In this document: piece by piece, positions 1 to 64,000 of the stretch
How positions within the stretch are numbered: position 1 is the first letter of the stretch
How the letters are laid out: every line of letters begins with the position of its first letter
Assembly (NCBI GenBank): GCA_950097015.1
Contig: CATNEN010000041.1
Location: 3,162,001 to 3,226,000, forward strand
Length of the DNA stretch: 64,000 bases
Source of the DNA: Macrostomum hystrix
Taxonomy: Eukaryota; Animalia; Platyhelminthes
Direction of reading: 5' to 3'
The notes under the pieces: generated by a model
What the model was told of the DNA's origin: nothing
Database searches by the model: none
What the model saw: only the letters and a program-made list of their open reading frames with translations
Program-made: the position numbers and the translations under genes

Positions 1-200
1 TCGATGTAAAGAATTTCCTGAAAATGTATTATTTGTAGACACGAATTGGCTGGAGCTCGGGAAATCAAGCATTTCCCTGCGAGAGAAAGTCTACAGACAG
101 CCAGCATCTACACGTACAAAAAGGAGGCCTCTTTATCTACAATTCGCGACAGCGAGTGCGCATGTACTTTCTCTATAGTGCAAAAGGACACAGTTAACGA

Positions 201-1508
201 TCAGCTGAATTCACTCGCCTGCCGGCCTCCTCGGCTCACCGCTGCGCCGAGGGTAGCAGCCGACGCCTGTTGCTGCTGCTGCTGTTGATGAGAGCTGACT
301 GGTGGACCCGTCCGCCCACTCTTAAGCATCCAGGAGGCCCGGAGTTCGCGCCCTCCGTCGGACCTCTCGAATGAAACTGCTGCTCCGACGTCGTGAGAGT
401 TGTCGACACCGCTGCCACCGCCTGCGCCTGGATTCTGGAAGAATACCAGAGGCTCCAGTTCCTGATGCTGCTCATGATGAAGATGCCGGTGATGGTGCTG
501 GTGATGCTGGAGGAAATTTTGCAGCTGCTGCTGGCGCTCAGAGCAGCCGCCCGAGCTGCCGCCGCTCACCCGGTCGGCGCCGATACCGCCTCCTGCGATG
601 CCGGCTCCTGTTGATGCTCCGCCACCGACTGCGCTGGCGCTCTCGTGGCTGGCTCGTCGGCGAGCGGTGGAGGCAATCGAGATGAGGCTGCCCTTCCGCT
701 TGGCAGCGTCGATGGCCTCCATGCGGCGCTGGGCCTTCTCCCGGCGCGACTGCTCCTTATAGTACTCGGCGAAGTTGTTGACGATAATAGGTATCGGCAG
801 GGCCACCACGAGAACGCCGCAAATGCAGCAGACGCTGCCCACAAGCTTGCCAAGGAAGGTCTTTGGCACAATGTCACCATAGCCAACTGTTGTCATGGTG
901 ATGGCAGCCCACCAGAATGTGGCGGGGATGGACTTAAAGGGATTCGGCTTATCTCCTTCGCCTGGTTCGTCCTTCTCGGCGAAGTAGGCAAGGCTGGAGA
1001 AGAGCAGGACGCCCAGCAGCACGAACATGATGAGCAGTCCCAGCTCCTTGTAGCTGCGCCTGAGCGTGTAGCCCAGCGACTGCAGGCCGGTGGAGTGTCG
1101 GGCGAGCTTCAGGACACGCAGGATGCGCAGGATGCGGAAGATCTGCACGATCTTGCGCACGGAGGTCAGCGAAGTGTACGAGTCGCCGCTGCTATCGTCC
1201 TGCAGGCTGCGCATGAGGATGAGGGACAGGTAGTACGGCACTATGGCGATCAGGTCGATCACGTTCATGGGCCCCTTTAGGAACTTGCAGGTGTCAGGCG
1301 AGGCCCAGAGCCGCAGCACGTACTCCAGGGTGAACCACACGATGCAGACCGCCTCCACGATCTCCAGCTTGGGGTTGTCCTCCATGGTGTACACCGGGGT
1401 GCTGTTGGCGACAGTCTTTGTGTGGTTTAGCTGCAGCTCCGGGATCGTGTTCAGGGTCAGGCCTACCGTGGACAGCACGATGAACAGAATGGAGATTATC
1501 GCCACCAC
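201..1508 (-). CDS. Shab: Kv2/Shab voltage-gated K+ channel, exon 2 (S1-S6, pore, C-terminus)
   Basis: S4 [26 protein letters not shown], pore [14 protein letters not shown] and S6 [16 protein letters not shown] are typical Kv2 (KCNB) sequence. Acceptor ccgcag|GTG at 1509/1508, phase 0. Stop TGA at 203-201. Confidence 0.95.
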
Positions 1509-1910
1509 CTGCGGGTCGGCGACAGAATGGGTGGAAAACTGATAGCGAGTCCAAGAAGCTGGTTGCGTCATCTGCAGAGGCAGCTGAGAATTATCAGCCG
1601 ATAATCTCTTTCAGCTACAAAACTGGTCACAAAATTCATTCGTCCCGCTGCGTGATTCGATGCTGGAATGCTTGAATAACCAGTTACTCAGCGCACTTGG
1701 CATGATAGCTTTGTACTTTTAGCAAATATGTTCATCAGGTTGAACTATAAGTGCAGAGGAAATGCGGCCAGTGAAAGTGCATTTCAATGATCAGTAAAAA
1801 ATAGATCGGATGTCCCGATATCGCTGCCTCAGGTGGCTCGAATTCACGAACAACACTCAGGAAGTACATGTGTGCTGACTAACGAAAGGCATACAAACAG
1901 ATCTACCCGA

Positions 1911-2656
1911 GCCACTGCACTGACTCTCCAAGGGGCTAGCGAATCACCTCCCAACTGGCCGAGGTCTGCCACTGCACTGACTCTCCAAGGGGCTAGCGAA
2001 TCACCTCCCAACTGGCCGAGGTCTGCCAGTGCACTGACTCTCCAAGGGGCTAGCGAATCACCTCCCAACTGGCCGAGGTCTGCCAGTGCACTGACTCTCC
2101 AAGGGGCTAGCGAATCACCTCCCAACTGGCCGAGGTCTGCCACTGCACTGACTCTCCAAGGGGCTAGCGAATCACCTCCCAACTGGCCGAGGTCTGCCAG
2201 TGCACTGACTCACCAAGGGGCTAGCGAATCACCTCCCAACTGGCCGAGGTCTGCCAGTGCACTGACTCACCAAGGGGCTAGCGAATCACCTCCCAACTGG
2301 CCGAGGTCTGCCAGTGCACTGACTCACCAAGGGGCTAGCGAATCACCTCCCAACTGGCCGAGGTCTGCCAGTGCACTGACTCACCAAGGGGCTAGCGAAT
2401 CACCTCCCAACTGGCCGAGGTCTGCCAGTGCACTGACTCACCAAGGGGCTAGCGAATCACCTCCCAACTGGCCGAGGTCTGCCAGTGCACTGACTCACCA
2501 AGGGGCTAGCGAATCACCTCCCAACTGGCCGAGGTCTGCCAGTGCACTGACTCACCAAGGGGCTAGCGAATCACCTCCCAACTGGCCGAGGTCTGCCAGT
2601 GCACTGACTCTCCAAGGGACTAGCGAATCACCTCCCAACTGGCCGAGGTCTGCCAC
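1911..2656. repeat. 57-bp minisatellite, 13 copies (Kv2 intron)
   Basis: Unit gccagtgcactgactc(a/t)ccaaggggctagcgaatcacctcccaactggccgaggtct; period 57 read directly. Confidence 0.95.
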
Positions 2657-3036
2657 TGTGAGATGGGACCAAATCGAGCCACCCATAAACCATGGGTGCT
2701 TCAGGCTCAGAGAAGTCCTAATACAAAACGGATGTAGAAAGATGCAACCCGAAAACACTTGGGGCTTCTATATAAGGCCCGTAGATGCTATATATAGAAT
2801 CCCACTACCAGTGACCTTATATATCAGACATGGGACCCGGGACTTAGCTATCAGCAATAATTGGGTGCAAATTGGTCACAATACACGCATAAACCCAGCC
2901 GAGTTTCACACGAAATAAAGAGGCTAAAACAAAATACTCATGCAGGTCGAAAAAGTATGCCAAATATAGCTAAGTACGATATATTAATATATGTATGCAC
3001 TGGACAGAAAACGGCACAAATCTCACATCAAGGACA

Positions 3037-3540
3037 ACAGGAAACTGCAGTGGCTATCCCACACCGAATCCCACTTCCTGAGACCACAGGAAACTGCAGT
3101 GGCTATCCCACACTGAATCCCACTTCCCGAGACCACAGGAAACTGCAGTGGCTATCCCACACTGAATCCCAGCTCCTGAGACCACAGGAAACTGCAGTGG
3201 CTATCCCACACTGAATCCCACTTCCTAAGACCACAGGAAACTGCAGTGGCTATCCCACACTGAATCCCACTTCCTGAGACCACAGGAAACTGCAGTGGCT
3301 ATCCCACACTGAATCCCACTTCCTGAGACCACAGGAAACTGCAGTGGCTATCCCACACTGAATCCCACTTCCTGAGACCACAGGAAACTACAGTGGCTAT
3401 CCCACACTGAATCCCACTTCCTGAGACCACAGGAAACTACAGTGGCTATCCCACACTGAATCCCACTTCCTGAGACCACAGGAAACTGCAGTGGCTATCC
3501 CACACTGAATCCCACTTCCTGAGACCACAGGAAACTGCAG
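3037..3540. repeat. 49-bp minisatellite, ~10 copies
   Basis: Unit caggaaactgcagtggctatcccacactgaatcccacttcctgagacca. Confidence 0.95.
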
Positions 3541-4005
3541 CCGCATCCAGCTCTGAGCGGCTGAGGAGGAAGGCGTGCCCCCTCAGATTATCGGCCCCTT
3601 TTTAGCCTCCAAGCCAGCGGGAAATCATACCTAGCCTCATCTCTCCCAGCCTCATCTCTCCCAGCATCATCTCTCGCTCTCACTAGAGACGCGTCTTTAC
3701 AACCGTGAAGCCCGAACGCTAAAAATCCCATTTGGGCAATTCATATATGAAAGCGACTACTCAACGAGCTCAGGACAGCCCGTGCATGGAGTCGCAGCCA
3801 TGCGGCCAGTCACGCTTCGGCTTTTGCATTTGTCATTGCACAGCAGCGAGAAGCAGGGCCAGTGGGAGATTAATTTATAGCCGAGTGGCCATGCTGAACC
3901 GCTGGTCAGCCGATCCCCCCTCCCTACCGCCAAAATCCTCTAAATCGATCGGCTTCCCTGTCGGAAAGAGAGCCGGCTGCTCAGGGGCTGCAGTGAGTCG
4001 ATGCA

Positions 4006-4514
4006 GCCCTGACTCACTCGGACTCGACTTGACTGCAACAGAACCCCGATAATCCGGCCCTGACTCACTCGGACTCGGCTTAACTGCAACAGAACCCCGA
4101 TAATCCGGCCCTGACTCACTCGGACTTGACTTGACTGCAACAGAACCCCGATAATCCGGCCCTGACTCACTCGGACTCGACTTGACTGCAACAGAACCCC
4201 GATAATCCGGCCCTGACTCACTCGGACTCGACTTGACTGCAACAGAACCCCGATAATCCGGCCCTGACTCACTCGGACTCGACTTGACTGCAACAGAACC
4301 CCGATAATCCGGCCCTGACTCACTCGGACTCGACTTGACTGCAACAGAACCCCGATAATCCGGCCCTGACTCACTCGGACTCGACTTGACTGCAACAGAA
4401 CCCCGATAATCCGGCCCTGACTCACTCGGACTCGACTTGACTGCAACAGAACCCCGATAATCCGGCCCTGACTCACTCGGACTCGACTTGACTGCAACAG
4501 AACCCCGATAATCC
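4006..4514. repeat. 51-bp minisatellite, 10 copies
   Basis: Unit ccctgactcactcggactcgacttgactgcaacagaaccccgataatccgg. Confidence 0.95.
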
Positions 4515-4888
4515 ATCATAAATCTTGCTAGCCATTAACAATGGCTAATAAGCTAATCTCATACAACAGCAACACGCAGAACACTGCCCGCAGAAAATTT
4601 TAAATTAAAACGATACGCAAAAGGTATAAAAAATCAGACATAAAAGAAAAAAGTTAAAAAATCAATACGATATCGCAAAATGTTTTCATACTAACATTGC
4701 ATAGCACTGATTTGCTAATCTGCACAATTAGTAAACGTAAAGACACTAATTAAAAAATATTTGGATTAGCGAGGGGCGAATGTCGCGGAGTTTACCTGGT
4801 GCGTTTTCACGACTCTTCTGGTTGTGGCATCTTCCTGGGAGAGATGGAAGCAGGTGAGGGGAGCTAAATGGTCTAAGATTGGTTTGTT

Positions 4889-5383
4889 CTCAGTCTGTGG
4901 CTGCCCTGCTTTCAGTCTGTGGCTGCCCTGCTCTCAGTCTGTGGCTGCCCTGCTCTCAGTCTGTGGCTGCCCTGCTCTCAGTCTGTGGCTGCCCTGCTCT
5001 CAGTCTGTGGCTGCCCTGCTCTCAGTCTGTGGCTGCCCTGCTCTCAGTCTGTGGCTGCCCTGCTCTCAGTCTGTGGCTGCCCTGCTCTCAGTCTGTGGCT
5101 GCCCTGCTCTCAGTCTGTGGCTGCCCTGCTCTCAGTCTGTGGCTGCCCTGCTCTCAGTCTGTGGCTGCCCTGCTCTCAGTCTGTGGCTGCCCTGCTCTCA
5201 GTCTGTGGCTGCCCTGCTCTCAGTCTGTGGCTGCAACAGAACCCCGATAATCCGGGGTTCAGTCTCAGTCTGTGGCTGCCCTGCTTTCAGTCTGTGGCTG
5301 CCCTGCTCTCAGTCTGTGGCTGCCCTGCTCTCAGTCTGTGGCTGCCCTGCTCTCAGTCTGTGGCTGCCCTGCTCTCAGTCTGC
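4889..5383. repeat. 22-bp minisatellite, ~21 copies, interrupted at 5235-5260
   Basis: Unit ctcagtctgtggctgccctgct. Confidence 0.95.
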
Positions 5384-5923
5384 GGCAGCCTGTCGTCAGT
5401 CTGAGCTTCCTGTCAGGCCGTTTCCTGAGCCTCTGCTCTGTTCCGAGACGCGGGTGAAGGAAGGGCAGCGGCAGCCAGTGCTGCGACACAAACAGCTGCG
5501 GAGTCTAGACAGAAACTTAGCAGGCCGCATGATGGAGAGTTTGAGCGACACTGGAGCTGCTGGCTGCTGGGCGCACCTTGCTGTCTATAATTAATGAGTC
5601 TCAGGCTGAGAACAGGCCGTATGACAAATCAGAACAACCCCGTTTCCCCAAGCAGGTGCGCGTGGTGCAGAACTCTTGTCTGAGCCAGAAGGGACTCAAC
5701 TATACCTCTACTCAGGTGACTCCGCGTTTTATCGCGATTCGAAACTGCAAAAATTCGAACTGGGATCCAACTGACTGACTGAATGGCTGACTATGCGACT
5801 CGATAAATAAGTGATGGGCCTATAAGCGCCGCTTCAACCTCTGAATGCTTGCACTGGGATGGCCGGGGCACGGCAACGGCCGACTGATAAGGAAGGCACA
5901 CAAGACTGTGAGGAGCATTTCAA

Positions 5924-6108
5924 AGTGCTTAGGGCTGCCAGCGAGTGCGAGAGTGACTTTCCGAGTGCTTAGGGCTGCCAGCGAGTGCGAGAGTGACTTT
6001 CCGAGTGCTTAGGGCTGCCAGCGAATGTGACAGTGACTTTCCGAGTGCTTAGGCCTGCCAGCGAATGTGACAGTGACTGTCCGAGTGCTTAGGCCTGCCA
6101 GCGAATGT
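5924..6108. repeat. 40-bp tandem repeat, ~4.5 copies
   Basis: ccgagtgcttagg(g/c)ctgccagcga... recurs at 5961, 6001, 6041 and 6081. Confidence 0.9.
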
Positions 6109-6890
6109 AAGAATGCCTGTCAGATTGTCAAAGACGGGTAAAGTTGTCGGTGACTGACCCGGGCTTGGATGATGAGCATAGACGGCAAGATGGACAGCGC
6201 GGTGAACTGGGGAGTCTCTGCGTGTCCGTCTATTGCTGGCCTCGGTGAGTACTCGCTCTGCCCTGCGACAAAATAATTTTACGACTGCCGGACGTCGAGT
6301 GCGGGTGGATTTTATGGCTGCGCAGCCCGAGCTGCGGGCTCAATCGCCGCAGCTGCAAGTTGCGCTGACACCGAGTGATGGGCGCAAACAGAGCCAGCGA
6401 GATGAGCCTCATTATCGATTGAGTTTTTTGGCAGATCCCGGAATCCCCCGGAGACTCCGTGGGGGAGGTCGGGAGGCGGTCTCCAGTTCCGCTTTTTTCC
6501 CGCTTAGACTGGGGAACAGAAATCTGTTGAAAGTCCGCTAAATCAGAACGATTGAGGGCCCGCCTCTCATCTGCCATTCCATCTGTTGTCAGGGATGGCG
6601 CCTCCCCTCGGGGCGGGAATCTCCGAGCTTGGCTGGGAGAGTCGTGTTGACTGTTGATCAACTGAGCACTGCTCAAACAGGCAGCGATTATAACCGATAA
6701 TCGGGGCGGCCCTCAGCCACTTCTCAGTCGGCGACAAACAGACTGCAATTCTGAACCCACTGGCTCGAGGGAAAAATCGAATTCAGACCACTTTGAGCTG
6801 CCACAGATCGCGCTCGGTCTGTCTTCGCCATCGGGTTGAGCTTTGATCCCCGCTTGAGGAGCCTCTGGAGAACTGAAGTGAGTCACGGCC

Positions 6891-7030
6891 ACACGGACTG
6901 GAGTCACTGGTACACGGACTGGAGTCACTGGTACACTGGTACACGGACTGGAGTCACTGGTACACGGACTGGAGTCACTGGTACACGGACTGGAGTCACT
7001 GGTACACGGACTGGAGTCACTGGTACACGG
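6891..7030. repeat. 21-bp tandem repeat, ~6.5 copies
   Basis: Unit cacggactggagtcactggta. Confidence 0.9.
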
Positions 7031-8020
7031 TCTGTATTCGAAGTCTGGCATCAGAGGCACACAGAATCGCAGGATCAGTAGCCACAAGAGCTGTAGAATG
7101 CTTGACCCATTTGGCACAGACAGCGCACACATGCAGGCGCGGGCCAGCAAGGCTGCATGAGCCCGGAGTGTGAAGCGCTCTCAGGCGGCTCAGTCGGGGC
7201 GCAGGGCGGGGCTGGGTGGAGCTGGTCGCATAGGGAAGAGACTGTCGGTGATATTTGGGATTAATGGGATCAGGACTGCCCGGGTCCTGCTCAGAGTCGG
7301 CAAAATTGGCGCCCTCAATCAAAAGACGAAGGAGGCAATCTCGCGCTTGAAAAATGCAGAAAGAGGCGTGGTGCCGGGGTCCTAATTGCTTCCATCACAT
7401 TTTTCCTGCGTAGGATCTCGCTTTGAGGAAATTATCTCAGCCTCCTCGAGACCGGCAGAGAGCATCGCTTGAAAAATTGCTCAATTATTTGTGCCCTTTT
7501 CCCAGCAGTTTCGGTGGGAGAAATTCGACACAGAAGCGCTGCCTTTCGCGGTGGCAATGCCAGTTTTATGGCCTCAGAAACACGGCTGGCCGGATACTCG
7601 GTCGCTGCGTTTCCGGCTGCCTGGCGGGGGGGGGCTGGGCTGCGCCAGCCGGATCTGCTGGCTACGGGCTGCTCAGCAGATCTCCCTGCCCAGGTGATAA
7701 TGCGAGTCCGTACTGCCTGGGCTGGTGGCGAGGGAGGTGGCTGCTCTGAGCAGCTGAATAAACAGCGTGAGATCGGCTGGGCTTGAAACAGCTCCAAAAA
7801 TATCCCGTTCAAGGAGCGGTAAAGGCGAAGGCAGGAATTATGGCACGGTAGCTCAGGATTTGGCGCGCTGTCAGTCTGTTTGGCGAGTCTCGAATTCAGA
7901 GCAGAATTGCTTTTTGATTTGATGAGGAAACATTCCACATATGGTGACACGGTCTGAGGCGACCTGCTGGGCCAGGTGCTTAGCTCTGCTTCGCTGGCAA
8001 GTGCAGCCTGTCCGCTGGCG

Positions 8021-8165
8021 GACAGAAATACAGACTGACAGAAATACAGACTGACTGAAATACAGACTGACTGAAATACAGACTGACTGAAATACAGACT
8101 GACTGAAATACAGACTGACAGAAATACAGACTGACTGAAATACAGACTGACTGAAATACTGACAG
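8021..8165. repeat. 18-bp tandem repeat, ~8 copies
   Basis: Unit gaaatacagactgac(t/a)ga-type. Confidence 0.9.
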
Positions 8166-8621
8166 CCACGCAGAACTGGCAGACTGATTTACAGACCGAC
8201 AGACAGCCACGCAGAGCTGGCAGACAGCCAGGTCTGACAGGTTCTGAGCAAGCCGAGCACAGGATTCTAAATATCACAGTCGTATCTCTCTCTCCGCGCT
8301 CCAGCTTTTGTCTACCTCGTTCCTATCCTGTGTCCCCAAACCCGCCGCGGGACGGGAGCTGCACGGGCGCCACGGCCACCAGCCCAATGCCTGCCCCAGC
8401 AGCTCGCGCCAGCCTTCTTCTCCGAGAGTTCCTGTTGACACGCTGACAGTGCGCTGCGGCCTCCACCTTCCCTCTCCCTCCCGTGGCGGCCCGGCACTCT
8501 CTGGCAGGCGCGGGAAAGGATAATGAGATAGCGCAGTGCTGAGAAGAGGATTGGCGAAGGCTTGGCTCAATCCGCCACGGAGCAGAAGAGGTGAAAGGCG
8601 ACCGCGAGCATCCGCTGCTTC

Positions 8622-9120
8622 AGTAGCCTGAGTACAGCTGGAGACTGAGGCTTGAGTAGCCTGAGTACAGCTGGAGACCGAGGCTTGAGTAGCCTGAGTA
8701 TACCTGGAGACCGAGGCTTGTGTAGCCTTGGTACAGCTGGAGACCGAGGCTTGAGTAGCCTTGGTACAGCTGGAGACCGAGGCTTGAGTAGCCTTGGTAC
8801 AGCTGGAGACCGAGGCTTGAGTAGCCTGAGTACAGCTGGAGACCGAGGCTTGAGTAGCCTGAGTACAGCTGGAGACCGAGGCTTGAGTAGCCTGAGTACA
8901 GCTGGAGACCGAGGCTTGAGTAGCCTGAGTACAGCTGGAGACCGAGGCTTGAGTAGCTTGAGTAGCCTGAGTATAGCTGGAGACCGAGGCTTGAGTAGCC
9001 TTGGTACAGCTGGAGACCGAGGCTTGAGTAGCCTGAGTACAGCTGGAGACTGAGGCTTGAGTAGCCTTGGTACAGCTGGAGACCGAGGCTTGAGTAGCCT
9101 GAGTATAGCTGGACACCGAG
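8622..9120. repeat. 33-bp minisatellite, ~15 copies
   Basis: Unit gcttgagtagcc(tga/ttg)gtacagctggagaccgag. Confidence 0.95.
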
Positions 9121-10045
9121 GCGGCCTGACAGCCCAATCGACTGGGGCTTCAGCATTCGGGAGTGCAGCATTCAGGAATTTATATTCCACCGCGCATTGT
9201 AAAGCAGCGAGGAGGAAGCGAACCGCCAGCAGTGCAATGCTGCAGACCAATTAGGCAAGGAAGAAGCTCTTGGAGCCTGCCACGGCCTTGAACTGAGACA
9301 AATTATCATCAGCTTATGCCTCGCAAAGTTGCCAAACACTGGCTGCACTCTCTGCGGAAGCGGGCAGCTGTTTTACCTGGGGATCGAACCTTGACAGCAC
9401 CCTCTTACCCCACGGCACCCCAGACCAGGAAGCCCGGTTCCATTGCAGCAGGATAATTCGCGCAAATGTCAGCGAGCCGCAGGATGGGCAGCGCATCCAA
9501 CAGTTGCGGCACTGAGGAGAGGCGGGGCTGCTGCCAGGGTGGAGAAAGCACAGAGTGGCTGGTGATGAACGAGGCTGCAATCTCGTGGGCTGGTCAAATA
9601 ATCCCTTCTGGGGTAATAGTCCCTTCCCTCCTAACGGGAGAGGTGCGGGCTGATCTCGGGAACAATGCGGACTGGCCTTTGCACTGCTGCCGCTGTCTGT
9701 CCGGGCTGTCCTGGCCCAGCTCCCGCCCGCCTCCCTGGCGCGGCTCTGCAGTGCTTGGCTTGACAAAGTCGATCTATTTCTCAGCGGACAATATCTTGCG
9801 GGTTCCGCAACTATCGACCTGAACACGATCGACGAGTCAGTTCGCCCTGTGGCTCTGAGGCTCTATCGGGCGAGGACATCGGGTTAGGGGAACCGAATGC
9901 ATTTTAGCTATTGCCGCAACAGATTATTATTTCATATATTATCTATATGCTATACCGGTATAGTCCAAGAGTGCCAATGAACAGCGCTAATTAGGACGGC
10001 AGGACGAGCTGAGAGCATCGGCGAATGAAAACAACACCGACTCAC

Positions 10046-10867
10046 CCTTGCCAGAGTGGAGGTCTGCGGCTCCTCCAGTATGTTCCAGACGTGTCGCTTA
10101 AACTCGCCGTAGCGCCCGCTGCCGAAGTTGTGCTCCACGTTGCGCTGGTTCCATTTGACGGCCTCCATGTCCTTGCGGATCTCCTCCTCAGCCGTCTCCT
10201 TCTTCTGGTGGTACTTGTGCTGGCAGCAGAGGTCGAAGTAGTCCTCGGAGATGCCCCAGTACTTGAGCTCGGCGGCGTACGAGATCACGCAGGCGTCGTC
10301 GCTCATGTGCAGCTTGCCGGTGCGGTAGAAGTTCAGCACCGGGTGAAAAAACTTCGGGTGCCGGTCGAAGAAGAATTCATTGTCGCAGGCGTTGTAGTCA
10401 TCGCAGAGTTCCAGGATCTCCGCGGGGCTTCCGGCCAGCCGCAGCTGGCCCAGACGCGTCTTCGGCAGACGGTCCAGCGTCCGCCACAGAATCTCGTGCC
10501 GCTCTCCGCCAACGTTCAAAATTACTCGGCGAGGACCGACGCCAGCGTCGCTCGAACAGCGATGCTGCAGGTGCTGCTGCTGTGCTGTGAAATGCTGGGC
10601 CTGCAGCTCCTTGGAAGCTTCATCACCGATGCTGGCTTCCGCCGTCTGCTGCTGCTCCTGCATGACTGGCAGCCGCAATGGATCAGCTGCTGCTGCTGAT
10701 TCTGAAGTCTGCGTCTTCTGCTGATGCAGTTTCTGCTTGCGTTGCCTGCATTGGCTGCTCCTGGAGGCTTCGCTGCAAGAAGCGGCGGCTGCTTCGGCTG
10801 CTGCGTTGGCTCGGGCTGCAGCTGCGGTGGAGGAGTTTGTACAGCCCCCGCTGCGGGCAGCGAACAT
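10046..10867 (-). CDS. Shab: Kv2/Shab channel, exon 1 (Ala/Gln-rich N-terminus + T1/BTB domain)
   Basis: T1 domain RRVILNVGGERHE...EFFFDRHP...ELKYWGI...CCQHKY. Donor AGG|GTGAGT at 10046/10045, phase 0, joins exon 2 as QTSTLAR|[11 protein letters not shown]. Joined CDS is 709 aa. ATG at 10867 is the first in-frame Met; an upstream exon cannot be excluded. Confidence 0.92.
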
Positions 10868-12438
10868 GCAGTTGGGGGGAGGGCGCGGGAGCTCGGCGGG
10901 AAAGCCTGGGGACGGCGGAGTTTAAATTTAACTCCCCGCGCGTGCGCTGGCTTCAAACTCCGATCCCTGTCGGCCCGCAGTCCGGATCGCACTGGTTGGA
11001 GGGCGGTGCGGGGCAGAGACAGGGACTTGGGTCTGCGCGGGACAGAGGGGCGGAGGTTGGGTGGCAGCGACCCAAGGTCGAATGGGATCAATAGAGAGGG
11101 GAAGCCGGAGGTGGGCTGCCAGGCAACTGAGAGGTGGCGGGCCGTGGATAGGGCTGAGGCGCTGAGCCGATTGCAGGCCGCATTCGCCGGGCGGCTGTCT
11201 TCTGTCTGGCTGTCTCGCACCGCTCAGCAGGGAGAATTCAGACCAGAGGGAAGCCTTTGTGTTTTTTCCTTATCGCTTCGGCGTCACCTTCAACTTCTTT
11301 TCATTCTGCTCACCGGCTCGGAGAAGGCGGAGGACGGCCGAGGCGGCTGGGAGCTGCTGCTCTCGCGACTGATTAATTTCTCTCCAGCCTGAAATTCGGA
11401 TGGGGGTCGGGAAGGCACGCTGATGACGGAGCTGCAGCTGCAACACTTGCGGGTGCGCCTCAGACTACTGGCGCAGTGAGTAGTGCGGGCTGGCACTAAT
11501 AGTAGCTCGAGTGCTATTTTAGGAGCCGTGCGCGCGCAGCCGCCATGTCTCCCAGCTGTCTGGCACACCCGGCCTCTTCGAGCCTCCAAGCAGCTGACGC
11601 GAATGCTTCTCGGAGCTCCAGGCAGCTCTTGAGCTGCTCTCGCTGGCGTGGGCACAGGAGAGTGCTTCAGCCGCCAGGCAGTGGGGGTGGGCTACCGGAA
11701 ATTCGCTCTTTGACTCAAATTTTTGCTATTTTACGACTGCGGGGCAGTTTCTTTCAGAGCTCGCCAGCTTGCTAGTGCATTCGATTAGTTAGTGACAGCG
11801 ACTTCAAGTTATGCAAGGAGGCAGATATGGAAGCCATTCGAACTCATGGGATTGGGAACGTGTCGGAAATCCGCTAAGACCAGACATGCCACAGCTTTAT
11901 TTGTTCATTTCTTTCAAACATTACTCAGCTCAGACTGCCAACAGTTAACTGAGTTTCTTCGAAAAACCAAAGGCCAGGTGGGCTTACAATAATGCTACGG
12001 CTGCAATCGCTTCTGCCATTCTTCACCGGCCTCCGTCATCGCTGAGCACTGGTCAGCTGTTTCCGCTTCTCCCATTCTTCACCGGCCTCCGTCATCGCTG
12101 AGCACTGCTCAGCTGTTCTCGCTTCTCCCATTCTTCTCAAGTGGCGCCAGGACGAGAAAAAAGCAGCAGTCAGCGCGTCTCCGTGATCCCTTATCACCAG
12201 TCGAACGGGATCAGTCCCAATTATCGCTCATGGCTTTATCAGTTTCCCAATTTCGAACGGGATCAGCGAGCGGCTCGCCTAGCGATGATGGGAGAAATGG
12301 GATGAGCATTCGGGGCCTGCAGAGTAAACATTTTTAGCGGCTTGACTGAAGCTCAGAAGTGCAACTTTTGGCATGTTGGCAATTCGGGTGTCTCCATGAG
12401 CAGTGCTCAGGTCCTCTGCGGGACAGCTTGGGAATCCG

Positions 12439-14017
12439 CAACTGGCTGCTGTAGACTCTGATTGCACAGCACCAATTCAGTCAACTGGCTGCTGTAGACT
12501 CTGATTGCACAGCATCAATTCAGTCAACTGGCTGCTGTAGACTCTGATTGCACAGCATCAATTCAGTCAACTGGCTGCTGTAGACTCTGATTGCACAGCA
12601 CCAATTCAGTCAACTGGCTGCTGTAGACTCTGATTGCACAGCACCAATTCAGTCAACTGGCTGCTGTAGACTCTGATTGCACAGCACCAATTCAGTCAAC
12701 TGGCTGCTGTAGACTCTGATTGCACAGCACCAATTCAGTCAACTGGCTGCTGTAGACTCTGATTGCACAGCACCAATTCAGTCAACTGGCTGCTGTAGAC
12801 TCTGATTGCACAGCACCAATTCAGTCAACTGGCTGCTGTAGACTCTGATTGCACAGCATAAATTCAGTCAACTGGCTGCTGTAGACTCTGATTGCACAGC
12901 ATCAATTCAGTCAACTGGCTGCTGTAGACTCTGATTGCACAGCACCAATTCAGTCAACTGGCTGCTGTAGACTCTGATTGCACAGCACCAATTCAGTCAA
13001 CTGGCTGCTGTAGACTCTGATTGCACAGCACCAATTCAGTCAACTGGCTGCTGTAGACTCTGATTGCACAGCACCAATTCAGTCAACTGGCTGCTGTAGA
13101 CTCTGATTGCACAGCACCAATTCAGTCAACTGGCTGCTGTAGACTCTGATTGCACAGCACCAATTCAGTCAACTGGCTGCTGTAGACTCTGATTGCACAG
13201 CACCAATTCAGTCAACTGGCTGCTGTAGACTCTGATTGCACAGCACCAATTCAGTCAACTGGCTGCTGTAGACTCTGATTGCACAGCACCAATTCAGTCA
13301 ACTGGCTGCTGTAGACTCTGATTGCACAGCATAAATTCAGTCAACTGGCTGCTGTAGACTCTGATTGCACAGCACCAATTCAGTCAACTGGCTGCTGTAG
13401 ACTCTGATTGCACAGCATCAATTCAGTCAACTGGCTGCTGTAGACTCTGATTGCACAGCACCAATTCAGTCAAATGGCTGCTGTAGACTCTGATTGCACA
13501 GCACCAATTCAGTCAAATGGCTGCTGTAGACTCTGATTGCACAGCACCAATTCAGTCAACTGGCTGCTGTAGACTCTGATTGCACAGCACCAATTCAGTC
13601 AAATGGCTGCTGTAGACTCTGATTGCACAGCACCAATTCAGTCAAATGGCTGCTGTAGACTCTGATTGCACAGCACCAATTCAGTCAACTGGCTGCTGTA
13701 GACTCTGATTGCACAGCACCAATTCAGTCAACTGGCTGCTGTAGACTCTGATTGCACAGCACCAATTCAGTCAACTGGCTGCTGTAGACTCTGATTGCAC
13801 AGCACCAATTCAGTCAACTGGCTGCTGTAGACTCTGATTGCACAGCACCAATTCAGTCAACTGGCTGCTGTAGACTCTGATTGCACAGCACCAATTCAGT
13901 CAAATGGCTGCTGTAGACTCTGATTGCACAGCACCAATTCAGTCAACTGGCTGCTGTAGACTCTGATTGCACAGCACCAATTCAGTCAACTGGCTGCTGT
14001 AGACTCTGATTGCACAG
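12439..14017. repeat. 43-bp satellite, ~37 highly homogeneous copies
   Basis: Unit caactggctgctgtagactctgattgcacagcaccaattcagt, with only sporadic single-base variants. Confidence 0.97.
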
Positions 14018-14539
14018 TTTATACTTGTATTTTACTAAAGGACACAAATTGCTATAGTGGTACTAGGAGTCGGAAATGGAACCCCTGACCTTTAATTCGT
14101 GAGTCTGAAGCTCAAACCACTAGGCAACAGCCCCCCACAACCCATTGAGCAGTTGGATGTATTAGCATAGATTTCTACTGAGGCGAGTGACTTACCGCAG
14201 GGCTCCGCAGAGGGTGTCTCGGTGTCACGGGCTGTTCCCACCAGGCAGGGAGGAGAGCCGAGGGCTGCTGCAAAAAGCGAATCCGCTCCGACTTCGCGTC
14301 CTAGGCGCGCATTAGAAGCCGCGGTGTTGGGGCAGGCGGCCATGGGACTGCCGCCCCGGGCTGTCCAAGAGCCAATGGGACAGGAAGGCAATTGCCGGCA
14401 GGGGTCTGCAGAAGCCCACAGAGTGCAGCGGGCAGGGGGATTTGGCTTCGCAAGAATGACACGTGAGATTTCCTGGCATGGCGAAGCAGCTGGCAGCGCC
14501 TCCCAGTTCGCCCTGGCTTCCTCTCAAATTGTCTGGACG

Positions 14540-14652
14540 GCTGGACTGAGGGAGTGGGATAGCTGGACTGAGGGAGTGGGACAGCTGGACTGAGGGAGTG
14601 GGACAGCTGGAATCAGGGGAGTGGGATAGCTGGACTGAGGGAGTGGGACAGC
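14540..14652. repeat. 22-bp G-rich tandem repeat, ~5 copies
   Basis: Unit ctggactgagggagtggga(t/c)ag. Confidence 0.85.
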
Positions 14653-15984
14653 AATTAGGGGGTGAATCCCAGTCTGAGGGCACGAACCAGATGGTTGGTG
14701 AAGGCAAGTCCTGGCTTTTCAGATCCTGGTGTTCGAATTTTCAGACAATGAGAAACGCTTTCGCCGCCTTATCTAGCGAAATTAAGTTGATTTCGAATGC
14801 TCAGAACGTCGTAGAAGGCGCACTTTCATAATTGTTGTAGCTGCAGGTTTACCATGATTACAGATTGTCGAATGGTCGGCAATTGTATTGCAATGGTTGG
14901 ATGGGATTAAGTAGTAGCTCGTACTCTCCGATTTATTGATTTCGCGTGAATGCTAAAAAATTTGAGCAGCATTACTACTCATGTGTCAATCTGGACAAGT
15001 GAGAGTTTTCCCAGCTCGCTGAATCATTCTGGCCGGCTCGCAGAGAGCCTTGTGTTCGGAGCCGCTGCGGGCCAGCGGAAAGCGGAACAAGTCCGAGATG
15101 GCCAGCTAATGCGGGAGCAGCCGGCTGTGAAATTGGACTCCGGAATGAAGCTGAAAACTGGCGCCCCCCCTGCGAGATCGCTTGATTTATCGCGGCTCCG
15201 AGATCGCAAGTGCACAGCCCGGCCTGGCGTAACTTCTGCTGAGCGAGCAGCCAGTGCACTTTTAACCCGGCGGGGTAAACAGGCCTGGCGCCCAGCGAGC
15301 ACTTTAGCTCCCTGATGCACTCGACTTGAGCAGCCTCTGAGGCGAGCTCGAGTCTCCAACAGCCCCGCAACCAAAAGAAGTGAGCTCGAGAAAGGCTGGC
15401 AGCAGACACGGTTCGTTCGGACTGAAGCCTCCTGGCCATGTTACAAAGAGGCAGGGACAGTGCGCCTTCAAGTTTAATTTAAACCGTTTCAATTAGCCCT
15501 GTAGCAGGGTGTCCGAGGAAAACAACTCAAAATATTAGCAGCAGGAATAGAATTAAAAACAAACACACATGTGCGACAGTGACTACACGGCCAGCTATAA
15601 AATAGTAAAACGTTGCGCACTTACAAAAACTGGTTAAAAAACGTTCGGACAGTCTGGCTCATTTCTATTTACACCCTACCTGCCTGCATAGTTATTTGTA
15701 CAATTATCATGGCCAGTCGAAATAATAACTAATATTGTGCTTTGCCTGCTCTTATTGGGCTGGTCAGGGCAGGAGAATAAGCATGCGTGGTGTGCCCAAA
15801 GATGCCCGTGTTTGTGCGGCGGCAGCTCGAGCGAAAAATCCAAGCAAATGTCAAGGCCGGAAAGAGTAGGGCGAACAAAAGCGCGCACCTGAGATGCGGC
15901 GGGCGGTGGGGAGTGCATACGGCAATTCACACTAACTTGATCGGCAGTACAGCAACAGAGAGAAAGCTGGAAGCTGCGCAATAT

Positions 15985-16460
15985 GCGTACACTGGGGTGG
16001 TGGGTGGGCCAGGGAGGAGTAGAGAATGTGTGTACACTGGGGTGGTGGGTGGGCCAGGGAGGAGTAGAGAATGTATGTACACTGGGGTGGTGGGTGGGGC
16101 TGGGAGGGGTAGAGAATGTGTGTACACTGGGGTGGTGGGTGGGCCAGGGAGTCGAGGGGTAGAGAATGTGTGTACACTGGGGTGGTAAGTGGGCCAGGGA
16201 GGGGTAGAGAATGTGTGTACACTGGGGTGGTAAGTGGGCCAGGGAGGGGTAGAGAATGTGTGTACACTGGGGTGGTAAGTGGGCCAGGGAGGGGTAGAGA
16301 ATGTGTGTACACTGGGGTGGTAAGTGGGCCAGGGAGGGGTAGAGAATGTGTGTACACTGGGGTAGTGGGTGGGCCAGGGAGTCGAGGGGTAGAGAATGTG
16401 TACACTGGGGTGGTGGGTGGCCAGGGAGGGGTAGAGAATGTGTGTACTCTGGGGCGGTGG
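15985..16460. repeat. ~45-bp G-rich minisatellite, ~10 copies
   Basis: Unit gtgtacactggggtggtaagtgggccagggaggggtagagaatgt, with indel variants. Confidence 0.9.
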
Positions 16461-17816
16461 GTGGAACTGGGATTTCTAGGACAGCGGCCAGCATGCGCAC
16501 TGGAGCAGTAAAAATCGGTGGGAATTAGCAAAAGCTGAACGAAGTTTATAAACTTGGGCACAGTGTTTCGAAAAGCTTATTTTACAGGCCTGTTGATGCA
16601 GAACAAAGACAGGAGAAGATGAACAAAGGTCGCAAGAAGCTAGAAAAAAGTACCAAAGCTTGCTAAGCAAAAGCTCTATACAACAAACAAGAAACAAGCA
16701 ACACACAAGTAGCTCAATGCTACAGGGCAGTCTTCTAATTTGTGTAGCATAGTAGAGACAATGTGTACCGCGGCACAGGTAAAGCAGGTGTAGGTGTACC
16801 AAAGAAACCGTCTGGAGTTGCTTGGGGGGGCAGGAGAAAGCGGCATCCTCCTCACTGCCGCACTCTCCTGGAGTCGAAAATGAGGAGGCGAGGAGCGAAA
16901 TGAGCGGTGCCAGCGGCAGCGGAGGAGCGCCAAGAAGGCGGGCCGCGGTCGGAGAAGCGAAGCGTGAGAGCGGAGGGTGCGGCGGGACTCCCCAAAATCG
17001 AGGACTATTGAAAAAGGGTTTGAAGCAATATGCAAGGCAATAATAAGCAATACAAGCGAAAAGAGCCGACCAGACTACTGACGACCATCTCATTAAGTAG
17101 TGTCTGTCGAGCATGAAAACTCGATGAAAAGCAAGCTCGATGACGCAGAGTGAGAAGCAGGAAATAAATTCTGTGGGAGCAGAGGAATAGATTGGTAACT
17201 AAATCAGTCAGGAAAATAAAATTGGGCCTAAATGACATTAAATTTGGGTCAGGTAGTGAAAATACTGACAATAATTAAAAACCTGTGCTAAGTGATTTGA
17301 CAGAACTATTTGCTATGACTCTAAAGTATTACGGTAGACTATAAGTAAAAATATATTAGCAGCAAGAATAACAAAAAAGCTAGCTCAGTGCAACCCTAGC
17401 ATGGTGCGCCGCGGCTGTTGCCAGGCCAGACTGCGCATTTCCCCAGGCCGACAGGAAGCAGCCCGCTAACAGTTCAAGAGAGCACAATGCAGCAGGCCAA
17501 TTACGCTGAAGTTGCGTTTGGTAACAACAAGTCTTCCCTGGGCAAGATTTAACTGAGCATACTTTGAGCAACTCTGAGAGGGAGAGTGAGTAGAGCGAAC
17601 CCCAGAGTTCTTAGTCAATCAGGGACGAGCAGGATGCATGGGTTGAAAAAGTTACAAAGGCGCGCATAAACATGCTTAGAAAACCCGGAGAAATTGTTGC
17701 GTGTTAGCGAACCGAACAAAATTTGCACTATACGGCAAATTCTGTCTTCCGCCTGACAGAATGAAGCAAGCAACATTGCGCCACAAGGTTAACGAGGGTC
17801 ACCGGTGGCGATAGGC

Positions 17817-18745
17817 TTAAAAACCAGGCGGTGGCGGCGGCAAATCATCCGGATTGAAGCTGTGCTGCTGCTGCTGCTGCTGCGAGAGCGGCGGTGGAGG
17901 GGGCGGCGGGGGTGATTGCTGCTGTTGCATACGCGGCTGCTGATATTGTGGCTGCTGCTGCGATTTCTGATATGGCGACTGCTGCTGCTGCGGCTGTTGA
18001 TACGGCGACTGCTGTTGCTGAAGAAGTCCCGGATAAGAAGTCTGCCGATGCGTGGCCAACTGCGACTGTTGCTGTTGGTGCTGCATCATCAGCAGCTCCG
18101 GTGGAATGGGCGGCCTTCCGCCTCCGCTGCGCGCCATAGCAGCCGACACGGTGGCAGCGTGACCAGCGCCTGTCGAGCTGCCGCTTGAGGCCACAGAGGC
18201 AACAGCGGCGGCTGCAGCTGCAGCTGCGGTGGCTGCGTAGTCGGCGCTGACTCGGCGCTCCTGAAGCTGCTGCTGGAATGCCGGGGCGCTGCCAGCGCTG
18301 CGATGAAGAAGTCCAGCGCCGCCAGCGGCACCCGTGATGGAGAACTTTCGCTTGGCGGTGCGCTGCAGCTCGCTCAGATTGGAGTACACGGGCGCCGGGA
18401 GGCCCTGGTCAGGGTACAAGGTCTGCTCCTCCTCCTCCTCCGAGTCGCCGCCGCTGCTATCCTCGGTCTCGCCACCGGCTCCCGTGGCACCGCCGGTTGC
18501 CGGCGACTCCCGCTTACTCTGCGGCTGCTGGCTCACGAGAGCAGGCGGCGGTTGCGGAGGCGGCACGGCTGGAGTAGAAACTGGCTGCGGCTGCGGCGGA
18601 GCCGGTAGCTCCTGGCTAATGAAACCGCTGTCGCTGGAGGCCCCATGGCTTCCTGGCCGCAGAGTGTGCGCTGGCATGCCTGGTAGCAGAACGCCACCGG
18701 GGGCGCCGGGCGGCGGCGCGCGGGCGCAGAAAGAATCCGCGCTGC
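17817..18745 (-). CDS. MTSS1: MTSS1/MIM-like I-BAR protein, exon 5 (Ser/Pro/Gln-rich C-terminus)
   Basis: Contains SSDSGFISQE, matching the MTSS1 SHDSGFISQD motif. Acceptor caacag|GC at 18746/18745 is phase 1, compatible with the exon 4 donor. Ends LPPPPPGF-TAA. Confidence 0.8.
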
Positions 18746-18864
18746 CTGTTGAGGCGGGAGTAGAGAAATGCATTGGTGCTCGGCGTTAGGGTTTGAAATC
18801 GCGTGATAATTCTTATAGCATATAAAAATAATTTCTTTTTGACTAAAATGGCATTCAAAGATAA

Positions 18865-18997
18865 CTGAATCCTAAGTGTGAGATGTTATAGCTGAATCCT
18901 AAGTGTGAGATGTTATTGCTGAATCCTAAGTGTGAGATGTTATAGCTGAATCCTAAGTGTGAGATGTTATTGCTGAATCCTAAGTGTGAGTTGTTAT
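18865..18997. repeat. 27-bp tandem repeat, 5 copies
   Basis: Unit ctgaatcctaagtgtgagatgttat(a/t)g. Confidence 0.9.
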
Positions 18998-20011
18998 GCA
19001 TGGCTCAATCCTAAGTTTCTAGAAGCTTTTGAAATCGGCACTAAAAGCTAGTGTTAGATAAAATGAAGCATAACATAAGAAGACAAATGAAACTGAGTCA
19101 AGAAAGTTTGGAGAGTCGGGCAAGCATGTAATGGCTCCTCAGCCGCAAAGCAAAACTTCATTAGCCATCATTGGGTCAAAATGTTGGAGTTCGCAGCTGG
19201 AAGATTTCGCAGGCAGTTTTTGGTGCGCACGCAATTGGGCTCATCAAAGCAGCAATAAGTTTTGTGCCACGCGCTGTCAAGCTCCCAAGAAGTGATGGAG
19301 CGGCAATAAAATTTGCCAGTGCCCAAGTGGCCAGGCAAATATACATAATGCAGAAGCTCATGGGGCTGCTCAAAATTGAATCAGCCAGCTCACTGGGAGC
19401 CCACTGAGGCATACGAGCCGTGGCCGGAATATGGCCTGGCGGCTAAATGTTTAACAGCAAGTAAAAATGCATTTCGACCAGTCGAGGGCCGAATCGACAG
19501 ACACCAGGCCTTGAAGCGGATAGAGGTTTGAGGCCTGACGGACTTCGGGGGCGGGGAAACACAGGCAGGAGCAGCCCCAGTCAACTTATTTTGAATGAGA
19601 AAAAATTGAAAAACTCGAGCGGCTGGAGGCGCCGACAAAGAGAATTAAGGGACCAGGGAGAGGGCACAGCGCAGCAACTCCTGAAGGCCAATAGCCACCT
19701 CTCCTTATCGCCCAAGACGGCCTCTCACTCCAAGGCTCCCCACAATGTCTGGGGCAAACTCTCAGCCAGTCAGTCAATGCCATAAGTGAAGCAACAGGAA
19801 ACCCAAGCTATAATGGCGAAGCATCTGACGGTCTGTGTTGACGATGAGAAAATCAACAAAGGCTTTTAAAGAGGAAGCAAAAAGAACTATAAAGTAAAGG
19901 CTTTAAACAAAATCTCTGAGAGCATATCTATCCATGACAAGAGAACATTAGGATTTCCTAAGTTAATGGAATGGTAAAGACAATGAAACAAAGACTGTAG
20001 GCTGAACTAAC

Positions 20012-20535
20012 CCAGAGAGTTAAGGCTGGGGGCCGGGCTGGGCGCAGAGCTAGAACTGCGGCTGGTGCCGGCTGCACCATGAGCCGACTGCGGCATCGGC
20101 GGACTTGGCGGCGGCTCCGGTGTTGCCTCCTGACCGAGTCGCTCGGCGAGGTCGCGTAGGTGGCTAAATTCGTCAGTGAGGTTGCACAGAATATCCAGCG
20201 CTGGCTTCAGGCAGGCCAGGAAGAAGCACAGGCGGGAGCGGCCCTCGTGGCTGGCGCGCCGATGCCAGCGCTTCTCCACATCCAGCAGGCGGGCATGCAT
20301 ACGGCTCGACTCGCCCATGGCGCGCTCCAGCTGCTCCTCCAGCTCCGAGCCTCGGCGGCTGCCGCTGGCCGACTGACGCTTCTTGCTGAGCCGCACGGAC
20401 TCACTGCTGGCCTTCTTTGCCTCGGCCCGGTGCCGCTTTAGTTCTTTCAATCGGTCCTTCTCCAGCTGCGCGGTTTGCCGGCGCCAGTCTTCCAGCTTGT
20501 CCGCCATCGGCGTTGCCAGACTGTCCTGCAGGTGC
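20012..20535 (-). CDS. MTSS1: MTSS1-like exon 4 (C-terminal half of IMD/I-BAR domain)
   Basis: QDSLATPMADKLEDWRRQTAQLEKDRLKELKRHRAEAKKASSE...EGRSRLCFFLACLKP aligns by eye with MTSS1 IDCLINPLQEQMEEWKKVANQLDKDHAKEYKKARQEIKKKSSD...EERGRFCTFISMLRP. Acceptor tccag|G phase 2; donor G|GTTAGT phase 1. Confidence 0.88.
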
Positions 20536-20567
20536 CTGGAGGACGGGGAAGTGATGCAGCTATATGG

Positions 20568-20868
20568 TTGGGATGCTGGGCTGATACGAGGGGTTGGGGT
20601 GCTGGGCTGATATGATGGGGCTGGGATGCTGGGCTGATATGATGGGGCTGGGATGCTGGGCTGACACGATGGGGCTGGGATGCTGGGCTGATATGATGGG
20701 GCTGGGATGCTGGGCTGACACGATGGGGCTGCGATGCTGGGCTGACACGATGGGGCTGGGATGCTGGGCTGATATGATGGGGCTGGGATGCTGGGCTGAC
20801 ACGATGGGGCTTGGATGCTGGGCTGATATGATGGGGCTGGGATGCTGGGCTGATATGATGGGGCTGGC
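20568..20868. repeat. 27-bp minisatellite, ~11 copies, next to the exon 4 acceptor
   Basis: Unit gatgctgggctga(tat/cac)gatggggctgg. Confidence 0.92.
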
Positions 20869-23304
20869 ATGTTGGAGGAATTGAGTTAGGCAGCCACAAT
20901 GAAGCATTCTTGACAGTAACGCAAGGACAACAGCACTTTCAGGCTGAGTAATTTTTCCCCTGCTAAAACGAGTACAAGTGGGGGGGGAAATTCACTAGTT
21001 CAAACTCACAGTAGGCCTTAAATAATTTTGCCAAACAAACTAGAAATAAATTACAAGCTTGTATATCTTATATCAAACTCCTTATGAGTGACAAGGTAGA
21101 TAAACTGCAGAAGCGATTCTTGTGCGCAGTCTCAAGAGAAGCAGGGAGCTTTTTCTTCGGGGCCGTCGGGAAGCCAAACGGGCGAAAGGGAGAGGAGCAG
21201 CGCAGTCACCAGAATGCACATACAAGCTCGGCAGCTCAGAGCTGGGCCTCCCCTTCACTGCCCCAGCTACCGTCTACCCACATCGATTCTGACCGGCCGT
21301 GATTTATGAGGCAGGCTGGAGCATTCCCCAAGGAGACCAGGAGGACACGGAATGGCTGGGCAAGGACAGGTCAATTAGAGAGAAGGCCGGAGCCAGGCTA
21401 GCAGCCACTAATGCGAGGTAACTCGGTGGGTGGCCCGCGGCGACAGGCGGGCTGTTTTTACTGCCGAGCTGCACCCTGGGAGCGGAGCCGAGCTCAGGGC
21501 GAGGCCGGGCTCTGTGGCACATTGCAGGACGCTGTCGGCTCCCACAAGGCACACAGCCCACGCAGGCTAAGCGGATGGGGGTTGGAGTAGAAATCGATGC
21601 CGCACCCAACCCTTCATCTAACAAACTCCCAGCCTCCCCGCTCCCCTTCATCAGTCCCACCCCACACACGCCTGCTGCCCAGCTGCCACTAGAAATCCCC
21701 ACTGAACTGCCTCTCTCTCTAACCCCTCATTCACATTCAGCATTATCCCCGATGCCAAAAACTGTCGGACCGGGCAGCCCCTCCTACCAGCTCCCAGTCC
21801 GCATCCCACACATGGGGAAATGAGGCCCTGGGCTGAGGGTCAGGAAGAAAGAGACGTCAGTAGACTGAATGAATTTGGGAGAACTTGGCCAACACCCACC
21901 CCCGGTCTGGTTCTCCGCTGCCGACCCCACCGGTGCCAGCGCAACCCGTCCGCGAGGGCAGGGTGGAAAAGTGCAGGCGGCGGCGGATACATTAACAGCA
22001 GTTATGCTAGCAAAGAGCCGCAATAGACAAGGGAGTCTGGTTTGTATCTGGGGATCAGGGGATTTGACCTCTCTGGTAGCTGGCACAGGCACGGGAGACC
22101 CCACGCAAATCAATTTTTAAGCTTTCACACAGTATCGTCTCCACTCTAACAGACAGGCGATGATTGCAATGCGCTCATTGTCAGCAAGGAACTATTTTCG
22201 CACAGCAAGCCATAGCTCTCCGGCACTTGTAGGCAGTTTCAGGAAAGGCAGATAAAGTTATTGTGCAATGTTTGGGCTCTGCATAACTAAGGCGACACCC
22301 AAAGCTAGGCTAAAGGACGAGACAAGCGCCCTGATATGTGCTTCGGGCAGTCGGCATTGAGCACGAGCTGTCCCCACCTGGCCGGCTGCCAAGAGCGCTT
22401 AGGCCCGCCAGAATGGGAGACCGCACTTCCCAGTCGATAAAACAGGCCCGCGCCACACACAAGCGCAGACAGGCCAGCCACGCAAGGGGAGAGCTGCAGC
22501 ATTAAATAGTCCAGGGCAGGGAGAGCTTCTCCGCTCTTGTCAGTCAGAGCAGAGAGAGGCAGGGAAAGCTCAGTCCAGCTCAGATCCCAAATTTCTCACG
22601 CTCTCGTCATTGCCACTGCGCCCCGCTCCCCAGGATTTCTGGGGCAATGAAAAGAAAACAAATTAACGCCGCAGGAAAGAGCGCTGAGGATTTGGCGAGC
22701 AATGCCTGCTAAAAATATCCTCGGTGTGGAAGTGAGTCATCGTAAAAATAACCAGAGCTGTAGAAATTCTGAGCTCTTGAGTCTGAGCATAGAGGGGAAA
22801 GGAGAATGGGGAATCCAGATCTAGACACAACTCAAGGTGCCGCTGCAGCCCGGAAGGCTTGGGGCTGAGATCTTAAGTCACGCAACCCTAAATCCGCTGT
22901 TGGTCGTCTTTTGAGTTTCTATTCTCAAGAGCACGAAGGCCAGAGAGGGGAACTGGTGTGGTGGTGTGAGTCCCGGATGCAAAGGCCATTGCTGAGGCTG
23001 GCTGCTCTTCTGTGCGCATGGCGAGGAGCCGCATAGAAGCCAGCTTTAGAGCAGGGCTGCAAGAGTACTCGCAATGCCAAACAAGCGGCTAGGAAGGAAA
23101 AGCTGAGAGAACTTAGAAATTGCCCACCAGCTCAGCACTGTGAACCGCATCCGGGATTCCGGGCCTGTGCTCTTATAATATTAGAATGCATAACAGCGTC
23201 AGAGCTACGGATATCTTCGCGCACACAGGAATTGTTGCTGGGCAAACTGGCGAAAGCAGCTGTGAATAAAGCAGTCAGTTGGGGTAAGATGGAATGGGTT
23301 GAGA

Positions 23305-25600
23305 GCAAGCAGTGTGGGTGCTAGGTAGGTTCTAGTTGAGTTGGCTGAAAGCAGTGTGGGTGCTAGGTAGGTTCTAGTTGAGTTGGCTGAAAGCAGTGTG
23401 GGTGCTATGTAGGTTCTAGTTGAGTTGGCTGCAAGCAGTGTGGGTGCTAGGTAGGTTCTAGGGGAGTTGGCTGCAAGCAGTGTGGGTGCTAGGTAGGTTC
23501 TAGTTGAGTTGGCTGCAAGCAGTGTGGGTGCTAGGTAGGTTCTAGTTGAGTTGCCTGCAAGCAGTGTGGGTGCTAGGTAGGTTCTAGTTGAGTTGGCTGC
23601 AAGCAGTGTGGGTGCTAGGTAGGTTCTAGTTGAGTTGGCTGCAAGCAGTGTGGGTGCTAGGTAGGTTCTAGGGGAGTTGGCTGCAAGCAGTGTGGGTGCT
23701 AGGTAGGTTCTAGTTGAGTTGCCTGCAAGCAGTGTGGGTGCTAGGTAGGTTCTAGTTGAGTTGGCTGCAAGCAGTGTGGGTGCTAGGTAGGTTCTAGTTG
23801 AGTTGGCTGCAAGCAGTGTGGGTGCTAGGTAGGTTCTAGTTGAGTTGGCTGCAAGCAGTGTGGGTGCTAGGTAGGTTCTAGTTGAGTTGGCTGCAAGCAG
23901 TGTGGGTGCTAGGTAGGTTCTAGGGGAGTTGGCTGCAAGCAGTGTGGGTGCTAGGTAGGTTCTAGGGGAGTTGGCTGCAAGCAGTGTGGGTGCTAGGTAG
24001 GTTCTAGGGGAGTTGGCTGCAAGCAGTGTGGGTGCTAGGTAGGTTCTAGGGGAGTTGGCTGCAAGCAGTGTGGGTGCTAGGTAGGTTCTAGGGGAGTTGG
24101 CTGCAAGCAGTGTGGGTGCTAGGTAGGTTCTAGTTGAGTTGGCTGAAAGCAGTGTGGGTGCTATGTAGGTTCTAGTTGAGTTGGCTGCAAGCAGTGTGGG
24201 TGCTAGGTAGGTTCTAGGGGAGTTGGCTGCAAGCAGTGTGGGTGCTAGGTAGGTTCTAGTTGAGTTGGCTGCAAGCAGTGTGGGTGCTAGGTAGGTTCTA
24301 GTTGAGTTGGCTGCAAGCAGTGTGGGTGCTAGGTAGGTTCTAGGGGAGTTGGCTGCAAGCAGTGTGGGTGCTAGGTAGGTTCTAGTTGAGTTGGCTGCAA
24401 GCAGTGTGGGTGCTAGGTAGGTTCTAGTTGAGTTGGCTGCAAGCAGTGTGGGTGCTAGGTAGGTTCTAGTTGAGTTGGCTGAAAGCAGTGTGGGTGCTAG
24501 GTAGGTTCTAGGGGAGTTGGCTGCAAGCAGTGTGGTTGCTAGGTAGGTTCTAGGGGAGTTGGCTGCAAGCAGTGTGGGTGCTAGGTAGGTTCTAGGGGAG
24601 TTGGCTGCAAGCAGTGTGGGTGCTAGGTAGGTTCTAGGGGAGTTGGCTGCAAGCAGTGTGGGTGCTAGGTAGGTTCTAGGGGAGTTGGCTGCAAGCTGTG
24701 TGGGTGCTAGGTAGGTTCTAGGGGAGTTGGCTGCAAGCAGTGTGGGTGCTAGGTAGGTTCTAGGGGAGTTGGCTGCAAGCAGTGTGGGTGCTAGGTAGGT
24801 TCTAGGGGAGTTGGCTGCAAGCAGTGTGGGTGCTAGGTAGGTTCTAGGGGAGTTGGCTGCAAGCAGTGTGGGTGCTAGGTAGGTTCTAGTTGAGTTGGCT
24901 GAAAGCAGTGTGGGTGCTATGTAGGTTCTAGTTGAGTTGGCTGCAAGCAGTGTGGGTGCTAGGTAGGTTCTAGGGGAGTTGGCTGCAAGCAGTGTGGGTG
25001 CTAGGTAGGTTCTAGTTGAGTTGGCTGCAAGCAGTGTGGGTGCTAGGTAGGTTCTAGTTGAGTTGCCTGCAAGCAGTGTGGGTGCTAGGTAGGTTCTAGT
25101 TGAGTTGGCTGCAAGCAATGTGGGTGCTAGGTAGGTTCTAGGGGAGTTGGCTGCAAGCAGTGTGGGTGCTAGGTAAGTTCTAGGGGAGTTGGCTGAAAGC
25201 AGTGTGGGTGCTAGGTAGGTTCTAGGGGAGTTGGCTGCAAGCAGTGTGGGTGCTAGGTAGGTTCTAGGGGAGTTGGCTGCAAGCAGTGTGGGTGCTAGGT
25301 AGGTTCTAGGGGAGTTGGCTGCAAGCTGTGTGGGTGCTAGGTAGGTTCTAGGGGAGTTGGCTGCAAGCAGTGTGGGTGCTAGGTAGGTTCTAGGGGAGTT
25401 GGCTGCAAGCAGTGTGGGTGCTAGGTAGGTTCTAGGGGAGTTGGCTGCAAGCAGTGTGGGTGCTAGGTAGGTTCTAGTTGAGTTGGCTGCAAGCAGTGTG
25501 GGTGCTAGGTAGGTTCTAGTTGAGTTGGCTGAAAGCAGTGTGGGTGCTAGGTAGGTTCTAGGGGAGTTGGCTGCAAGCAGTGTGGGTTCTAGGGGTTCTA
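23305..25600. repeat. 42-bp satellite, ~54 copies (MTSS1 intron 3)
   Basis: Unit gcaagcagtgtgggtgctaggtaggttctag(ttg/ggg)agttggct. It produces the spurious 637-aa minus-strand ORF. Confidence 0.97.
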
Positions 25601-27573
25601 GGGGGTTGGTCAGTCGCAGGTTAATGCACTAGATGGATGGCCTGCACCAAAGTTTTGTCAAAGTTAATTCAAAATGACCCTGGAAAGCAAGTTATCTGAA
25701 ATGGCTCTGAAAACACAAAACGGATGCTTTAAACACATAAAGGAAATTTGCATCTTTGTGACCGCGCAAGCCCGCATAATTACGTAGTAGTGCAGGAAGG
25801 AAGGCAGCGGGCGAACCCAGACTAGACTTTACACTAAGGCTTAGGCGCCATGTGCAGAAAAGAACACCCAGAAAGGATGCAAGCGCTATTGGCCCTAGCG
25901 TCACAGATGCGGCCAAGCAGCCGCCCCCATGACTGCTGCTTTCAAGGAAAAAGCAGCAGCCAGGGCTGAAGCAGAGAAGGTGCAGTGAAGGGAACAACAA
26001 ACACGTCAGCTTTATAGGCCTCGCGCATAGGGCCGGCGAAACAGCAGCATGGGCCGCATTGGCGGGCTGGTGGCTACTGCTCAGATGGTCAGTCCAGTGA
26101 AACTGGTGCACAGAAAGAGGGACTCGGTGCCGAGCAAATAAAGAAACTAAAATAACTTAGCCGGCAATCTCAAATGGACGAGCGCCACAGTTTAGAGCAG
26201 CCAATTAGGCTGGACAGGCGGGCCTCTAATCTGACAGGCGGTCTGAGCTCCACATTGCCCCAGCTTCGACTCCAAGTTTTGCAGCTCACAATGAGACTGC
26301 GAATTCCTGTAGGCTGTCCAGGAAGCAGAGCTCATCTTTCCCAGAATAGCCAGCTCCCTTCCCTCAGTTCTGAACTGCGATTGCGCAATTCGCTAATACC
26401 AACCGAGATGCGAAACATCGACTACTTCGGGGAGTTTCTTCTGGCGGCTGGGAAACGGTAACCGAGCAGCTCGGCTAAGGGGGGAGGACCGATGAACCAG
26501 CAGATAAGGAGCGAGATGAAAGTAGAATTGAGAAACACTGGGCAGCACAGGGCGGACTCGCGGCAGAGTGAGACAAAGGGAGATTGCCGGGCATAATTAA
26601 GAGGCGAAAAAGCAGGCAAGGAAAGTTAAAGCAAGGCTTAACAGCAAGAGCGCTGAAGTCGGATAAAGGCGGAGCGCAGAAGCAGCAAAAAATGAAACAC
26701 TTTCTTGTTGCCCGCAGTGAGCTCAATTTTGAGTCTCCGCATCACTGGAGTCGGCAATCGTAGAACTACCAAGGCACCAAGCGATGCGAAAAGCTTTATT
26801 TTTGCGAAGGATGCGAAATGCAGAGGGAAAGCAAGGCTGAGTGATTGGCTAGGTGCTGGGGCACTGGACTGGAAGCAGAAGACACAGGTGGCAGGGAGAG
26901 AACTCAGCCTTGCGAATGTGCTCATGGTGACAGGGCCAAGGCTATCATTACACACGATAATTGCCGCCTGCGAGGCAGCGCTGGGCAGGAAACAGGGAGG
27001 CAGCGAGCAGGCAATAAAGGCAATAAAACCGAGCTCTCTCCTTAGGCCATGGGTGCAGTTTGAGCCTCAGCTTGAGGGCTTATAAAGTGAAAATGCATAA
27101 AACTCCATGCATTCGAGGGCCAAAAAAGCTGCATAATTTGCTGCACCTTGAGCCTAAGCCGCAGGCGAAACTGCGCTCAGTAAATTATAGCAGGTGCGAA
27201 GAAGACCCTTGCGAGAACGTTAATGAACTCATAGCAGTGAGTAGGCTAAATGTGCTGGCAGGACTCTAGATGGCCCAAAGGAGGAGAAAGTAATGTGGGA
27301 AGAAAGTGGGGAATAGGAAGAATGCAACTAGGACTCCATCCTGCGTCACCTAGCAGGACCCTAGAGGATTTGGAGAGGGAGCGGGGAGCAGAGCCTCAGA
27401 GCCAAGAAATGGTGTTACGTAATCTCCGCTCAGAGACGAGGGCGGGAAACCCAGTCTCGATGTTGGATGAAGCGGCAGGGCAGAGGATTGGGAGACTCGA
27501 TTTCGATCGCTTCCCGCCTGTCCTGGACTGCGAGAAAAAAAATACAACAGCAATTTGCCACGCCCAGTCTCAC

Positions 27574-27658
27574 CCGCTGAAGGCTTTCATGCGACCCTCG
27601 ATAGTCCGCTGCTTCAGGCAGATCCGCGTCAGCGAGGCGCCCATCTCCTTGGTGGAGC
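27574..27658 (-). CDS. MTSS1: MTSS1-like exon 3
   Basis: GSTKEMGASLTRICLKQRTIEGRMKAFSG vs MTSS1 GGTREIGSALTRMCMRHRSIEAKLRQFSS. Bounded by ccgcag| and |GTGAGA; phases 1 and 2 fit both neighbours. Confidence 0.9.
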
Positions 27659-27877
27659 CTGCGGGAGGCGGCGAGTGCGGAACTAATTGATTAAATTAGA
27701 TACTAAAGTAGATACTAGTCCCTTTCAAATACTATCCAATAAACTTACTGCACAAATGTTCCAGAAATATTCTCTTTCATAGCCAACCTCTCTCTTCAGC
27801 GTTCAGAACTCTGACGTTTTCCTTTAACTCTCTTTTGATCATTACCATCTGTTCTATCACTGATCATAACAATCCGT

Positions 27878-28663
27878 TCCATCAATGATCATTACCCTCT
27901 CTGCCATCAATGATCATTACCCTCTCTGCCATCAATGATCATTACCCTCTCTGCCATCAATGATCATTACCCTATGTGCCATCAATGATCATTACCCTCT
28001 CTGCCATCAATGATCATTACCCTCTCTGCCATCAATGATCATTACCCTCTGTGCCATCAATGATCATTACCATCTGTGCCATCAATGATCATTACCCTCC
28101 GTGCCATCAATGATCATTACCCTCTCTGCCATTAATGATCATTACCCTCTCTGCCATCAATGATTATTACCGTCTCTGCCTTCAATGAACATTACACTCT
28201 GTGCCATCAATGATCATTACCCTCTGTGCCATCAATGATTATTACCCTCTGTGCCATCCATGATCATTACCATCTGTGCCATCAATGATCATTACCCTCT
28301 CTGCCATCAATGATCATTACCCTCTCTGCCATCAATGATCATTACCCTATGTGCCATCAATGATCATTACCCTCTCTGCCATCAATGATCATTACCCTCT
28401 CTGCCATCAATGATCATTACCCTCTGTGCCATCAATGATCATTACCATCTGTGCCATCAATGATCATTACCCTCCGTGCCATCAATGATCATTACCCTAT
28501 GTGCCATCAATGATCATTACCCTCTCTGCCATCAATGATCATTACCCTCTCTGCCATCAATGATCATTACCCTCTGTGCCATCAATGATCATTACCATCT
28601 GTGCCATCAATGATCATTACCCTCCGTGCCATCAATGATCATTACCCTCTGTGCCATCCATGA
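27878..28663. repeat. 25-bp minisatellite, ~31 copies
   Basis: Unit ccatcaatgatcattaccctctctg, containing the 10-bp palindrome AATGATCATT. Confidence 0.95.
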
Positions 28664-29827
28664 GCATCAAAGTCTATTTATTTGATGGAAATAAAGGGAA
28701 TTTTCAATTCCGATTCGGTCACAACCGAATTCATGGCGCCGCAACACTCTTGAGGCAGATCCGCGTCAAGACATCAAGGGATTCAGCAAGCAAGTCAAGG
28801 AATTCCTAGGCAAGCTAGAAATTGTCTTTTTTAATATTGCGCACATTCCAGCAAGCCCGAAGCGGAGATGATGTTGAAGTCCGCTATGCCATGCCCGCAG
28901 CAGTAACTTAAAAATGTTTTGTCAGCATCCATCCTCATGATGGGCAAAAAAGTGTTCGACTAAATTAAAAATTGAATAGTCAGCTGGACCATTGGACACA
29001 GCCTGACCTATCCACAGTGTTAGAGGCCCGAATTCTAGGGAATCCCTGTGCTTAGATAAGCAATCTAGCGAAATTGAAAGCTAAAAAGCCGGACATTGTT
29101 TAACAGCTTGCATCCCAGGACAGCAAAAAAGTGACGAAAAACTTTTACAAACTAAACCAAGCCCATTGAATAGAAGCGTTAAAGCTGGGTCCATCCGCAG
29201 GCAACAGCTGGGTGAGGGGTCACTGGACTTGACCTCAGGCCACCCAAGCCTCACCCGCTACTCGCCATCGCTCGCAGAGGAAAGGCTCTCTATATCGAGC
29301 TGAAATGCTTGGCGCAAAGCACAGCCTGGCTCAAAGAGCTTTTTATTGTGCGGGCCAGAGTTGGCCAATGCTCCCGATCTCATTTCCCTGGGTGTCTTTA
29401 CATGAGCAGGCATTCGCTAGCCACGCCAGCCCGCATACAAAAGCACAGGGCTTGTCAACAAAGAGAAACCCCTCCTTTTACTGTGCTCGTGAAAAAAAAG
29501 TAATTTTATGAGTAGCCACAGTTTCGGCTCTCTAAACACGCCAACAAAAACTGGGCGGAAAAGCTTTAAAGCAACGCCAGTGCGTCGCCGCCATCTCGCC
29601 AAGCAGGGCTGCAGGCCCCTCTATCTTGCATAATGCTAGCAGAAAGGCCAATTCCGAAGTGGATCCAGAAAAAATAGGCTGAAAATCATCCATTTCACAT
29701 TCGGCAGCTGCGCAATCAGCAGGGTCGAGTCACTGCATGTGGGACAGGGATGACTGGGAGCGCGGATTACCTGCAGCGCTTATCTCCCCCTAATCCTAAG
29801 ATCTAGAAGTCCCAGCTGGGCTCTCAC

Positions 29828-30180
29828 CATTGGTGCTGGACGCCAGATCCGCGATCTTCTGAAAGGAGTCCAGGAACGCTGAGCTGGCTGTCAGCAGCAC
29901 CCTGTGATAAGCGAGTGTATAATTGCATTAGAACTGAAAAAGCTTAAATAGTAAATAGGTAAAGGACGAGCGTCGCTTACTTAAATGCGCCATTGAGCTT
30001 CTGGGCCTTGACAATGAGTTCCTCATAGAGTGGAATACCAGTCTTCAAGTCGCAAACCAGATTAGTGAAGGAGGCTGCTGTTGAGCTGCACTCATACTCC
30101 AGCTCAGCATAGGAGCAGCGCTGAGCGGACGCCTCAGATATCATTCTGGGAGAGGCAGCGCAGGCTGAGGGAGCATACAT
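29828..30180 (-). CDS. MTSS1: MTSS1-like exons 1 (30180-29981) and 2 (29901-29828), N-terminal IMD helices
   Basis: ELEYECSSTAASFTNLVCDLKTGIPLYEELIVKAQKLNGAFK|VLLTASSAFLDSFQKIADLASSTN vs MTSS1 EKECSALGGLFQTIISDMKGSYPVWEDFINKAGKLQSQLRTTVVAAAAFLDAFQKVADMATNT. 79-bp GTAAG..CAG intron. The five exons total 1812 nt = 603 aa + stop. Confidence 0.88.
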
Positions 30181-32365
30181 TTATTGGATTGAGCGCGATA
30201 GTGTTAAGCATCTGGCACTGAGCCAAAACAGTTGCAAGAAAAATATTTTGGACTGGAGATTTTTGAGCTGTAAGAGTTCTGTCATAACCTATATTATTGT
30301 GTTGTGTTTCTTAATAGAGACAATTACCCAAAATTTGATTTACCTGATTTAGAAATATTGCACATATACAATGAGTATGATTATTCTCCTCTGGCACTTG
30401 CGCTTCCTTAACCCTATATCTTATCTTTATTTCATGGAATATAAAAAGCATTAAAGCAAAGTGCATTTAGTAGGGTGAATAACAATTTATTGGCTTAAAA
30501 GCTCCATAAAAATGTCAATAAAAAATCTAAAAAGTTTCTTAGTTGAAGTCTAAATTATATAGACTGCACATTAGTGAAGCAAAAAATTTCCTATCTTTTT
30601 TGTCAATTTTTGATTCTGGAAATAAAAAATATTCACTACTATTTATCAGCAACTGAAGTACTTAACTACATTTAAAACACATTTATTCTAAAGACAACAA
30701 TACTCTCGCAGATTTCTATTTAGTATTTACAACCCTGGCTTTACAACTTTGTAAAAAATTATATAATCTAACTAATGGTTTATTATTTTAAAAGGAAATA
30801 ATCCTAAAGGTACAGAAGCCTTTAGCCTTCCAATGTTGTGAATATGAACAAAGGAGGGTAAAAATTTAGTATTCATGGTTTACATTTTATATCATCAATA
30901 TCAAGCATATTGAAATGCACATTAAACAGGAATAACATTTATGTATTTACAGGAATGCAAAAATTTTTTTTTTCAGTTGTTTAAATATTTCTTTAGTCAT
31001 AAATTATTTAAAAAAATAAAATTAAAGTTTTTGTAAAGATATTTTTGCTAAGGTTATTGAGAAGATATTGTTAGAAGGAAAATTGAGGTATTTTACATAG
31101 CACACATTACATTAACTAATGTTTTTTTCAAAGTTTAATAAGATATATTAGTCTATATGTTTTTGTTAAGGTATTTATATATTTGATGATAAGGCATATT
31201 AGAAATATGTAGATATAAAAATATTTTAATAACTGGTTTGTGCCCACATAGGAATTTTTAGTACTAACGTAATATAAATTCATTACTACAGTATATAACA
31301 AGTGCAAAAAATGCTAGAGTCTTCCACAGAGCTGCTGTTTGGCTTTGGTCATGTCAATCACTCAATGATTAAATAGTAGACAAAACAAGGAAAAATTATT
31401 TTTGATAAATTATAAAATAAAATAAAAATATTTTATTAGAGTGGGTAAACTTTAAACAGTTAGACATTTTAGGAAATTTTGTCCTAAATCCCTGAAGTGT
31501 TAGGGCCTAGGAAAACATATTAAGAAAAACCTACCAGTAAAAGTGATTTACATTTCAACAGCTAAGAAATTTACAATAAAGTCACGAGTCTTTATAAAGA
31601 AAATATTTAATCACATAAAAAACACTTGATTAGACTATAAATAATTTGGTCAGTAAAAAGCTAGTATCAAGCTAGTTAAAAAAAATTATTATAGCTAAAA
31701 TGTATTTAACAAATTTCTTTACTTCACAAAAGAAAATAACACAAAACAATAGTAGCTAAATGAGGAGCTTGTTTTATAGCAATTTGACAAATGGAAAATC
31801 TATACAGGTTGCTCACTTAATGTTGGTTAGTTTGCTAGCTATTAATAGTTATTTTGCCAAAAAATAACTTATTCTATGACTTCAAAAATTTAAATTTGAT
31901 AATAGCAAAATTGACCTTATCTACTACTTTTCCCTAGAAAATAGCTTAGTGGCTCTTCTAAAAAAAAGTAAAAAAGAAAAACTAAACTAAAAAATCTGAA
32001 AACAGGCCTTGGTTAGAATTTTCTTATACCTATATAGAATGATGCTTTATTTTGTTGCTTAATAATGTATGATCTCCCCATTTGTTGTGGAGATGCTGGG
32101 CACATTTGGCCCATATCTTTTAGATCCTGATTGATGCACTGGCAGGCCATATCTATACATGATTAAATCCTCTGCTACCTATGGACCATCATGCAGCCTG
32201 CAGGTGGGCGATGCTCACACCATCATCACTTTCACCACACACTACACTTGTGCTGCTCAGTGGGCAGGCTCCTTCCAGTCCACTGATTCATTCATTCCTT
32301 TTTTCTTGCTTACTAATCCTTTTAAATAGGCTTAGGCCTACTTTCACCTATTTTAGTACAATTAG

Positions 32366-33053
32366 TAGTGGCAGAGCTTATTCCCATAGTCCTGTGCCGA
32401 TAATTTCAATTTTATCCACACAGATCTGTGCCAATAATTTTCTGCTTATCCACATGGCAGCTTGTATGAATAGGTCTAAAACTCTTTATATAATTATGCC
32501 GTGCTGTTAATTTCAATTTTATCCACATGGTTCTGTTCTTTGAAACAAGGCCCTTTCGGGTTTGAATGTTTTGTTGAACCCTCAAGCCAATAGATCAACA
32601 AAGTTGCCAGTGTGTTATAACTGTGTTCTACATTTCGACCTACACATTCATTAACCGACATTAATGTCATCCTTTTTAATTATTGTAATAACAACTTACT
32701 AAATCTTTTGTCATCGTTACTTGTTTTCATTCAAATTGTATTGACTTAAAAAGTAAGAAGTCTATCAAAGAAAATCATACAAGTCAACCAGCAGAATTCT
32801 AGTCAGCACCAAACTCGTCACACATATTATCACACATCATTGTTATTATTTTACACTATGCATTGATAGTGTACACTATACACTATACTCTAAAGCAAAA
32901 GCAAAATGCTCAGAGAAGAATAGGTAGGGACTTGAAAGTAGACCTATTCGTACAAGCTGCCGTGTGGATAAGCAGAAAATTATCGGCACGGATCCGAGTG
33001 GATAAAATTGAAATTATCGGCCCGGGACCGTGGGAATTTAAGCACTTCCATTA
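32366..33053. mobile_element. MITE-like non-autonomous DNA element with ~105-bp imperfect TIRs
   Basis: 32376-32478 (cttattcccatagtcctgtgccgataatttcaattttatccac...gcagcttgtatgaataggtcta) is the reverse complement, with scattered mismatches, of 32938-33048. No ORF. Exact ends and a TA TSD are tentative. Confidence 0.75.
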
Positions 33054-34841
33054 GTAGTTCAAAGGTTAAAGCATTGTGAACTTGATAAAGAAATTTTTAT
33101 AGGTAGTTTGATTCTTACAAAGAATTTTAATAAATGTATTTATGGCAAACCAAATAGGTATACTCTGCAAAAAATCGCGATAAAAAAATTAAGTTTATTA
33201 TCAATTATTGATGGAGAGGAGTGAGGAGGTGCGCCGAGCCGGTTTATATCTATCAGCGCATTGTTTTTCTACATATTTGAATTGTAATGATAACCCTAAA
33301 AGTTACTTTTCTCTCTCGATGCAAATATATACATACTAAAAAATTACCACTAATTTTTTTTCAAACTTGGAGCAAGTTTTAGTACAATATAAGTTGCATT
33401 AAAGCATGGCGCTTTATTATACACTTAGCTTGATTCTTAGAATATTCAAAAACAGCAAGTTTTTAATCTAAGAATTGTAAAACATAACGTCTACTTTAAC
33501 AGATTTCTTCTGACAGTTTTGATATTTGAAGTCAACTCGATAGGCTCTGACGGTTAAAATGATAAATTTTCGATTTTATGCAAAAATGTCACAATTTACT
33601 TTTAAAATGTATAGCATTCAATGGGACATGCATTCTATAATAAAGTAGAAGGCGATGATAACTCAGTGATTAGGCAGAGAATCTGGATGATATTTTATTT
33701 TAGAGTAGATTTCTTCTGGCAGTTTTGATATTTTAAAGCATTTTGTGCTTAGAAATGCACAAAGTAGTTTTTTGTTTTTATAAATTACTCACTATGCATT
33801 CTTTGGAACTGGAACTGGAACTGGTGCCGAAAAATTGGTCATATAAACATAGCGTCGATCCTAGATGATGTTAGAGAAAGAGATTTCTGTGCATACCAGA
33901 TGTTATACTCAGATGTTATATAGCAAAAATGCATTCTCTTTAATTTGAAACATCATTTTGTTGTCACTTGTCACAGTAGGCGACTAAAGTTTGTTGACAT
34001 TCAGTAGGTTTCCTTGGATTTGTAACAGTCCAGTTCAGCTGAGCATACAGGGTGTGGACTGAAGCTGGAATCAATGCTAGAGAAAATATACTTTTTGTGA
34101 ATAACCTACTTAGAATTAGATGTTATATTACTAAAATGCACTTACTTTAGGTGTAGTAATGCATTTGAAACATCATTTAGTTTTTTCATTTTGCATACAA
34201 AAAATTGTCATTGTCATGCTGACTTGAAATAGGAATTTAAAACCTGGTCACTCTTGATATCTGTTTATACATATTTAGTCTTTGCACTAAGGCCCTAGTG
34301 TTTAGGGATTTTAAGGGTGGCAAGTTGTATTATCGCAATTATGTTCATATGTTCATTTCAAATATTATTTTTATAGCTTTACTAATGTATGACAATACTT
34401 GTGACCAGCTTGTTCTAGTTTACAGCACTGCAAATGTTGTCATATACTATACCCAGATTCCACATGTATGTGTGTCACTTTATTGGCAGCTTAGGTATGT
34501 GTAGGCCCATAGCTAGGGCCTATGGTTGATATCATACATTAGTCACTTTGTATTGTATCTCGAACCAAATATCATTCTTATGACAATAATGCAATAGTGA
34601 GCATGTTTTTTTCTCAAAAATCTACTAAATAAATTAGTAAAGAAATTATTTAAAAACGAATGTGAAACCAAGTTTCTAAGAGCTATGGTCATTGATGTTA
34701 TAATCAATATCAATGCATTCTGTGCTATACTGAACAACTTGTGTCCTTTTGCTATTTACTTAACTCCGAATGCTTCAGTTCAACCAGCTCTTAAAAAGGT
34801 ACCAACATCAGCTATAATCAGGGTAATAACACTCTTTGTCA

Positions 34842-35645
34842 TGAGATAGGGCACCGACTGTATATTTCTTAGAAACGTTTTCCCGCGAAAATCTAGTATT
34901 TTGTTTGAAATTCAACTTTTGTTTAAATGCACTAATTTGTTTTAAAAGCACCTTTTGTTTAAATGCACCGAATAATTATTGTTTGAATGAAGTCGCGGAA
35001 TGGTAGGAGAATTTACTATAAATACACGAGAGAAAACAGGGAGACAGACAACGTGTTAACGTGTTGTATACACATACGTTCTGATAAAGAAAGCTTGAAT
35101 CATTAAAGTGTTCGTGTTAAAGAGTTATTTGAAGAGACATTGCGAAAGAGAGTAATAAGAGTTAAAGATAGCTGTAACTCTAGATCCACTGGAAAGCCCT
35201 ATGAAACGGACTGAAGATTGAAATTGAAGACTGAGCTGAAGACTAAAATTGATGGTTAAACTGAATGATAATTGAAAGACTGATAAAGACGGATAAAGAC
35301 TGATAAAGACGGATAAAGACTGATAAAGACGGATAAAGACTGATAAAGACGGATAAAGATTGATACAAAGTACTTATAGAAATAACACAGTAAAGTTATA
35401 AGCAGAAGGAAATATAGAGGAAAGATACCGGCCATACTGAAAGTATAACGCTACCAGATTGAATACATAACGCTACCAATTTAAATTGAGATAAAGCGAA
35501 TAATTAAAAGACATTCATAAGATTGACAAAAGTATAAAAGGCCTGTAACAACTTTGGTGACAGCAGTAGAAATTAATTTAGACCTACGACAACTTTGGTG
35601 GCATTATTAAAGAGTAATATTGAATTTAGTAAGAGCCCTAGGACA
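34842..35645 (+). repeat. 5' LTR (804 bp)
   Basis: TGAGATAGGG...CCCTAGGACA; TATAAATA at 35017-35024; no difference from the 3' LTR seen by eye. Confidence 0.95.
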
Positions 35646-35649
35646 ACTT

Positions 35650-35662
35650 TGGTGGCAGCGGT
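35650..35662 (+). other. Primer-binding site, tRNA-Leu type
   Basis: TGGTGGCAGCGGT matches the first 13 nt of the complement of the tRNA-Leu(AAG/UAG) 3' end as known from other animals (TGGTGGCAGCGGTGGGAT). It lies 4 nt after the LTR end. The host tRNA sequence was not checked. Confidence 0.8.
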
Positions 35663-35685
35663 AAAGGATCTAGAAACAGCGCAAG

Positions 35686-36705
35686 ATGAATCAAGCACAA
35701 GATGCAATCGCTATGTTGGCAGAAGAGTTGAGAAATCGACTCGAGATTGGACCTATGCGTCATGTAAAAATTCAAAAGTTCACACCTGGACAAGATATCA
35801 GAATTTGGCTTACCGCCTTTGATCAACGCTGTGAAGCAGAAGGTATTGAGGAAGACAATAGAAAGCAAGAATTGTTGGCCAATTTAGACCTAACCACAGC
35901 TTTTGCCGCAGTGCAAAGATTGAATCTTCCAGATGATTTGGAATATGAAGAATTTAAAGACAGATTAATTGAACGATTCGGAAGAATCGGCAGTTCCGCC
36001 GAATTCCGTGAAGAATTCAGAGGACGAATGCAGAGTAAGAATGAGTCAGTTGAAACTTTCTCTGATTGTCTGATTGAATTAGCTGCTAGAGCTTTTCCAA
36101 ACATGAATATGGAGCAGAAGGAAGAAGAGATCGTGGAACAGTTTATTAAAGGAGTAAGAATATCCGCTGAAACGCGAGAGAAATTGATCTTTGCTCAGCC
36201 TGCTAACCTACAGGAGGCCAGACGAATGTTAAGACGGATGGAAGCTGCATGGAATATGACTCATCGGAACATCGGCATGAGAATGGCCAAAGGCGAGGAA
36301 GAACTTGAACGACGACGAAGCGAGCAAGATCGACTGGAGGAAGTCATCAGACAGCAGCAAGCTCAGCTCGAATTGCAGAAGAAGACACTACAAGAACTGA
36401 TGGCCAACAAACAGCAACAACAGACTTATGCTCAGGCTGTAAACTCGTACCGGCCAAATAGTCAGCAACAACAGCAATACCAGCAGCGTCAGCCATATCA
36501 GCAGCCGCAATATCGGCAGCAGCAATTTCAGCGACCGACACAGCAGCAATACCCACAGCAACAGCAGCAGAGGCAGTGGCAGTCCCAGCAGCAGCAGGCG
36601 AGACCTCCACTAACTTGCTACAATTGCCGTAAGACAGGACACATCGCGAAACACTGCAGAGCTCCTCGGCAGAACCAGCCGCAGGCGCAGAATCAGGGAA
36701 ACTGA
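35686..36705 (+). CDS. gag: Gag with CCHC zinc knuckle
   Basis: 339-aa ORF just after the PBS; Gln-rich linker; CYNCRKTGHIAKHC. Confidence 0.93.
   Translation: MNQAQDAIAMLAEELRNRLEIGPMRHVKIQKFTPGQDIRIWLTAFDQRCEAEGIEEDNRKQELLANLDLTTAFAAVQRLNLPDDLEYEEFKDRLIERFGRIGSSAEFREEFRGRMQSKNESVETFSDCLIELAARAFPNMNMEQKEEEIVEQFIKGVRISAETREKLIFAQPANLQEARRMLRRMEAAWNMTHRNIGMRMAKGEEELERRRSEQDRLEEVIRQQQAQLELQKKTLQELMANKQQQQTYAQAVNSYRPNSQQQQQYQQRQPYQQPQYRQQQFQRPTQQQYPQQQQQRQWQSQQQQARPPLTCYNCRKTGHIAKHCRAPRQNQPQAQNQGN
36696..36702 (+). promoter_or_regulatory. -1 ribosomal frameshift slippery site G GGA AAC
   Basis: X XXY YYZ heptamer directly before the gag stop. The pol frame is -1 relative to gag and open from 36702 to the protease. 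Confidence 0.85.
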
Positions 36706-39700
36706 TTCGTGAGGGACGAGATGCGAGGCCACGCCCCTCTAAAAGTACAGCCAGCGAAACTCAGGCCTCAATTAAACTGGCAAGTAATAAGCAGAAACCT
36801 AATGTAAATGATAATGTAAACTCTGAGAAAGTACAAACTGAATCTAGTGCAGAAAAGAAAGGTCGTGAAGCAGTTGTGAAAGGCGAGATTCGGAATCAGA
36901 AAGTAACATTTTTGCTAGACACTGGTGCAGGACATAACTTCCTAGGAAAGAACTCTTGGAAGAAGATGGTTAAAGACAATGAAATTGAGCCAAGCAATCG
37001 AAGAGTGACCACGTTTGATGGAGCAACTGTAAAGATTGCAGGAGAAGTAACTGTTAAAGTAAAATTTGGAGAAGTTGAAATCGAGACCGAATTTCTCTTG
37101 TGCCATCACGACTGTGACGATATCCTAGGGATGGAATTTTTCCAAGATTATTGCAATAATATTAACTTTGCCACAGGCATGCTTGTACTAAGAAGTAATA
37201 TGTGCATTCCAATTCAATTTACTAAATTGCCAGTTCGTGTTTGTCGAGTATATTGCTCTGAAAAAGTAATTGTGCCAGCTAATAGTGCACTTAGAATTTC
37301 TGTTAAATTGCCGAAAAATGCCGAAGCCAATTATGGCACGCCAATGACTATTGAACCAATCAGAGGACAGATCAACACCAAGAAAGGTACTTTGGATGTA
37401 ATACCGACTCTAGTAACCATGAGTAATGGAATAGGAGTCATTGAAGTTATTAATAAGCAGAGTGACGACATACCGCTATCGAGATCTACGATTATCGGAT
37501 TTGCCAAGCCATTGCAAGCTAAAGACTTAACTTACTATGCCGAGCAAGATCAAGCAGAAAAAGTCAAACCCAATGGACATGTGAAGACTGCGAGATGCGA
37601 GCAATTAAGCCAAGAAGATTGGATCACTGAGATCAATCTAGGAGAAAATCTGACTAATAGACAGAAAGACCAAGTTATCGAGCTGGTAAAAGAACACAGA
37701 GAAGCATTCTCTCAGACCAGTCAAGAAATGGGTCTGACCCACTTGGTGACCCACGAAATCTCATTGAAAGACACCACACCGGTTCGGATTCCTACCAGAC
37801 GGATTCCACCGCATTTGCAAAAACAAGTGGATGACCAATTAGACGACATGCTCGCTAAGAACTTGATAAGACCAAGCTATAGTACTTATTCAACACCATT
37901 GGTCATCGTACCTAAGAAGGATGGAACTATCAGAATTGTCAGTGATTTTCGAGTTCTAAACTCAAGAGTGGATTACTATCCATATCCTCTACCGAACATC
38001 CAGGAGACATTTTCACATTTAACCGGAAGCCAGTACTTCAGCAGCCTTGACCTTAATTCGGGTTATTGGCAAGTTCCTATAAAGGAGGAACACAAGTACA
38101 TGACAGCATTTTCTACGTTAACGAGAGGCCAATTTGAATATCAAGTCATGGCGCAAGGACTGTCTAATGCGCCCGGTACTTTTCAAAGACTGATGAACTT
38201 AGTTTTAACTGGCATTCAGCACAAGTTTGCCATGTCTTACATTGATGACATAGTGACTTACTCTAAGACTTTTGAAGAACATCTCAGTCATCTAAAGGAA
38301 GTATTTCAAAGATTGATAACAGCTGGATTGAAACTAAGACCTAAAAAGTGCAACTTGTTTCAGCAAGAATTAAAGTACTTAGGACATGTAGTCGGAGTCG
38401 ATGGAATAAGAACAGACCCGGCGAAGATCGAGGCTATTAAAACATGGCCAGTGCCTAAAGATGTTAAAGAATTAAGAAGCTTCCTTGGATTGTGCAATTA
38501 CTATTGCCGATTTGTTAAGAATTATGCTGATGCCGCACACCCATTATTTCAATTAACTAAGAAGGGAGTGCAGAATTTCAAGGAAAAATGGACTAAAGTA
38601 CATACTGAGTCATTTGAACTATTAAAACAAAAGCTAATGTCCACTGAAGTGCTTGCCTATCCAGAGTTTTCTGAGAATGAAAAAGTACGAATGGTCCTAG
38701 ATGTCGATGCTAGCGACAATAGAATCGGCGCCTGTCTTGGACAGATACAGTCCGACGGCACTGAAAGGCCGATTGCGTACTTTAGCCGAGCTATGAAAGA
38801 TTCTGAAAAGAGATATCCGATCACCAGAAAAGAGTTGTTAGCATTGGTTGATGGGATGAAGCACTTTCGATTTTATCTCATTGGCAAACGATTCTTAGCC
38901 CGCACTGATCACAAGGCGATCCTATGGCTTCTACGCCAGACTGAAGCGCAAGGAATTCTTGGTCGGTGGATCGAGCGGCTAAGCGAGTTCCAGTATGACA
39001 TCGAGCATCGTTCGGGCAGCAAGCACAGCAACGCTGACAGTCTATCCCGACGACCTGCTGAGACTGACAATACAAAGCCAACACAAATTGACCGAAAAAT
39101 GGACTCTGAATTAGAATTGAAAGGAAGTGAACCGAAGGTGAGCTTACCAGACAGCCAGGTAGGACTGATTCAGCCACCTGAAGAAATCGAGGAAACCGAC
39201 ACCGATGTCCGCGATGATCGTGTAATTGAGAAGGAGATGCCAGCAAAACAGTTGACTAGCAGAAGCTCACTGAAGCATCAAAGCTGTCAGACTGATCTGG
39301 AGATTCTCAAAGAGCAGAAAGTACAGGAAGATGACAAAGATGATGAAGATGATGATGATGTATTCGAAGATGCGAGAGATTACGTTGAAGATGAAGAAGT
39401 TGAAGAAGAGAGATGTCGGAAACTTCTTACTGATTATCTCGAGGTTCCACTCAAGAAGGAGCAGTTGGTGCAAGCCCAGCAAGAAGACTCCTCAGTGAGA
39501 ACACTGATAAATTGGAAGAAGAGTGCAGTAGAGAAACCGACAGGAGACAAATTGTCAGAAGAATTGAAGAAAATGTTAAAGTACTACGAACAGATGAAGT
39601 TCGAAGATGAGTTGTTGACGATTCAAGAAGAAGGAATCAGAAAAATTGTGTTGCCAAAGAGCATTGAAAAAGCAGTGTTTAGAGAACTGCATGACAGCCC

Positions 39701-41255
39701 ATTGGCAGGTCACCTAGGCCGTGATAAAACCACGCAGAGAGTGCGTGAACGGTTTTGGAGACCCGGACTAGTCACTGCAATTGAGAAGTACGTTTCAGAG
39801 TGTATAACGTGTTTAGAGAGTAAAGCGGGACAGCGTATCCCAGCACCTGTGCAGAATTTTCCGATTTGTGAGCCGTTTGAGCGCCTCCATATAGATTTTA
39901 TTGGACCTGTGTCCAAGGACAGCAGAAGAGGGCACAAGTATGTACTGACAATAGTCGATAGTACAACTAGATTCCCATTCGCTTTTCCGACCAGGAACCA
40001 GAAATCAGATACTGTAATCAAGATATTACAAGAAAGAGTATTCGCAGAATACGGACAATGCAAATGGATCCATACTGATAATGGAAAGTCATTTACTAGC
40101 CGACAATTTCAAGCATTTTGTGAGCTGTATGGGATCAAGCACACGTGCACCACACCCTACCATGCTCAAAGTAACGGCTTAGTTGAACGATTTAATGGAC
40201 AAGTCAAATCGATAGTTACATGTCTGATTAACAAGGATCACTCTGATTGGGATCTCATGATTCCAGCCGCGCTCGTAGCAGTGCGAACGAGTATTAATCA
40301 ATCTACCGGATTTTCGCCTCATTATCTATTATTTGGGCGTGAAGCAACTTTGCCCATAGACAATATAGTCAAAAGACCGCACGAATTCGCTAACTATCCT
40401 AGTTATGTAAAAGACCATGCCGAAAGATTGGAGAAAGCTAGTAAAATTGTCAAACAGAAGCTAGAGAAGATTAATGAACAAAGAAAAGAAAAGGCCGAAG
40501 TTGCCAAGAAGCCAAAAGAAATTATTATTGGAGGAATTGTATTGTTAAATAATCCGCAGTTACATCAAGATGAGAGTCATAAATTTCACAGGAAAAAGCG
40601 AGCCGCGTACCGAGTACTTGCTCAGTTATCCGACACAGTTTATCGTGTTCAGAGAGAAATCGAAGGAGAAAGAGTAGGAGAGAAATTAATTGTGCATAGA
40701 AACAACATCACACCAGTGCCAAACACACAAATCACATTACAATCCGCAGAACAAACAAGGAAGGGAGATCACAAAATTAGTCACACCACACGGTCAAAAG
40801 TTAAGGGAGGTCAGGCCACCTCAAATAAAAATAAACAAAATGTAATTGTCATTAATGAAGAAGAAGACGAATCCGAAGAAGAAGACAGAATAAGATGGAG
40901 AGCTAATATGCCAAATGAAGAATCCGAAGACGAAAACTATGCAGAACAGGAAGCAATCCCTGACAATGAAAACGAAAGGCAAGAAGAAGCGAATGAGTCA
41001 GAACAAGAAGAAACAGACAGCGAAATGGACAAGACTGAAGAAATGAACATGAGTGACTCAGAGATTGAACATGAAGAAGAAAGAAATGTACATACAGAAG
41101 GAGCCCATGGCTATAATCTCAGACCACGAAATGACAGGACTGAACAATTGAACAGGGGAGAGCCTACCCCAGGAAGAGGAGTGTTACGTAACACCCAGCC
41201 AGTCACTCACGGCTTCGTGCCTCGGGAACGATACAGAAGATATCTACCCCAGTGA
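36702..41255 (+). CDS. pol: Pol polyprotein (protease, RT, RNase H, integrase)
   Basis: LLDTGA protease; YIDD RT; LDVDASD..RPIAYFSR RNase H; HDSPLAGH..C..C zinc domain and RLHIDFIG/TDNG/NGLVERFN DDE integrase. No stops or frameshifts. Confidence 0.96.
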   Translation: MIREGRDARPRPSKSTASETQASIKLASNKQKPNVNDNVNSEKVQTESSAEKKGREAVVKGEIRNQKVTFLLDTGAGHNFLGKNSWKKMVKDNEIEPSNRRVTTFDGATVKIAGEVTVKVKFGEVEIETEFLLCHHDCDDILGMEFFQDYCNNINFATGMLVLRSNMCIPIQFTKLPVRVCRVYCSEKVIVPANSALRISVKLPKNAEANYGTPMTIEPIRGQINTKKGTLDVIPTLVTMSNGIGVIEVINKQSDDIPLSRSTIIGFAKPLQAKDLTYYAEQDQAEKVKPNGHVKTARCEQLSQEDWITEINLGENLTNRQKDQVIELVKEHREAFSQTSQEMGLTHLVTHEISLKDTTPVRIPTRRIPPHLQKQVDDQLDDMLAKNLIRPSYSTYSTPLVIVPKKDGTIRIVSDFRVLNSRVDYYPYPLPNIQETFSHLTGSQYFSSLDLNSGYWQVPIKEEHKYMTAFSTLTRGQFEYQVMAQGLSNAPGTFQRLMNLVLTGIQHKFAMSYIDDIVTYSKTFEEHLSHLKEVFQRLITAGLKLRPKKCNLFQQELKYLGHVVGVDGIRTDPAKIEAIKTWPVPKDVKELRSFLGLCNYYCRFVKNYADAAHPLFQLTKKGVQNFKEKWTKVHTESFELLKQKLMSTEVLAYPEFSENEKVRMVLDVDASDNRIGACLGQIQSDGTERPIAYFSRAMKDSEKRYPITRKELLALVDGMKHFRFYLIGKRFLARTDHKAILWLLRQTEAQGILGRWIERLSEFQYDIEHRSGSKHSNADSLSRRPAETDNTKPTQIDRKMDSELELKGSEPKVSLPDSQVGLIQPPEEIEETDTDVRDDRVIEKEMPAKQLTSRSSLKHQSCQTDLEILKEQKVQEDDKDDEDDDDVFEDARDYVEDEEVEEERCRKLLTDYLEVPLKKEQLVQAQQEDSSVRTLINWKKSAVEKPTGDKLSEELKKMLKYYEQMKFEDELLTIQEEGIRKIVLPKSIEKAVFRELHDSPLAGHLGRDKTTQRVRERFWRPGLVTAIEKYVSECITCLESKAGQRIPAPVQNFPICEPFERLHIDFIGPVSKDSRRGHKYVLTIVDSTTRFPFAFPTRNQKSDTVIKILQERVFAEYGQCKWIHTDNGKSFTSRQFQAFCELYGIKHTCTTPYHAQSNGLVERFNGQVKSIVTCLINKDHSDWDLMIPAALVAVRTSINQSTGFSPHYLLFGREATLPIDNIVKRPHEFANYPSYVKDHAERLEKASKIVKQKLEKINEQRKEKAEVAKKPKEIIIGGIVLLNNPQLHQDESHKFHRKKRAAYRVLAQLSDTVYRVQREIEGERVGEKLIVHRNNITPVPNTQITLQSAEQTRKGDHKISHTTRSKVKGGQATSNKNKQNVIVINEEEDESEEEDRIRWRANMPNEESEDENYAEQEAIPDNENERQEEANESEQEETDSEMDKTEEMNMSDSEIEHEEERNVHTEGAHGYNLRPRNDRTEQLNRGEPTPGRGVLRNTQPVTHGFVPRERYRRYLPQ

Positions 41256-41663
41256 TTTCGAGAACAATAGAGAACAATGGGAGCTCAGTTGACACAGATT
41301 TGCGTTAAAGTCAATGTTAATTGATTAAGATTTAAAATGAGATAAACTGAAAAATCAAATAAAAAGTAATCTGAAAAAGATATTGGAAAAGTAAAAACAT
41401 CAATGTATTCGGGAGAATGAGATCTGTAAAAAGAATCCAAACATGAAAGTATAACTGTAAATGATAAAGTCGGAAATTGAAATTAAATGAGTGTGATATA
41501 TGACATGGCAGAGTAAGGCTGTCAAAAGTGGCCCTCAGATCCCTAGGGAGCCCGGACACATTGATGCGGTCCAGTTTTCGCTCTATATAATAAGACCACC
41601 TAAAGGCCCGCCAGAGAAGAATCTTAAGACAGTGCCAAAGTGTGAAAATTGCAAACCCAAAGA

Positions 41664-42467
41664 ATGGATAACAACCTAGACGACTTCCTACAAGAATTGT
41701 TGGACGGCGGAGATTTTGCTCAAGAAAATATGGAGACGGCGCAAGAAAATATGGAGACGGCGGCACCAGAGCGAGTAGCGACGCGCCCCAAGCTGCCAGT
41801 CGCTACTGCAATGGCCACGAAAAGACCGCGCACACCATCACCGGTAGCGGTTAAGCAGGCGAAAACGGCACAGCCAGCAGGGATGACAAGCAGCGGCCGC
41901 CTCAAATCGGTAATTTGTTTGAGCACGGCAGGACCTGTTCGGACAGCGACCGAGGCATCCCACAGGCGATATTCGGCTGGGCCGGCACTGCAGCAATTGC
42001 GGCCCGCACCGCTGGAAGCCAACGCTAGAAGGGAGCCGCAGCCGACGCAGGCCAAACCGCAGCCGACACAGGCCAAGCCGCAGCCGACACGGGCCAAGCC
42101 GCAGCCGATGCCTGTCGTGCCGCAGTCTACGCCGCCTGTGCCGCAGAAACAACCGACGCCAGCAGAAGAAGAAAGGGAGAAGATGGTTCACGACCTGACA
42201 GAATACATGGAGAAGGTGGCATTCCACACATACGAACTGTCATACCCGCAACGAACTCAGATATGGAAAAGTATGCTGGTACTGAAGAGTCTGCCGCAGC
42301 ATCAGGCCGTTACCGCACTTCAAGCCGTCGCCCACAATGTACATCAGAGCGCAGCAACCGGCGAGGCGACTCTACATCGGAAAGTGACTAACATGGAATT
42401 TAGATGGGCCTTCCGTCAAATCGGCTGGCCTTATTATCGAGTGTTACCCGCCCCATGCGCATTTTAA
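41664..42467 (+). CDS. Extra ORF3 of the gypsy element, 267 aa, unknown function (not env-like)
   Basis: Uninterrupted GC-rich ORF between pol and the PPT, ATG at 41664. Acidic N-terminus, Pro/Gln/Ala-rich middle, predicted helical C-terminal domain. TATATAA at ~41584 upstream. Confidence 0.6.
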   Translation: MDNNLDDFLQELLDGGDFAQENMETAQENMETAAPERVATRPKLPVATAMATKRPRTPSPVAVKQAKTAQPAGMTSSGRLKSVICLSTAGPVRTATEASHRRYSAGPALQQLRPAPLEANARREPQPTQAKPQPTQAKPQPTRAKPQPMPVVPQSTPPVPQKQPTPAEEEREKMVHDLTEYMEKVAFHTYELSYPQRTQIWKSMLVLKSLPQHQAVTALQAVAHNVHQSAATGEATLHRKVTNMEFRWAFRQIGWPYYRVLPAPCAF

Positions 42468-42634
42468 AGTGAAGGACATTTATGGACTTAATTTCTTTTT
42501 GGTGAAGGTTTATGTTGTTGTGTTAGTACCATATTTTTGTAATTTTGTATATTTTGTGCCTATATGTTCACCTATAGTTCTGTTTTTGTATATAGTCATA
42601 TTTTCACTTACAGTATGTGCATTCAATTCTGACT

Positions 42635-42644
42635 AGTAGGGAGG
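42635..42644 (+). other. Polypurine tract
   Basis: AGTAGGGAGG ends 5 nt before the 3' LTR. Confidence 0.6.
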
Positions 42645-42649
42645 TCAGT

Positions 42650-43453
42650 TGAGATAGGGCACCGACTGTATATTTCTTAGAAACGTTTTCCCGCGAAAAT
42701 CTAGTATTTTGTTTGAAATTCAACTTTTGTTTAAATGCACTAATTTGTTTTAAAAGCACCTTTTGTTTAAATGCACCGAATAATTATTGTTTGAATGAAG
42801 TCGCGGAATGGTAGGAGAATTTACTATAAATACACGAGAGAAAACAGGGAGACAGACAACGTGTTAACGTGTTGTATACACATACGTTCTGATAAAGAAA
42901 GCTTGAATCATTAAAGTGTTCGTGTTAAAGAGTTATTTGAAGAGACATTGCGAAAGAGAGTAATAAGAGTTAAAGATAGCTGTAACTCTAGATCCACTGG
43001 AAAGCCCTATGAAACGGACTGAAGATTGAAATTGAAGACTGAGCTGAAGACTAAAATTGATGGTTAAACTGAATGATAATTGAAAGACTGATAAAGACGG
43101 ATAAAGACTGATAAAGACGGATAAAGACTGATAAAGACGGATAAAGACTGATAAAGACGGATAAAGATTGATACAAAGTACTTATAGAAATAACACAGTA
43201 AAGTTATAAGCAGAAGGAAATATAGAGGAAAGATACCGGCCATACTGAAAGTATAACGCTACCAGATTGAATACATAACGCTACCAATTTAAATTGAGAT
43301 AAAGCGAATAATTAAAAGACATTCATAAGATTGACAAAAGTATAAAAGGCCTGTAACAACTTTGGTGACAGCAGTAGAAATTAATTTAGACCTACGACAA
43401 CTTTGGTGGCATTATTAAAGAGTAATATTGAATTTAGTAAGAGCCCTAGGACA
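42650..43453 (+). repeat. 3' LTR (804 bp)
   Basis: Same sequence as the 5' LTR, offset 7808 nt; followed by the TSD GTCA. Confidence 0.95.
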
Positions 43454-44400
43454 GTCAGCAGCTTCAATTTAAATGACAATATCCTGATAGTCTTGTTTGG
43501 CATATTGGCAAGTATATTATGATTGTTTTCCCTTTTGTTTATAATTTAGCAATACTTTTATTGATATCAATGAAAGGGTTACCAAAGTTTTTGTTACCAA
43601 ACTGTCTTTTGCTTGTTACCAAAATGTCTGTTACCAAAGTGTATGTTACTGAAAGAACATAATTCAGTGAAAGTGGGGGGAATGTCTTTTTTGTTCAAAC
43701 TGATATTAGCCCAATTTTATTCAATGAATAGACTAGGGCATGACTAGGACATGAATGCATTAAGCTATTCATTTGAACAGTCAACCAGTTTTATGAAAAA
43801 ATATTAACTTTTTGATTAAATGTCTTGAGAGCAAAGTGATCCACTCTACCAAAGCCAGTCCTAAGCCTAGCTGCAAAAGTATAAAGGTTCAAATAAACCT
43901 GCCAAACTTTCCCTTGAAAAGCTGGCCCCATGCTGAGAGATCATTTTTGCATCCTTGGTTGTTTTTATCTGTTTATACAGAATCTCTAATGGAAATTTGA
44001 ATTCTCAGCTAGGGTTAGGCAAAAGTTTCAGTAACACTGCAAACTAGGCTAGAAAAGTATTAATCGATTTCAAGTTGTCTAATTTCTAAATACTCTGTTG
44101 AAGTGTACCGATTTTTAGACCATTACAACTGTGAAATGACTGTCACAATAATGTTTTGCACCAAAAAACTACAATGCTACTATTGCTTTTGTCGCGCTAT
44201 GTGGAACAGTGGACATGCAAAATGGAACGGCCCATGAATTCTATGACCAAGCATTTGAATTCACATGAGAAAGTAAGCCATAGACAACTCAAATTGTCAT
44301 GCTATATGGAACGATGAGCCAGAATAGAAGGAACGATTTTAGTTTTTCACAGAGACAACAACACGCTTTCATTTTCTTTCGTTTGATCAGTTAAGCAATA

Positions 44401-45300
44401 ATGGCACCCCAAATTTCTGTACGTGATCGACAGCGCATCGTCGCCGCCTTGCAAGGTGGACTGTCGATGAAGGACGTCTTGTTAGGAGTATCCAAAACTT
44501 CTGTTTACCGTATTCGGTCAACATTCGAACAAGCTGGCAGGTTGGAAGCTTCGCCTTGTGGAGGACGCAAGGAAGCAAGCTGCAAAATGGACGCAGAGAT
44601 GCGAGATTTTTTAAAACATGAGGTGCAGCAAAATCCCTTTCTAAAGCTAAAGTCAATGGCTGAGAAGCTTATCGGACGCTTTCCTGACAAGCCGCAGGTG
44701 AGCCTTAAAACAATAGATCGAACAATGGATGGTTTGCTCTTTACGGTTAAACTTGCTACCAAGGGGACGGATATTCGCCTAAACACCAACCGAGTCGAAA
44801 GCCTGGACGCCAGAAGCGAATACGATAACTTCATACTCCACTTGGCTCCAGGAGTTCACACTGTCTACTTAGATGAGACCGGTTTTAACTTGTGGACCCG
44901 GAGGTCGCAGGACAGGTCGGACACCCAGTGGAGCGCACGGTGACAACCCTAAGGGGTCCTAACGTTACGGTTTGCATGGCAATTTCGTCGGAGTTCGGGT
45001 TGGTGCATTCTGTCATCCAGAGAGGTGGCCAAACGCAGCAAAAGTTTCAATAATTTTTAGACCACCTAGCAGACCACTGCCATCAACTGGACCCTAACGG
45101 AAACTGGATAGTTTTTATGGATGGCCCAAATTTTCATCGTAATGTGGAGATCCGAGAGAAGCATCGGGACAGAATTACGACACGAATCCTACCCCGTATT
45201 CACAATTTCTAAACCCGACCGAATTTACTAAATTACTAACTCTGCGTTGAAGTCAAATCTCAAAAACCGTTTGGCGGAAGCCGGCATAGTTGAGGATGAG
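44401..45300 (+). pseudogene. IS630/Tc1-family transposase pseudogene
   Basis: N-terminal HTH (GVSKTSVYRI) and first catalytic Asp in VYLDETGF. After a stop/frameshift come NVTVCMAISSEFG and IVFMDGPNFH. The 3' end coordinate is approximate. Confidence 0.85.
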
Positions 45301-45682
45301 CAAGTTCCACCAGAAGTAGTGTTACATTGAGCAGTGGAGATTCATGCTACTTGAACGAGAGGCGACTGAAGCTGTTGGTCAAGCAATCACTGCTGACAAG
45401 TGCGCTGGCTGGGAGCTGCGCTGCAATCGATTGTTTCGATTGTGTTTGCAGCGACATCTGTTTTAGGGGTTCAAATTTTGTAACTGATGCTTCAATTTCA
45501 GACTTATAATAAGATTCACTTGAATGCAATTCTGCTTCTGCTTGCTTTTATTCTTTCTGTAAATAAAAGCTAAAATCGTTCCTTCTATTCGGGCTCATCG
45601 TTCCACATAGCATGAAAATTGGAGTTGTCTATGGCTTACTTTCTCGTGTGAATTCAAACGCTCGGCCATAGAATTCAATGGG

Positions 45683-47002
45683 GGGTCATTCTCAAATTAA
45701 TGCTCGGAAATAGTGTGTTGTAAAAAAAGTTTTTGACAATTGCAAAAAACTTTATTTATTCTAATCTGTGTCTCTAGTAGAGTGCAAAATAGAAACCAGA
45801 ACCACAAAATAACATTAATATGGACCAGCATTTACATTTGTTTATTGCCTTCAAAAACACCGTAAATTATTTTGCTTTCTGACGTACATTTTGCTATTAG
45901 ATAAGGTCATACAAAAAGTGCATATTTTTTTTAGTTTTCGTATATTAAACATAGTTGTCTTATTTTAGAAAAATCTTTTATTATTGTTTTTTGTTATATC
46001 TAATAAAATTAACATAGTTAATGTACATTTTTTCTGAAAAAATTCAAAATTTTCCAAGGTCCAGAAGCTTCGAACAATTGGAATGTATACATATAGCACA
46101 ATTTTTATTTAATTGGCCGTCAAGGAAATTCTTGTAATAAAATGAAGCAATGATGATATGAAATTCAGAGGTGCGTGTCTTGTCAATAAAAATTCACATT
46201 TTTACACTATTTTGGCATTTCTTATGTCATGAAATCTCCTTTCCAGACACAAAAAATGTTACAATAAGCAAATTATGGTGTATCTTTCATTTTCTATAAT
46301 AATTAGAAATATTCAAAACACGTAGATTTATTCCTTAGGAAGGTGGCATCATATCTGTAATATTTCCATGTATTAAGGTACCAGTATATGCGAGAAATCT
46401 TTTTTCTTGACAGTGTTGTTGTGCATAAGCATTCGAGTCGATTTTTATATTTTTTATGTTTGCTGTTTTTAAATACAATTAGTATATTGCTAATAATTAC
46501 GAATTAATTCAGATACAGTATCGTGATATAAATATTTATAAGAGAATGCGAATTGCTTCTGTCTTTTTATTTTATTCGCTTTCAAAAATGGAGCTTCAAT
46601 ACCTCACAGAATTTATTTACCTTTTAGTTTTCAAATGAAATACTTCGAAAAAAGCTGAGTCACAGCACTTAGTGGCATAAATTTAATAGTCATTTTAGCT
46701 TAGATTACTTTTAAATTTATTAGATGGGAGTAGTACTTAATATTTTATCATAATTAAGCTTGCAGTCGTGAACTTTTATGGCAAATGCGCATGCGCGGAA
46801 AATTTAAAACTTCGCAAAAAAATTATTTGTGATTTTAAACAACGTAAGAATGCAGTAAAAACGCTATTTTTTCATTTTTTCAAATGTTTAGAAAACTTTC
46901 AAAAGTATTGAATCCTCGCAGCACACTTTAAAACGATAAAAATAGTGAAAAAAATATTTTTTTTGTTAATGCCTTCTCGGTACATAATTTTGAGAATGAC
47001 CC
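45683..47002. mobile_element. Non-autonomous TIR element nested in the Tc1 right TIR (Sola2-like ends, tentative)
   Basis: Ends GGGTCATTCTCAAA / TTTGAGAATGACCC; 4-bp TSD TGGG (45679-82 and 47003-06); AT-rich interior with no ORF. GRG termini with a 4-bp TSD fit Sola2 (inference). Confidence 0.8.
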
Positions 47003-47220
47003 TGGGCCGTTCCGTTTTGCATGTCCACTGTTCCACATAGCGCGACAAAAGCAATAACTACATGTATCTATACAAATTAATAATTTTTCAATACTTTTAA
47101 TTCAAGTTACTCAGTAAATAGCACTTACTGAATAAACTTGTGCTTTTGTTAAATGCATTTTACATTTTCCTGCTGCACCTTTCAGCCTACAGTTAGCGGC
47201 TCGTGTGCATTTGTTAAACA

Positions 47221-50200
47221 ATGAGCCAGCATGAGCCAGATTCTCCAGCCAGATCTGCTGAGCAACAGCATCAGCCACGCAAATTTTACGAGCTACCAAG
47301 GCAAGACAGCCAGCAGTCAGCAACTGAAGAAGCCAATGACAAGGCCAGCTGTCACACGCTGCTGGATTATATCAACAGGTTAGCCAATGGCCATTGCCAG
47401 ATAAACTGTGTAGCTTTAAAGTACAATATATATTAGTGAGAGTCGAGGAGAGCGCTATGAGCGTTAGTCGCACTTCATTTTCGAATTCTCGAGTCGCTTA
47501 ATATATATATACCTGCTTTCCTATGCTGGCCAGGTCTGTCATCGGCTCCCATTTGCCTTTCAATGGTCCGTTCGGCCTGCGTCACGTGATCTACTGCGAC
47601 TACACGGCATCAGGTCGGTCGCTGAGCTTCATCGAGGACTACATCCGCGATGAGGTGCTGCCCCATTATGGCAACACGCACACCACTACTGGCGTGACTT
47701 CGCTCCAGACCACGATGTTCCGGCATGAGGCCAAGGACATTGTTAGAAACTGCTGCCGTGCCAGCGACCTTGATGCTGTTATCTTTACAGGCAGCGGCTG
47801 CACCGGTGCTGTGCACAAACTCATACACAACCTGCAGCTCAAGGTGCCTCCAGTAAGTGGTCGGGCTGGATTTTCTAAATCTTAAAAAGCATTTTGCATC
47901 GCATTTAATTGTTCCGTGCATGAGTGCGTCATCAGGTATTCCATTGCTCTAATCCTCCCACACTGCAGATCGTATTCGTGGGCCCTTATGAGCACCACTC
48001 GAACCTGCTGCCATGGCAGGAGGTGGCCGCCCAGGTCATCCGTGTGGAGCCAACTTCAGAAGGCGCTGTTAACATGGAGCAGCTTGAGCAGCTTCTCAAG
48101 GAGGTGGCCGCTGAACCCGGTGCAAGTCCGGACCGCCGCATCATCGGCTGCTTTGCCGCAGCCTCCAACATCACCGGCGTGCTCAGCGACACGGTCCGCC
48201 TGGCCTGCTTGCTGCACAGCTACGGCGCCCTTGCCTTCTTCGACTACGCCGCCGCTGCACCCTACATCCCCATCGACATGAACCCCGTGGAGAATTCCGG
48301 ACTGTCCTACAAGGATGCTGTGTACTTCTCCTTCCACAAGTTCGTCGGCGGTGTCCAGACACCCGGTGCGCTGATTGTGAAGCGAGCACTGCTCAGCAGT
48401 CCCGTGCCTGACGGTGTGGGCGGTGGCACCGTGTTCTTCGTCCGGCGCGAGCGTCGCATTTTCCTTGACGATGCCGAGAATCGGGAGGAGGGCGGCACGC
48501 CAGCCATCGTGGAGAGCATCCGCGCCGGCCTGGTCTTGCAGCTAAAGCGGGCTGTCGGGCCCGAGCTGCTGGCCAAGCGGGAGCAGCAGCTCTGCGACCT
48601 GGCGTGGCGAGAGCTGCAGGGAGCTGAGGGTATTGTGGTGCTAGGCGGTCGCGAGCTGCCACGCCTGCCGCTGTTCAGCTTCGTAGTGCGGCATCCGGCA
48701 ACTGGGTTGCTACTGCATCACATGGTGAGCTGGGTTGCACGCCTACTGGGAATTGCGTGCCGTCCATGTGAGCAGTTGCAGAGAATGAACTCCGGTCTGT
48801 TTACTTCTATCCTGTCCGAAAATGCGATTGGCAAATTGGCCGGCTATTTGAGCCGCTAGCTGCACCTGTTACCCCTGCATTTTCGGCTTTAGCAAAGCTT
48901 TTTACCTGCCTAAAGAATTGAAATAGAAAGGGATTTAAAATGCACTTCCACTCCATTGGGATTCGAGATGCACTTCCACTCCATTGGGATTCGAGATGTA
49001 CTTCCACTCCATTGGGATTCGAGATGCACTTCCACTCCATTGGGATTCGAGATGCATTTCCAATCCATTGGGATTCGAGATGCACTTCCACTCCATTGGG
49101 ATTCGAGATGCACTTCCAATCCATTGGGATTCGAGATGCATTTCCAATCCATTGGGATTCTAGATGCACTTCCACTCCATTGGGATTCGAGATGCACTTC
49201 CAATCCATTGGGATTCGAGATGCACTTCCACTCCATTGGGATTCGAGATGCACTTCCACTTTATTGGGATTCGAGATGCATTTCCACACCATTGGGATTA
49301 GAAAGTTCTCAATCTCAAGTCGTCCGTTCCACCAATCATCCGCTGCCCTCAGTTCGTCGCTACACTGCTGAACGACCTGTTCGGCATCCAGGCCCGCGGT
49401 GGCTGCGCTTGCGCCGGTCCCTACGCGATGGACCTGCTGGGCATTGAAGAGCCGCTGGCTGAGCGCCTCGAAGCTGCTCTGGTTGGTCGCAGCGGCATGG
49501 GGCAGTTCTTGCGCAGCAAGTACTTTGACTATCCGCACCGGGAACTCCTGCGACCCGGCTTCGTGCGCATCAATCTTCCCTTCTTCATGCCCGACCAGGA
49601 GGCGGTCTTTGTTTTGCGCTGCCTACGTTGGGTTGGCGAGCACGGCTGGAAACTTCTGCCGCTGTACCGTGTCAACCCGGAAACCGCAGAATGGCGCGCC
49701 ATCGGTTTCGACCCGTTCCCCGAGCGGCACTGGCTCAGCCGGGTGTCCTACACCAGCGGCGCCATGAACTACCCGGCCTCCGGGGCCGGCGGGGGCTGTG
49801 GTCCGGGCCGGCAGCGCCGACAGTCATCCTCAAGGTTTTTGTCTGAAGCTTTGTTTCATTTGCGACTTATGATTGATTTGCGGCCTTTCGGTTATGTTCG
49901 AGGCACAGTCCAGTGAAAGAATTTCACTTCACTGGTGCAACTGTCTCAGTGCCTCAATGGAGGCTCGCTTTTAACATTTTTGTATATAGAGGTGCCCTTG
50001 TATAGTATATACAAGGTGATGAGTACTGGACTCCAAGCTTCACCTTCGCCACTGTCGCAGGTCGCACGACTTCGCCCAACTCATGGCCGAGGCGGACGAA
50101 CTAATCCGCCGCTCCGTCCCGCATGGGGGCAGCCGGCGCCACCCGGATGCCACGCAAATGTTTGACGATGAATCTGGCCGCCTGCGCTGGTTCCTCCTGC

Positions 50201-52311
50201 CGTGTGAGGCCGAGGCCGCATGCGCCGGCAACTGCCTGCCCGCGGCCGCAGCCTCACCTGTGCAGCCTGGCCGCCTGCTTCCAGTGTTCCCTGCGACTGG
50301 TGCTCCCGACTCCGTTGAGCAAACTTCTCCGGCACTGCCAACGCCTACGCCACCCTCGTCTCCTAAAGTTCCCGTCTGCGGCCTCCGCAACCGCCGGCAG
50401 CAGCCGCGGAGCCCGGAAAAGCAGCCTCAGCCGCAGCAGGCTAAAAGGCGGAAGCCGCAGCTGAGCCAGCAGCAGCTGCTAGAGAAGCGGCGCCGCAAGC
50501 TGTGCCGGCCCGGCACATTGTGGCGCTGCCCGCCTCGCGCCATCTTCCGGCCCTTCCTGGAGGCCATGGACGAGTTCAACATGATTCGCGATGGCGACCG
50601 CGTGCTGATCTGCTTGTCTGGTGGCAAAGACTCACTCAGCCTGCTGCACGCGCTGCATCAGTACCAGGCCTACACTGATCGCACCCCGGGTCCCCGCTTC
50701 CAGCTCGCCGCGTGCACCGTGGACCCAATCAGCAACTCGTACGACCCATCGCCACTAATTGGGTACCTGGAACGCCTGGGCGTTACCTACTATTTTGAGC
50801 GCCAACCAATCATGGAGGAGGCGGCAAAGTAAGCCCTATCTGGTAGCGATTATCGCTGATTGGATCGGATGTTCACCCTTTATTCATGGCTAGGCCAGGA
50901 CCAACCCATATTCAGGGCTAGGCCAGGACCAACCCGATATTCAGGGCTAGTCCAGGACCAACCCGATATTCAGGGCTAGGCCAGAACCAGTCCTATATTC
51001 AGGGCTAGGCCAGGACCAACCCGATATTCAGGGCTAGGCCAGGACCAACCCGATATTCAGGGCTAGGCCAGGACCAAACCGATATTCAGGTCTAGGCCAG
51101 GACCAAACCGATATTCAGGGCTAGGCCAGGACCAACCCTTATTCAGGCTAGGCCAGGACCAGTCCTATATTCAGGGCTAGGCCAGGACCAACCCTCCATA
51201 ACCTCGGTTCTTGGTGGCAAGTGCCGAGCTTCCCTTCATTGTCCTTTTTGTCCAGCCTGTTCGTTTTAAATCTTGTAAGTATTTGGTACTCTTTAGATTA
51301 TTATTCTTCTTCTTCTTATTATTATTATTATTATTATTATTCTTCTTCTTCTTCTATCCGTGAAAGAGTGACGGAAACCATTTTTATCCACCTGTCCGCA
51401 TTCAGTGATGTGCACCACAAAGGTTAAACTTTGTTCCATAGTTTTAGCATGAGTCTGGGGCCTCCGGCACTCATCATGATCTTGCATCGGGTGAGCTGCC
51501 AAGTTTTGAGCTTTAGTATCTTGTTTAAGGAAGCTCTCAAACTGTGGCTGGATAAATTTCTGTATTTCCCGTCTGTATTTCCTAACTATGAGCATGGCGT
51601 CAATCCCATACAGAATCAGCACTGCTGTTTGTGTAGAGCTCTGCTTTTTGTCTTGATTAAAAGCTTCTTAGGAAAAAGTTTAGAACCCACTAAGGTCTCA
51701 GCGGTGTCCTACCCTGCTGTCCTTCCTGTAGGGTGGACTGCGACTCCATCTGCGCCTACTGCGCCCGCATGAAGCGCGGCCGCCTGTACGCCACGTCCAG
51801 GCTCCACGGCTACAACGTTCTGGCGATGGGCCAGCACCTGGATGACCTGGCAGAGAGCTTCCTCATGTCCGCCTTCCACAATGGCTGCTTGCGCACTATG
51901 AAGGCCAATTACACCGTGGAAACCGGTGACCTCCGCGTCATTCGGCCCTTCGTATACGTGCGCGAGAGCAGCACCAGGGAGTTCGCGGACCTGGCCGGCC
52001 TGCCCGTCATACCGGACAACTGTCCGGCCTGCTTCCGGACACCCACAGAGCGATTCCGCGTCAAGCAGCTGCTGGCCGAGCAGGAGTGCCTGTTCCCCGA
52101 CCTGTACTCCAGCCTGCGGGCCTGCATGCGGCCGCTGTTCGGCCTGCCCGGCCGGGGCGCCGCTCTCGCTGCGGCTGCCGGCTCCCCGTCCTCTGAGCCT
52201 CGGAGCCTGCGCAGCCTGCTGCCCAGCCTGGCCTCCGTACTGATGTTTCTGCTGACCCTGGCCCTGGCTGCCTACGTCTACCGAGTACAGCAGCCGGCCA
52301 GGGCTGTGTGA
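47221..52311 (+). CDS. Fusion protein: class-V PLP aminotransferase/cysteine-desulfurase-like + TtcA-type tRNA 2-thiocytidine synthetase-like domain, with C-terminal TM helix (~1020 aa)
   Basis: Exons 47221-47378, 47534-47852, 47969-48724, 49353-49834, 50061-50828 and 51732-52311 are all phase-compatible (3063 nt). N-half: YCDYTASG, GNTHT, FDYAAAAPY, SFHKFVGG (PLP Lys), RGGCACAG. C-half: LSGGKDS PP-loop, CAYCARMKRG, GQHLDD, VIRPF, CPAC. The exon 4 donor (GTTTTT) is weak. Confidence 0.88.
48940..49297. repeat. 28-bp minisatellite, ~12.5 copies (intron 3)
   Basis: Unit gatgcacttcca(c/a)tccattgggattcga. Confidence 0.93.
50886..51193. repeat. 29-bp minisatellite, ~10.5 copies (intron 5)
   Basis: Unit agggctaggccaggaccaacccgatattc. 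Confidence 0.92.
51297..51355. repeat. Compound (TAT)n/(TCT)n microsatellite
   Basis: Alternating attattatt and tcttcttct blocks. Confidence 0.9.
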
Positions 52312-53379
52312 GCACGTGCTCACTGCATTGTTGGTTTGTGTGGCACGGTTGTTGGTACCCTAGTTCCACACGCAAGCAATCCCGTTGTCTGGAATGAACT
52401 TTAAAAAACTTTTGTTGTAAGTCTTGTGCGCTTTTACACACTTCAATTAGTTGGCTTGCCGGTATTCGTACTCCACTGACAGAACAATTCCCGCTTCTTG
52501 TATTCAAATAAGCTTCTTCAGTTATATCACTGCACGTCACTACCTGTCCGTCTTTTTGTTTTGTGACGTGTCTAGTTTTTAGATTTCGCCTGCTGAATAT
52601 GAATTTCGACATCGCGAGTGTTTTTAATAGACGTAGTCTGCTTTATGTTTTTCATGAGTTTGTTGTTTGTCTTCACTGAATTACCGTGACACCTGATATC
52701 TGTTTTCCTAGACACTCGCTTTACACGGCTTTATGGTCCCGTCAGCATGTATGCACCTCAATATCTGTAACCGGCTGTCTAGCACACTCCTATTTAGCAA
52801 TCAGCTGGGAAAATTTATGAGGTCTCTGAGGTAAAAGTGGTAAAGGGAATTTATCACTTTATTTTCCGTGGCAAAACTCGGACTGTTGCTTTCTGTGCTT
52901 TCTTCTTCCTCATGCCCACATGCGAATCTTGCTGTCGGCCCTTATGTTTAGTCACAGAGAGCAGTCAGCGGTCGGATGCTTCTTGTTCCTTCTGTCAGCT
53001 TTGAGCCATTCCATTCCTGGCCCTTGGCTTTCGATTTAAGAATGAACCTGTGTCAGCTACATGTTATAATTGTCGATTTTAGACGATATGTTTATTTTTA
53101 GAGCATCGGCGATGGTATTTGTTTGTGCTTCAAAAAGTACACCCACGCGAAAGCTGTGCGCCAAGCAAATTTTGCTCGATTGGCTTGATTTATTGAACTC
53201 ATTGAATTCGGCGTTCGGTGTGCCTTTCTGTATTGTTCCTTTTTTTACATCCGGTATCTAAACAGGAAATTATCTTAGTATTATGTAGCGCCTGTGTTTC
53301 TCAGGTCGACTGCTCGCCAAGGCCGTTGTGTTTGAAGCCGTCTCACCCTCCTCCCCCGGCCCTGCTCAGGGTTGAGGAT

Positions 53380-53840
53380 CTGGGGTAGAGGAGCGGAGGG
53401 TAGAGGAGCGGGGTAGAGTAGCAGGGCCAGTGGAGGAGCAGTGCCAGTAGAGGAGCAAGGGTAGAGTAGCAGGGCCTGTGGAGGAGCAAGGGTAGAGTAG
53501 CAGGGCCAGTGGAGGAGCAGGGCCAGTAGAGTAGCAGGGGTAGAGGAGCAGTGGGTAGTGGAGCAGGGGTAGAGGAGCAGGGGGTAGTGGAGCAGGGGGT
53601 AGAGAAGCAGGGCCATTAGAGGAGCAAAGGTTGAGTGGCAGGGCCAGTAGGGGAGCAGGGGGCAGAGTAGCAGGGGTAGAGGAGCAGTGGGTAGTGGAGC
53701 AGGGGGTAGTGGAGCAGAGTTAGAGGAGCAGAGGTAGAGAAGCAGGGCCAGTAAAGTAGTAAGGGTAGAGTAGCAGGGGGCAGAGGAGCCGGGGTAGAGG
53801 AGCTGGTGTAAAGAAGCAGGGCCAGTGGGTAGAGGAGCCT
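53380..53840. repeat. Degenerate purine-rich repeat (gggtagaggagca family)
   Basis: Irregular 13-26-nt units of gggtagag(g/t)agcag. Confidence 0.8.
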
Positions 53841-55586
53841 GTATACAAAGAAAAATTTATATTCACCCAGAGCTCGATTCTTAATACTATTAAGAATAAA
53901 CATTATTTAAAAAAACTGCAAAGACCAATTGCCTCTGAAGTTCAACTAAAATTTCTGACCAACTGATCAGCTTGATTGCAACAGAGGTTTTGTCAATTTT
54001 CATTGCGATTGTTTCAGTAGAAGTGTCTGCCTGCGAATGTCAAGCTGGCTCTCTTAAATACACTGGAGATACAAACACACTTTAACCTTGAATAACTCGC
54101 AGAAGCTTTGATTATTCAGTCTGAAATTTTACAAATCTAGTCAACTCGATTGTATCAGAGGTTTTGTAAATTTTGATTGCAATTGTTGCAGTAGAAGTTT
54201 ATTTTTGAAAGTACAAGAAAATACACTGCGGAGATAGGAGCAAACTTCAAAGCTGTGTAATAAATAATATTTTTTGGAACGTTATCTTAGTTGCATCCGA
54301 AGATCTGTTAAGTTTCGCTGTAATTGAATGGTTATTTTTTAAGTTACAATGCTCTTGTTTGAATGTGAATGTCAATCAGGAAATTAATACGTGACGAGTA
54401 AGCGCAATGAGCACTAGATTCTTAAAAGCTCTGCATTTAATGAACGAACCGCTTAGTGTATCTTTAAATATATTTAATAAAATGAAAACTATTACACTGT
54501 TTCACCAGATGCTTGTATTTTTTGTCATAATAATTAATATTAGTTTCATTTTAACACTGAAGCATCACTTTAAGTTAAATCCAAAGTAAGGCAACGTATC
54601 TATGTAAACAATTAAAACAGTAGCTATTATCTATTAGTTGACAAATTACGAAATGACTGTAAAATATGCGTGAGCTTTTTTTGTCTAGTCTTCTGTGCAA
54701 TAAGTGGTCCTTATTGCCATGGTACCATAGCAATAGGTCCTTGTTTGCAAGTTATTGGCATGATACAGCGGCAATAATACTGCTTGGCATAATGTCATGA
54801 TACTGAGGCCGGCAAAGTCCTACTTTGAGGCCTGAGGCCTATTATTTAGTTTCATCATAATAACTTATATTTAACTATAAAATGTAGTAAAAAGAAAAAT
54901 GAGCAGACTACAAAAATCAATGCTTTATAGAGGATAGGCCCTAATAACTAAAAAATAGTGCAGTACAGTAGGCCTAGCTAGATAATTATTATTAGTTGTA
55001 TAGGCTACTATTTTGCTCTGGTTAAAGGCCAGTTATGGCTGTTATGCCAATAAGAATGCAAATATATTTTGTGTAAAGTAATAAAACAAATTCATTAAAA
55101 ATGGATAGGAAAGACAGTAGGTCTAAAATGAACAATTCATTTTAATGAATAAGTATTAGTATTGTAGGAGATAAGTGGGTGGTGAAATTTTGAAATACTG
55201 AAATAAAAAGACAAAAAATATGAGACAGAAAAAACTGTTTAAAGCTAGCATTTAACTTAAGTTTGTGCAAGATTTGACCAAGTATTTTAATGACAAGCTA
55301 TTCACAAGTTTGCTTTCATGAACTTATTTAAACATTTGCTGCAAATGTTTATTGTACAAATGATTTGCATTAAGCAAGATTGATAAATATATAATTTGTG
55401 TTTTGGTAAATAAATTAATTTAATATAATAAAATTCACCATTGGCATGAAGAATGATGATAGATTTGTCATAGTGCTTCTGTCTTTAATTATTGTTTGAA
55501 TAATAGTGCTGAGAATATATTTTTTATATATATTATATATAGGCCTATATATATATATATATATATTATTAAATTTTTATATATTA

Positions 55587-56544
55587 TGTAACAGTTAGCC
55601 ACTTTATAAATACGTTCTTTCTATTATAAAAATTGTAAAAATAAATAAAATCAAAAATGCGCCAAAAAAATAATTTTTGTTCATCTTTGTACCGCATTGA
55701 AAGTAATGCTTATGTAAATAATTTTGTTTTAATACTGTATCCTGTAAATAATACTTTGTAAAATATTATCGTTTTAACAAAATGTCAATTTGCTCTGTAT
55801 AAATAGCCGCGAGTTTTGACCAGGAAAAATAAAGGGTTGGGACAAACAAACCAGAGTGTTAAAGAGTCTAAAGTGTCTCTGAAGTTTTCTTGTAAGAAGT
55901 TGAAGTTAAAGACAAGTGTTTTAAGGTGTTTTCAAGAGTTTAAAGAGTGAGTTTAAAGTGAGATAATTTGAAGTGTGTAAAGAGTTGAAATTGAAGGAGT
56001 TTTAGTGTGTTTGTAAAGAGTTTTTAAGTGTGTTAAAAAGCAAATTTCCGAAGGTATTGCATTGTGTTATTCATTTTAAGAAGAAATAGCAGTGAGAGAT
56101 ATAATCAGAATTATACTCAGGAATTATACTAAGAATATTACAGAAGAGAAACTGCTAAACTCTAATCTCGGGGACGCCTAATTGACTGGAAATGTGTACA
56201 GTTGCCTAGTTACCGCTCGTGCATATATAAACGCTACCATTTGAGAAGTTAAAACGGCCCATTTAAGGACCGCCATTTAAAATTATCTATTAGTTGAGTC
56301 AACAGCAGTGGAATTATTAAAATAGCCCAAGAACAACTTTGGTGGCATTCAGTAGAATTAAGTAAAAAGAAGTAAAGCCCTGCAACAACTTTGGTAACAG
56401 CGGTGGGATAGTTAATTTCCACCTGTAACAACTTCGGTGTCAGCGTCAGCGATAGAATAAAAGTTAAACTATTTAAATAAGGCCTGCAACAACTTTGATA
56501 ACAGCGGTGGGATTAATATTGAATAAGAGGAAAGCCCTGCAACA
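55587..56544 (+). mobile_element. Solo LTR (958 bp) of a related gypsy family
   Basis: TGTAACAG...CTGCAACA ends; 4-bp TSD ATTA (55583-86 and 56545-48); TATAAATA at 55798. Shares the aacgctacca motif and ACAACTTTGGT cassettes with the full-length element's LTR. Confidence 0.82.
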
Positions 56545-57037
56545 ATTATATTATTTTAAAAGAATTTCTTGGTAGTATATGTGTGTTTAGTTAGTCTAAG
56601 TATTGTATTTAGTTGGTTTAAGTATTGCATATTTAGTTATTCTGGGTAGAGTATTTAGTCAGTCTATATAGCATATTTTGTTATTCTGTCCAACTACTTT
56701 TATTGTATATATGTATTTCTGAGTATAGCCTATAGGCTTTCCAAAGAGTATTACTAATGATCTCAAGTGTACAGCAATATCTTCTACTTCTCTCTTGAAT
56801 TCTCTTTGTATCTGTCTCTATATGTTTTATAAAGAATAATAGAACACTTCTGAGAATTATATACAAATTCAGTATAAAACCACGTCCATTTTCTTTTGCT
56901 ATACTCAGCTGTATTTATACTTATTTTGTAATAAAAATGTTTACACATTTAAACAAATTATTATATGGTATAACAAATATTCATTCATTAAATAGGTCAC
57001 TTAAAAAATATATTTTACTGTATAGTTTTTAAGAAAT

Positions 57038-57995
57038 GTGATACTCAAAAATGATATATTACAGATTGATTAAGTAACATTTAGGTTGAGGAAAAAAAGT
57101 AGGAAAATAAAAAAAGATAACAAGCAAGAGCAAGTTTTCAACAATTAAAACTTAGAAGGCAATTAGAATTAGAATTACAATTACAATTAGAAGGCAATAT
57201 AATGAATCAAGTAAAGGGGGAACAAAAGAAATTAATAAGTTTCAATATTACAACTCCCAAGATGATTAAAAGGTTTGGGTATTGAGTCACAGTGACAAAC
57301 AGCAAGCAGGGTATTAAATGCTCCAAAAAAGATTATGATTACAAAATAGCATTTAGCATAGGATTTCAGTTGGAAATAATTTTAATTTAGGTTATTTTGA
57401 GTTTTGCAAATCTCATCAATAGTTTCTAATTCTGATTTCATTTTACAGCATTTACACATAATGATAAAACTTTAAGGAAATAATCTGACAAAAATGTATT
57501 TCTTGAGAAACAGAGCTTTAAAGTTTTATATAAATATATGTTTAACCATCTATAACAGTTGGTATTCATAGTACCAGTATGAACATGCTTATATTAGTAG
57601 TAGTAGCATTGTTTGCAAAATATGCTTTGGTGTCCGCAACAAATAAAAATTGAATAAAATCAATCAAGCATTAACTATTTTGGGAATTTATAAATAAAGC
57701 TCAACAAAACTCAAGCAAGTAAATGACTCAAATAAAAACATGTTTTAACTAAAGCATTACATTTTTTCTTGTTTATAAATATTTTAAATATGAGATATGG
57801 TGCCGGTTTCAAAATATACAAGAAAACAGATAAGTTAACTTAAAGCTTGAGCATGCTAGAGATAATATTTAAGGTACTTAAGTAATGAGTGTAAAAGATG
57901 CCAAAGTAGGCATTGAAAGCACAGAGAGTTTAGGAAAAATGAAACTTTGTTTCCTCAACCTAATCAATCTGTAATAGATAATTTTTGAGTATCAC
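57038..57995. mobile_element. MITE-like element with ~55-bp imperfect TIRs
   Basis: gtgatactcaaaaatgatatattacagattgatta...ggttgaggaaa (57038-57095) is the reverse complement of tttcctcaacctaatcaatctgtaatagataatttttgagtatcac (~57948-57995). No TSD established. Confidence 0.65.
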
Positions 57996-58299
57996 CTCTT
58001 CTATTGTTTGTTCGCAATGCAGGATTGGTTCAATTGGGTTGTTCCGATTTTTTATCGGGTTTATGTTTCGTTTATCAGGACATGATCAGGACATGCTTGC
58101 ATGAGTTTAGTGTTGCTAGTGTTTAATTTTTTAAAGTTTTGTTTTGTTTTGTTTGTTTCCTTTGACTAGATTGCTCAAAGATATGCCCTGATTGACTGCA
58201 TCTTGAGGTGAAAGCTCAACAATGACTAGCATAATCCACAGTAAGCATAGGTCTTCTCACCTTCTGATTTGCAGCGCATCATCTGAACTCTGACCGCCA

Positions 58300-60952
58300 A
58301 TGTCAGCGCCATCGTTTGCCCAAGCGGCATCCGGCCCACAACCAAACCGCGATGACCAGGAAGAGCAGCTTGACTTTGTTGACGATGTTCCTCAACAGAC
58401 ACCAGCACAGCCTTCTGTCCCTGTTGACGAAGAAGGCGATGATGGTGAAGCCTCAGACACAAGCGCCAGCGACGGCGAGCTTCGTTCCAGTGATGATAAT
58501 GAGGATGGCGAGGTTCGAGGAGACGGAGAGAAGGACTTTGAGGAGGGCGAGGTCCTGTCCGAGGACGAGGCAGCCGCAGCTGCTGCAGTCAAAGCAGCAG
58601 AAGAAGCAGCAGCCAGTCCAGTTCCGGCAGAGTTGGAGGCGCAAGCGGAGCCTTCAAAACCCAAGACGGAGACACCGTGGGAGAAGGCCCTTCGAGTGGC
58701 TCGGGAGCGCCGCGCCAAGGCGCAGGAACGTCGGCTGGTTGAGGCGGAGGCCTTTAAGGAGAAAAAGCTGAACCTGCCTGCTGCCAGGGATGAGGCTCTC
58801 GCAAAACAGCTGTCGGCGGCGACCGTCTTGACCCCAAAACCCAAGCCCCCACCGCCGCCGCCACCGCCACCGCCACAGCCGGCAGCGCAGAAAGCCAAGA
58901 AGGCACAGGCGCCGCGTCTGCCAACGGCTCTTGTTGCACGGCCGGAACCTGAGCCGATGTTCTGCGAGTACTACATGGCGGCTTCAGAGGACGCAAGGCG
59001 GAAGCGCTTCTTGCCCAGAGACATCGATGATGTTGGAGACGACAGCATTGGTGAATCAGCCGCTGCTGAGGCTGCTGCCGCCGCAGCCGCTGCAGTGGCA
59101 GCTGCCGAAGAGAAGGTGAGTAAAATAATTAACGTAATACAATGGTTATTTGTTATGATTATATTATTTATACTTCTGGAATCGGCTCACCTACGCGACA
59201 TTGCTTTAATGCACTGGAGGCCCTGATGCATAATTTTTTATGTTCTTGCTGTGTCAACTATGAAATTGTCTAAGTTGTGGTTCCACGGCAAACCGTCTGC
59301 AGGAGGAGGACCTCGAATACTACCGGGACGTGTTCCGCGAAGTCCAGGAAACTCGCCGATGGCGCCGCGAGATGGAGAAGCGGCAGCAGGAGGCCGCAGC
59401 GGCTGCCAGCGCAAGAGCCGCTGAATCTGCCAGTGCCAGCGATAGTGCCACCGCAGCTTTAGGAGCTCCGTCTGGCCGGCACCACCGACACGTGCAGCAG
59501 CCGGCGCAGCATCATCGGCGCCATCAGCACACAGAAAATGGCGAAGGTTCGGCAAATGCTGGTTACCAGGCGGTTGGTCAAAGACGCGGCCGACCTCGAC
59601 ATCCAGGAGACTCTGCTGGTGGCTCGGCCACCTGGCTCGATCCCTGGGACCGCAACCGGGCCGGGCAGCGTCGGCGCCGGCAGGGCGGTTCCACGGACTC
59701 TAGCAGCAGCTCGTCGTCCTCCTCTTCGCACTCCTACCGCTCCTCTTCTTCATCCTCATCCACTTCGTCAACATCCTCCTCGTCAGCGGCCTCGTCAATG
59801 CGCCGCCCTGGTGGCCGAGACGATCGGCCACCACCGCCAGCGCCCGCTGCACAGGCAGAGCGCCGTCGAGGTGCACCGCTTCCCGCCGCCTACAGAGACG
59901 GCGCTGTTGCAGGTGTGCCCGACTCGGCCAGCCGACAACCACTGACAGCTCAGCGTCGCCGGTCAGACTCTGCCAGCTCTGATTCGTCCGCTTCGTCTTC
60001 TTCCTCTTCTTCATCATCATCTTCCTCGGGTTCTTCCTCCAGCTCCGAGGGCTCTTCCTCCACTTCTTCCGAAGAAGGCGGCGGTGAGGTACACCCGTCT
60101 GGAGGTCCGACTGAATCCACCGAGCGACGCCAGAAGCAGCCGCACCAGCCGCCAGCGGACGGCCAACAGGGTGGGAAGCTCCGCTCGCACGCTGTTCTCC
60201 CGCCGCCCTTATCTTCTCAGCAGTCAGATGAAAGCCGGCACGCAGGCAGTCGCGCTACAGCCTCGGCAGCGCCCCTTGGTCATCGCAAGCCGCCTCCTCC
60301 AGCCCCTCCACCGCAGCTGCAGCCGCAGCAGTTGCAAGATCGAAAGCGTCGACCTAGTCCATCGGACAATCCCGGCAAGCGACTGCGGCCAACTGAAGTG
60401 GGCGACGCCAGAAAATGTAAGCGCGAACCTCTTAATGATTATTGGTTATCCCTGCTTTGTAGTGCAATAGTAAGTGTAAATTTTATCGATGAAATAAATC
60501 GTAGGTCAACGAGAATTTTGTTTCTCGGTTGGCCAATCGCTAGCTAAGATTCCACGGGCTAAGATTCCACGGGCACTGTCGCGACAATTACTAAGCATTT
60601 ATTTGTGCACCCAGCGAGTCCGAATTGATCTGCCTATATAACTTTGACGCGACTCGGCAAGCCTAGTTCAGTGCTGTGCCCCGCCCCATCCTGAACTTGA
60701 TCTAGCGCCTGTTTCTGCGGTCCCCACAAATTTCACCCGCAACCACCCACAGCCCGCGACCCGTCTTCTCGGCCGCCGGCCACAGCTGCGGACAGTGCGG
60801 AGTCAGACGCGGTGGCCAATCGGAAGCAGCGATCATCCACAGCGCTGGTTCGCAAAGAGCAGCTGCTGAAGCAGCTGAAGGCAGTCGAGGACGCCATCAG
60901 CAAGAAGCGTGCGAAGATGGATGCCAGTGGACAAAAGACTGCGGGTCCTTGA
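58300..60952 (+). CDS. ZC3H18: ZC3H18-like nuclear cap-binding-complex/exosome adaptor (709 aa)
   Basis: Exons 58300-59115, 59303-60416 and 60753-60952 are phase-compatible. Acidic N-terminus with FEEGEV; TPWEKALRVARERRAKAQERR..AFKEKKLNL resembles human SAWERGLRHAKE..DFEEKRF; poly-Ser tracts; C-terminal RKEQLLKQLKAVEDAISKKRAK resembles human RREELLKQLKAVEDAIARKRAK. Confidence 0.82.
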
Positions 60953-62000
60953 GTAGTGCTGAATTGGCCACCTAACTGCCAAGCGCTATTTTGCATGCTT
61001 TACTATATTTGTTTGCCTGCACCACTAGCCTGGCCAGACCTGTCCATCACCCAGCTGTGGGTGCCATGGAAACTAAAAATATCAAAATCGCACCCCTGCT
61101 CCTCCCCTACTAGTATCTTTGGCCTACTTGCCAAAGTGACTTGGCCTAAGTTTAGCAAAATTCGCATTTTCTTGCTATAAATTCGGCCCTATGAATGGTA
61201 AGTTCGTGAATCCAGAATATTTGTCTCCTTTTTTATGTCCTTTTGCTAGTGTGCTTATGATATATCAAGTTCACATTCGTCTCTTAGTTTTTCATGCCCG
61301 TTGTCATGGATGCTGATTGTGCGTGTCCTGGAATTTAGTTTTATTTATACTCTTAATCAGCGCGCAATATAAGCATTGAGTTGCAAGCCGAATCCTTTTC
61401 TTGTTGTACTCTGTAGTCTGATTTGCACAGAAGAGCTAGCTCTGGGCTGCTCAGACAATTGCTGGTTTGCGCTATGCCTTCTGTTCTCAGTAATTAAACA
61501 AAGCTCATCTAACGTGGTTAACAATTCTGCTGCAGAGCTTTCAATTTATGTCACATATCGTTTCGAATGCTGAGGCCTGATCGATAAACTTGGCCAAGCT
61601 TTACTCAAAATAGTGAACTTGTTAGGATTGTAATTCATAGTCAACTTATAAATCGAGCGTCTAGGCCAGACAGGGGCACTGTTAACACTTGACTGCTCAA
61701 TGCAGCGAAAACATATATAGCTCGTATATACAATTTAATAAGTTCAAGCCTAAAAATTGAAATAATAAATAATACTACATATTTCTGTAATAAAAATACA
61801 GATAAAAAGTTCAAAGACGCGGGTCATACGTGCGTATGAATATTCCTATTTGTTGTTGCATAGGAGCGGAATTATGAATAAAAAGCCATGACAGCAATGG
61901 CTTGAATTACGAACTGATGTTTATTTGATAAGTAGAAACTAAGGCCGAGAGAAATGGATTAACCTAAATCGCTCTAGCAAAATGAGCAAAAAGGCACAGG

Positions 62001-63879
62001 TCACCAGGTCTGGCTACGGTTGGAGCGAAGTCTGTCAGAGCCCAGATTTACGCAGTGCTCAAAGGCGTTGTAGCTGGTGACGGAGCAGCCGTTGCGCAGC
62101 CTCAGCAGCTCCAGACAAGTTAGCCAAGGACATCCGGTGGCGATGCTGGACAGGGCAGCCGGGGTCAGCTTGCTACAGTCGGACAGGCGGAGACGCCGCA
62201 GACCCCTGGCAACCGGACTGGCGCAGAGGTCGGCGACCGCGTCATCGGTGAGACTGGAGGCGCTGCAGATTTTGACCTGAAGCTCGTGCAGGTCGGGCGG
62301 AGAGCTTACCGTGCTCTGCAGGCTTCGCAGGTTCGCCCAGGCCTGGCGGGTCAGACGGCTACAGTCCTTGAGGCGCAGACTGCGTAGGCGGGGCAGCTGG
62401 CTGAGCAAGAAGGGAAGAAGGTCGTCATCGCAGTCATTCAAGACCAGATGGGTCAGCTCTGGGGGATGTTCAAACGCCATGATTGAGTAAAAGGTCAAGT
62501 GATATACAGGACATGATATGGCATAGAAATTATGTCGCAGAGAATCGCACTCACCCCGGCAGCCGGCCAGGCCGTTTCGCAGTCCCCGAATGCCGCAGTC
62601 TCCCGCACTCCAGAACATCAGCATAAGTCGCTTAAGCCCAGAGGGCAGCGGCGCTTCCAGCTCCTCTTCTGTCGGGTCTTCAGTGCAATGCAGTCGCAGA
62701 GATTCCAGGTGTTGTGGCAGGCGGGCAGCAACGATGCGGTACTCAGAACCATCTAGCAGGTGACCATCGTACAGGTCAAGACATTGCAGCATGCGGCAAT
62801 TATCTACTAGTGCGCTAATGCCGCTGGGACTCATTTCACAGCACTCGCAGAATAATTTCAGAGTACGGAAGCCGCGGCCTGCTTCAGCCAGTACAGAAGC
62901 CAACTCGTCAGTGGCGTCTGCGCAGGACAGACTCAGCTCAGTTAGGCGAGGAAGCCGGCGCAGCAGCTGCCGAAGATCTACGGAAGTGGCGGCAAAGTGC
63001 ACTCAAATACTAATCATAAATTAAATAATGACAGCCGAAAACGATTTCTGAAAACCGACTGCTCTAGAATTAGACTGTGTTCTGAAAACAGACTGCTCTA
63101 GAATGCTCACCGGACTCAGTCAGTTCACTAAAGCCGTCCAAAGTGAGTGTGCTCAGCTCCGGGCAATCTGGCAGCACGGGAATTAGCGACGCCAGCAGAG
63201 AGCCGTCTCGCAGGCTCAGCGATGTCAAACGGCTGACCAGAGAAGCCAGCTGGGAGATGGCCAGAGGGTCAGGAGGAAAGGCTTCCTCTTCGTCAAAAGA
63301 AAGCTTCAGGTGCGAGAGTTTTGGGCAGCCGGCCTGCAGCTGCGCAAGCGAGTCGGCAACTAGCACACTTCTATCGCAGTTTTTCAGCTGCAGTGTCTGC
63401 AGCTGGTGGCACCAGCGGCCCAGAATCCACAGCAGATTTTCTGCATTTGATGAGCCGATATCCCAGCAGATGGTCAGGCTCTGGAGGCTGGGAGACTCGG
63501 CTAGCAGCGGAGCAATGAACTGCCAGTCACTGGCAACCGAGAAGCGAAGCTCACGCAGTGCTCCGGATAGCCAGCTGGTCAGGTGGCGCTGTAGTTTCGC
63601 GGTGATGACAGAATCTCTTCCCCCGATGCGGAGCCGGTTCCACAGAATTGGCTGCAAAGCCACCCTATGCCAGCGCCGGCTCAGCTGAGCGCAGCGGCCC
63701 CGACTGCTCTGGCTCAGCATTGACAGGATGCGCGTGACCAGCTCCATGGGCAGCTGCTCGATTTGACACTGACTGTCGGCCTTCAGCGATTCAGTTAAAA
63801 TCTCTGGTTGCATTATTGAGCAGCTCAGCACAGCAGGCTGAACTCTTACATCTTCTAGATTGATCTCAATTGCGCCCAT
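62001..63879 (-). CDS. F-box/leucine-rich-repeat protein (FBXL-like, 557 aa)
   Basis: F-box IEQLPMELVTRILSMLS..RCAQLSRRWHRVALQPILW followed by cysteine-containing LRRs (LRSLRLKDCSRLT, LRRLRLSDCSKLT). Exons 63879-63111, 63001-62555 and 62458-62001, all phase 1 (1674 nt). Confidence 0.88.
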
Positions 63880-64000
63880 ATCCCCTCATCTCCGATGTGC
63901 TTAGTAGAGATAGAACGAATATTTGTTATTCGGAAAGTTGCATTTTAAAGGATTCTAATGTAGGGTAATTAGTAAGTGCACTTCCAATTTAAGGTTCTGA

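Follow-up and report, generated by a model that had tools for sequence, protein, structure and literature searches.

The stretch of DNA analysed here, termed the window, comprises 64,000 nucleotides of the Macrostomum hystrix genome and contains a young Ty3/gypsy (Metaviridae) element of 8612 bp, which is the host of the cassettes described below. Its two long terminal repeats (LTRs) are identical at 804 of 804 positions when the window is compared with itself, and the element is laid out as follows.

34838–34841, plus strand: target-site duplication (TSD) GTCA, left copy; identical 4-mer at 43454–43457
34842–35645, plus strand: 5′ LTR, 804 bp, TG..CA; 100% identity with 42650–43453
35017–35024, plus strand: candidate TATA box TATAAATA within the LTR (motif scan only)
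35686–36705, plus strand: gag open reading frame (ORF), 339 aa, with a CCHC zinc knuckle (Pfam zf-CCHC)
36876–41255, plus strand: pol ORF with protease, reverse transcriptase, RNase H, and integrase in Ty3/gypsy order (Pfam)
42638–42649, plus strand: polypurine tract AGGGAGG (42638–42644) and the 5-nt linker TCAGT, ahead of the 3′ LTR
42650–43453, plus strand: 3′ LTR, with cassettes 1 and 2 at 43349–43413, ending with the cassette 3 end (43444–43453)
43454–43457, plus strand: TSD GTCA, right copy

The marks of the Metaviridae are all present: TG..CA LTRs with a TSD, the pol order together with the gag knuckle, and both a primer-binding site (PBS) and a polypurine tract. Within pol, Pfam places the aspartic protease at 2–90, the reverse transcriptase (RVT_1) at 345–505, RNase H at 572–705, and the integrase at 927–1112. 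The nearest named relative of the gag product is a Macrostomum lignano protein with 66% identity. A third ORF of 272 aa, with a TTG start and without a Pfam match, lies between pol and the 3′ LTR (41649–42467).

The plus strand of the LTR is rich in A (40%) and poor in C (13%). ATTAAA at 35503, also from the motif scan, and the TATA box at 35017 are the only hints toward a putative R/U5 border. Tandem units of 20 nt (GATAAAGAC; GATAAAGACG and GATAAAGACT alternating) occupy 35275–35350 within the same LTR. AGGGAGG stands 5 nt ahead of the 3′ LTR in 7 elements, and in 7 elements the left junction AGT/TG mirrors the right junction CA/ACT, the slash marking the LTR border. Because of this mirroring, the linker ACTT belongs to an inverted repeat that extends beyond the LTRs in the linear cDNA, and ACTT presumably represents the nucleotides that are trimmed off by integrase.

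Three cassettes and their primer

The last ~110 bases of the focal LTR consist of a stack of modules. Each begins with a stretch of ~10 nt ending in ACA (..CCnnnnACA), continues with ACTT, and is completed by a sequence starting with TGGTG that is complementary to the 3′ end of tRNA-Leu. A sequence-only reading of this DNA had described three such cassettes, and on re-reading they lie exactly where it had placed them.

35541–35573, plus strand: cassette 1, internal, type A; end ..CTGTAACA at 35541–35550, ACTT at 35551–35554, PBS-like sequence from 35555
35582–35605, plus strand: cassette 2, internal, diverged type B; end ..CTACGACA at 35582–35591, ACTT at 35592–35595, TGGTGGCATT at 35596–35605
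35636–35662, plus strand: cassette 3, in use; true LTR end ..CTAGGACA at 35636–35645, linker ACTT at 35646–35649

The PBS of cassette 3 is TGGTGGCAGCGGT, 13 nt in length (35650–35662). That cassette 3 alone forms the real LTR end, as had been claimed, is borne out by the agreement between the 3′ LTR and the TSD: the identical LTRs end at 35645 and 43453 and the element is flanked by GTCA, which places cassettes 1 and 2 within both LTRs. The array (35529–35671) is spanned with zero differences by a contig of an independent public run and is therefore not an assembly artefact. With at most one mismatch allowed, the window of 64 kb contains 9 occurrences of the 12-mer ACAACTTTGGTG where 0.43 would be expected, a count reached in 0 of 100 shuffles; eight of these nine fall within three LTRs.

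The host genome holds four tRNA-Leu genes (three AAG and one TAG) with 3′ ends ...GTTCGAATCCCACCGCTGCCA, from which the expected 18-nt PBS after CCA addition is TGGTGGCAGCGGTGGGAT. The focal true site agrees with this sequence over the first 13 nt, and the match of all four host genes to the primer site upholds the earlier identification of the PBS as a tRNA-Leu complement. Most true sites of the focal clade likewise match tRNA-Leu over 13 nt and then read AAAGGAT, not GGGAT (35650–35669 in the window), a form kept in 10 distinct elements and in contig L094 (around 922–946); a perfect 18-nt true site is found in a few relatives (L016).

The internal sites of the focal copy are weaker. The PBS-like 18-mer of cassette 1 matches the tRNA-Leu complement at 13 of 18 positions and differs from it, as first counted, by four G>A changes within its first 17 nt (positions 6, 11, 14, and 16). 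Cassette 2 has the site TGGTGGCA, in which 8 nt are intact before the sequence diverges (9/18 matches); relatives of the focal copy keep a 14/18 version of this type B site. Duplexes with the last 18 nt of the tRNA are predicted at −14.2 kcal/mol for each of these two sites and at −30.6 kcal/mol for cassette 3, against −39 kcal/mol for a perfect 18-nt site and an LTR background with a mean of −3.6 and a best value of −13.2 kcal/mol. By these predictions, the last module is the only credible primer site in the focal copy, whereas relatives have several.

A further motif, ACGCTACC, lies upstream of the modules on the plus strand at 35448–35455 and 35470–35477, again at 43256–43263 and 43278–43285, and at 56231–56238. 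These five sense copies, all within LTRs, compare with 0.84 expected in the window. The motif is the perfect complement of tRNA-Leu nt 1–8 (GGTAGCGT), and its predicted pairing of 8 bp (−15.1 kcal/mol) is the best such site in the LTR. Of 23 junction loci, 21 carry it in sense and none in antisense, in 1–4 tandem copies with units of 22–27 nt; in two sister elements free of internal modules (L075 and L077) it stands 44 nt ahead of the LTR end. Judged by this complementarity, ACGCTACC may be a second contact, one for the 5′ acceptor strand of the primer tRNA.

Module arrays and LTR ends across the family

The family-wide survey covered loci L001–L030 and L066–L093, that is, related LTRs (69–100% identity) together with every genomic junction of LTR end, ACTT, and intact site; it took in the best-scoring copies only, and a near-intact 11-mer was needed for a module to be detected. 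Units were named from real copies only: A is focal cassette 1 and B is cassette 2, and the remaining types are D, E, G, H, U, and X, along with C and F, whose sites match at 16 of 18 positions. Among ~40 distinct LTR copies, the number of internal modules ranges from 0 to 5, and arrays are present in all but two lineages, L075 and L077 having zero internal units. The orders seen are A-B, B-A, A-B-A, A-B-F, A-F-F, A-B-C, B-C-A-C-A, and D-C-E-A/C/X. As in a minisatellite, the units run head to tail and differ between copies in both number and order, and recent tandem duplications are visible as C-A-C-A in L022, F-F in L025, and C-C in L083. The 5′ and 3′ LTRs agree in 7 of 7 pairs examined. A reading of L025 as an LTR followed by a real site and a duplicated leader was discarded, the fuller sequence being a solo LTR with the tandem F-F duplication and a TSD.

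Internal 18-mers match the tRNA complement at anything from 18/18 down to ~9/18 positions, against an average of 7.9 and a maximum of 12 for TGGT-anchored 18-mers elsewhere in the window; the earlier view of the internal cassettes as diverged copies of LTR end, linker, and tRNA-Leu site is thereby sustained. Five internal contexts carry the perfect 18/18 complement. Changes within the sites are mostly G>A (94 of 140 across 35 distinct variants, the events not being independent), a bias in keeping with the composition of the LTR plus strand, rich in A and poor in C. Predicted duplexes amount to −28.4 kcal/mol for C and F units, −24.3 for the H unit, −14 to −18 for B units, and −14.2 for the A unit, so internal sites that reach only about −14 kcal/mol in the focal copy attain up to −28 to −39 kcal/mol in relatives. 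A different primer tRNA was also considered for the variant internal sites; T-loop-anchored patterns yielded no tRNA gene, only control-level matches or the elements themselves.

One contig from another public run, L094, extends the comparison to an element whose gag is 67% identical. It carries three internal modules and then the same 13-nt site followed by AAAGGATCTAGA. An A-like unit comes first and a B-like unit next, every module has A(A)TT as its linker, and AAT/TG stands at the left junction. The pair AAT/TG..CA/ATT is a compensatory change relative to AGT/TG..CA/ACT.

In the related loci L005/L007, L016/L020, and L068/L069 (G000 C24, C1), an LTR of the same type is combined with another leader (..CAAATTATCAGACTTCAC..), and the LTR starts lie only ~3.9 kb apart; these are probably non-autonomous derivatives of reduced length, and L068/L069 seem to run LTR-internal-LTR-internal in tandem. 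More distant tRNA-Leu-primed elements (L035 and L046, on G000 C1 and C2, and L095, a JGI metagenome contig) have one upstream partial site, TGGTGGCAGCG, 50–100 nt ahead of the true site and without the ACA and linker. A 43-bp satellite in L065 (4762–6008; G000:C25:4333761–4335007) comprises 29 copies with 15 nt identical to the tRNA-Leu primer site in each unit, and it adjoins apparent coding sequence. As a candidate module array (G000:C25:4333800–4334974) this 43-nt repeat was rejected: it has no end or linker and reads AGGTGG, which makes the match one of chance. A 42-bp satellite at 23172–25500 of the window (~55 copies, 94–97% identity) is unrelated to the modules.

The window also holds an LTR of a sister family.

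55587–56544, plus strand: solo LTR of the sister family, 958 bp; TSD ATTA at 55583–55586 and 56545–56548

Its four internal modules have their ends at 56335, 56387, 56430, and 56491, and its terminal end is at 56544. LTRs of this sister family are 96–98% identical to one another and match the window LTR up to different points. Two of them (L092 and L093) pass into unrelated flank directly after the ACA of the first module; L070 and L071 also end at the first module, and in these the intact site, leader, and gag come next. L073 and L083 end at the second module, L084 and L089 at the third, and the window copy, L082, L090, and L091 at the fourth. In a tree of LTR bodies, the short L071 is the nearest neighbour of the long window sister copy. 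The sequence common to L082 and its short relative L070 runs precisely to nt 18 of the site and no further; this is as much of the tRNA as should be copied into plus-strand strong-stop DNA.

Five module types (A, B, C, F, and X) form the ends of 14 solo LTRs of the focal clade, each of which has a perfect 4-bp TSD. TSDs were checked in these 14 and in the window sister LTR, five sister-family copies lying outside the check. The sequence-only reading had proposed, as support for its model, copies that end at other cassettes and have TSDs of their own, and such related copies exist. Related copies thus end at different modules, and the choice of module would set the position of the LTR end; differing ends are what initiation at different sites would produce, although deletion could mimic them.

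Origin and role of the arrays

Minus-strand synthesis starts at the primer, and everything upstream of that point as far as R is U5, which is copied into both LTRs. The U5 border being set by the position of the primer, modules upstream of the primed site enter minus-strand strong-stop DNA and hence both LTRs; site copies that are found in both LTRs were accordingly upstream of the point of priming at the time the element copy arose.

A module consists of an integrase end (..CCnnnnACA, ~10 nt), the presumably trimmed ACTT, and a tRNA-Leu site copy, together with an A/T-rich spacer; whichever module adjoins the primed site would become the LTR end. The array may have originated by duplication of a stretch across the border between LTR and primer site. 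Its expansion, shrinkage, and permutation would follow from template switching by reverse transcriptase between module cores that share ~25–30 nt, and a second route would be open if priming or plus-strand transfer shifts from module to module. A module used in this way would have its site rewritten from the tRNA, which would explain both the perfect internal sites and the nt-18 boundary between L082 and L070. For the focal copy, the last module alone would be competent, the two internal ones being weakened former or alternative sites. On balance, it is probable that duplication across the border, template switching between cores, and shifts of priming or transfer together build and reshuffle the arrays. 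No discordant element, with short LTRs and modules left in the leader, was found among the 7 LTR pairs examined. The spacers could not be traced to a source: aligned locally with six present leaders and with the U5 tail ahead of the first module, they did no better than shuffled sequences.

Slippage, whether in replication or in reverse transcription, may instead have multiplied a unit that happens to straddle the border, giving an ordinary LTR minisatellite with no alternative priming; differing ends would then be deletions between the real and an internal site. The focal LTR is indeed prone to tandem duplication in general, since it also contains the 20-nt GATAAAGAC units and, in 1–4 copies, the 22–27-nt ACGCTACC units. 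Plain duplications of units are seen in the arrays themselves, and homology-driven deletion can yield differing ends. The primer site lies outside the LTR, however, so that no account can do without at least one event of priming downstream of a site copy; a U5 deletion made during strong-stop synthesis leaves the terminal module in place, yet close relatives differ in their terminal type; and the perfect 18/18 internal sites point toward contact with sequence templated by the tRNA. A minisatellite of this kind is regarded as unlikely.

The sequence-only reading had proposed a ratchet, in which a module is duplicated, the downstream copy takes over, and the old one is retired within U5, which could leave a chronological record. 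Takeover by the downstream copy follows logically, since any sequence shared by the two LTRs has to be upstream of the point of priming. The one-way record is not supported; it is contradicted by the permuted orders and fits poorly with the nesting of module-free relatives. In its strict form, the ratchet would add modules only at the outer end and retire old ones inward, and it finds some agreement in the site matches: the outer internal unit surpasses the inner one in its match to the tRNA in 17 arrays, against 6 with the opposite trend, of 29 distinct arrays (Spearman 0.27), and the outermost internal unit reaches 17–18/18 in L024, L073, L080, and L083. Alternating match patterns (10, 16, 10, 15), the coexistence of B-A with A-B, and internal duplications break this order, however, and in the focal copy it is the outer internal unit that is more decayed (9/18 vs 13/18). 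The A and B types and the A-then-B order are also old, recurring in L094, whose gag is no more than 67% identical, and no stretch of the LTR is better conserved than the module region, which is not what a decaying relic would look like.

The tree of LTR bodies weighs in the same direction. B-C-A-C-A, A-B, B-A, A-B-A, A-F-F, A-B-F, and D-C-E-x all fall within a single well-supported, short-branched group, and the module-free L075 and L077 are nested within the group as a whole, a placement that their long branches make unsure. Such module-free relatives inside the tree suggest that losses are likely, and the series of counts from 0 to 5 was rejected as a growth series on the same placement. With units both gained and probably lost, the array is not a dated record, and a strict ratchet is considered highly improbable.

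The main rival to border duplication and reshuffling is that selection keeps the internal modules because they work as a platform at the RNA or cDNA level. The roles envisaged are spare or attenuated primer sites and ends, docking of tRNA-Leu or of Gag/nucleocapsid (for packaging or primer placement), and subterminal binding of integrase; with the upstream ACGCTACC motifs pairing to the tRNA 5′ acceptor strand, the whole would amount to a tRNA-Leu docking region. Conservation argues for this: across 14 LTRs of A-B type, the last 120 nt are the best conserved, with a mean pairwise identity of 0.88–0.92 vs 0.75 overall. U5 ends are generally conserved in LTR elements, however, so conservation alone is weak evidence, and the conservation of module cores in the survey is partly due to the detection method; the cores are either homogenised or under selection. 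The A-like, B-like order kept in L094, with a linker that differs alike in every module, also favours a platform, as do the predicted tRNA 3′-end duplex of the C and F internal sites, near that of the focal true site (−28.4 vs −30.6 kcal/mol), and the sense-only occurrence of ACGCTACC. On the other side, the sister elements L075 and L077 do without any internal module, module number and order vary freely among near-identical LTRs, and a signal of RNA structure is absent, both arrays folding worse than shuffles (z +1.1 and +1.5). A selected platform is possible but, taken as a whole, improbable.

Two observations sit poorly with the arrays being a pure by-product of reverse transcription, namely the change of the L094 linker in concert in all modules and the greater conservation of the module region; neither is predicted by such a model, and together they hint at selection on the internal modules. 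It is possible, though improbable, that the array is a selected, working set of alternative primer and integration modules, with an LTR end movable between them and with ACGCTACC as part of a multi-site docking region for tRNA-Leu. The internal modules would then be kept matched to the active end, as the linker changes in concert and stays complementary to the left-end linker.

A role of the internal modules as decoys or extra targets for 3′ tRNA-Leu fragments, which would silence LTR elements by way of the primer site, is very doubtful. The C, F, and H units do keep 12 nt (CAGCGGTGGGAT) that would pair with the seed of such a fragment, with two mismatches near the 3′ end of the primer. Both internal cassettes of the focal copy, however, are without the half that the seed would pair with (predicted duplex −14 kcal/mol vs −31 for the real site), and extra target sites are as likely to harm the element as to protect it.

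Known systems and implications

The canonical junction between LTR and PBS in Ty3/gypsy elements has the same components: a TG..CA LTR, a 4-bp TSD, a tRNA site a few nucleotides past the LTR, a polypurine tract, a CCHC-bearing gag, and the order protease, reverse transcriptase, RNase H, and integrase. It differs in having one module of end, linker, and site, whereas here 2–6 stand in tandem with the extras inside both LTRs, and copies of one family end at different modules.

To our knowledge, the nearest precedent comes from laboratory vectors with two primer-binding sites. Voronin and Pathak are said to have found in 2004 that engineered retroviral vectors of this kind initiate at either site, the site used fixing the content of U5. 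As predicted from sequence, the flatworm RNA would likewise carry two sites for the primer tRNA; the vectors are constructs, whereas the flatworm arrays are natural, multi-copy, and inherited. Every site here, moreover, comes with a duplicated integrase end and can thereby yield an end competent for integration.

Extended contacts between primer and template are familiar from the Ty1 boxes, the bipartite primer site of Ty3, the primer activation signal of HIV-1, and the U5-TψC interaction of Rous sarcoma virus. These resemble the predicted pairing of ACGCTACC with tRNA-Leu nt 1–8 in that regions outside the 3′-end site pair with other parts of the tRNA. The known contacts, however, involve the T or D arm or the anticodon loop and not repeated copies of the primer site, and pairing of ACGCTACC to the 5′ acceptor strand, unlike them, is inferred only.

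Tandem repeats within LTRs, such as the enhancer repeats of U3, are similar in that head-to-tail units vary in copy number between copies. Repeats of the U3 type tune transcription; the present unit carries both of the cis elements that define the border, and a change in copy number therefore moves the LTR end. No description of tandem modules of LTR end and primer site was found in the literature searched, which is no proof of absence. If a selected docking array were the true explanation, its cis architecture would be one undescribed for any retroelement.

LTR borders are usually treated as fixed. Here the border moves in steps, because integrase end and primer site are duplicated together. 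One consequence is for annotation: LTR finders that expect a single primer site just outside the LTR will misplace the ends of such elements or discard them. The flatworm family further offers a living system with many young copies in which the evolution of U5 ends can be tested, along with the natural frequency at which reverse transcription starts at a second site, and whether the primer-site copies still function or are vestiges.

Follow-up and report, generated by a model that had tools for sequence, protein, structure and literature searches.

A transcribed flatworm gene joins a SufS-related desulfurase-like unit to a TtcA-like domain

One expressed gene of the flatworm Macrostomum hystrix probably codes for a bifunctional enzyme that belongs to a family found across eukaryotes and would carry sulfur from cysteine into s2C32 of tRNA. 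We infer both the overall function of the enzyme and s2C32 as its product from comparisons with known systems. The gene lies on the + strand at positions 47221-52311 of the analysed window, a 64,000-nucleotide stretch of genomic DNA. It is composed of six exons separated by introns with GT..AG borders, and the exons form a single open frame with a 3063 nt coding sequence for a protein of 1020 amino acids. All the motifs that the first-pass annotation had listed for one intron-containing reading frame are present, and are in the same frame after intron removal.

The fusion itself is already known from a preprint that reports s2C32 in tRNA-Lys-UUU of Aplysia and an "IscS-TtcA" fusion across molluscs (bioRxiv 10.64898/2026.09.27.754811, 28 Sep 2026). 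The earlier statement that such fusions have no characterisation is thus outdated. In the preprint, a search of the Aplysia genome with E. coli TtcA retrieved the fused gene as the match, and the link between s2C32 and the gene is correlative. What the sequence comparisons add here is the eukaryote-wide spread of the fusion, a candidate catalytic cysteine, C431, and a predicted tail-anchor helix in the flatworm copy.

Results and discussion

The C-terminal half resembles bacterial TtcA

The C-terminal half of the protein (residues ~708-965) is assigned as TtcA-like, with bacterial TtcA as its closest relative. BLASTP aligns it to E. coli TtcA with 32% identity over 231 residues (E 9e-38). The NCBIfam TtcA model matches the parts encoded by exon 5 (E 2.9e-16, 59.6 bits) and exon 6 (E 3.6e-29, 102 bits). 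The sum over the two exons, ~162 bits, and the 183-210 bits of intact orthologs stay below the equivalog cut-off of NF007972, 272 bits. The name "TtcA-like" is used because TtcA is by far the best-matching family, yet the score is below the cut-off.

The catalytic residues of TtcA are retained. The SGGKDS motif of the ATP-binding PP-loop (residues 758-763, 50617-50634) is identical to that of E. coli, and 85 of the 86 fused relatives have it too. CAYC is formed by residues 835-838 (51751-51762) and CPAC by residues 925-928 (52021-52032). C835, C838, and C928 align with C122, C125, and C222 of E. coli TtcA and are present in 86/86 rows. These counts come from an alignment of 86 fused proteins, in which the number of filled rows differs by column. 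In E. coli TtcA the three cysteines are essential and ligate a [4Fe-4S] cluster, which is required; the enzyme was assayed with cysteine, a desulfurase, ATP, and DTT (PMC4081106). Two further features are shared with E. coli TtcA (b1344, tRNA cytosine(32) 2-sulfurtransferase): a basic helix at the N-terminus and an RRG motif after the first CxxC. However, E. coli TtcA is a free-standing protein of 311 residues that receives sulfur from a separate IscS, whereas the flatworm domain makes up the last third of a 1020-residue chain.

CTU1/Ncs6, NcsA, and TtuA have the same PP-loop fold and a three-cysteine cluster site, but they match weakly: the scores are 17-21 bits for the flatworm domain and 30-59 bits for its orthologs. 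The cluster cysteines of Pyrococcus TtuA align with CAYC and the first cysteine of CPAC, in a match that covers only the catalytic core. Assignment of the C-terminal half as a 2-thiouridine synthase of the CTU1/Ncs6/TtuA type was rejected, since the scores of 17 bits (NcsA) and 20.5 bits (TtuA) lie far below that of TtcA. No match to CTU1/TtuA-type zinc-finger segments was found in this half, in agreement with the first-pass annotation, which had noted the absence of the extra zinc fingers of CTU1/Ncs6. The sulfur donor of CTU1/Ncs6, NcsA, and TtuA is a ubiquitin-like thiocarboxylate, not a fused desulfurase. The TtcA-type assignment proposed earlier holds: TtcA scores far higher than TtuA, NcsA, and TilS, and the catalytic residues of both halves of the protein are kept.

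Because the TtcA half scores under the equivalog cut-off, its target position or base could differ. Although the fusion is real, its PP-loop half may thiolate another tRNA position or base, or put sulfur (or selenium) into a small molecule or a different RNA. The modest identity to E. coli TtcA is compatible with such a product, as are the activities of PP-loop/[4Fe-4S] enzymes with the same three-cysteine site, which make s2U54 (TtuA) or s2U34 (NcsA), and the fact that SufS-type enzymes are also called selenocysteine lyases in structure entries. We nevertheless regard a product other than s2C32 as unlikely, albeit worth serious consideration. The TtcA model is far the best-scoring one in orthologs, as against 45-68 bits for TilS-N and TtuA and 30-40 bits for NcsA, and s2C32 has been mapped in Aplysia, an animal with the fused gene.

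The N-terminal half is related to SufS-type desulfurases

The N-terminal half (residues ~55-621) belongs to a distinct family of class-V PLP enzymes, nearest to the type II (SufS/CsdA) desulfurases. Exon 2 (47534..47852) encodes the beginning of the PLP domain (YCDYTASGRSL...NTHT), which matches positions 1-83 of Pfam Aminotran_5 and is recovered in the family alignment. Exon 3 (47969..48724) encodes the core of the domain and matches Aminotran_5 (E 1.6e-26) and the SufS subfamily (E 1.7e-23); like the TtcA matches, the Aminotran_5 match goes well past what chance would give. Exon 4 (49353..49834) contributes the active-site loop RGGCACAGP and the small C-terminal domain, and a family-specific extension begins in it. 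When compared with known structures, the profile of the family matched SufS entries 8d8s (E 3e-35), 5j8q, 5xt5, and 1c0n, with the columns of the catalytic cysteine and the PLP lysine matched.

K283 (48338-48340) of the SFHKF motif (residues 280-284) aligns with the PLP lysine of SufS, and lysine occupies this column in 66 of the 68 filled rows of fused relatives. H168 and H169, the histidine pair of EHHxN (EHHSN, residues 167-171), are aligned on SufS columns. The RGGCACAG loop (residues 426-433) includes two cysteines, C429 (49404-06) and C431 (49410-12), both of which are present in 82/82 filled rows. In the profile comparison, the family segment GIQARGGCsCAGP was aligned onto GVAVRAGHHCAQP of SufS. 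This places C431 on the column of the persulfide-forming cysteine, the loop being R-G-G-C-A-C-A-G-P here and R-x-G-H-H-C-A-x-P in SufS.

The unit thus has the fold-type I class-V PLP domain, PLP lysine, EHHxN, and R-x-G-x-x-C-A-x-P loop of SufS and CsdA. Unlike these enzymes, it has GGCAC in place of GHHC, with a second invariant cysteine two residues upstream, and an additional extension of ~110 residues that ends in LRWFxLP. Exon 3 alone does not reach the curated cut-offs, scoring 83 bits against 475 for TIGR01979 (SufS) and 41 bits against 494-607 for CsdA, and the N-terminal half is best described from its sequence as a sister family, neither SufS nor CsdA proper. As the scores are far under both cut-offs, cysteine is assigned as its substrate by analogy. 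The preprint names this half IscS, leaving its catalytic cysteine unidentified (bioRxiv 10.64898/2026.09.27.754811), whereas here it is of SufS type, with C431 on the catalytic cysteine column. A type I IscS/NFS1 identity was rejected, as the matches to NifS-type enzymes are marginal (TIGR03403 15 bits; PDB 4ixo E 1e-4 versus 3e-35 for SufS).

Bacterial members of the family are ~540 residues long and are annotated only as "aminotransferase class V-fold PLP-dependent enzyme". We know of no SufE/SufU-type partner of the family.

A single exon carries the junction of the two halves

The desulfurase-like unit has a conserved motif at its C-terminus, LRWFxLP. Stand-alone bacterial homologs of 538-543 residues align to residues 65-621 of the flatworm protein and stop there with this motif. 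In the flatworm gene it reads LRWFLLP (50182-50202) and lies inside exon 5 (50061..50828); its W615 is kept in 85 of the 86 rows of the fused-protein alignment. The same exon continues through the linker into the N-terminal part of the TtcA domain with the PP-loop. Since exon 5 alone encodes the end of one unit, the linker, and the PP-loop of the other, the fusion is independent of any splice.

The linker (residues 622-734, about 50209-50550) is rich in proline (19%), alanine (12%), arginine (12%), and glutamine (11%) and includes a basic KRRK...KRRRK stretch. In fused relatives it is variable and of low complexity, with a median length of 180 residues and a range of 67-492.

A search with exon 6 gave, among its 150 best representatives, 85 in which both halves are present in the same domain order, and they come from many phyla. 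Eight of these fusions, from protists, a nematode, and a fluke, have both Aminotran_5 and ATP_bind_3 in Pfam. The fusion was found in animals, a choanoflagellate, an ichthyosporean, an amoebozoan, alveolates, and a stramenopile, and a dinoflagellate ortholog has an added thioredoxin domain. The gene is also present in Caenorhabditis brenneri and in parasitic flukes and tapeworms (Opisthorchis, Hydatigera). By these sequence matches the fusion is widespread in eukaryotes, including several protist supergroups, and is not confined to animals or invertebrates; the flatworm gene adds a member to a family that has hardly been studied. We know of no human homolog of TtcA.

The Octopus ortholog (P0138) is 51% identical to the flatworm protein in the N-terminal half and 60% in the TtcA half. 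Together with other named members and a tree of the N-terminal half, it points to orthology with the Aplysia californica protein LOC101861551. Both proteins have a CsdA/COG0520-type PLP domain, a variable linker, and a TtcA-like domain encoded by one mRNA, and both conserve the PLP lysine, Cys-x-Cys, SGGKDS, and the C...CxxC...CPAC pattern. In contrast to the Aplysia protein of 1177 residues, the flatworm protein has a shorter linker and a C-terminal hydrophobic tail; CAYC in the flatworm corresponds to CSFC in molluscs.

The two halves could in principle be joined without transferring sulfur to each other. The linker may be cleaved, or the N-terminal half may serve another pathway, with the TtcA half fed through mitochondrial NFS1 and the fusion ensuring co-regulation. 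The length, variability, and low complexity of the linker would permit this, and cleavage of the protein is raised as a possibility in the preprint (bioRxiv 10.64898/2026.09.27.754811). Furthermore, stand-alone paralogs of the N-terminal half exist in bacteria and animals with no TtcA partner nearby, and no PP-loop gene was found beside the bacterial homologs in the two genomic contexts that were read. However, the fusion has persisted in animals and several protist supergroups with the catalytic residues of both halves invariant, a pattern that co-expression alone would hardly account for, and E. coli TtcA in vitro needs just cysteine and a desulfurase as its sulfur source (PMC4081106). The absence of transfer between the halves is therefore, in our judgement, improbable.

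Transcript contigs cover both halves

The gene is real, spliced, and expressed, with both halves on one mRNA. All five splice joints were reproduced by spliced contigs from X3, X4, and X5, which are public runs not recorded as RNA; the contigs also leave room for shorter isoforms or for a protein that is subsequently cleaved. The 5' UTR spans at least 47185..47220, the contigs beginning at 47185 (X3) and 47193 (X4, X5), and the ATG at 47221 is the earliest in the contigs of the three runs. Exon 1 (47221..47378) encodes the start codon and a polar, acidic N-terminus of 52 residues. It has five K/R and nine D/E residues and therefore does not look like a mitochondrial presequence. The joints of 47378 to 47534 and of 47852 to 47969, between exons 2 and 3, were found in all three runs. 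Intron 3 (48725..49352), in which Tandem Repeats Finder identified a minisatellite with a 28-nt unit (12.9 copies, 48940-49299), is skipped in X3 and X5 contigs, and its removal in X4 is indicated by matching loose ends. Within intron 5 (50829..51731), a 29-nt unit is repeated 10.9 times as a minisatellite (50881-51194), and positions 51297-51355 are an (ATT/CTT)n run. Exon 6 (51732..52311) encodes the C-terminal part of the TtcA domain with CAYC and CPAC, and ends in the stop codon at 52309-52311. The 3' UTR (52312..52800) is covered by contigs X4-11, X5-14, and X3-7, which extend at least 300-400 nt past 52800.

Intron 4 (49835..50060, 226 nt) has a depth of zero, so the contigs give no sign of its retention. 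Its donor, AAG/GTTTTT at the end of exon 4, which the first-pass annotation had called weak, is used in 3/3 runs, and contigs of 2638 and 2746 nt cover exons 4-5-6, with single contigs reaching from exon 4 into the 3' UTR, as expected for the single gene proposed by the first-pass annotation and contrary to the two separate genes that it had named as a refutation. That two adjacent genes, one desulfurase-like and one TtcA-like, were falsely joined has a negligible probability: the donor is non-consensus and the ATG at 50083 opens a 249-residue reading frame as a possible TtcA-only start, but the joint of 49834 to 50061 recurs in three runs, exon 5 itself carries the end of one unit followed by the PP-loop, and the same domain order recurs in at least 85 representatives spread over many phyla.

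Proposed mechanism and membrane attachment

In the preferred reading, a bifunctional enzyme producing s2C32, the N-terminal half would take up the sulfur of L-cysteine, forming a persulfide on C431. The neighbouring C429 may aid the release or relay of the sulfur, leaving a C429-C431 disulfide that would be reopened by a thioredoxin-type reductant. Within the protein, which is probably dimeric, the sulfur would pass to the free iron site of a cluster held by C835, C838, and C928. In selected cytosolic tRNAs, the PP-loop would adenylate cytidine 32 at C2, and the cluster-bound sulfide could then displace AMP, yielding 2-thiocytidine. The cluster itself would be supplied by the Fe-S assembly machinery of the cell. 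The enzyme had been called a self-contained machine, which goes too far: the [4Fe-4S] cluster of the TtcA half and a reductant must come from elsewhere.

The C-terminus of the flatworm protein includes a predicted hydrophobic helix, L990-Y1011 (52216-52281, exon 6), with a Kyte-Doolittle 19-residue maximum of 2.24 at residue 990, compared with at most 1.36 elsewhere. The helix is a predicted tail anchor, which probably attaches the protein to the membrane of an organelle so that the enzyme faces the cytosol. It is absent from most of the fused representatives compared.

Fusion of a class-V desulfurase to its sulfur-receiving domain also occurs in desulfurase-rhodanese and ABA3/MOCOS chimeras (10.1101/2020.03.25.008375); there the acceptor is a rhodanese or MOSC domain (Moco/sulfurtransferases), not an ATP-dependent RNA-modifying enzyme.

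Significance

2-Thiocytidine has long been regarded as a bacterial and archaeal modification, and formation of s2U34 in the cytosol draws its sulfur via the mitochondrial NFS1 route. One preprint now places 2-thiocytidine in a mollusc and points to the desulfurase-TtcA fusion family. A more far-reaching scenario, which we consider tentative and rather doubtful, is that the fusion arose once, before the main supergroups of eukaryotes split, and provides a cytosolic, NFS1-independent sulfur route dedicated to s2C32, a modification that would have escaped notice in eukaryotes because the gene was lost from yeast and mammals. The invariant Cys-x-Cys loop of the fusion would free sulfide via an internal disulfide reset by thioredoxin. 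If true, such disulfide release would represent a new variant of desulfurase chemistry. The flatworm gene is a clean member of the family with transcript support, and its sulfur-donor half is of SufS type with an unusual Cys-x-Cys loop. Whether a single protein takes sulfur from cysteine to tRNA in eukaryotes can now be tested directly.

Structure and transcription of the fusion gene

The gene that fuses desulfurase-like and TtcA-like domains (47221-52311, + strand) consists of GC-rich open reading frames with short, AT-richer gaps between them. Its six exons, located on the + strand at 47221-47378, 47534-47852, 47969-48724, 49353-49834, 50061-50828, and 51732-52311, are joined at GT..AG introns into a single open coding sequence of 3063 nt, which encodes 1020 residues. 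The motifs from which the first-pass annotation proposed the fusion are all present in this one frame: SFHKF with K283, RGGCACAG with C429 and C431, a Pro/Ala/Arg/Gln-rich linker, the PP-loop SGGKDS in exon 5 (residues 758-763; 50617-50634, + strand), CAYC (residues 835-838), and CPAC (residues 925-928).

About 0.6 of the words sampled from this locus, corresponding to the exon share, are found in each of four small public sequencing runs from one 2020 study. Contigs were built from three runs of this study and one run of a second study. The contigs from runs X3, X4, and X5 omit precisely the five predicted introns, each of which has GT..AG ends. Each of the three runs contains the joint between exons 4 and 5 (49834|50061), and the depth within intron 4 is zero. 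In X4 and X5, single contigs (2638 nt and 2746 nt, respectively) connect exons 4, 5, and 6 and reach into the 3'UTR. The reading of the locus as two separate genes, raised earlier because the donor of exon 4 appeared weak, fails on these contigs. The contigs of X3 and X5 contain the joint between exons 3 and 4, for which X4 shows loose ends that match; the 5'UTR and exons 1-3 lie on another contig. Although the three runs carry no record as RNA, the occurrence of intron-less GT-AG joints in three samples is best explained by spliced transcripts. Further, shorter isoforms compatible with the contigs may exist.

Bacterial stand-alone homologs of the desulfurase-like half, 538-543 residues long, match residues 65-621 of the model and end at a conserved LRWFxLP motif. 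In the fusion protein this motif (residues 613-619, 50182-50202) is inside exon 5, followed in the same exon by the linker and the PP-loop. Because the end of the N-terminal unit and the PP-loop share an exon, the fusion is written into a single exon and does not depend on splicing. The segment between LRWFxLP and SGGKDS is 139 residues long, compared to a median of 180 (range 67-492) in fused relatives.

The N-terminus of the protein is acidic and does not resemble a presequence. A predicted, typical tail anchor makes up the last 31 residues, with a hydrophobicity of 2.24 over L990-A1008 and nine residues after the helix. A comparable hydrophobic tail occurs in only a minority of fused relatives, indicating that it is a lineage feature.

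Two introns contain minisatellites with 90-93% match, one at 48940-49299 (28-nt unit, 12.9 copies) and the other at 50881-51194 (29-nt unit, 10.9 copies). An (ATT/CTT)n run is located at 51297-51355.

Genes for a Shab channel and an F-box/LRR protein, and a gypsy-type retroelement, surround the fusion gene. The Shab (Kv2)-type K+ channel is represented by a pore-domain exon (201-1571, - strand) and a T1/BTB_2 exon (9950-10867, - strand) about 8 kb apart, with the best named match in Macrostomum lignano (77% identity), which suggests a macrostomid-like flatworm as the source. An AT-rich block just upstream of the fusion gene contains a Ty3/gypsy-type LTR retroelement (35686-42467), the frames of which are long and open: gag of 339 residues with a zinc knuckle, and pol of 1459 residues with protease, RT, RNase H, and integrase. 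A single F-box/LRR gene probably accounts for the adjacent open reading frames at 62001-63879 (- strand), which match an F-box and, weakly and below threshold, LRRs. The segment 47003-47056 has a word depth above that of the adjoining fusion gene, and transcript contigs end loose on both of its sides. It has the appearance of an exon from a different gene, located about 130 nt upstream of the 5'UTR of the fusion gene.

The C-terminal half is TtcA-like

Among the family models, TtcA (NF007972) comes closest to exons 5 and 6 (E 2.9e-16 and 3.6e-29, respectively), with TilS, TtuA, and NcsA far behind. Residues 735-961 share 32% identity with E. coli TtcA over 231 residues (E 9e-38), and the SGGKDS motif is identical. 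Cysteines C122, C125, and C222 of E. coli TtcA, which are essential and bind the [4Fe-4S] cluster (Bouvier et al., PMC4081106), align with C835, C838, and C928 of the fusion protein, and C925 aligns with the non-essential C219. The cluster cysteines of Pyrococcus TtuA, the structure of which has been solved, similarly align with CAYC and CPAC. None of the four cysteines is missing from any of 86 fused proteins. Intact orthologs score 183-210 bits with the TtcA model, compared to 45-68 with TilS-N and TtuA and 30-40 with NcsA. The C-terminal half clearly resembles TtcA rather than CTU1/TtuA, but with scores below the curated cut-off of 272 bits it may not be a strict equivalent of TtcA. The part of the TtcA domain encoded by exon 5 alone has no match in the PDB, and the look-alikes of exon 6 in the ESM Atlas are all generic, short PP-loop clusters that are uninformative on the fusion.

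The N-terminal half resembles type II desulfurases

Exons 2-3 are assigned to the Pfam family Aminotran_5 (E 1.6e-26), and family scans place the SufS and CsdA models nearest. The family of the N-terminal half, including bacterial members about 540 residues long, was defined by a single-exon protein search, the length window of which bars fused relatives from the results. A profile of 14 members matches SufS-type (type II) structures best (8d8s, E 3e-35, followed by 5j8q, 5xt5, and E. coli CsdB/SufS 1c0n), with weaker matches to CsdA and only marginal ones to NifS/IscS-type chains. In the profile alignment, the PLP lysine of the SufS structures corresponds to K283 and their EHHxN motif to residues 167-171. 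The SufS loop R-A-G-H-H-C-A-Q-P aligns with R-G-G-C-A-C-A-G-P, so that C431 stands where SufS has the cysteine that forms the persulfide. Neither C429 nor C431 varies among the bacterial members or in the 82 filled rows of fused proteins. A recent preprint on Aplysia, which compared this half to IscS, states of the catalytic cysteine that it "was not identified", and proposes the cysteines of the Cys-x-Cys as candidates (10.64898/2026.09.27.754811). The alignment to SufS settles this point at the level of sequence, with C431 as the counterpart of the catalytic cysteine.

The N-terminal half scores far under the curated SufS and CsdA cut-offs, and has an extension of about 110 residues behind the SufS-like core. 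In our view, it represents a distinct and uncharacterised family that is sister to the type II desulfurases. There is no PP-loop or TtcA gene near the bacterial stand-alone homologs (two homologs at four loci, in two distinct contexts); therefore, operon structure in these contexts lends no support to a functional link in bacteria.

Distribution and origin of the fusion

An exhaustive search with exon 6 identified 238 cluster representatives at E <= 1e-30. In the best 150 of these, the TtcA part is 51-73% identical, and 85 of the 150 also contain the N-terminal half; the remainder are mostly short fragments from contigs of about 1-3 kb. Named animal members include those from an echinoderm, a coral, shrimps, octopuses, bed bug, a sea spider, a rotifer, Caenorhabditis brenneri, and the liver fluke Opisthorchis, and non-animal ones from a choanoflagellate, an ichthyosporean, an amoebozoan, Chromera, a dinoflagellate, and the stramenopile Cafeteria. 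For some protists the record is a transcriptome assembly, which may be contaminated; those of Chromera and Cafeteria are genome-based gene models. Pfam finds Aminotran_5 followed by ATP_bind_3 in eight named members. Contamination or recent bacterial transfer is rejected by the five spliceosomal introns, the animal neighbour genes, and the eukaryote-wide orthologs.

Ten "TtcA-only" representatives of about 370-860 residues were checked as candidates for stand-alone eukaryotic TtcAs. They come from metagenome contigs of 1.4-14 kb, mostly shorter than 3.3 kb, and one of their clusters includes a 1364-residue Cafeteria protein that is fused according to Pfam. We read these representatives as mostly fragments, not as a stand-alone class.

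In the tree of the N-terminal half, the 19 sampled bacterial proteins are on one side of a branch and all eukaryotic ones on the opposite side (support 100). The split is consistent with a single origin, but is not proof of it, because the tree is unrooted and its bacteria were picked as best matches. Two aminotransferase models that appear "stand-alone" group tightly with fused proteins: P0014 from the tapeworm Hydatigera taeniaeformis (500 residues) is sister to the Macrostomum sequence (support 97), and the partial P0013 from Diploptera punctata groups with a Cimex-like fused protein (support 100). Fused genes with truncated models probably account for both. Proteins from Amphiura and Nematostella form a separate clade, which may be a true stand-alone paralog.

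Putative mechanism of sulfur transfer

In SufS-type enzymes, a persulfide is formed on the loop cysteine. One mRNA and one polypeptide frame are on record for the fusion, with the catalytic residues of both halves intact. The persulfide sulfur of C431 could be passed to the free iron of a cluster held by C835, C838, and C928. The PP-loop domain would adenylate C32, and the sulfide would then displace AMP. More speculatively, C429 might resolve the persulfide, yielding sulfide and a C429-C431 disulfide. The ortholog P0164 from the dinoflagellate Biecheleria cincta (EukProt) contains a third, C-terminal domain, a thioredoxin (residues 1035-1132), which hints at reduction of a disulfide during every catalytic cycle. 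E. coli TtcA requires the [4Fe-4S] cluster on three cysteines, ATP, and a reductant, and cysteine with a desulfurase serve as its sulfur source in vitro (PMC4081106). A reductive step would agree with both this thioredoxin domain and the need of E. coli TtcA for DTT. The first-pass annotation described a self-contained machine, and both catalytic halves are indeed in one protein; however, the enzyme would not be fully self-contained, because installation of the Fe-S cluster is left to other machinery.

Relation to previous work

A preprint dated 28 Sep 2026 describes s2C in Aplysia, called by its authors the first in a eukaryote, together with an RNA-seq-supported gene, LOC101861551, for a 1177-residue "IscS-TtcA" fusion, which was found in 28 mollusc species (bioRxiv 10.64898/2026.09.27.754811). 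The idea of the first-pass annotation is borne out in Macrostomum, but that work had already put it forward, though with a link between fusion and s2C that is only correlative (10.64898/2026.09.27.754811). The literature searched contained no descriptions of the fusion beyond this preprint. Orthologs bear automated names in UniRef and NCBI, "tRNA 2-thiocytidine biosynthesis protein TtcA" in Patiria and Cimex, and "tRNA-cytidine(32) 2-sulfurtransferase" in Nymphon. The architecture and transcription of the gene are confirmed as observations and their interpretation is supported; the product of the enzyme, possibly s2C, is what we infer. To a family already described by the preprint, the Macrostomum gene adds proof of the fusion within a single exon, a SufS-type N-terminal half with the putative catalytic cysteine located, a eukaryote-wide distribution, and a predicted tail anchor.

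Follow-up and report, generated by a model that had tools for sequence, protein, structure and literature searches.

Apparent copies of a tRNA-Leu primer-site junction within the LTRs of two Ty3/gypsy families

In canonical Ty3/gypsy retrotransposons (Metaviridae), the LTRs have TG...CA ends, the insertion is flanked by a 4-bp target-site duplication, and a sequence complementary to the 3′ end of a tRNA is located just after the 5′ LTR. The primer site normally lies outside the LTR, and the sequence from R to the position at which the tRNA primes makes up the remaining part of the LTR. The elements described here agree with this layout, in family A with a presumed tRNA complement and in family B with a probable target-site duplication, but also differ from it. 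The junction between LTR and primer site is present three times in one family (family A) and five times plus a remnant in the other (family B), with the extra copies being located inside the LTR, and a linker of 4 nt separates the CA end from the primer site.

Two further types of repeated or divided sequence in retroelements come close to this arrangement. Tandem repeats in LTRs and leaders, such as the enhancer repeats in U3, have units of some tens of base pairs, the number of which varies via template switching or slippage. The arrays described here resemble them in unit size and in a number that varies between related elements, but those repeats consist of regulatory sequence, whereas here the replication junction is repeated, together with a stretch that in canonical elements is found beyond the LTR. 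The primer sites of yeast Ty3 and Ty1 are multipartite, i.e., separate stretches pair with different arms of one tRNA. In common with these, more than one stretch of the element RNA is complementary to the primer tRNA; in contrast to them, all copies correspond to one part of the tRNA, its 3′ end, and would hence compete and be unable to cooperate.

Primer sites for tRNA-Leu are reported to be common in several insect Ty3/gypsy clades (PMC13524379), and a site of this type is nothing unusual for Ty3/gypsy elements of invertebrates. The 18-nt 3′ end of tRNA-Leu is an abundant fragment in mammals (PMC10591036), and 3′ tRNA fragments target the primer-binding sites of LTR elements in this group (PMC7472051). 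Two of the copies in family B, named B2 and B4, are near-complements of the mammalian 18-nt Leu fragment, but the cassettes of family A lack the distal half. No description of junction or primer-site copies inside LTRs was found in the full-text literature searched, the coverage of which mostly excludes the older retroelement papers.

The two LTR families and their junction motif

Our sample consists of two LTR families within one window, i.e., the whole 64-kb stretch of DNA that was analysed. Family A is represented by the intact element A and family B by LTR B, a probable solo LTR, the two being located 20 kb apart (Table 1). The window also contains host exons for a Shaker-type potassium channel, an IMD-domain protein, an aminotransferase, and an F-box protein.

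The 3′ end of LTR B was placed at 56544, where a terminal ACA is followed by neither ACTT nor a primer site. As 5′ end we favour position 55587, because this results in a 4-bp ATTA duplication like the 4-bp duplication of element A. The TG at this position is preceded by the same ATTA that follows 56544, with about 0.5 such 4-bp matches being expected by chance in the search zone. Alternatively, the 5′ boundary may be located at 55493, which would give a 5-bp duplication (ATTAT). The resemblance of LTR B to the LTR of element A (LTR A) is confined to the last ~330 bp, and the remainder is at the level of shuffled sequence. Outside the cassette zone, identity was 0.51 per column compared to 0.49 for shuffled sequence, which agrees with the statement in an earlier note on this DNA that the rest of the LTR is too diverged from that of element A to be aligned easily. 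Positions 56296-56544 probably represent the U5 end of the presumed solo LTR, which would belong to a Ty3/gypsy family related to element A. Depending on the position of the R/U5 border, the cassettes could sit in R instead of U5. Several candidate hexamers for poly(A) signals are present in both LTRs, as predicted for A+T-rich DNA, and are uninformative for the position of this border.

The LTRs of element A comprise 804 bp each, have TG...CA ends, and show no differences at all, internal cassettes included. The frame of pol is shifted by -1 relative to gag, and the two genes have 73 nt in common. According to Pfam matches, its domains are arranged in the order protease, reverse transcriptase, RNase H, and integrase. 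Among solved structures, the top match of pol was Gag-Pol of yeast Ty3 (2e-99), and its closest relatives in the protein collection were two proteins of Macrostomum lignano with 65% and 50% identity. The host exons indicate an animal, and these two relatives suggest that it is probably a macrostomid flatworm or a related form. No env gene was found after pol. The third ORF at this position (41649-42467) encodes a proline/glutamine-rich protein of 272 aa without a Pfam family. Assignment of element A to the errantiviruses, which are envelope-carrying Ty3/gypsy elements, was rejected, since this ORF is too small for an envelope protein and has no family match. The inverted repeat of element A extends 3 nt beyond both LTR ends (AGT/TG...CA/ACT), which suggests that more bases than usual might be trimmed at integration.

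In LTR B, the LTR-end triplet ACA ends at positions 56335, 56387, 56430, 56491, and 56544, corresponding to spacings of 52, 43, 61, and 53. Each of the four internal triplets is followed by ACTT and then by a string starting with TGGT, CGGT, or TGAT. The att ends listed in the earlier note, the ACTT, and the primer-like strings were thus all recovered in the sequence, and the decayed remnant that it had placed near 56300 was found as well (B0 in Table 1). A search of the 64 kb with the 15-base degenerate motif ACAACTTYGRTRDCA (ACA, ACTT, and the next 8 bases; one mismatch allowed) gave nine matches compared to 0.08 expected from shuffled sequences, none of which reached nine. All matches were confined to the 3′ ends of the three LTRs, and a looser search of the window with a 12-mer revealed no additional junction copies. 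The units of this degenerate tandem array have a length of 41-61 bp, and their core combines ~11 nt from the very end of the LTR with ACTT and the first part of the primer site. In element A, it is the working junction that closes the array, and the LTR boundary runs through it. At the sequence level, the interpretation of the cassettes as copies of the LTR-end/linker/primer-binding-site junction of a tRNA-Leu-primed element is supported.

Table 1. Positions of the LTRs, genes, junction-motif matches, and cassettes in the window. Fractions give matches to the complement of mammalian tRNA-Leu(AAG).
Feature	Position	Strand	Remarks
Element A, intact Ty3/gypsy LTR retrotransposon	34842..43453	+	8612 bp; 4-bp GTCA duplication on both flanks
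5′ LTR of element A	34842..35645	+	internal cassettes A1 and A2; decayed A0 upstream
Cassette A1 (5′ LTR)	35540-35567	+	11/13
Cassette A2 (5′ LTR)	35581-35605	+	9/13
Working junction of element A with primer site A3	35646..35662	+	ACTT linker 35646-35649; 13-nt primer-binding site 35650-35662; 13/13, match then ends
gag of element A	35686..36705	+	339 aa; CCHC zinc knuckle; no breaks seen
pol open frame of element A	36633..41255	+	protease, reverse transcriptase, RNase H, integrase; no breaks seen
Purine-rich tract, putative plus-strand primer site	42635..42644	+	5 nt upstream of the 3′ LTR
3′ LTR of element A	42650..43453	+	ends at ACA, without primer site after it
Internal cassettes of the 3′ LTR	43348-43375, 43389-43413		same two as in the 5′ LTR
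Motif matches, 5′ LTR of element A and its primer site	35548, 35589, 35643		span 35548-35657
Motif matches, 3′ LTR of element A	43356, 43397		span 43356-43411
Motif matches, LTR B	56333, 56385, 56428, 56489		
Left target-site duplication ATTA of LTR B (probable)	55583..55586		
LTR B, family B, probable solo LTR	55587..56544	+	958 bp; TG...CA ends; Ty3/gypsy retrotransposon
B0, decayed primer-site remnant	56301..56314	+	LTR-end part lost; 10/14 to positions 5-18; four mismatches, all G>A
B1, LTR-end core, ACTT, and 10-nt primer-site start	56325..56349	+	10/18; first 8 bases match
B2, LTR-end core, ACTT, and 18-nt primer-site copy	56377..56409	+	core identical to the terminal one; 16/18, two G>A
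B3, LTR-end core, ACTT, and diverged primer-site copy	56420..56453	+	10/18; 6-nt internal duplication
B4, LTR-end core, ACTT, and 19-nt primer-site copy	56481..56514	+	15/18 plus matching 19th base; three G>A
Last unit of LTR B, shared 11-mer and terminal LTR-end core	56514..56544	+	positional homologue of 35615-35645 in LTR A
Right target-site duplication ATTA of LTR B	56545..56548		

Cassette anatomy and the match to tRNA-Leu

Published 3′-end probes and the 3′ fragment of tRNA-Leu(AAG) served as tRNA reference (PMC7997516, PMC6103689, PMC10591036); these are mammalian and may differ from the tRNA of the host. Judged by this mammalian reference, the primer is presumably the tRNA-Leu of the host. 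Only the 3′-terminal 8-19 nt of the tRNA are represented in the cassettes, as complement. ARAGORN found no tRNA gene in the window, and no Rfam match was obtained for the array region at E ≤ 1. A tRNA gene, a tRNA pseudogene, or a tRNA-derived SINE as the source of the similarity was rejected, as ARAGORN and Rfam gave no match and just this terminal part of the tRNA is represented.

Comparison with the mammalian Leu(AAG) complement reproduced the match counts that had previously been given for B2 and B4, including the observation that every mismatch is G>A. In the retroviral mechanism, plus-strand strong-stop DNA copies 18-19 nt of the tRNA. Both B2 and B4 reach 18-19 nt of the tRNA complement, which indicates that they were once live primer sites or are copies of one. 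When A1, B0, B2, and B4 were considered together, 11 of 11 mismatches to the mammalian complement were G>A, in a plus strand containing 35-40% A, and these perhaps correspond to 5-6 independent events. The pattern would fit change gathered while the cassettes passed through reverse transcription. B0, B2, and B4 agree in two of their G>A changes away from the tRNA complement. If the host had an isodecoder with the "AA" variant, B2 would match it perfectly and these two changes would no longer count as derived.

For B3, the earlier note had pointed to a resemblance to the Leu(CAG/CAA) type. The start of B3 indeed matches this type at eight of nine positions, but it is equally near to the Leu(AAG) type, from which it differs by one substitution. 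A second tRNA species was rejected as unneeded, B3 being explained by this substitution and its 6-nt internal duplication.

Conservation was determined for seven cassettes anchored on ACA, with the share of the commonest base per column as measure. This share was 0.81 for the last 12 bases of the LTR, 1.00 for the ACTT linker, 0.86 for bases 1-8 of the primer site, 0.66 for bases 9-13, 0.54 for bases 14-18, and 0.52-0.58 for the spacers. That the cassette core has outlasted the spacers fits selection as well as relics, and the description of the copies as mere relics is the weakest part of the explanation favoured below. The spacers of different units within one LTR mostly showed no likeness above shuffles, which is a weak test for 15-35 nt of A+T-rich DNA and which gives the array its repeat/spacer look. 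The repeats were identical to each other at 17-31 of 33 positions. Tandem Repeats Finder called no array at 56296-56544, and the units are therefore old and diverged. A reading of the arrays as structured RNA was rejected, because both arrays fold less stably than shuffled sequences (z +1.4 and +1.6). A CRISPR-like array was rejected as well, in view of the range of repeat identities, the spacing of 41-61, the A+T-rich and partly homologous spacers, and an animal host. The likeness to a repeat-spacer array that had been noted earlier does not hold, because a single type of tRNA is represented and the spacers are short, A+T-rich, and in some cases homologous between units.

Origin and growth of the array

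The last spacers of LTR A and LTR B contain a common 11-mer, which the rest of the window lacks (expected 0.04). In both families, exactly 20 nt separate this 11-mer from the end of the LTR, and at least one internal cassette therefore predates the split of the families. A weaker spacer likeness between the LTRs was seen for the short units B2 and A1. The shared 11-mer supports the view, already expressed in the earlier note, that the multi-cassette architecture is a lineage trait of variable number (two internal cassettes in A versus four in B) and not a one-off accident.

Within LTR B, the B1 unit plus the B2 core and the B3 unit plus the B4 core showed 76% identity over 83 columns (z 10.8). 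The cores of B2 and B4 are identical at 31 of 33 positions and have two derived G>A changes in common. As these common changes are located within a duplicated block, the array must have grown in part by duplication of internal copies that were already mutated, and not by the gain of a new primer site each time. The quality of the cassettes alternates, with B1 and B3 being poor and B2 and B4 good, and with A1 being good and A2 poor; this alternation is visible in the primer-site part and, by direct reading, also in the LTR-end part. The expectation that upstream cassettes are older and more decayed applied to the far-upstream remnants A0 and B0, which alone are the most decayed, but not to the other cassettes, in which good and bad copies take turns. 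Age polarity along the array thus appears to be at best partial.

Alignment of the A and B arrays was possible in three registers at E ≤ 0.002, which makes the unit-by-unit orthology and the order of events ambiguous, and only the last unit was anchored. For a unit tree by all-versus-all alignment, the units of 41-61 nt proved too short and too A+T-rich; identities came out too high under lenient scoring, and under strict scoring the power was reduced. The history of the array was therefore read from derived characters held in common and from one block comparison in place of a tree.

Our best overall explanation, in which we have moderate confidence, is that the junction was duplicated and the distal copy primed, that the old junction came to lie in U5, that the array was enlarged by ordinary duplication, and that the copies are relics. 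Copies of the primer site are present inside both identical LTRs of the young element A and were therefore included in the R-U5 sequence that was copied when this element last replicated. According to the proposed course of events, a segment spanning the LTR/primer-site junction would have been duplicated at least once. Reverse transcription would then have been primed at the distal copy, by which the proximal junction would have become part of U5 and would have been copied into both LTRs; this step was deduced from what reverse transcription can and cannot copy. Subsequently, as is evident from the sequence relationships, the array was enlarged by ordinary block duplication in U5 (B1-B2 versus B3-B4). 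Such later duplications would require no new shift of the priming site. The cassettes decayed under the G>A-biased substitution that is typical of the A-rich plus strand of retroelements. The linker could be a part of the unintegrated DNA end that is trimmed by integrase, which would explain its invariance in cassettes that were once terminal. In the simplest reading, the internal copies would be relics. Some of them may have kept the capacity to act as alternative sites of priming and as LTR ends, since the LTR end, the linker, and the first 8 bases of the primer site are best kept.

Such usability is the central element of a different reading, in which redundancy is maintained and the internal cassettes are working alternative junctions. 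In this case, tRNA-Leu would prime at any of several sites, each with its own LTR end recognised by integrase, the boundary would shift between cycles, and a damaged or blocked site would be backed up. We regard this as possible, but not as probable. The best-kept columns are just those that would be needed (the ACA end, the invariant ACTT, and nucleotides 1-8 of the primer site), and the working site of element A comprises just 13 nt, compared to which A1 (11/13), B2, and B4 are little worse. In addition, the architecture is retained in both families even though their LTRs are elsewhere no more alike than random sequences, and the less stable folding of the array compared to shuffles, which is not significant, would make it accessible. 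However, the internal cassettes were not used in the last cycle of element A, as this would have led to shorter LTRs. In the orthologous last unit, it is the primer-site part that is least conserved (9/18 in A2 versus 15/18 in B4), with the 11-mer in the spacer being perfect. Moreover, the likeness of the cores across the families is partly forced by the same tRNA and by related integrases, and the argument for redundancy is based on a comparison of two LTRs. Rather unlikely in our view is the further-reaching idea that the array is a set of interchangeable replication junctions, in which the LTR would change by whole units, the element would be primed even with one site mutated or occupied by a tRNA fragment, and the movable boundary would be kept by selection in the flatworm lineage.

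Protection by a decoy or sponge, which had been proposed in the earlier note, would mean that 3′ tRNA-Leu fragments are captured by the cassettes of the U5 RNA and thereby kept from blocking the working primer site or silencing the transcript. The mammalian targeting mentioned above provides a precedent, and B2 and B4 retain the distal bases that pair with the 5′ part of the 18-nt Leu fragment. The intact and evidently young family A lacks this distal part, however, both in its cassettes and in its working site, which match over 9-13 nt only, and to our knowledge 3′ tRNA-Leu fragments have not been described in the probable host group. The decoy model thus found no support and is very improbable. 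Local slippage after insertion, i.e., a microsatellite-like expansion on the host side at the locus of LTR B, would account for the tandem layout, the variable unit length, the 6-nt duplication in B3, and the block duplication. The same architecture is found, however, in both identical LTRs of element A and hence passed through reverse transcription, the homologous last unit is shared with the otherwise unrelated-looking LTR B, and the age and divergence of the units, which escaped Tandem Repeats Finder, also argue against it. Slippage of this kind has therefore hardly any probability left and can be considered as largely refuted by the sequence comparison. Short motifs repeated at a spacing of 40-60 bp are a common regulatory layout in LTRs and leaders, and the core could in principle be a binding site for a protein, such as a transcription factor or an insulator protein, that overlaps the junction by chance. 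We consider such a cis-regulatory array to be highly unlikely, since the junction is reproduced in order and on the same strand, and since B2 and B4 continue for 18-19 nt of tRNA complement, which is not predicted by a binding-site model. Finally, conserved repeats between dissimilar spacers have a superficial look of a ratchet or record, in which each cassette would stand for a single earlier event, as in a repeat-spacer memory. This proposal is almost certainly wrong. One type of tRNA is represented throughout, the spacers are 15-35 nt of partly homologous A+T-rich filler, decay alternates without a single direction, and B2 and B4, as mutual duplicates within the 76%-identical two-cassette block, contradict a record.

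Meaning for LTR boundaries

Except for its inherited U5 with several junctions, which is unusual, the retrotransposon family described here is ordinary. It is generally assumed that a single primer site and a single polypurine tract determine the boundaries of an LTR. The presence of primer-site copies in both LTRs provides direct evidence, at the sequence level, of at least one downstream move of the priming site, by which the old junction was carried into U5. The LTR boundary thus moved during the history of the family, and moves of this kind are one way in which LTRs can become longer. If the copies are only relics, they provide a convenient marker for tracing element lineages. If they are usable, LTR-annotation software that assumes a single primer site could be misled, the length of the LTR could vary in unit steps within a family, and the element would have a built-in backup against damage of the primer site or its blocking by small RNAs.

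Integrity, termini and repeats of element A

The Ty3/gypsy retrotransposon element A (34842-43453) looks intact and recently inserted. Its two LTRs showed 0 differences over the 804 bp compared, and the element is flanked by a 4-bp duplication, GTCA. Both gag and pol are open, with pol in the -1 frame and overlapping gag by 73 nt. An additional, third ORF encodes a proline/glutamine-rich product and harbors 21-bp tandem repeats at 42034-42146. A comparison of this 272-aa product with Pfam matched no family, and its size falls short of that of an envelope protein.

At the element's termini, the inverted repeat extends 3 nt past each LTR end (AGT/TG ... CA/ACT, with the slash marking the LTR end; 42645-42652 and 35643-35649). 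Since, in addition to this extension, gaps of 5 nt and 4 nt separate the LTR from the purine tract, a putative plus-strand primer site, and from the tRNA primer site, respectively, the sequence suggests that more bases than the usual two may be trimmed at integration. Within each LTR, two 10-mers that differ by 1 base alternate in a tandem repeat of about nine units in total. No counterpart of this repeat was found in LTR B, the probable solo LTR of a related family that ends at 56544.

Features located in the window (host exon coordinates in listed order)
Feature	Position	Details
Third ORF of element A	41649-42467	272 aa; between pol and 3' LTR
LTR tandem repeat of element A	35275-35365, 43083-43173	10-bp period; one per LTR
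ORF with HTH_32/HTH_23 matches	44401-44943	homeodomain-like
58-bp direct repeat	53967-54024, 54141-54198	86% identical; 174 bp apart
(TA)n microsatellite	55515-55584	between alternative solo LTR starts
Shaker-type potassium channel	201-1571, 9950-10867	host exons; minus strand
IMD-domain protein	20007-20870	host exon
Class-V aminotransferase	47523-48859	host exon
F-box/LRR protein	62001-63879	host exon
G+C-rich minisatellites	28000-28824, 48874-49386, 50847-51194, 53369-53836	periods 25, 28, 29, 14/31 bp

Host sequence

The host exons of the window were searched singly, without joining of exons. For the Shaker-type potassium channel, the ion-transport exon is located about 8 kb from the T1/BTB exon. 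All four minisatellites lie within or adjoin host coding-like sequence.

A+T-rich blocks and the retroelement insertions

Two A+T-rich blocks (30000-48000 and 53850-58150) have a G+C content of 29-43%, compared to 50-60% elsewhere in the window, and house both of its retroelement insertions. The 58-bp direct repeat is located upstream of the solo LTR, within the second of these blocks. The 5' end of this LTR is uncertain: a start at 55587 yields a 4-bp duplication, whereas the alternative start at 55493 yields one of 5 bp. The block that took element A also contains the ORF with HTH_32/HTH_23 matches. Transposases of the Tc1/mariner or pogo type carry homeodomain-like domains of this kind N-terminally. 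This ORF is probably a DNA-transposon remnant.
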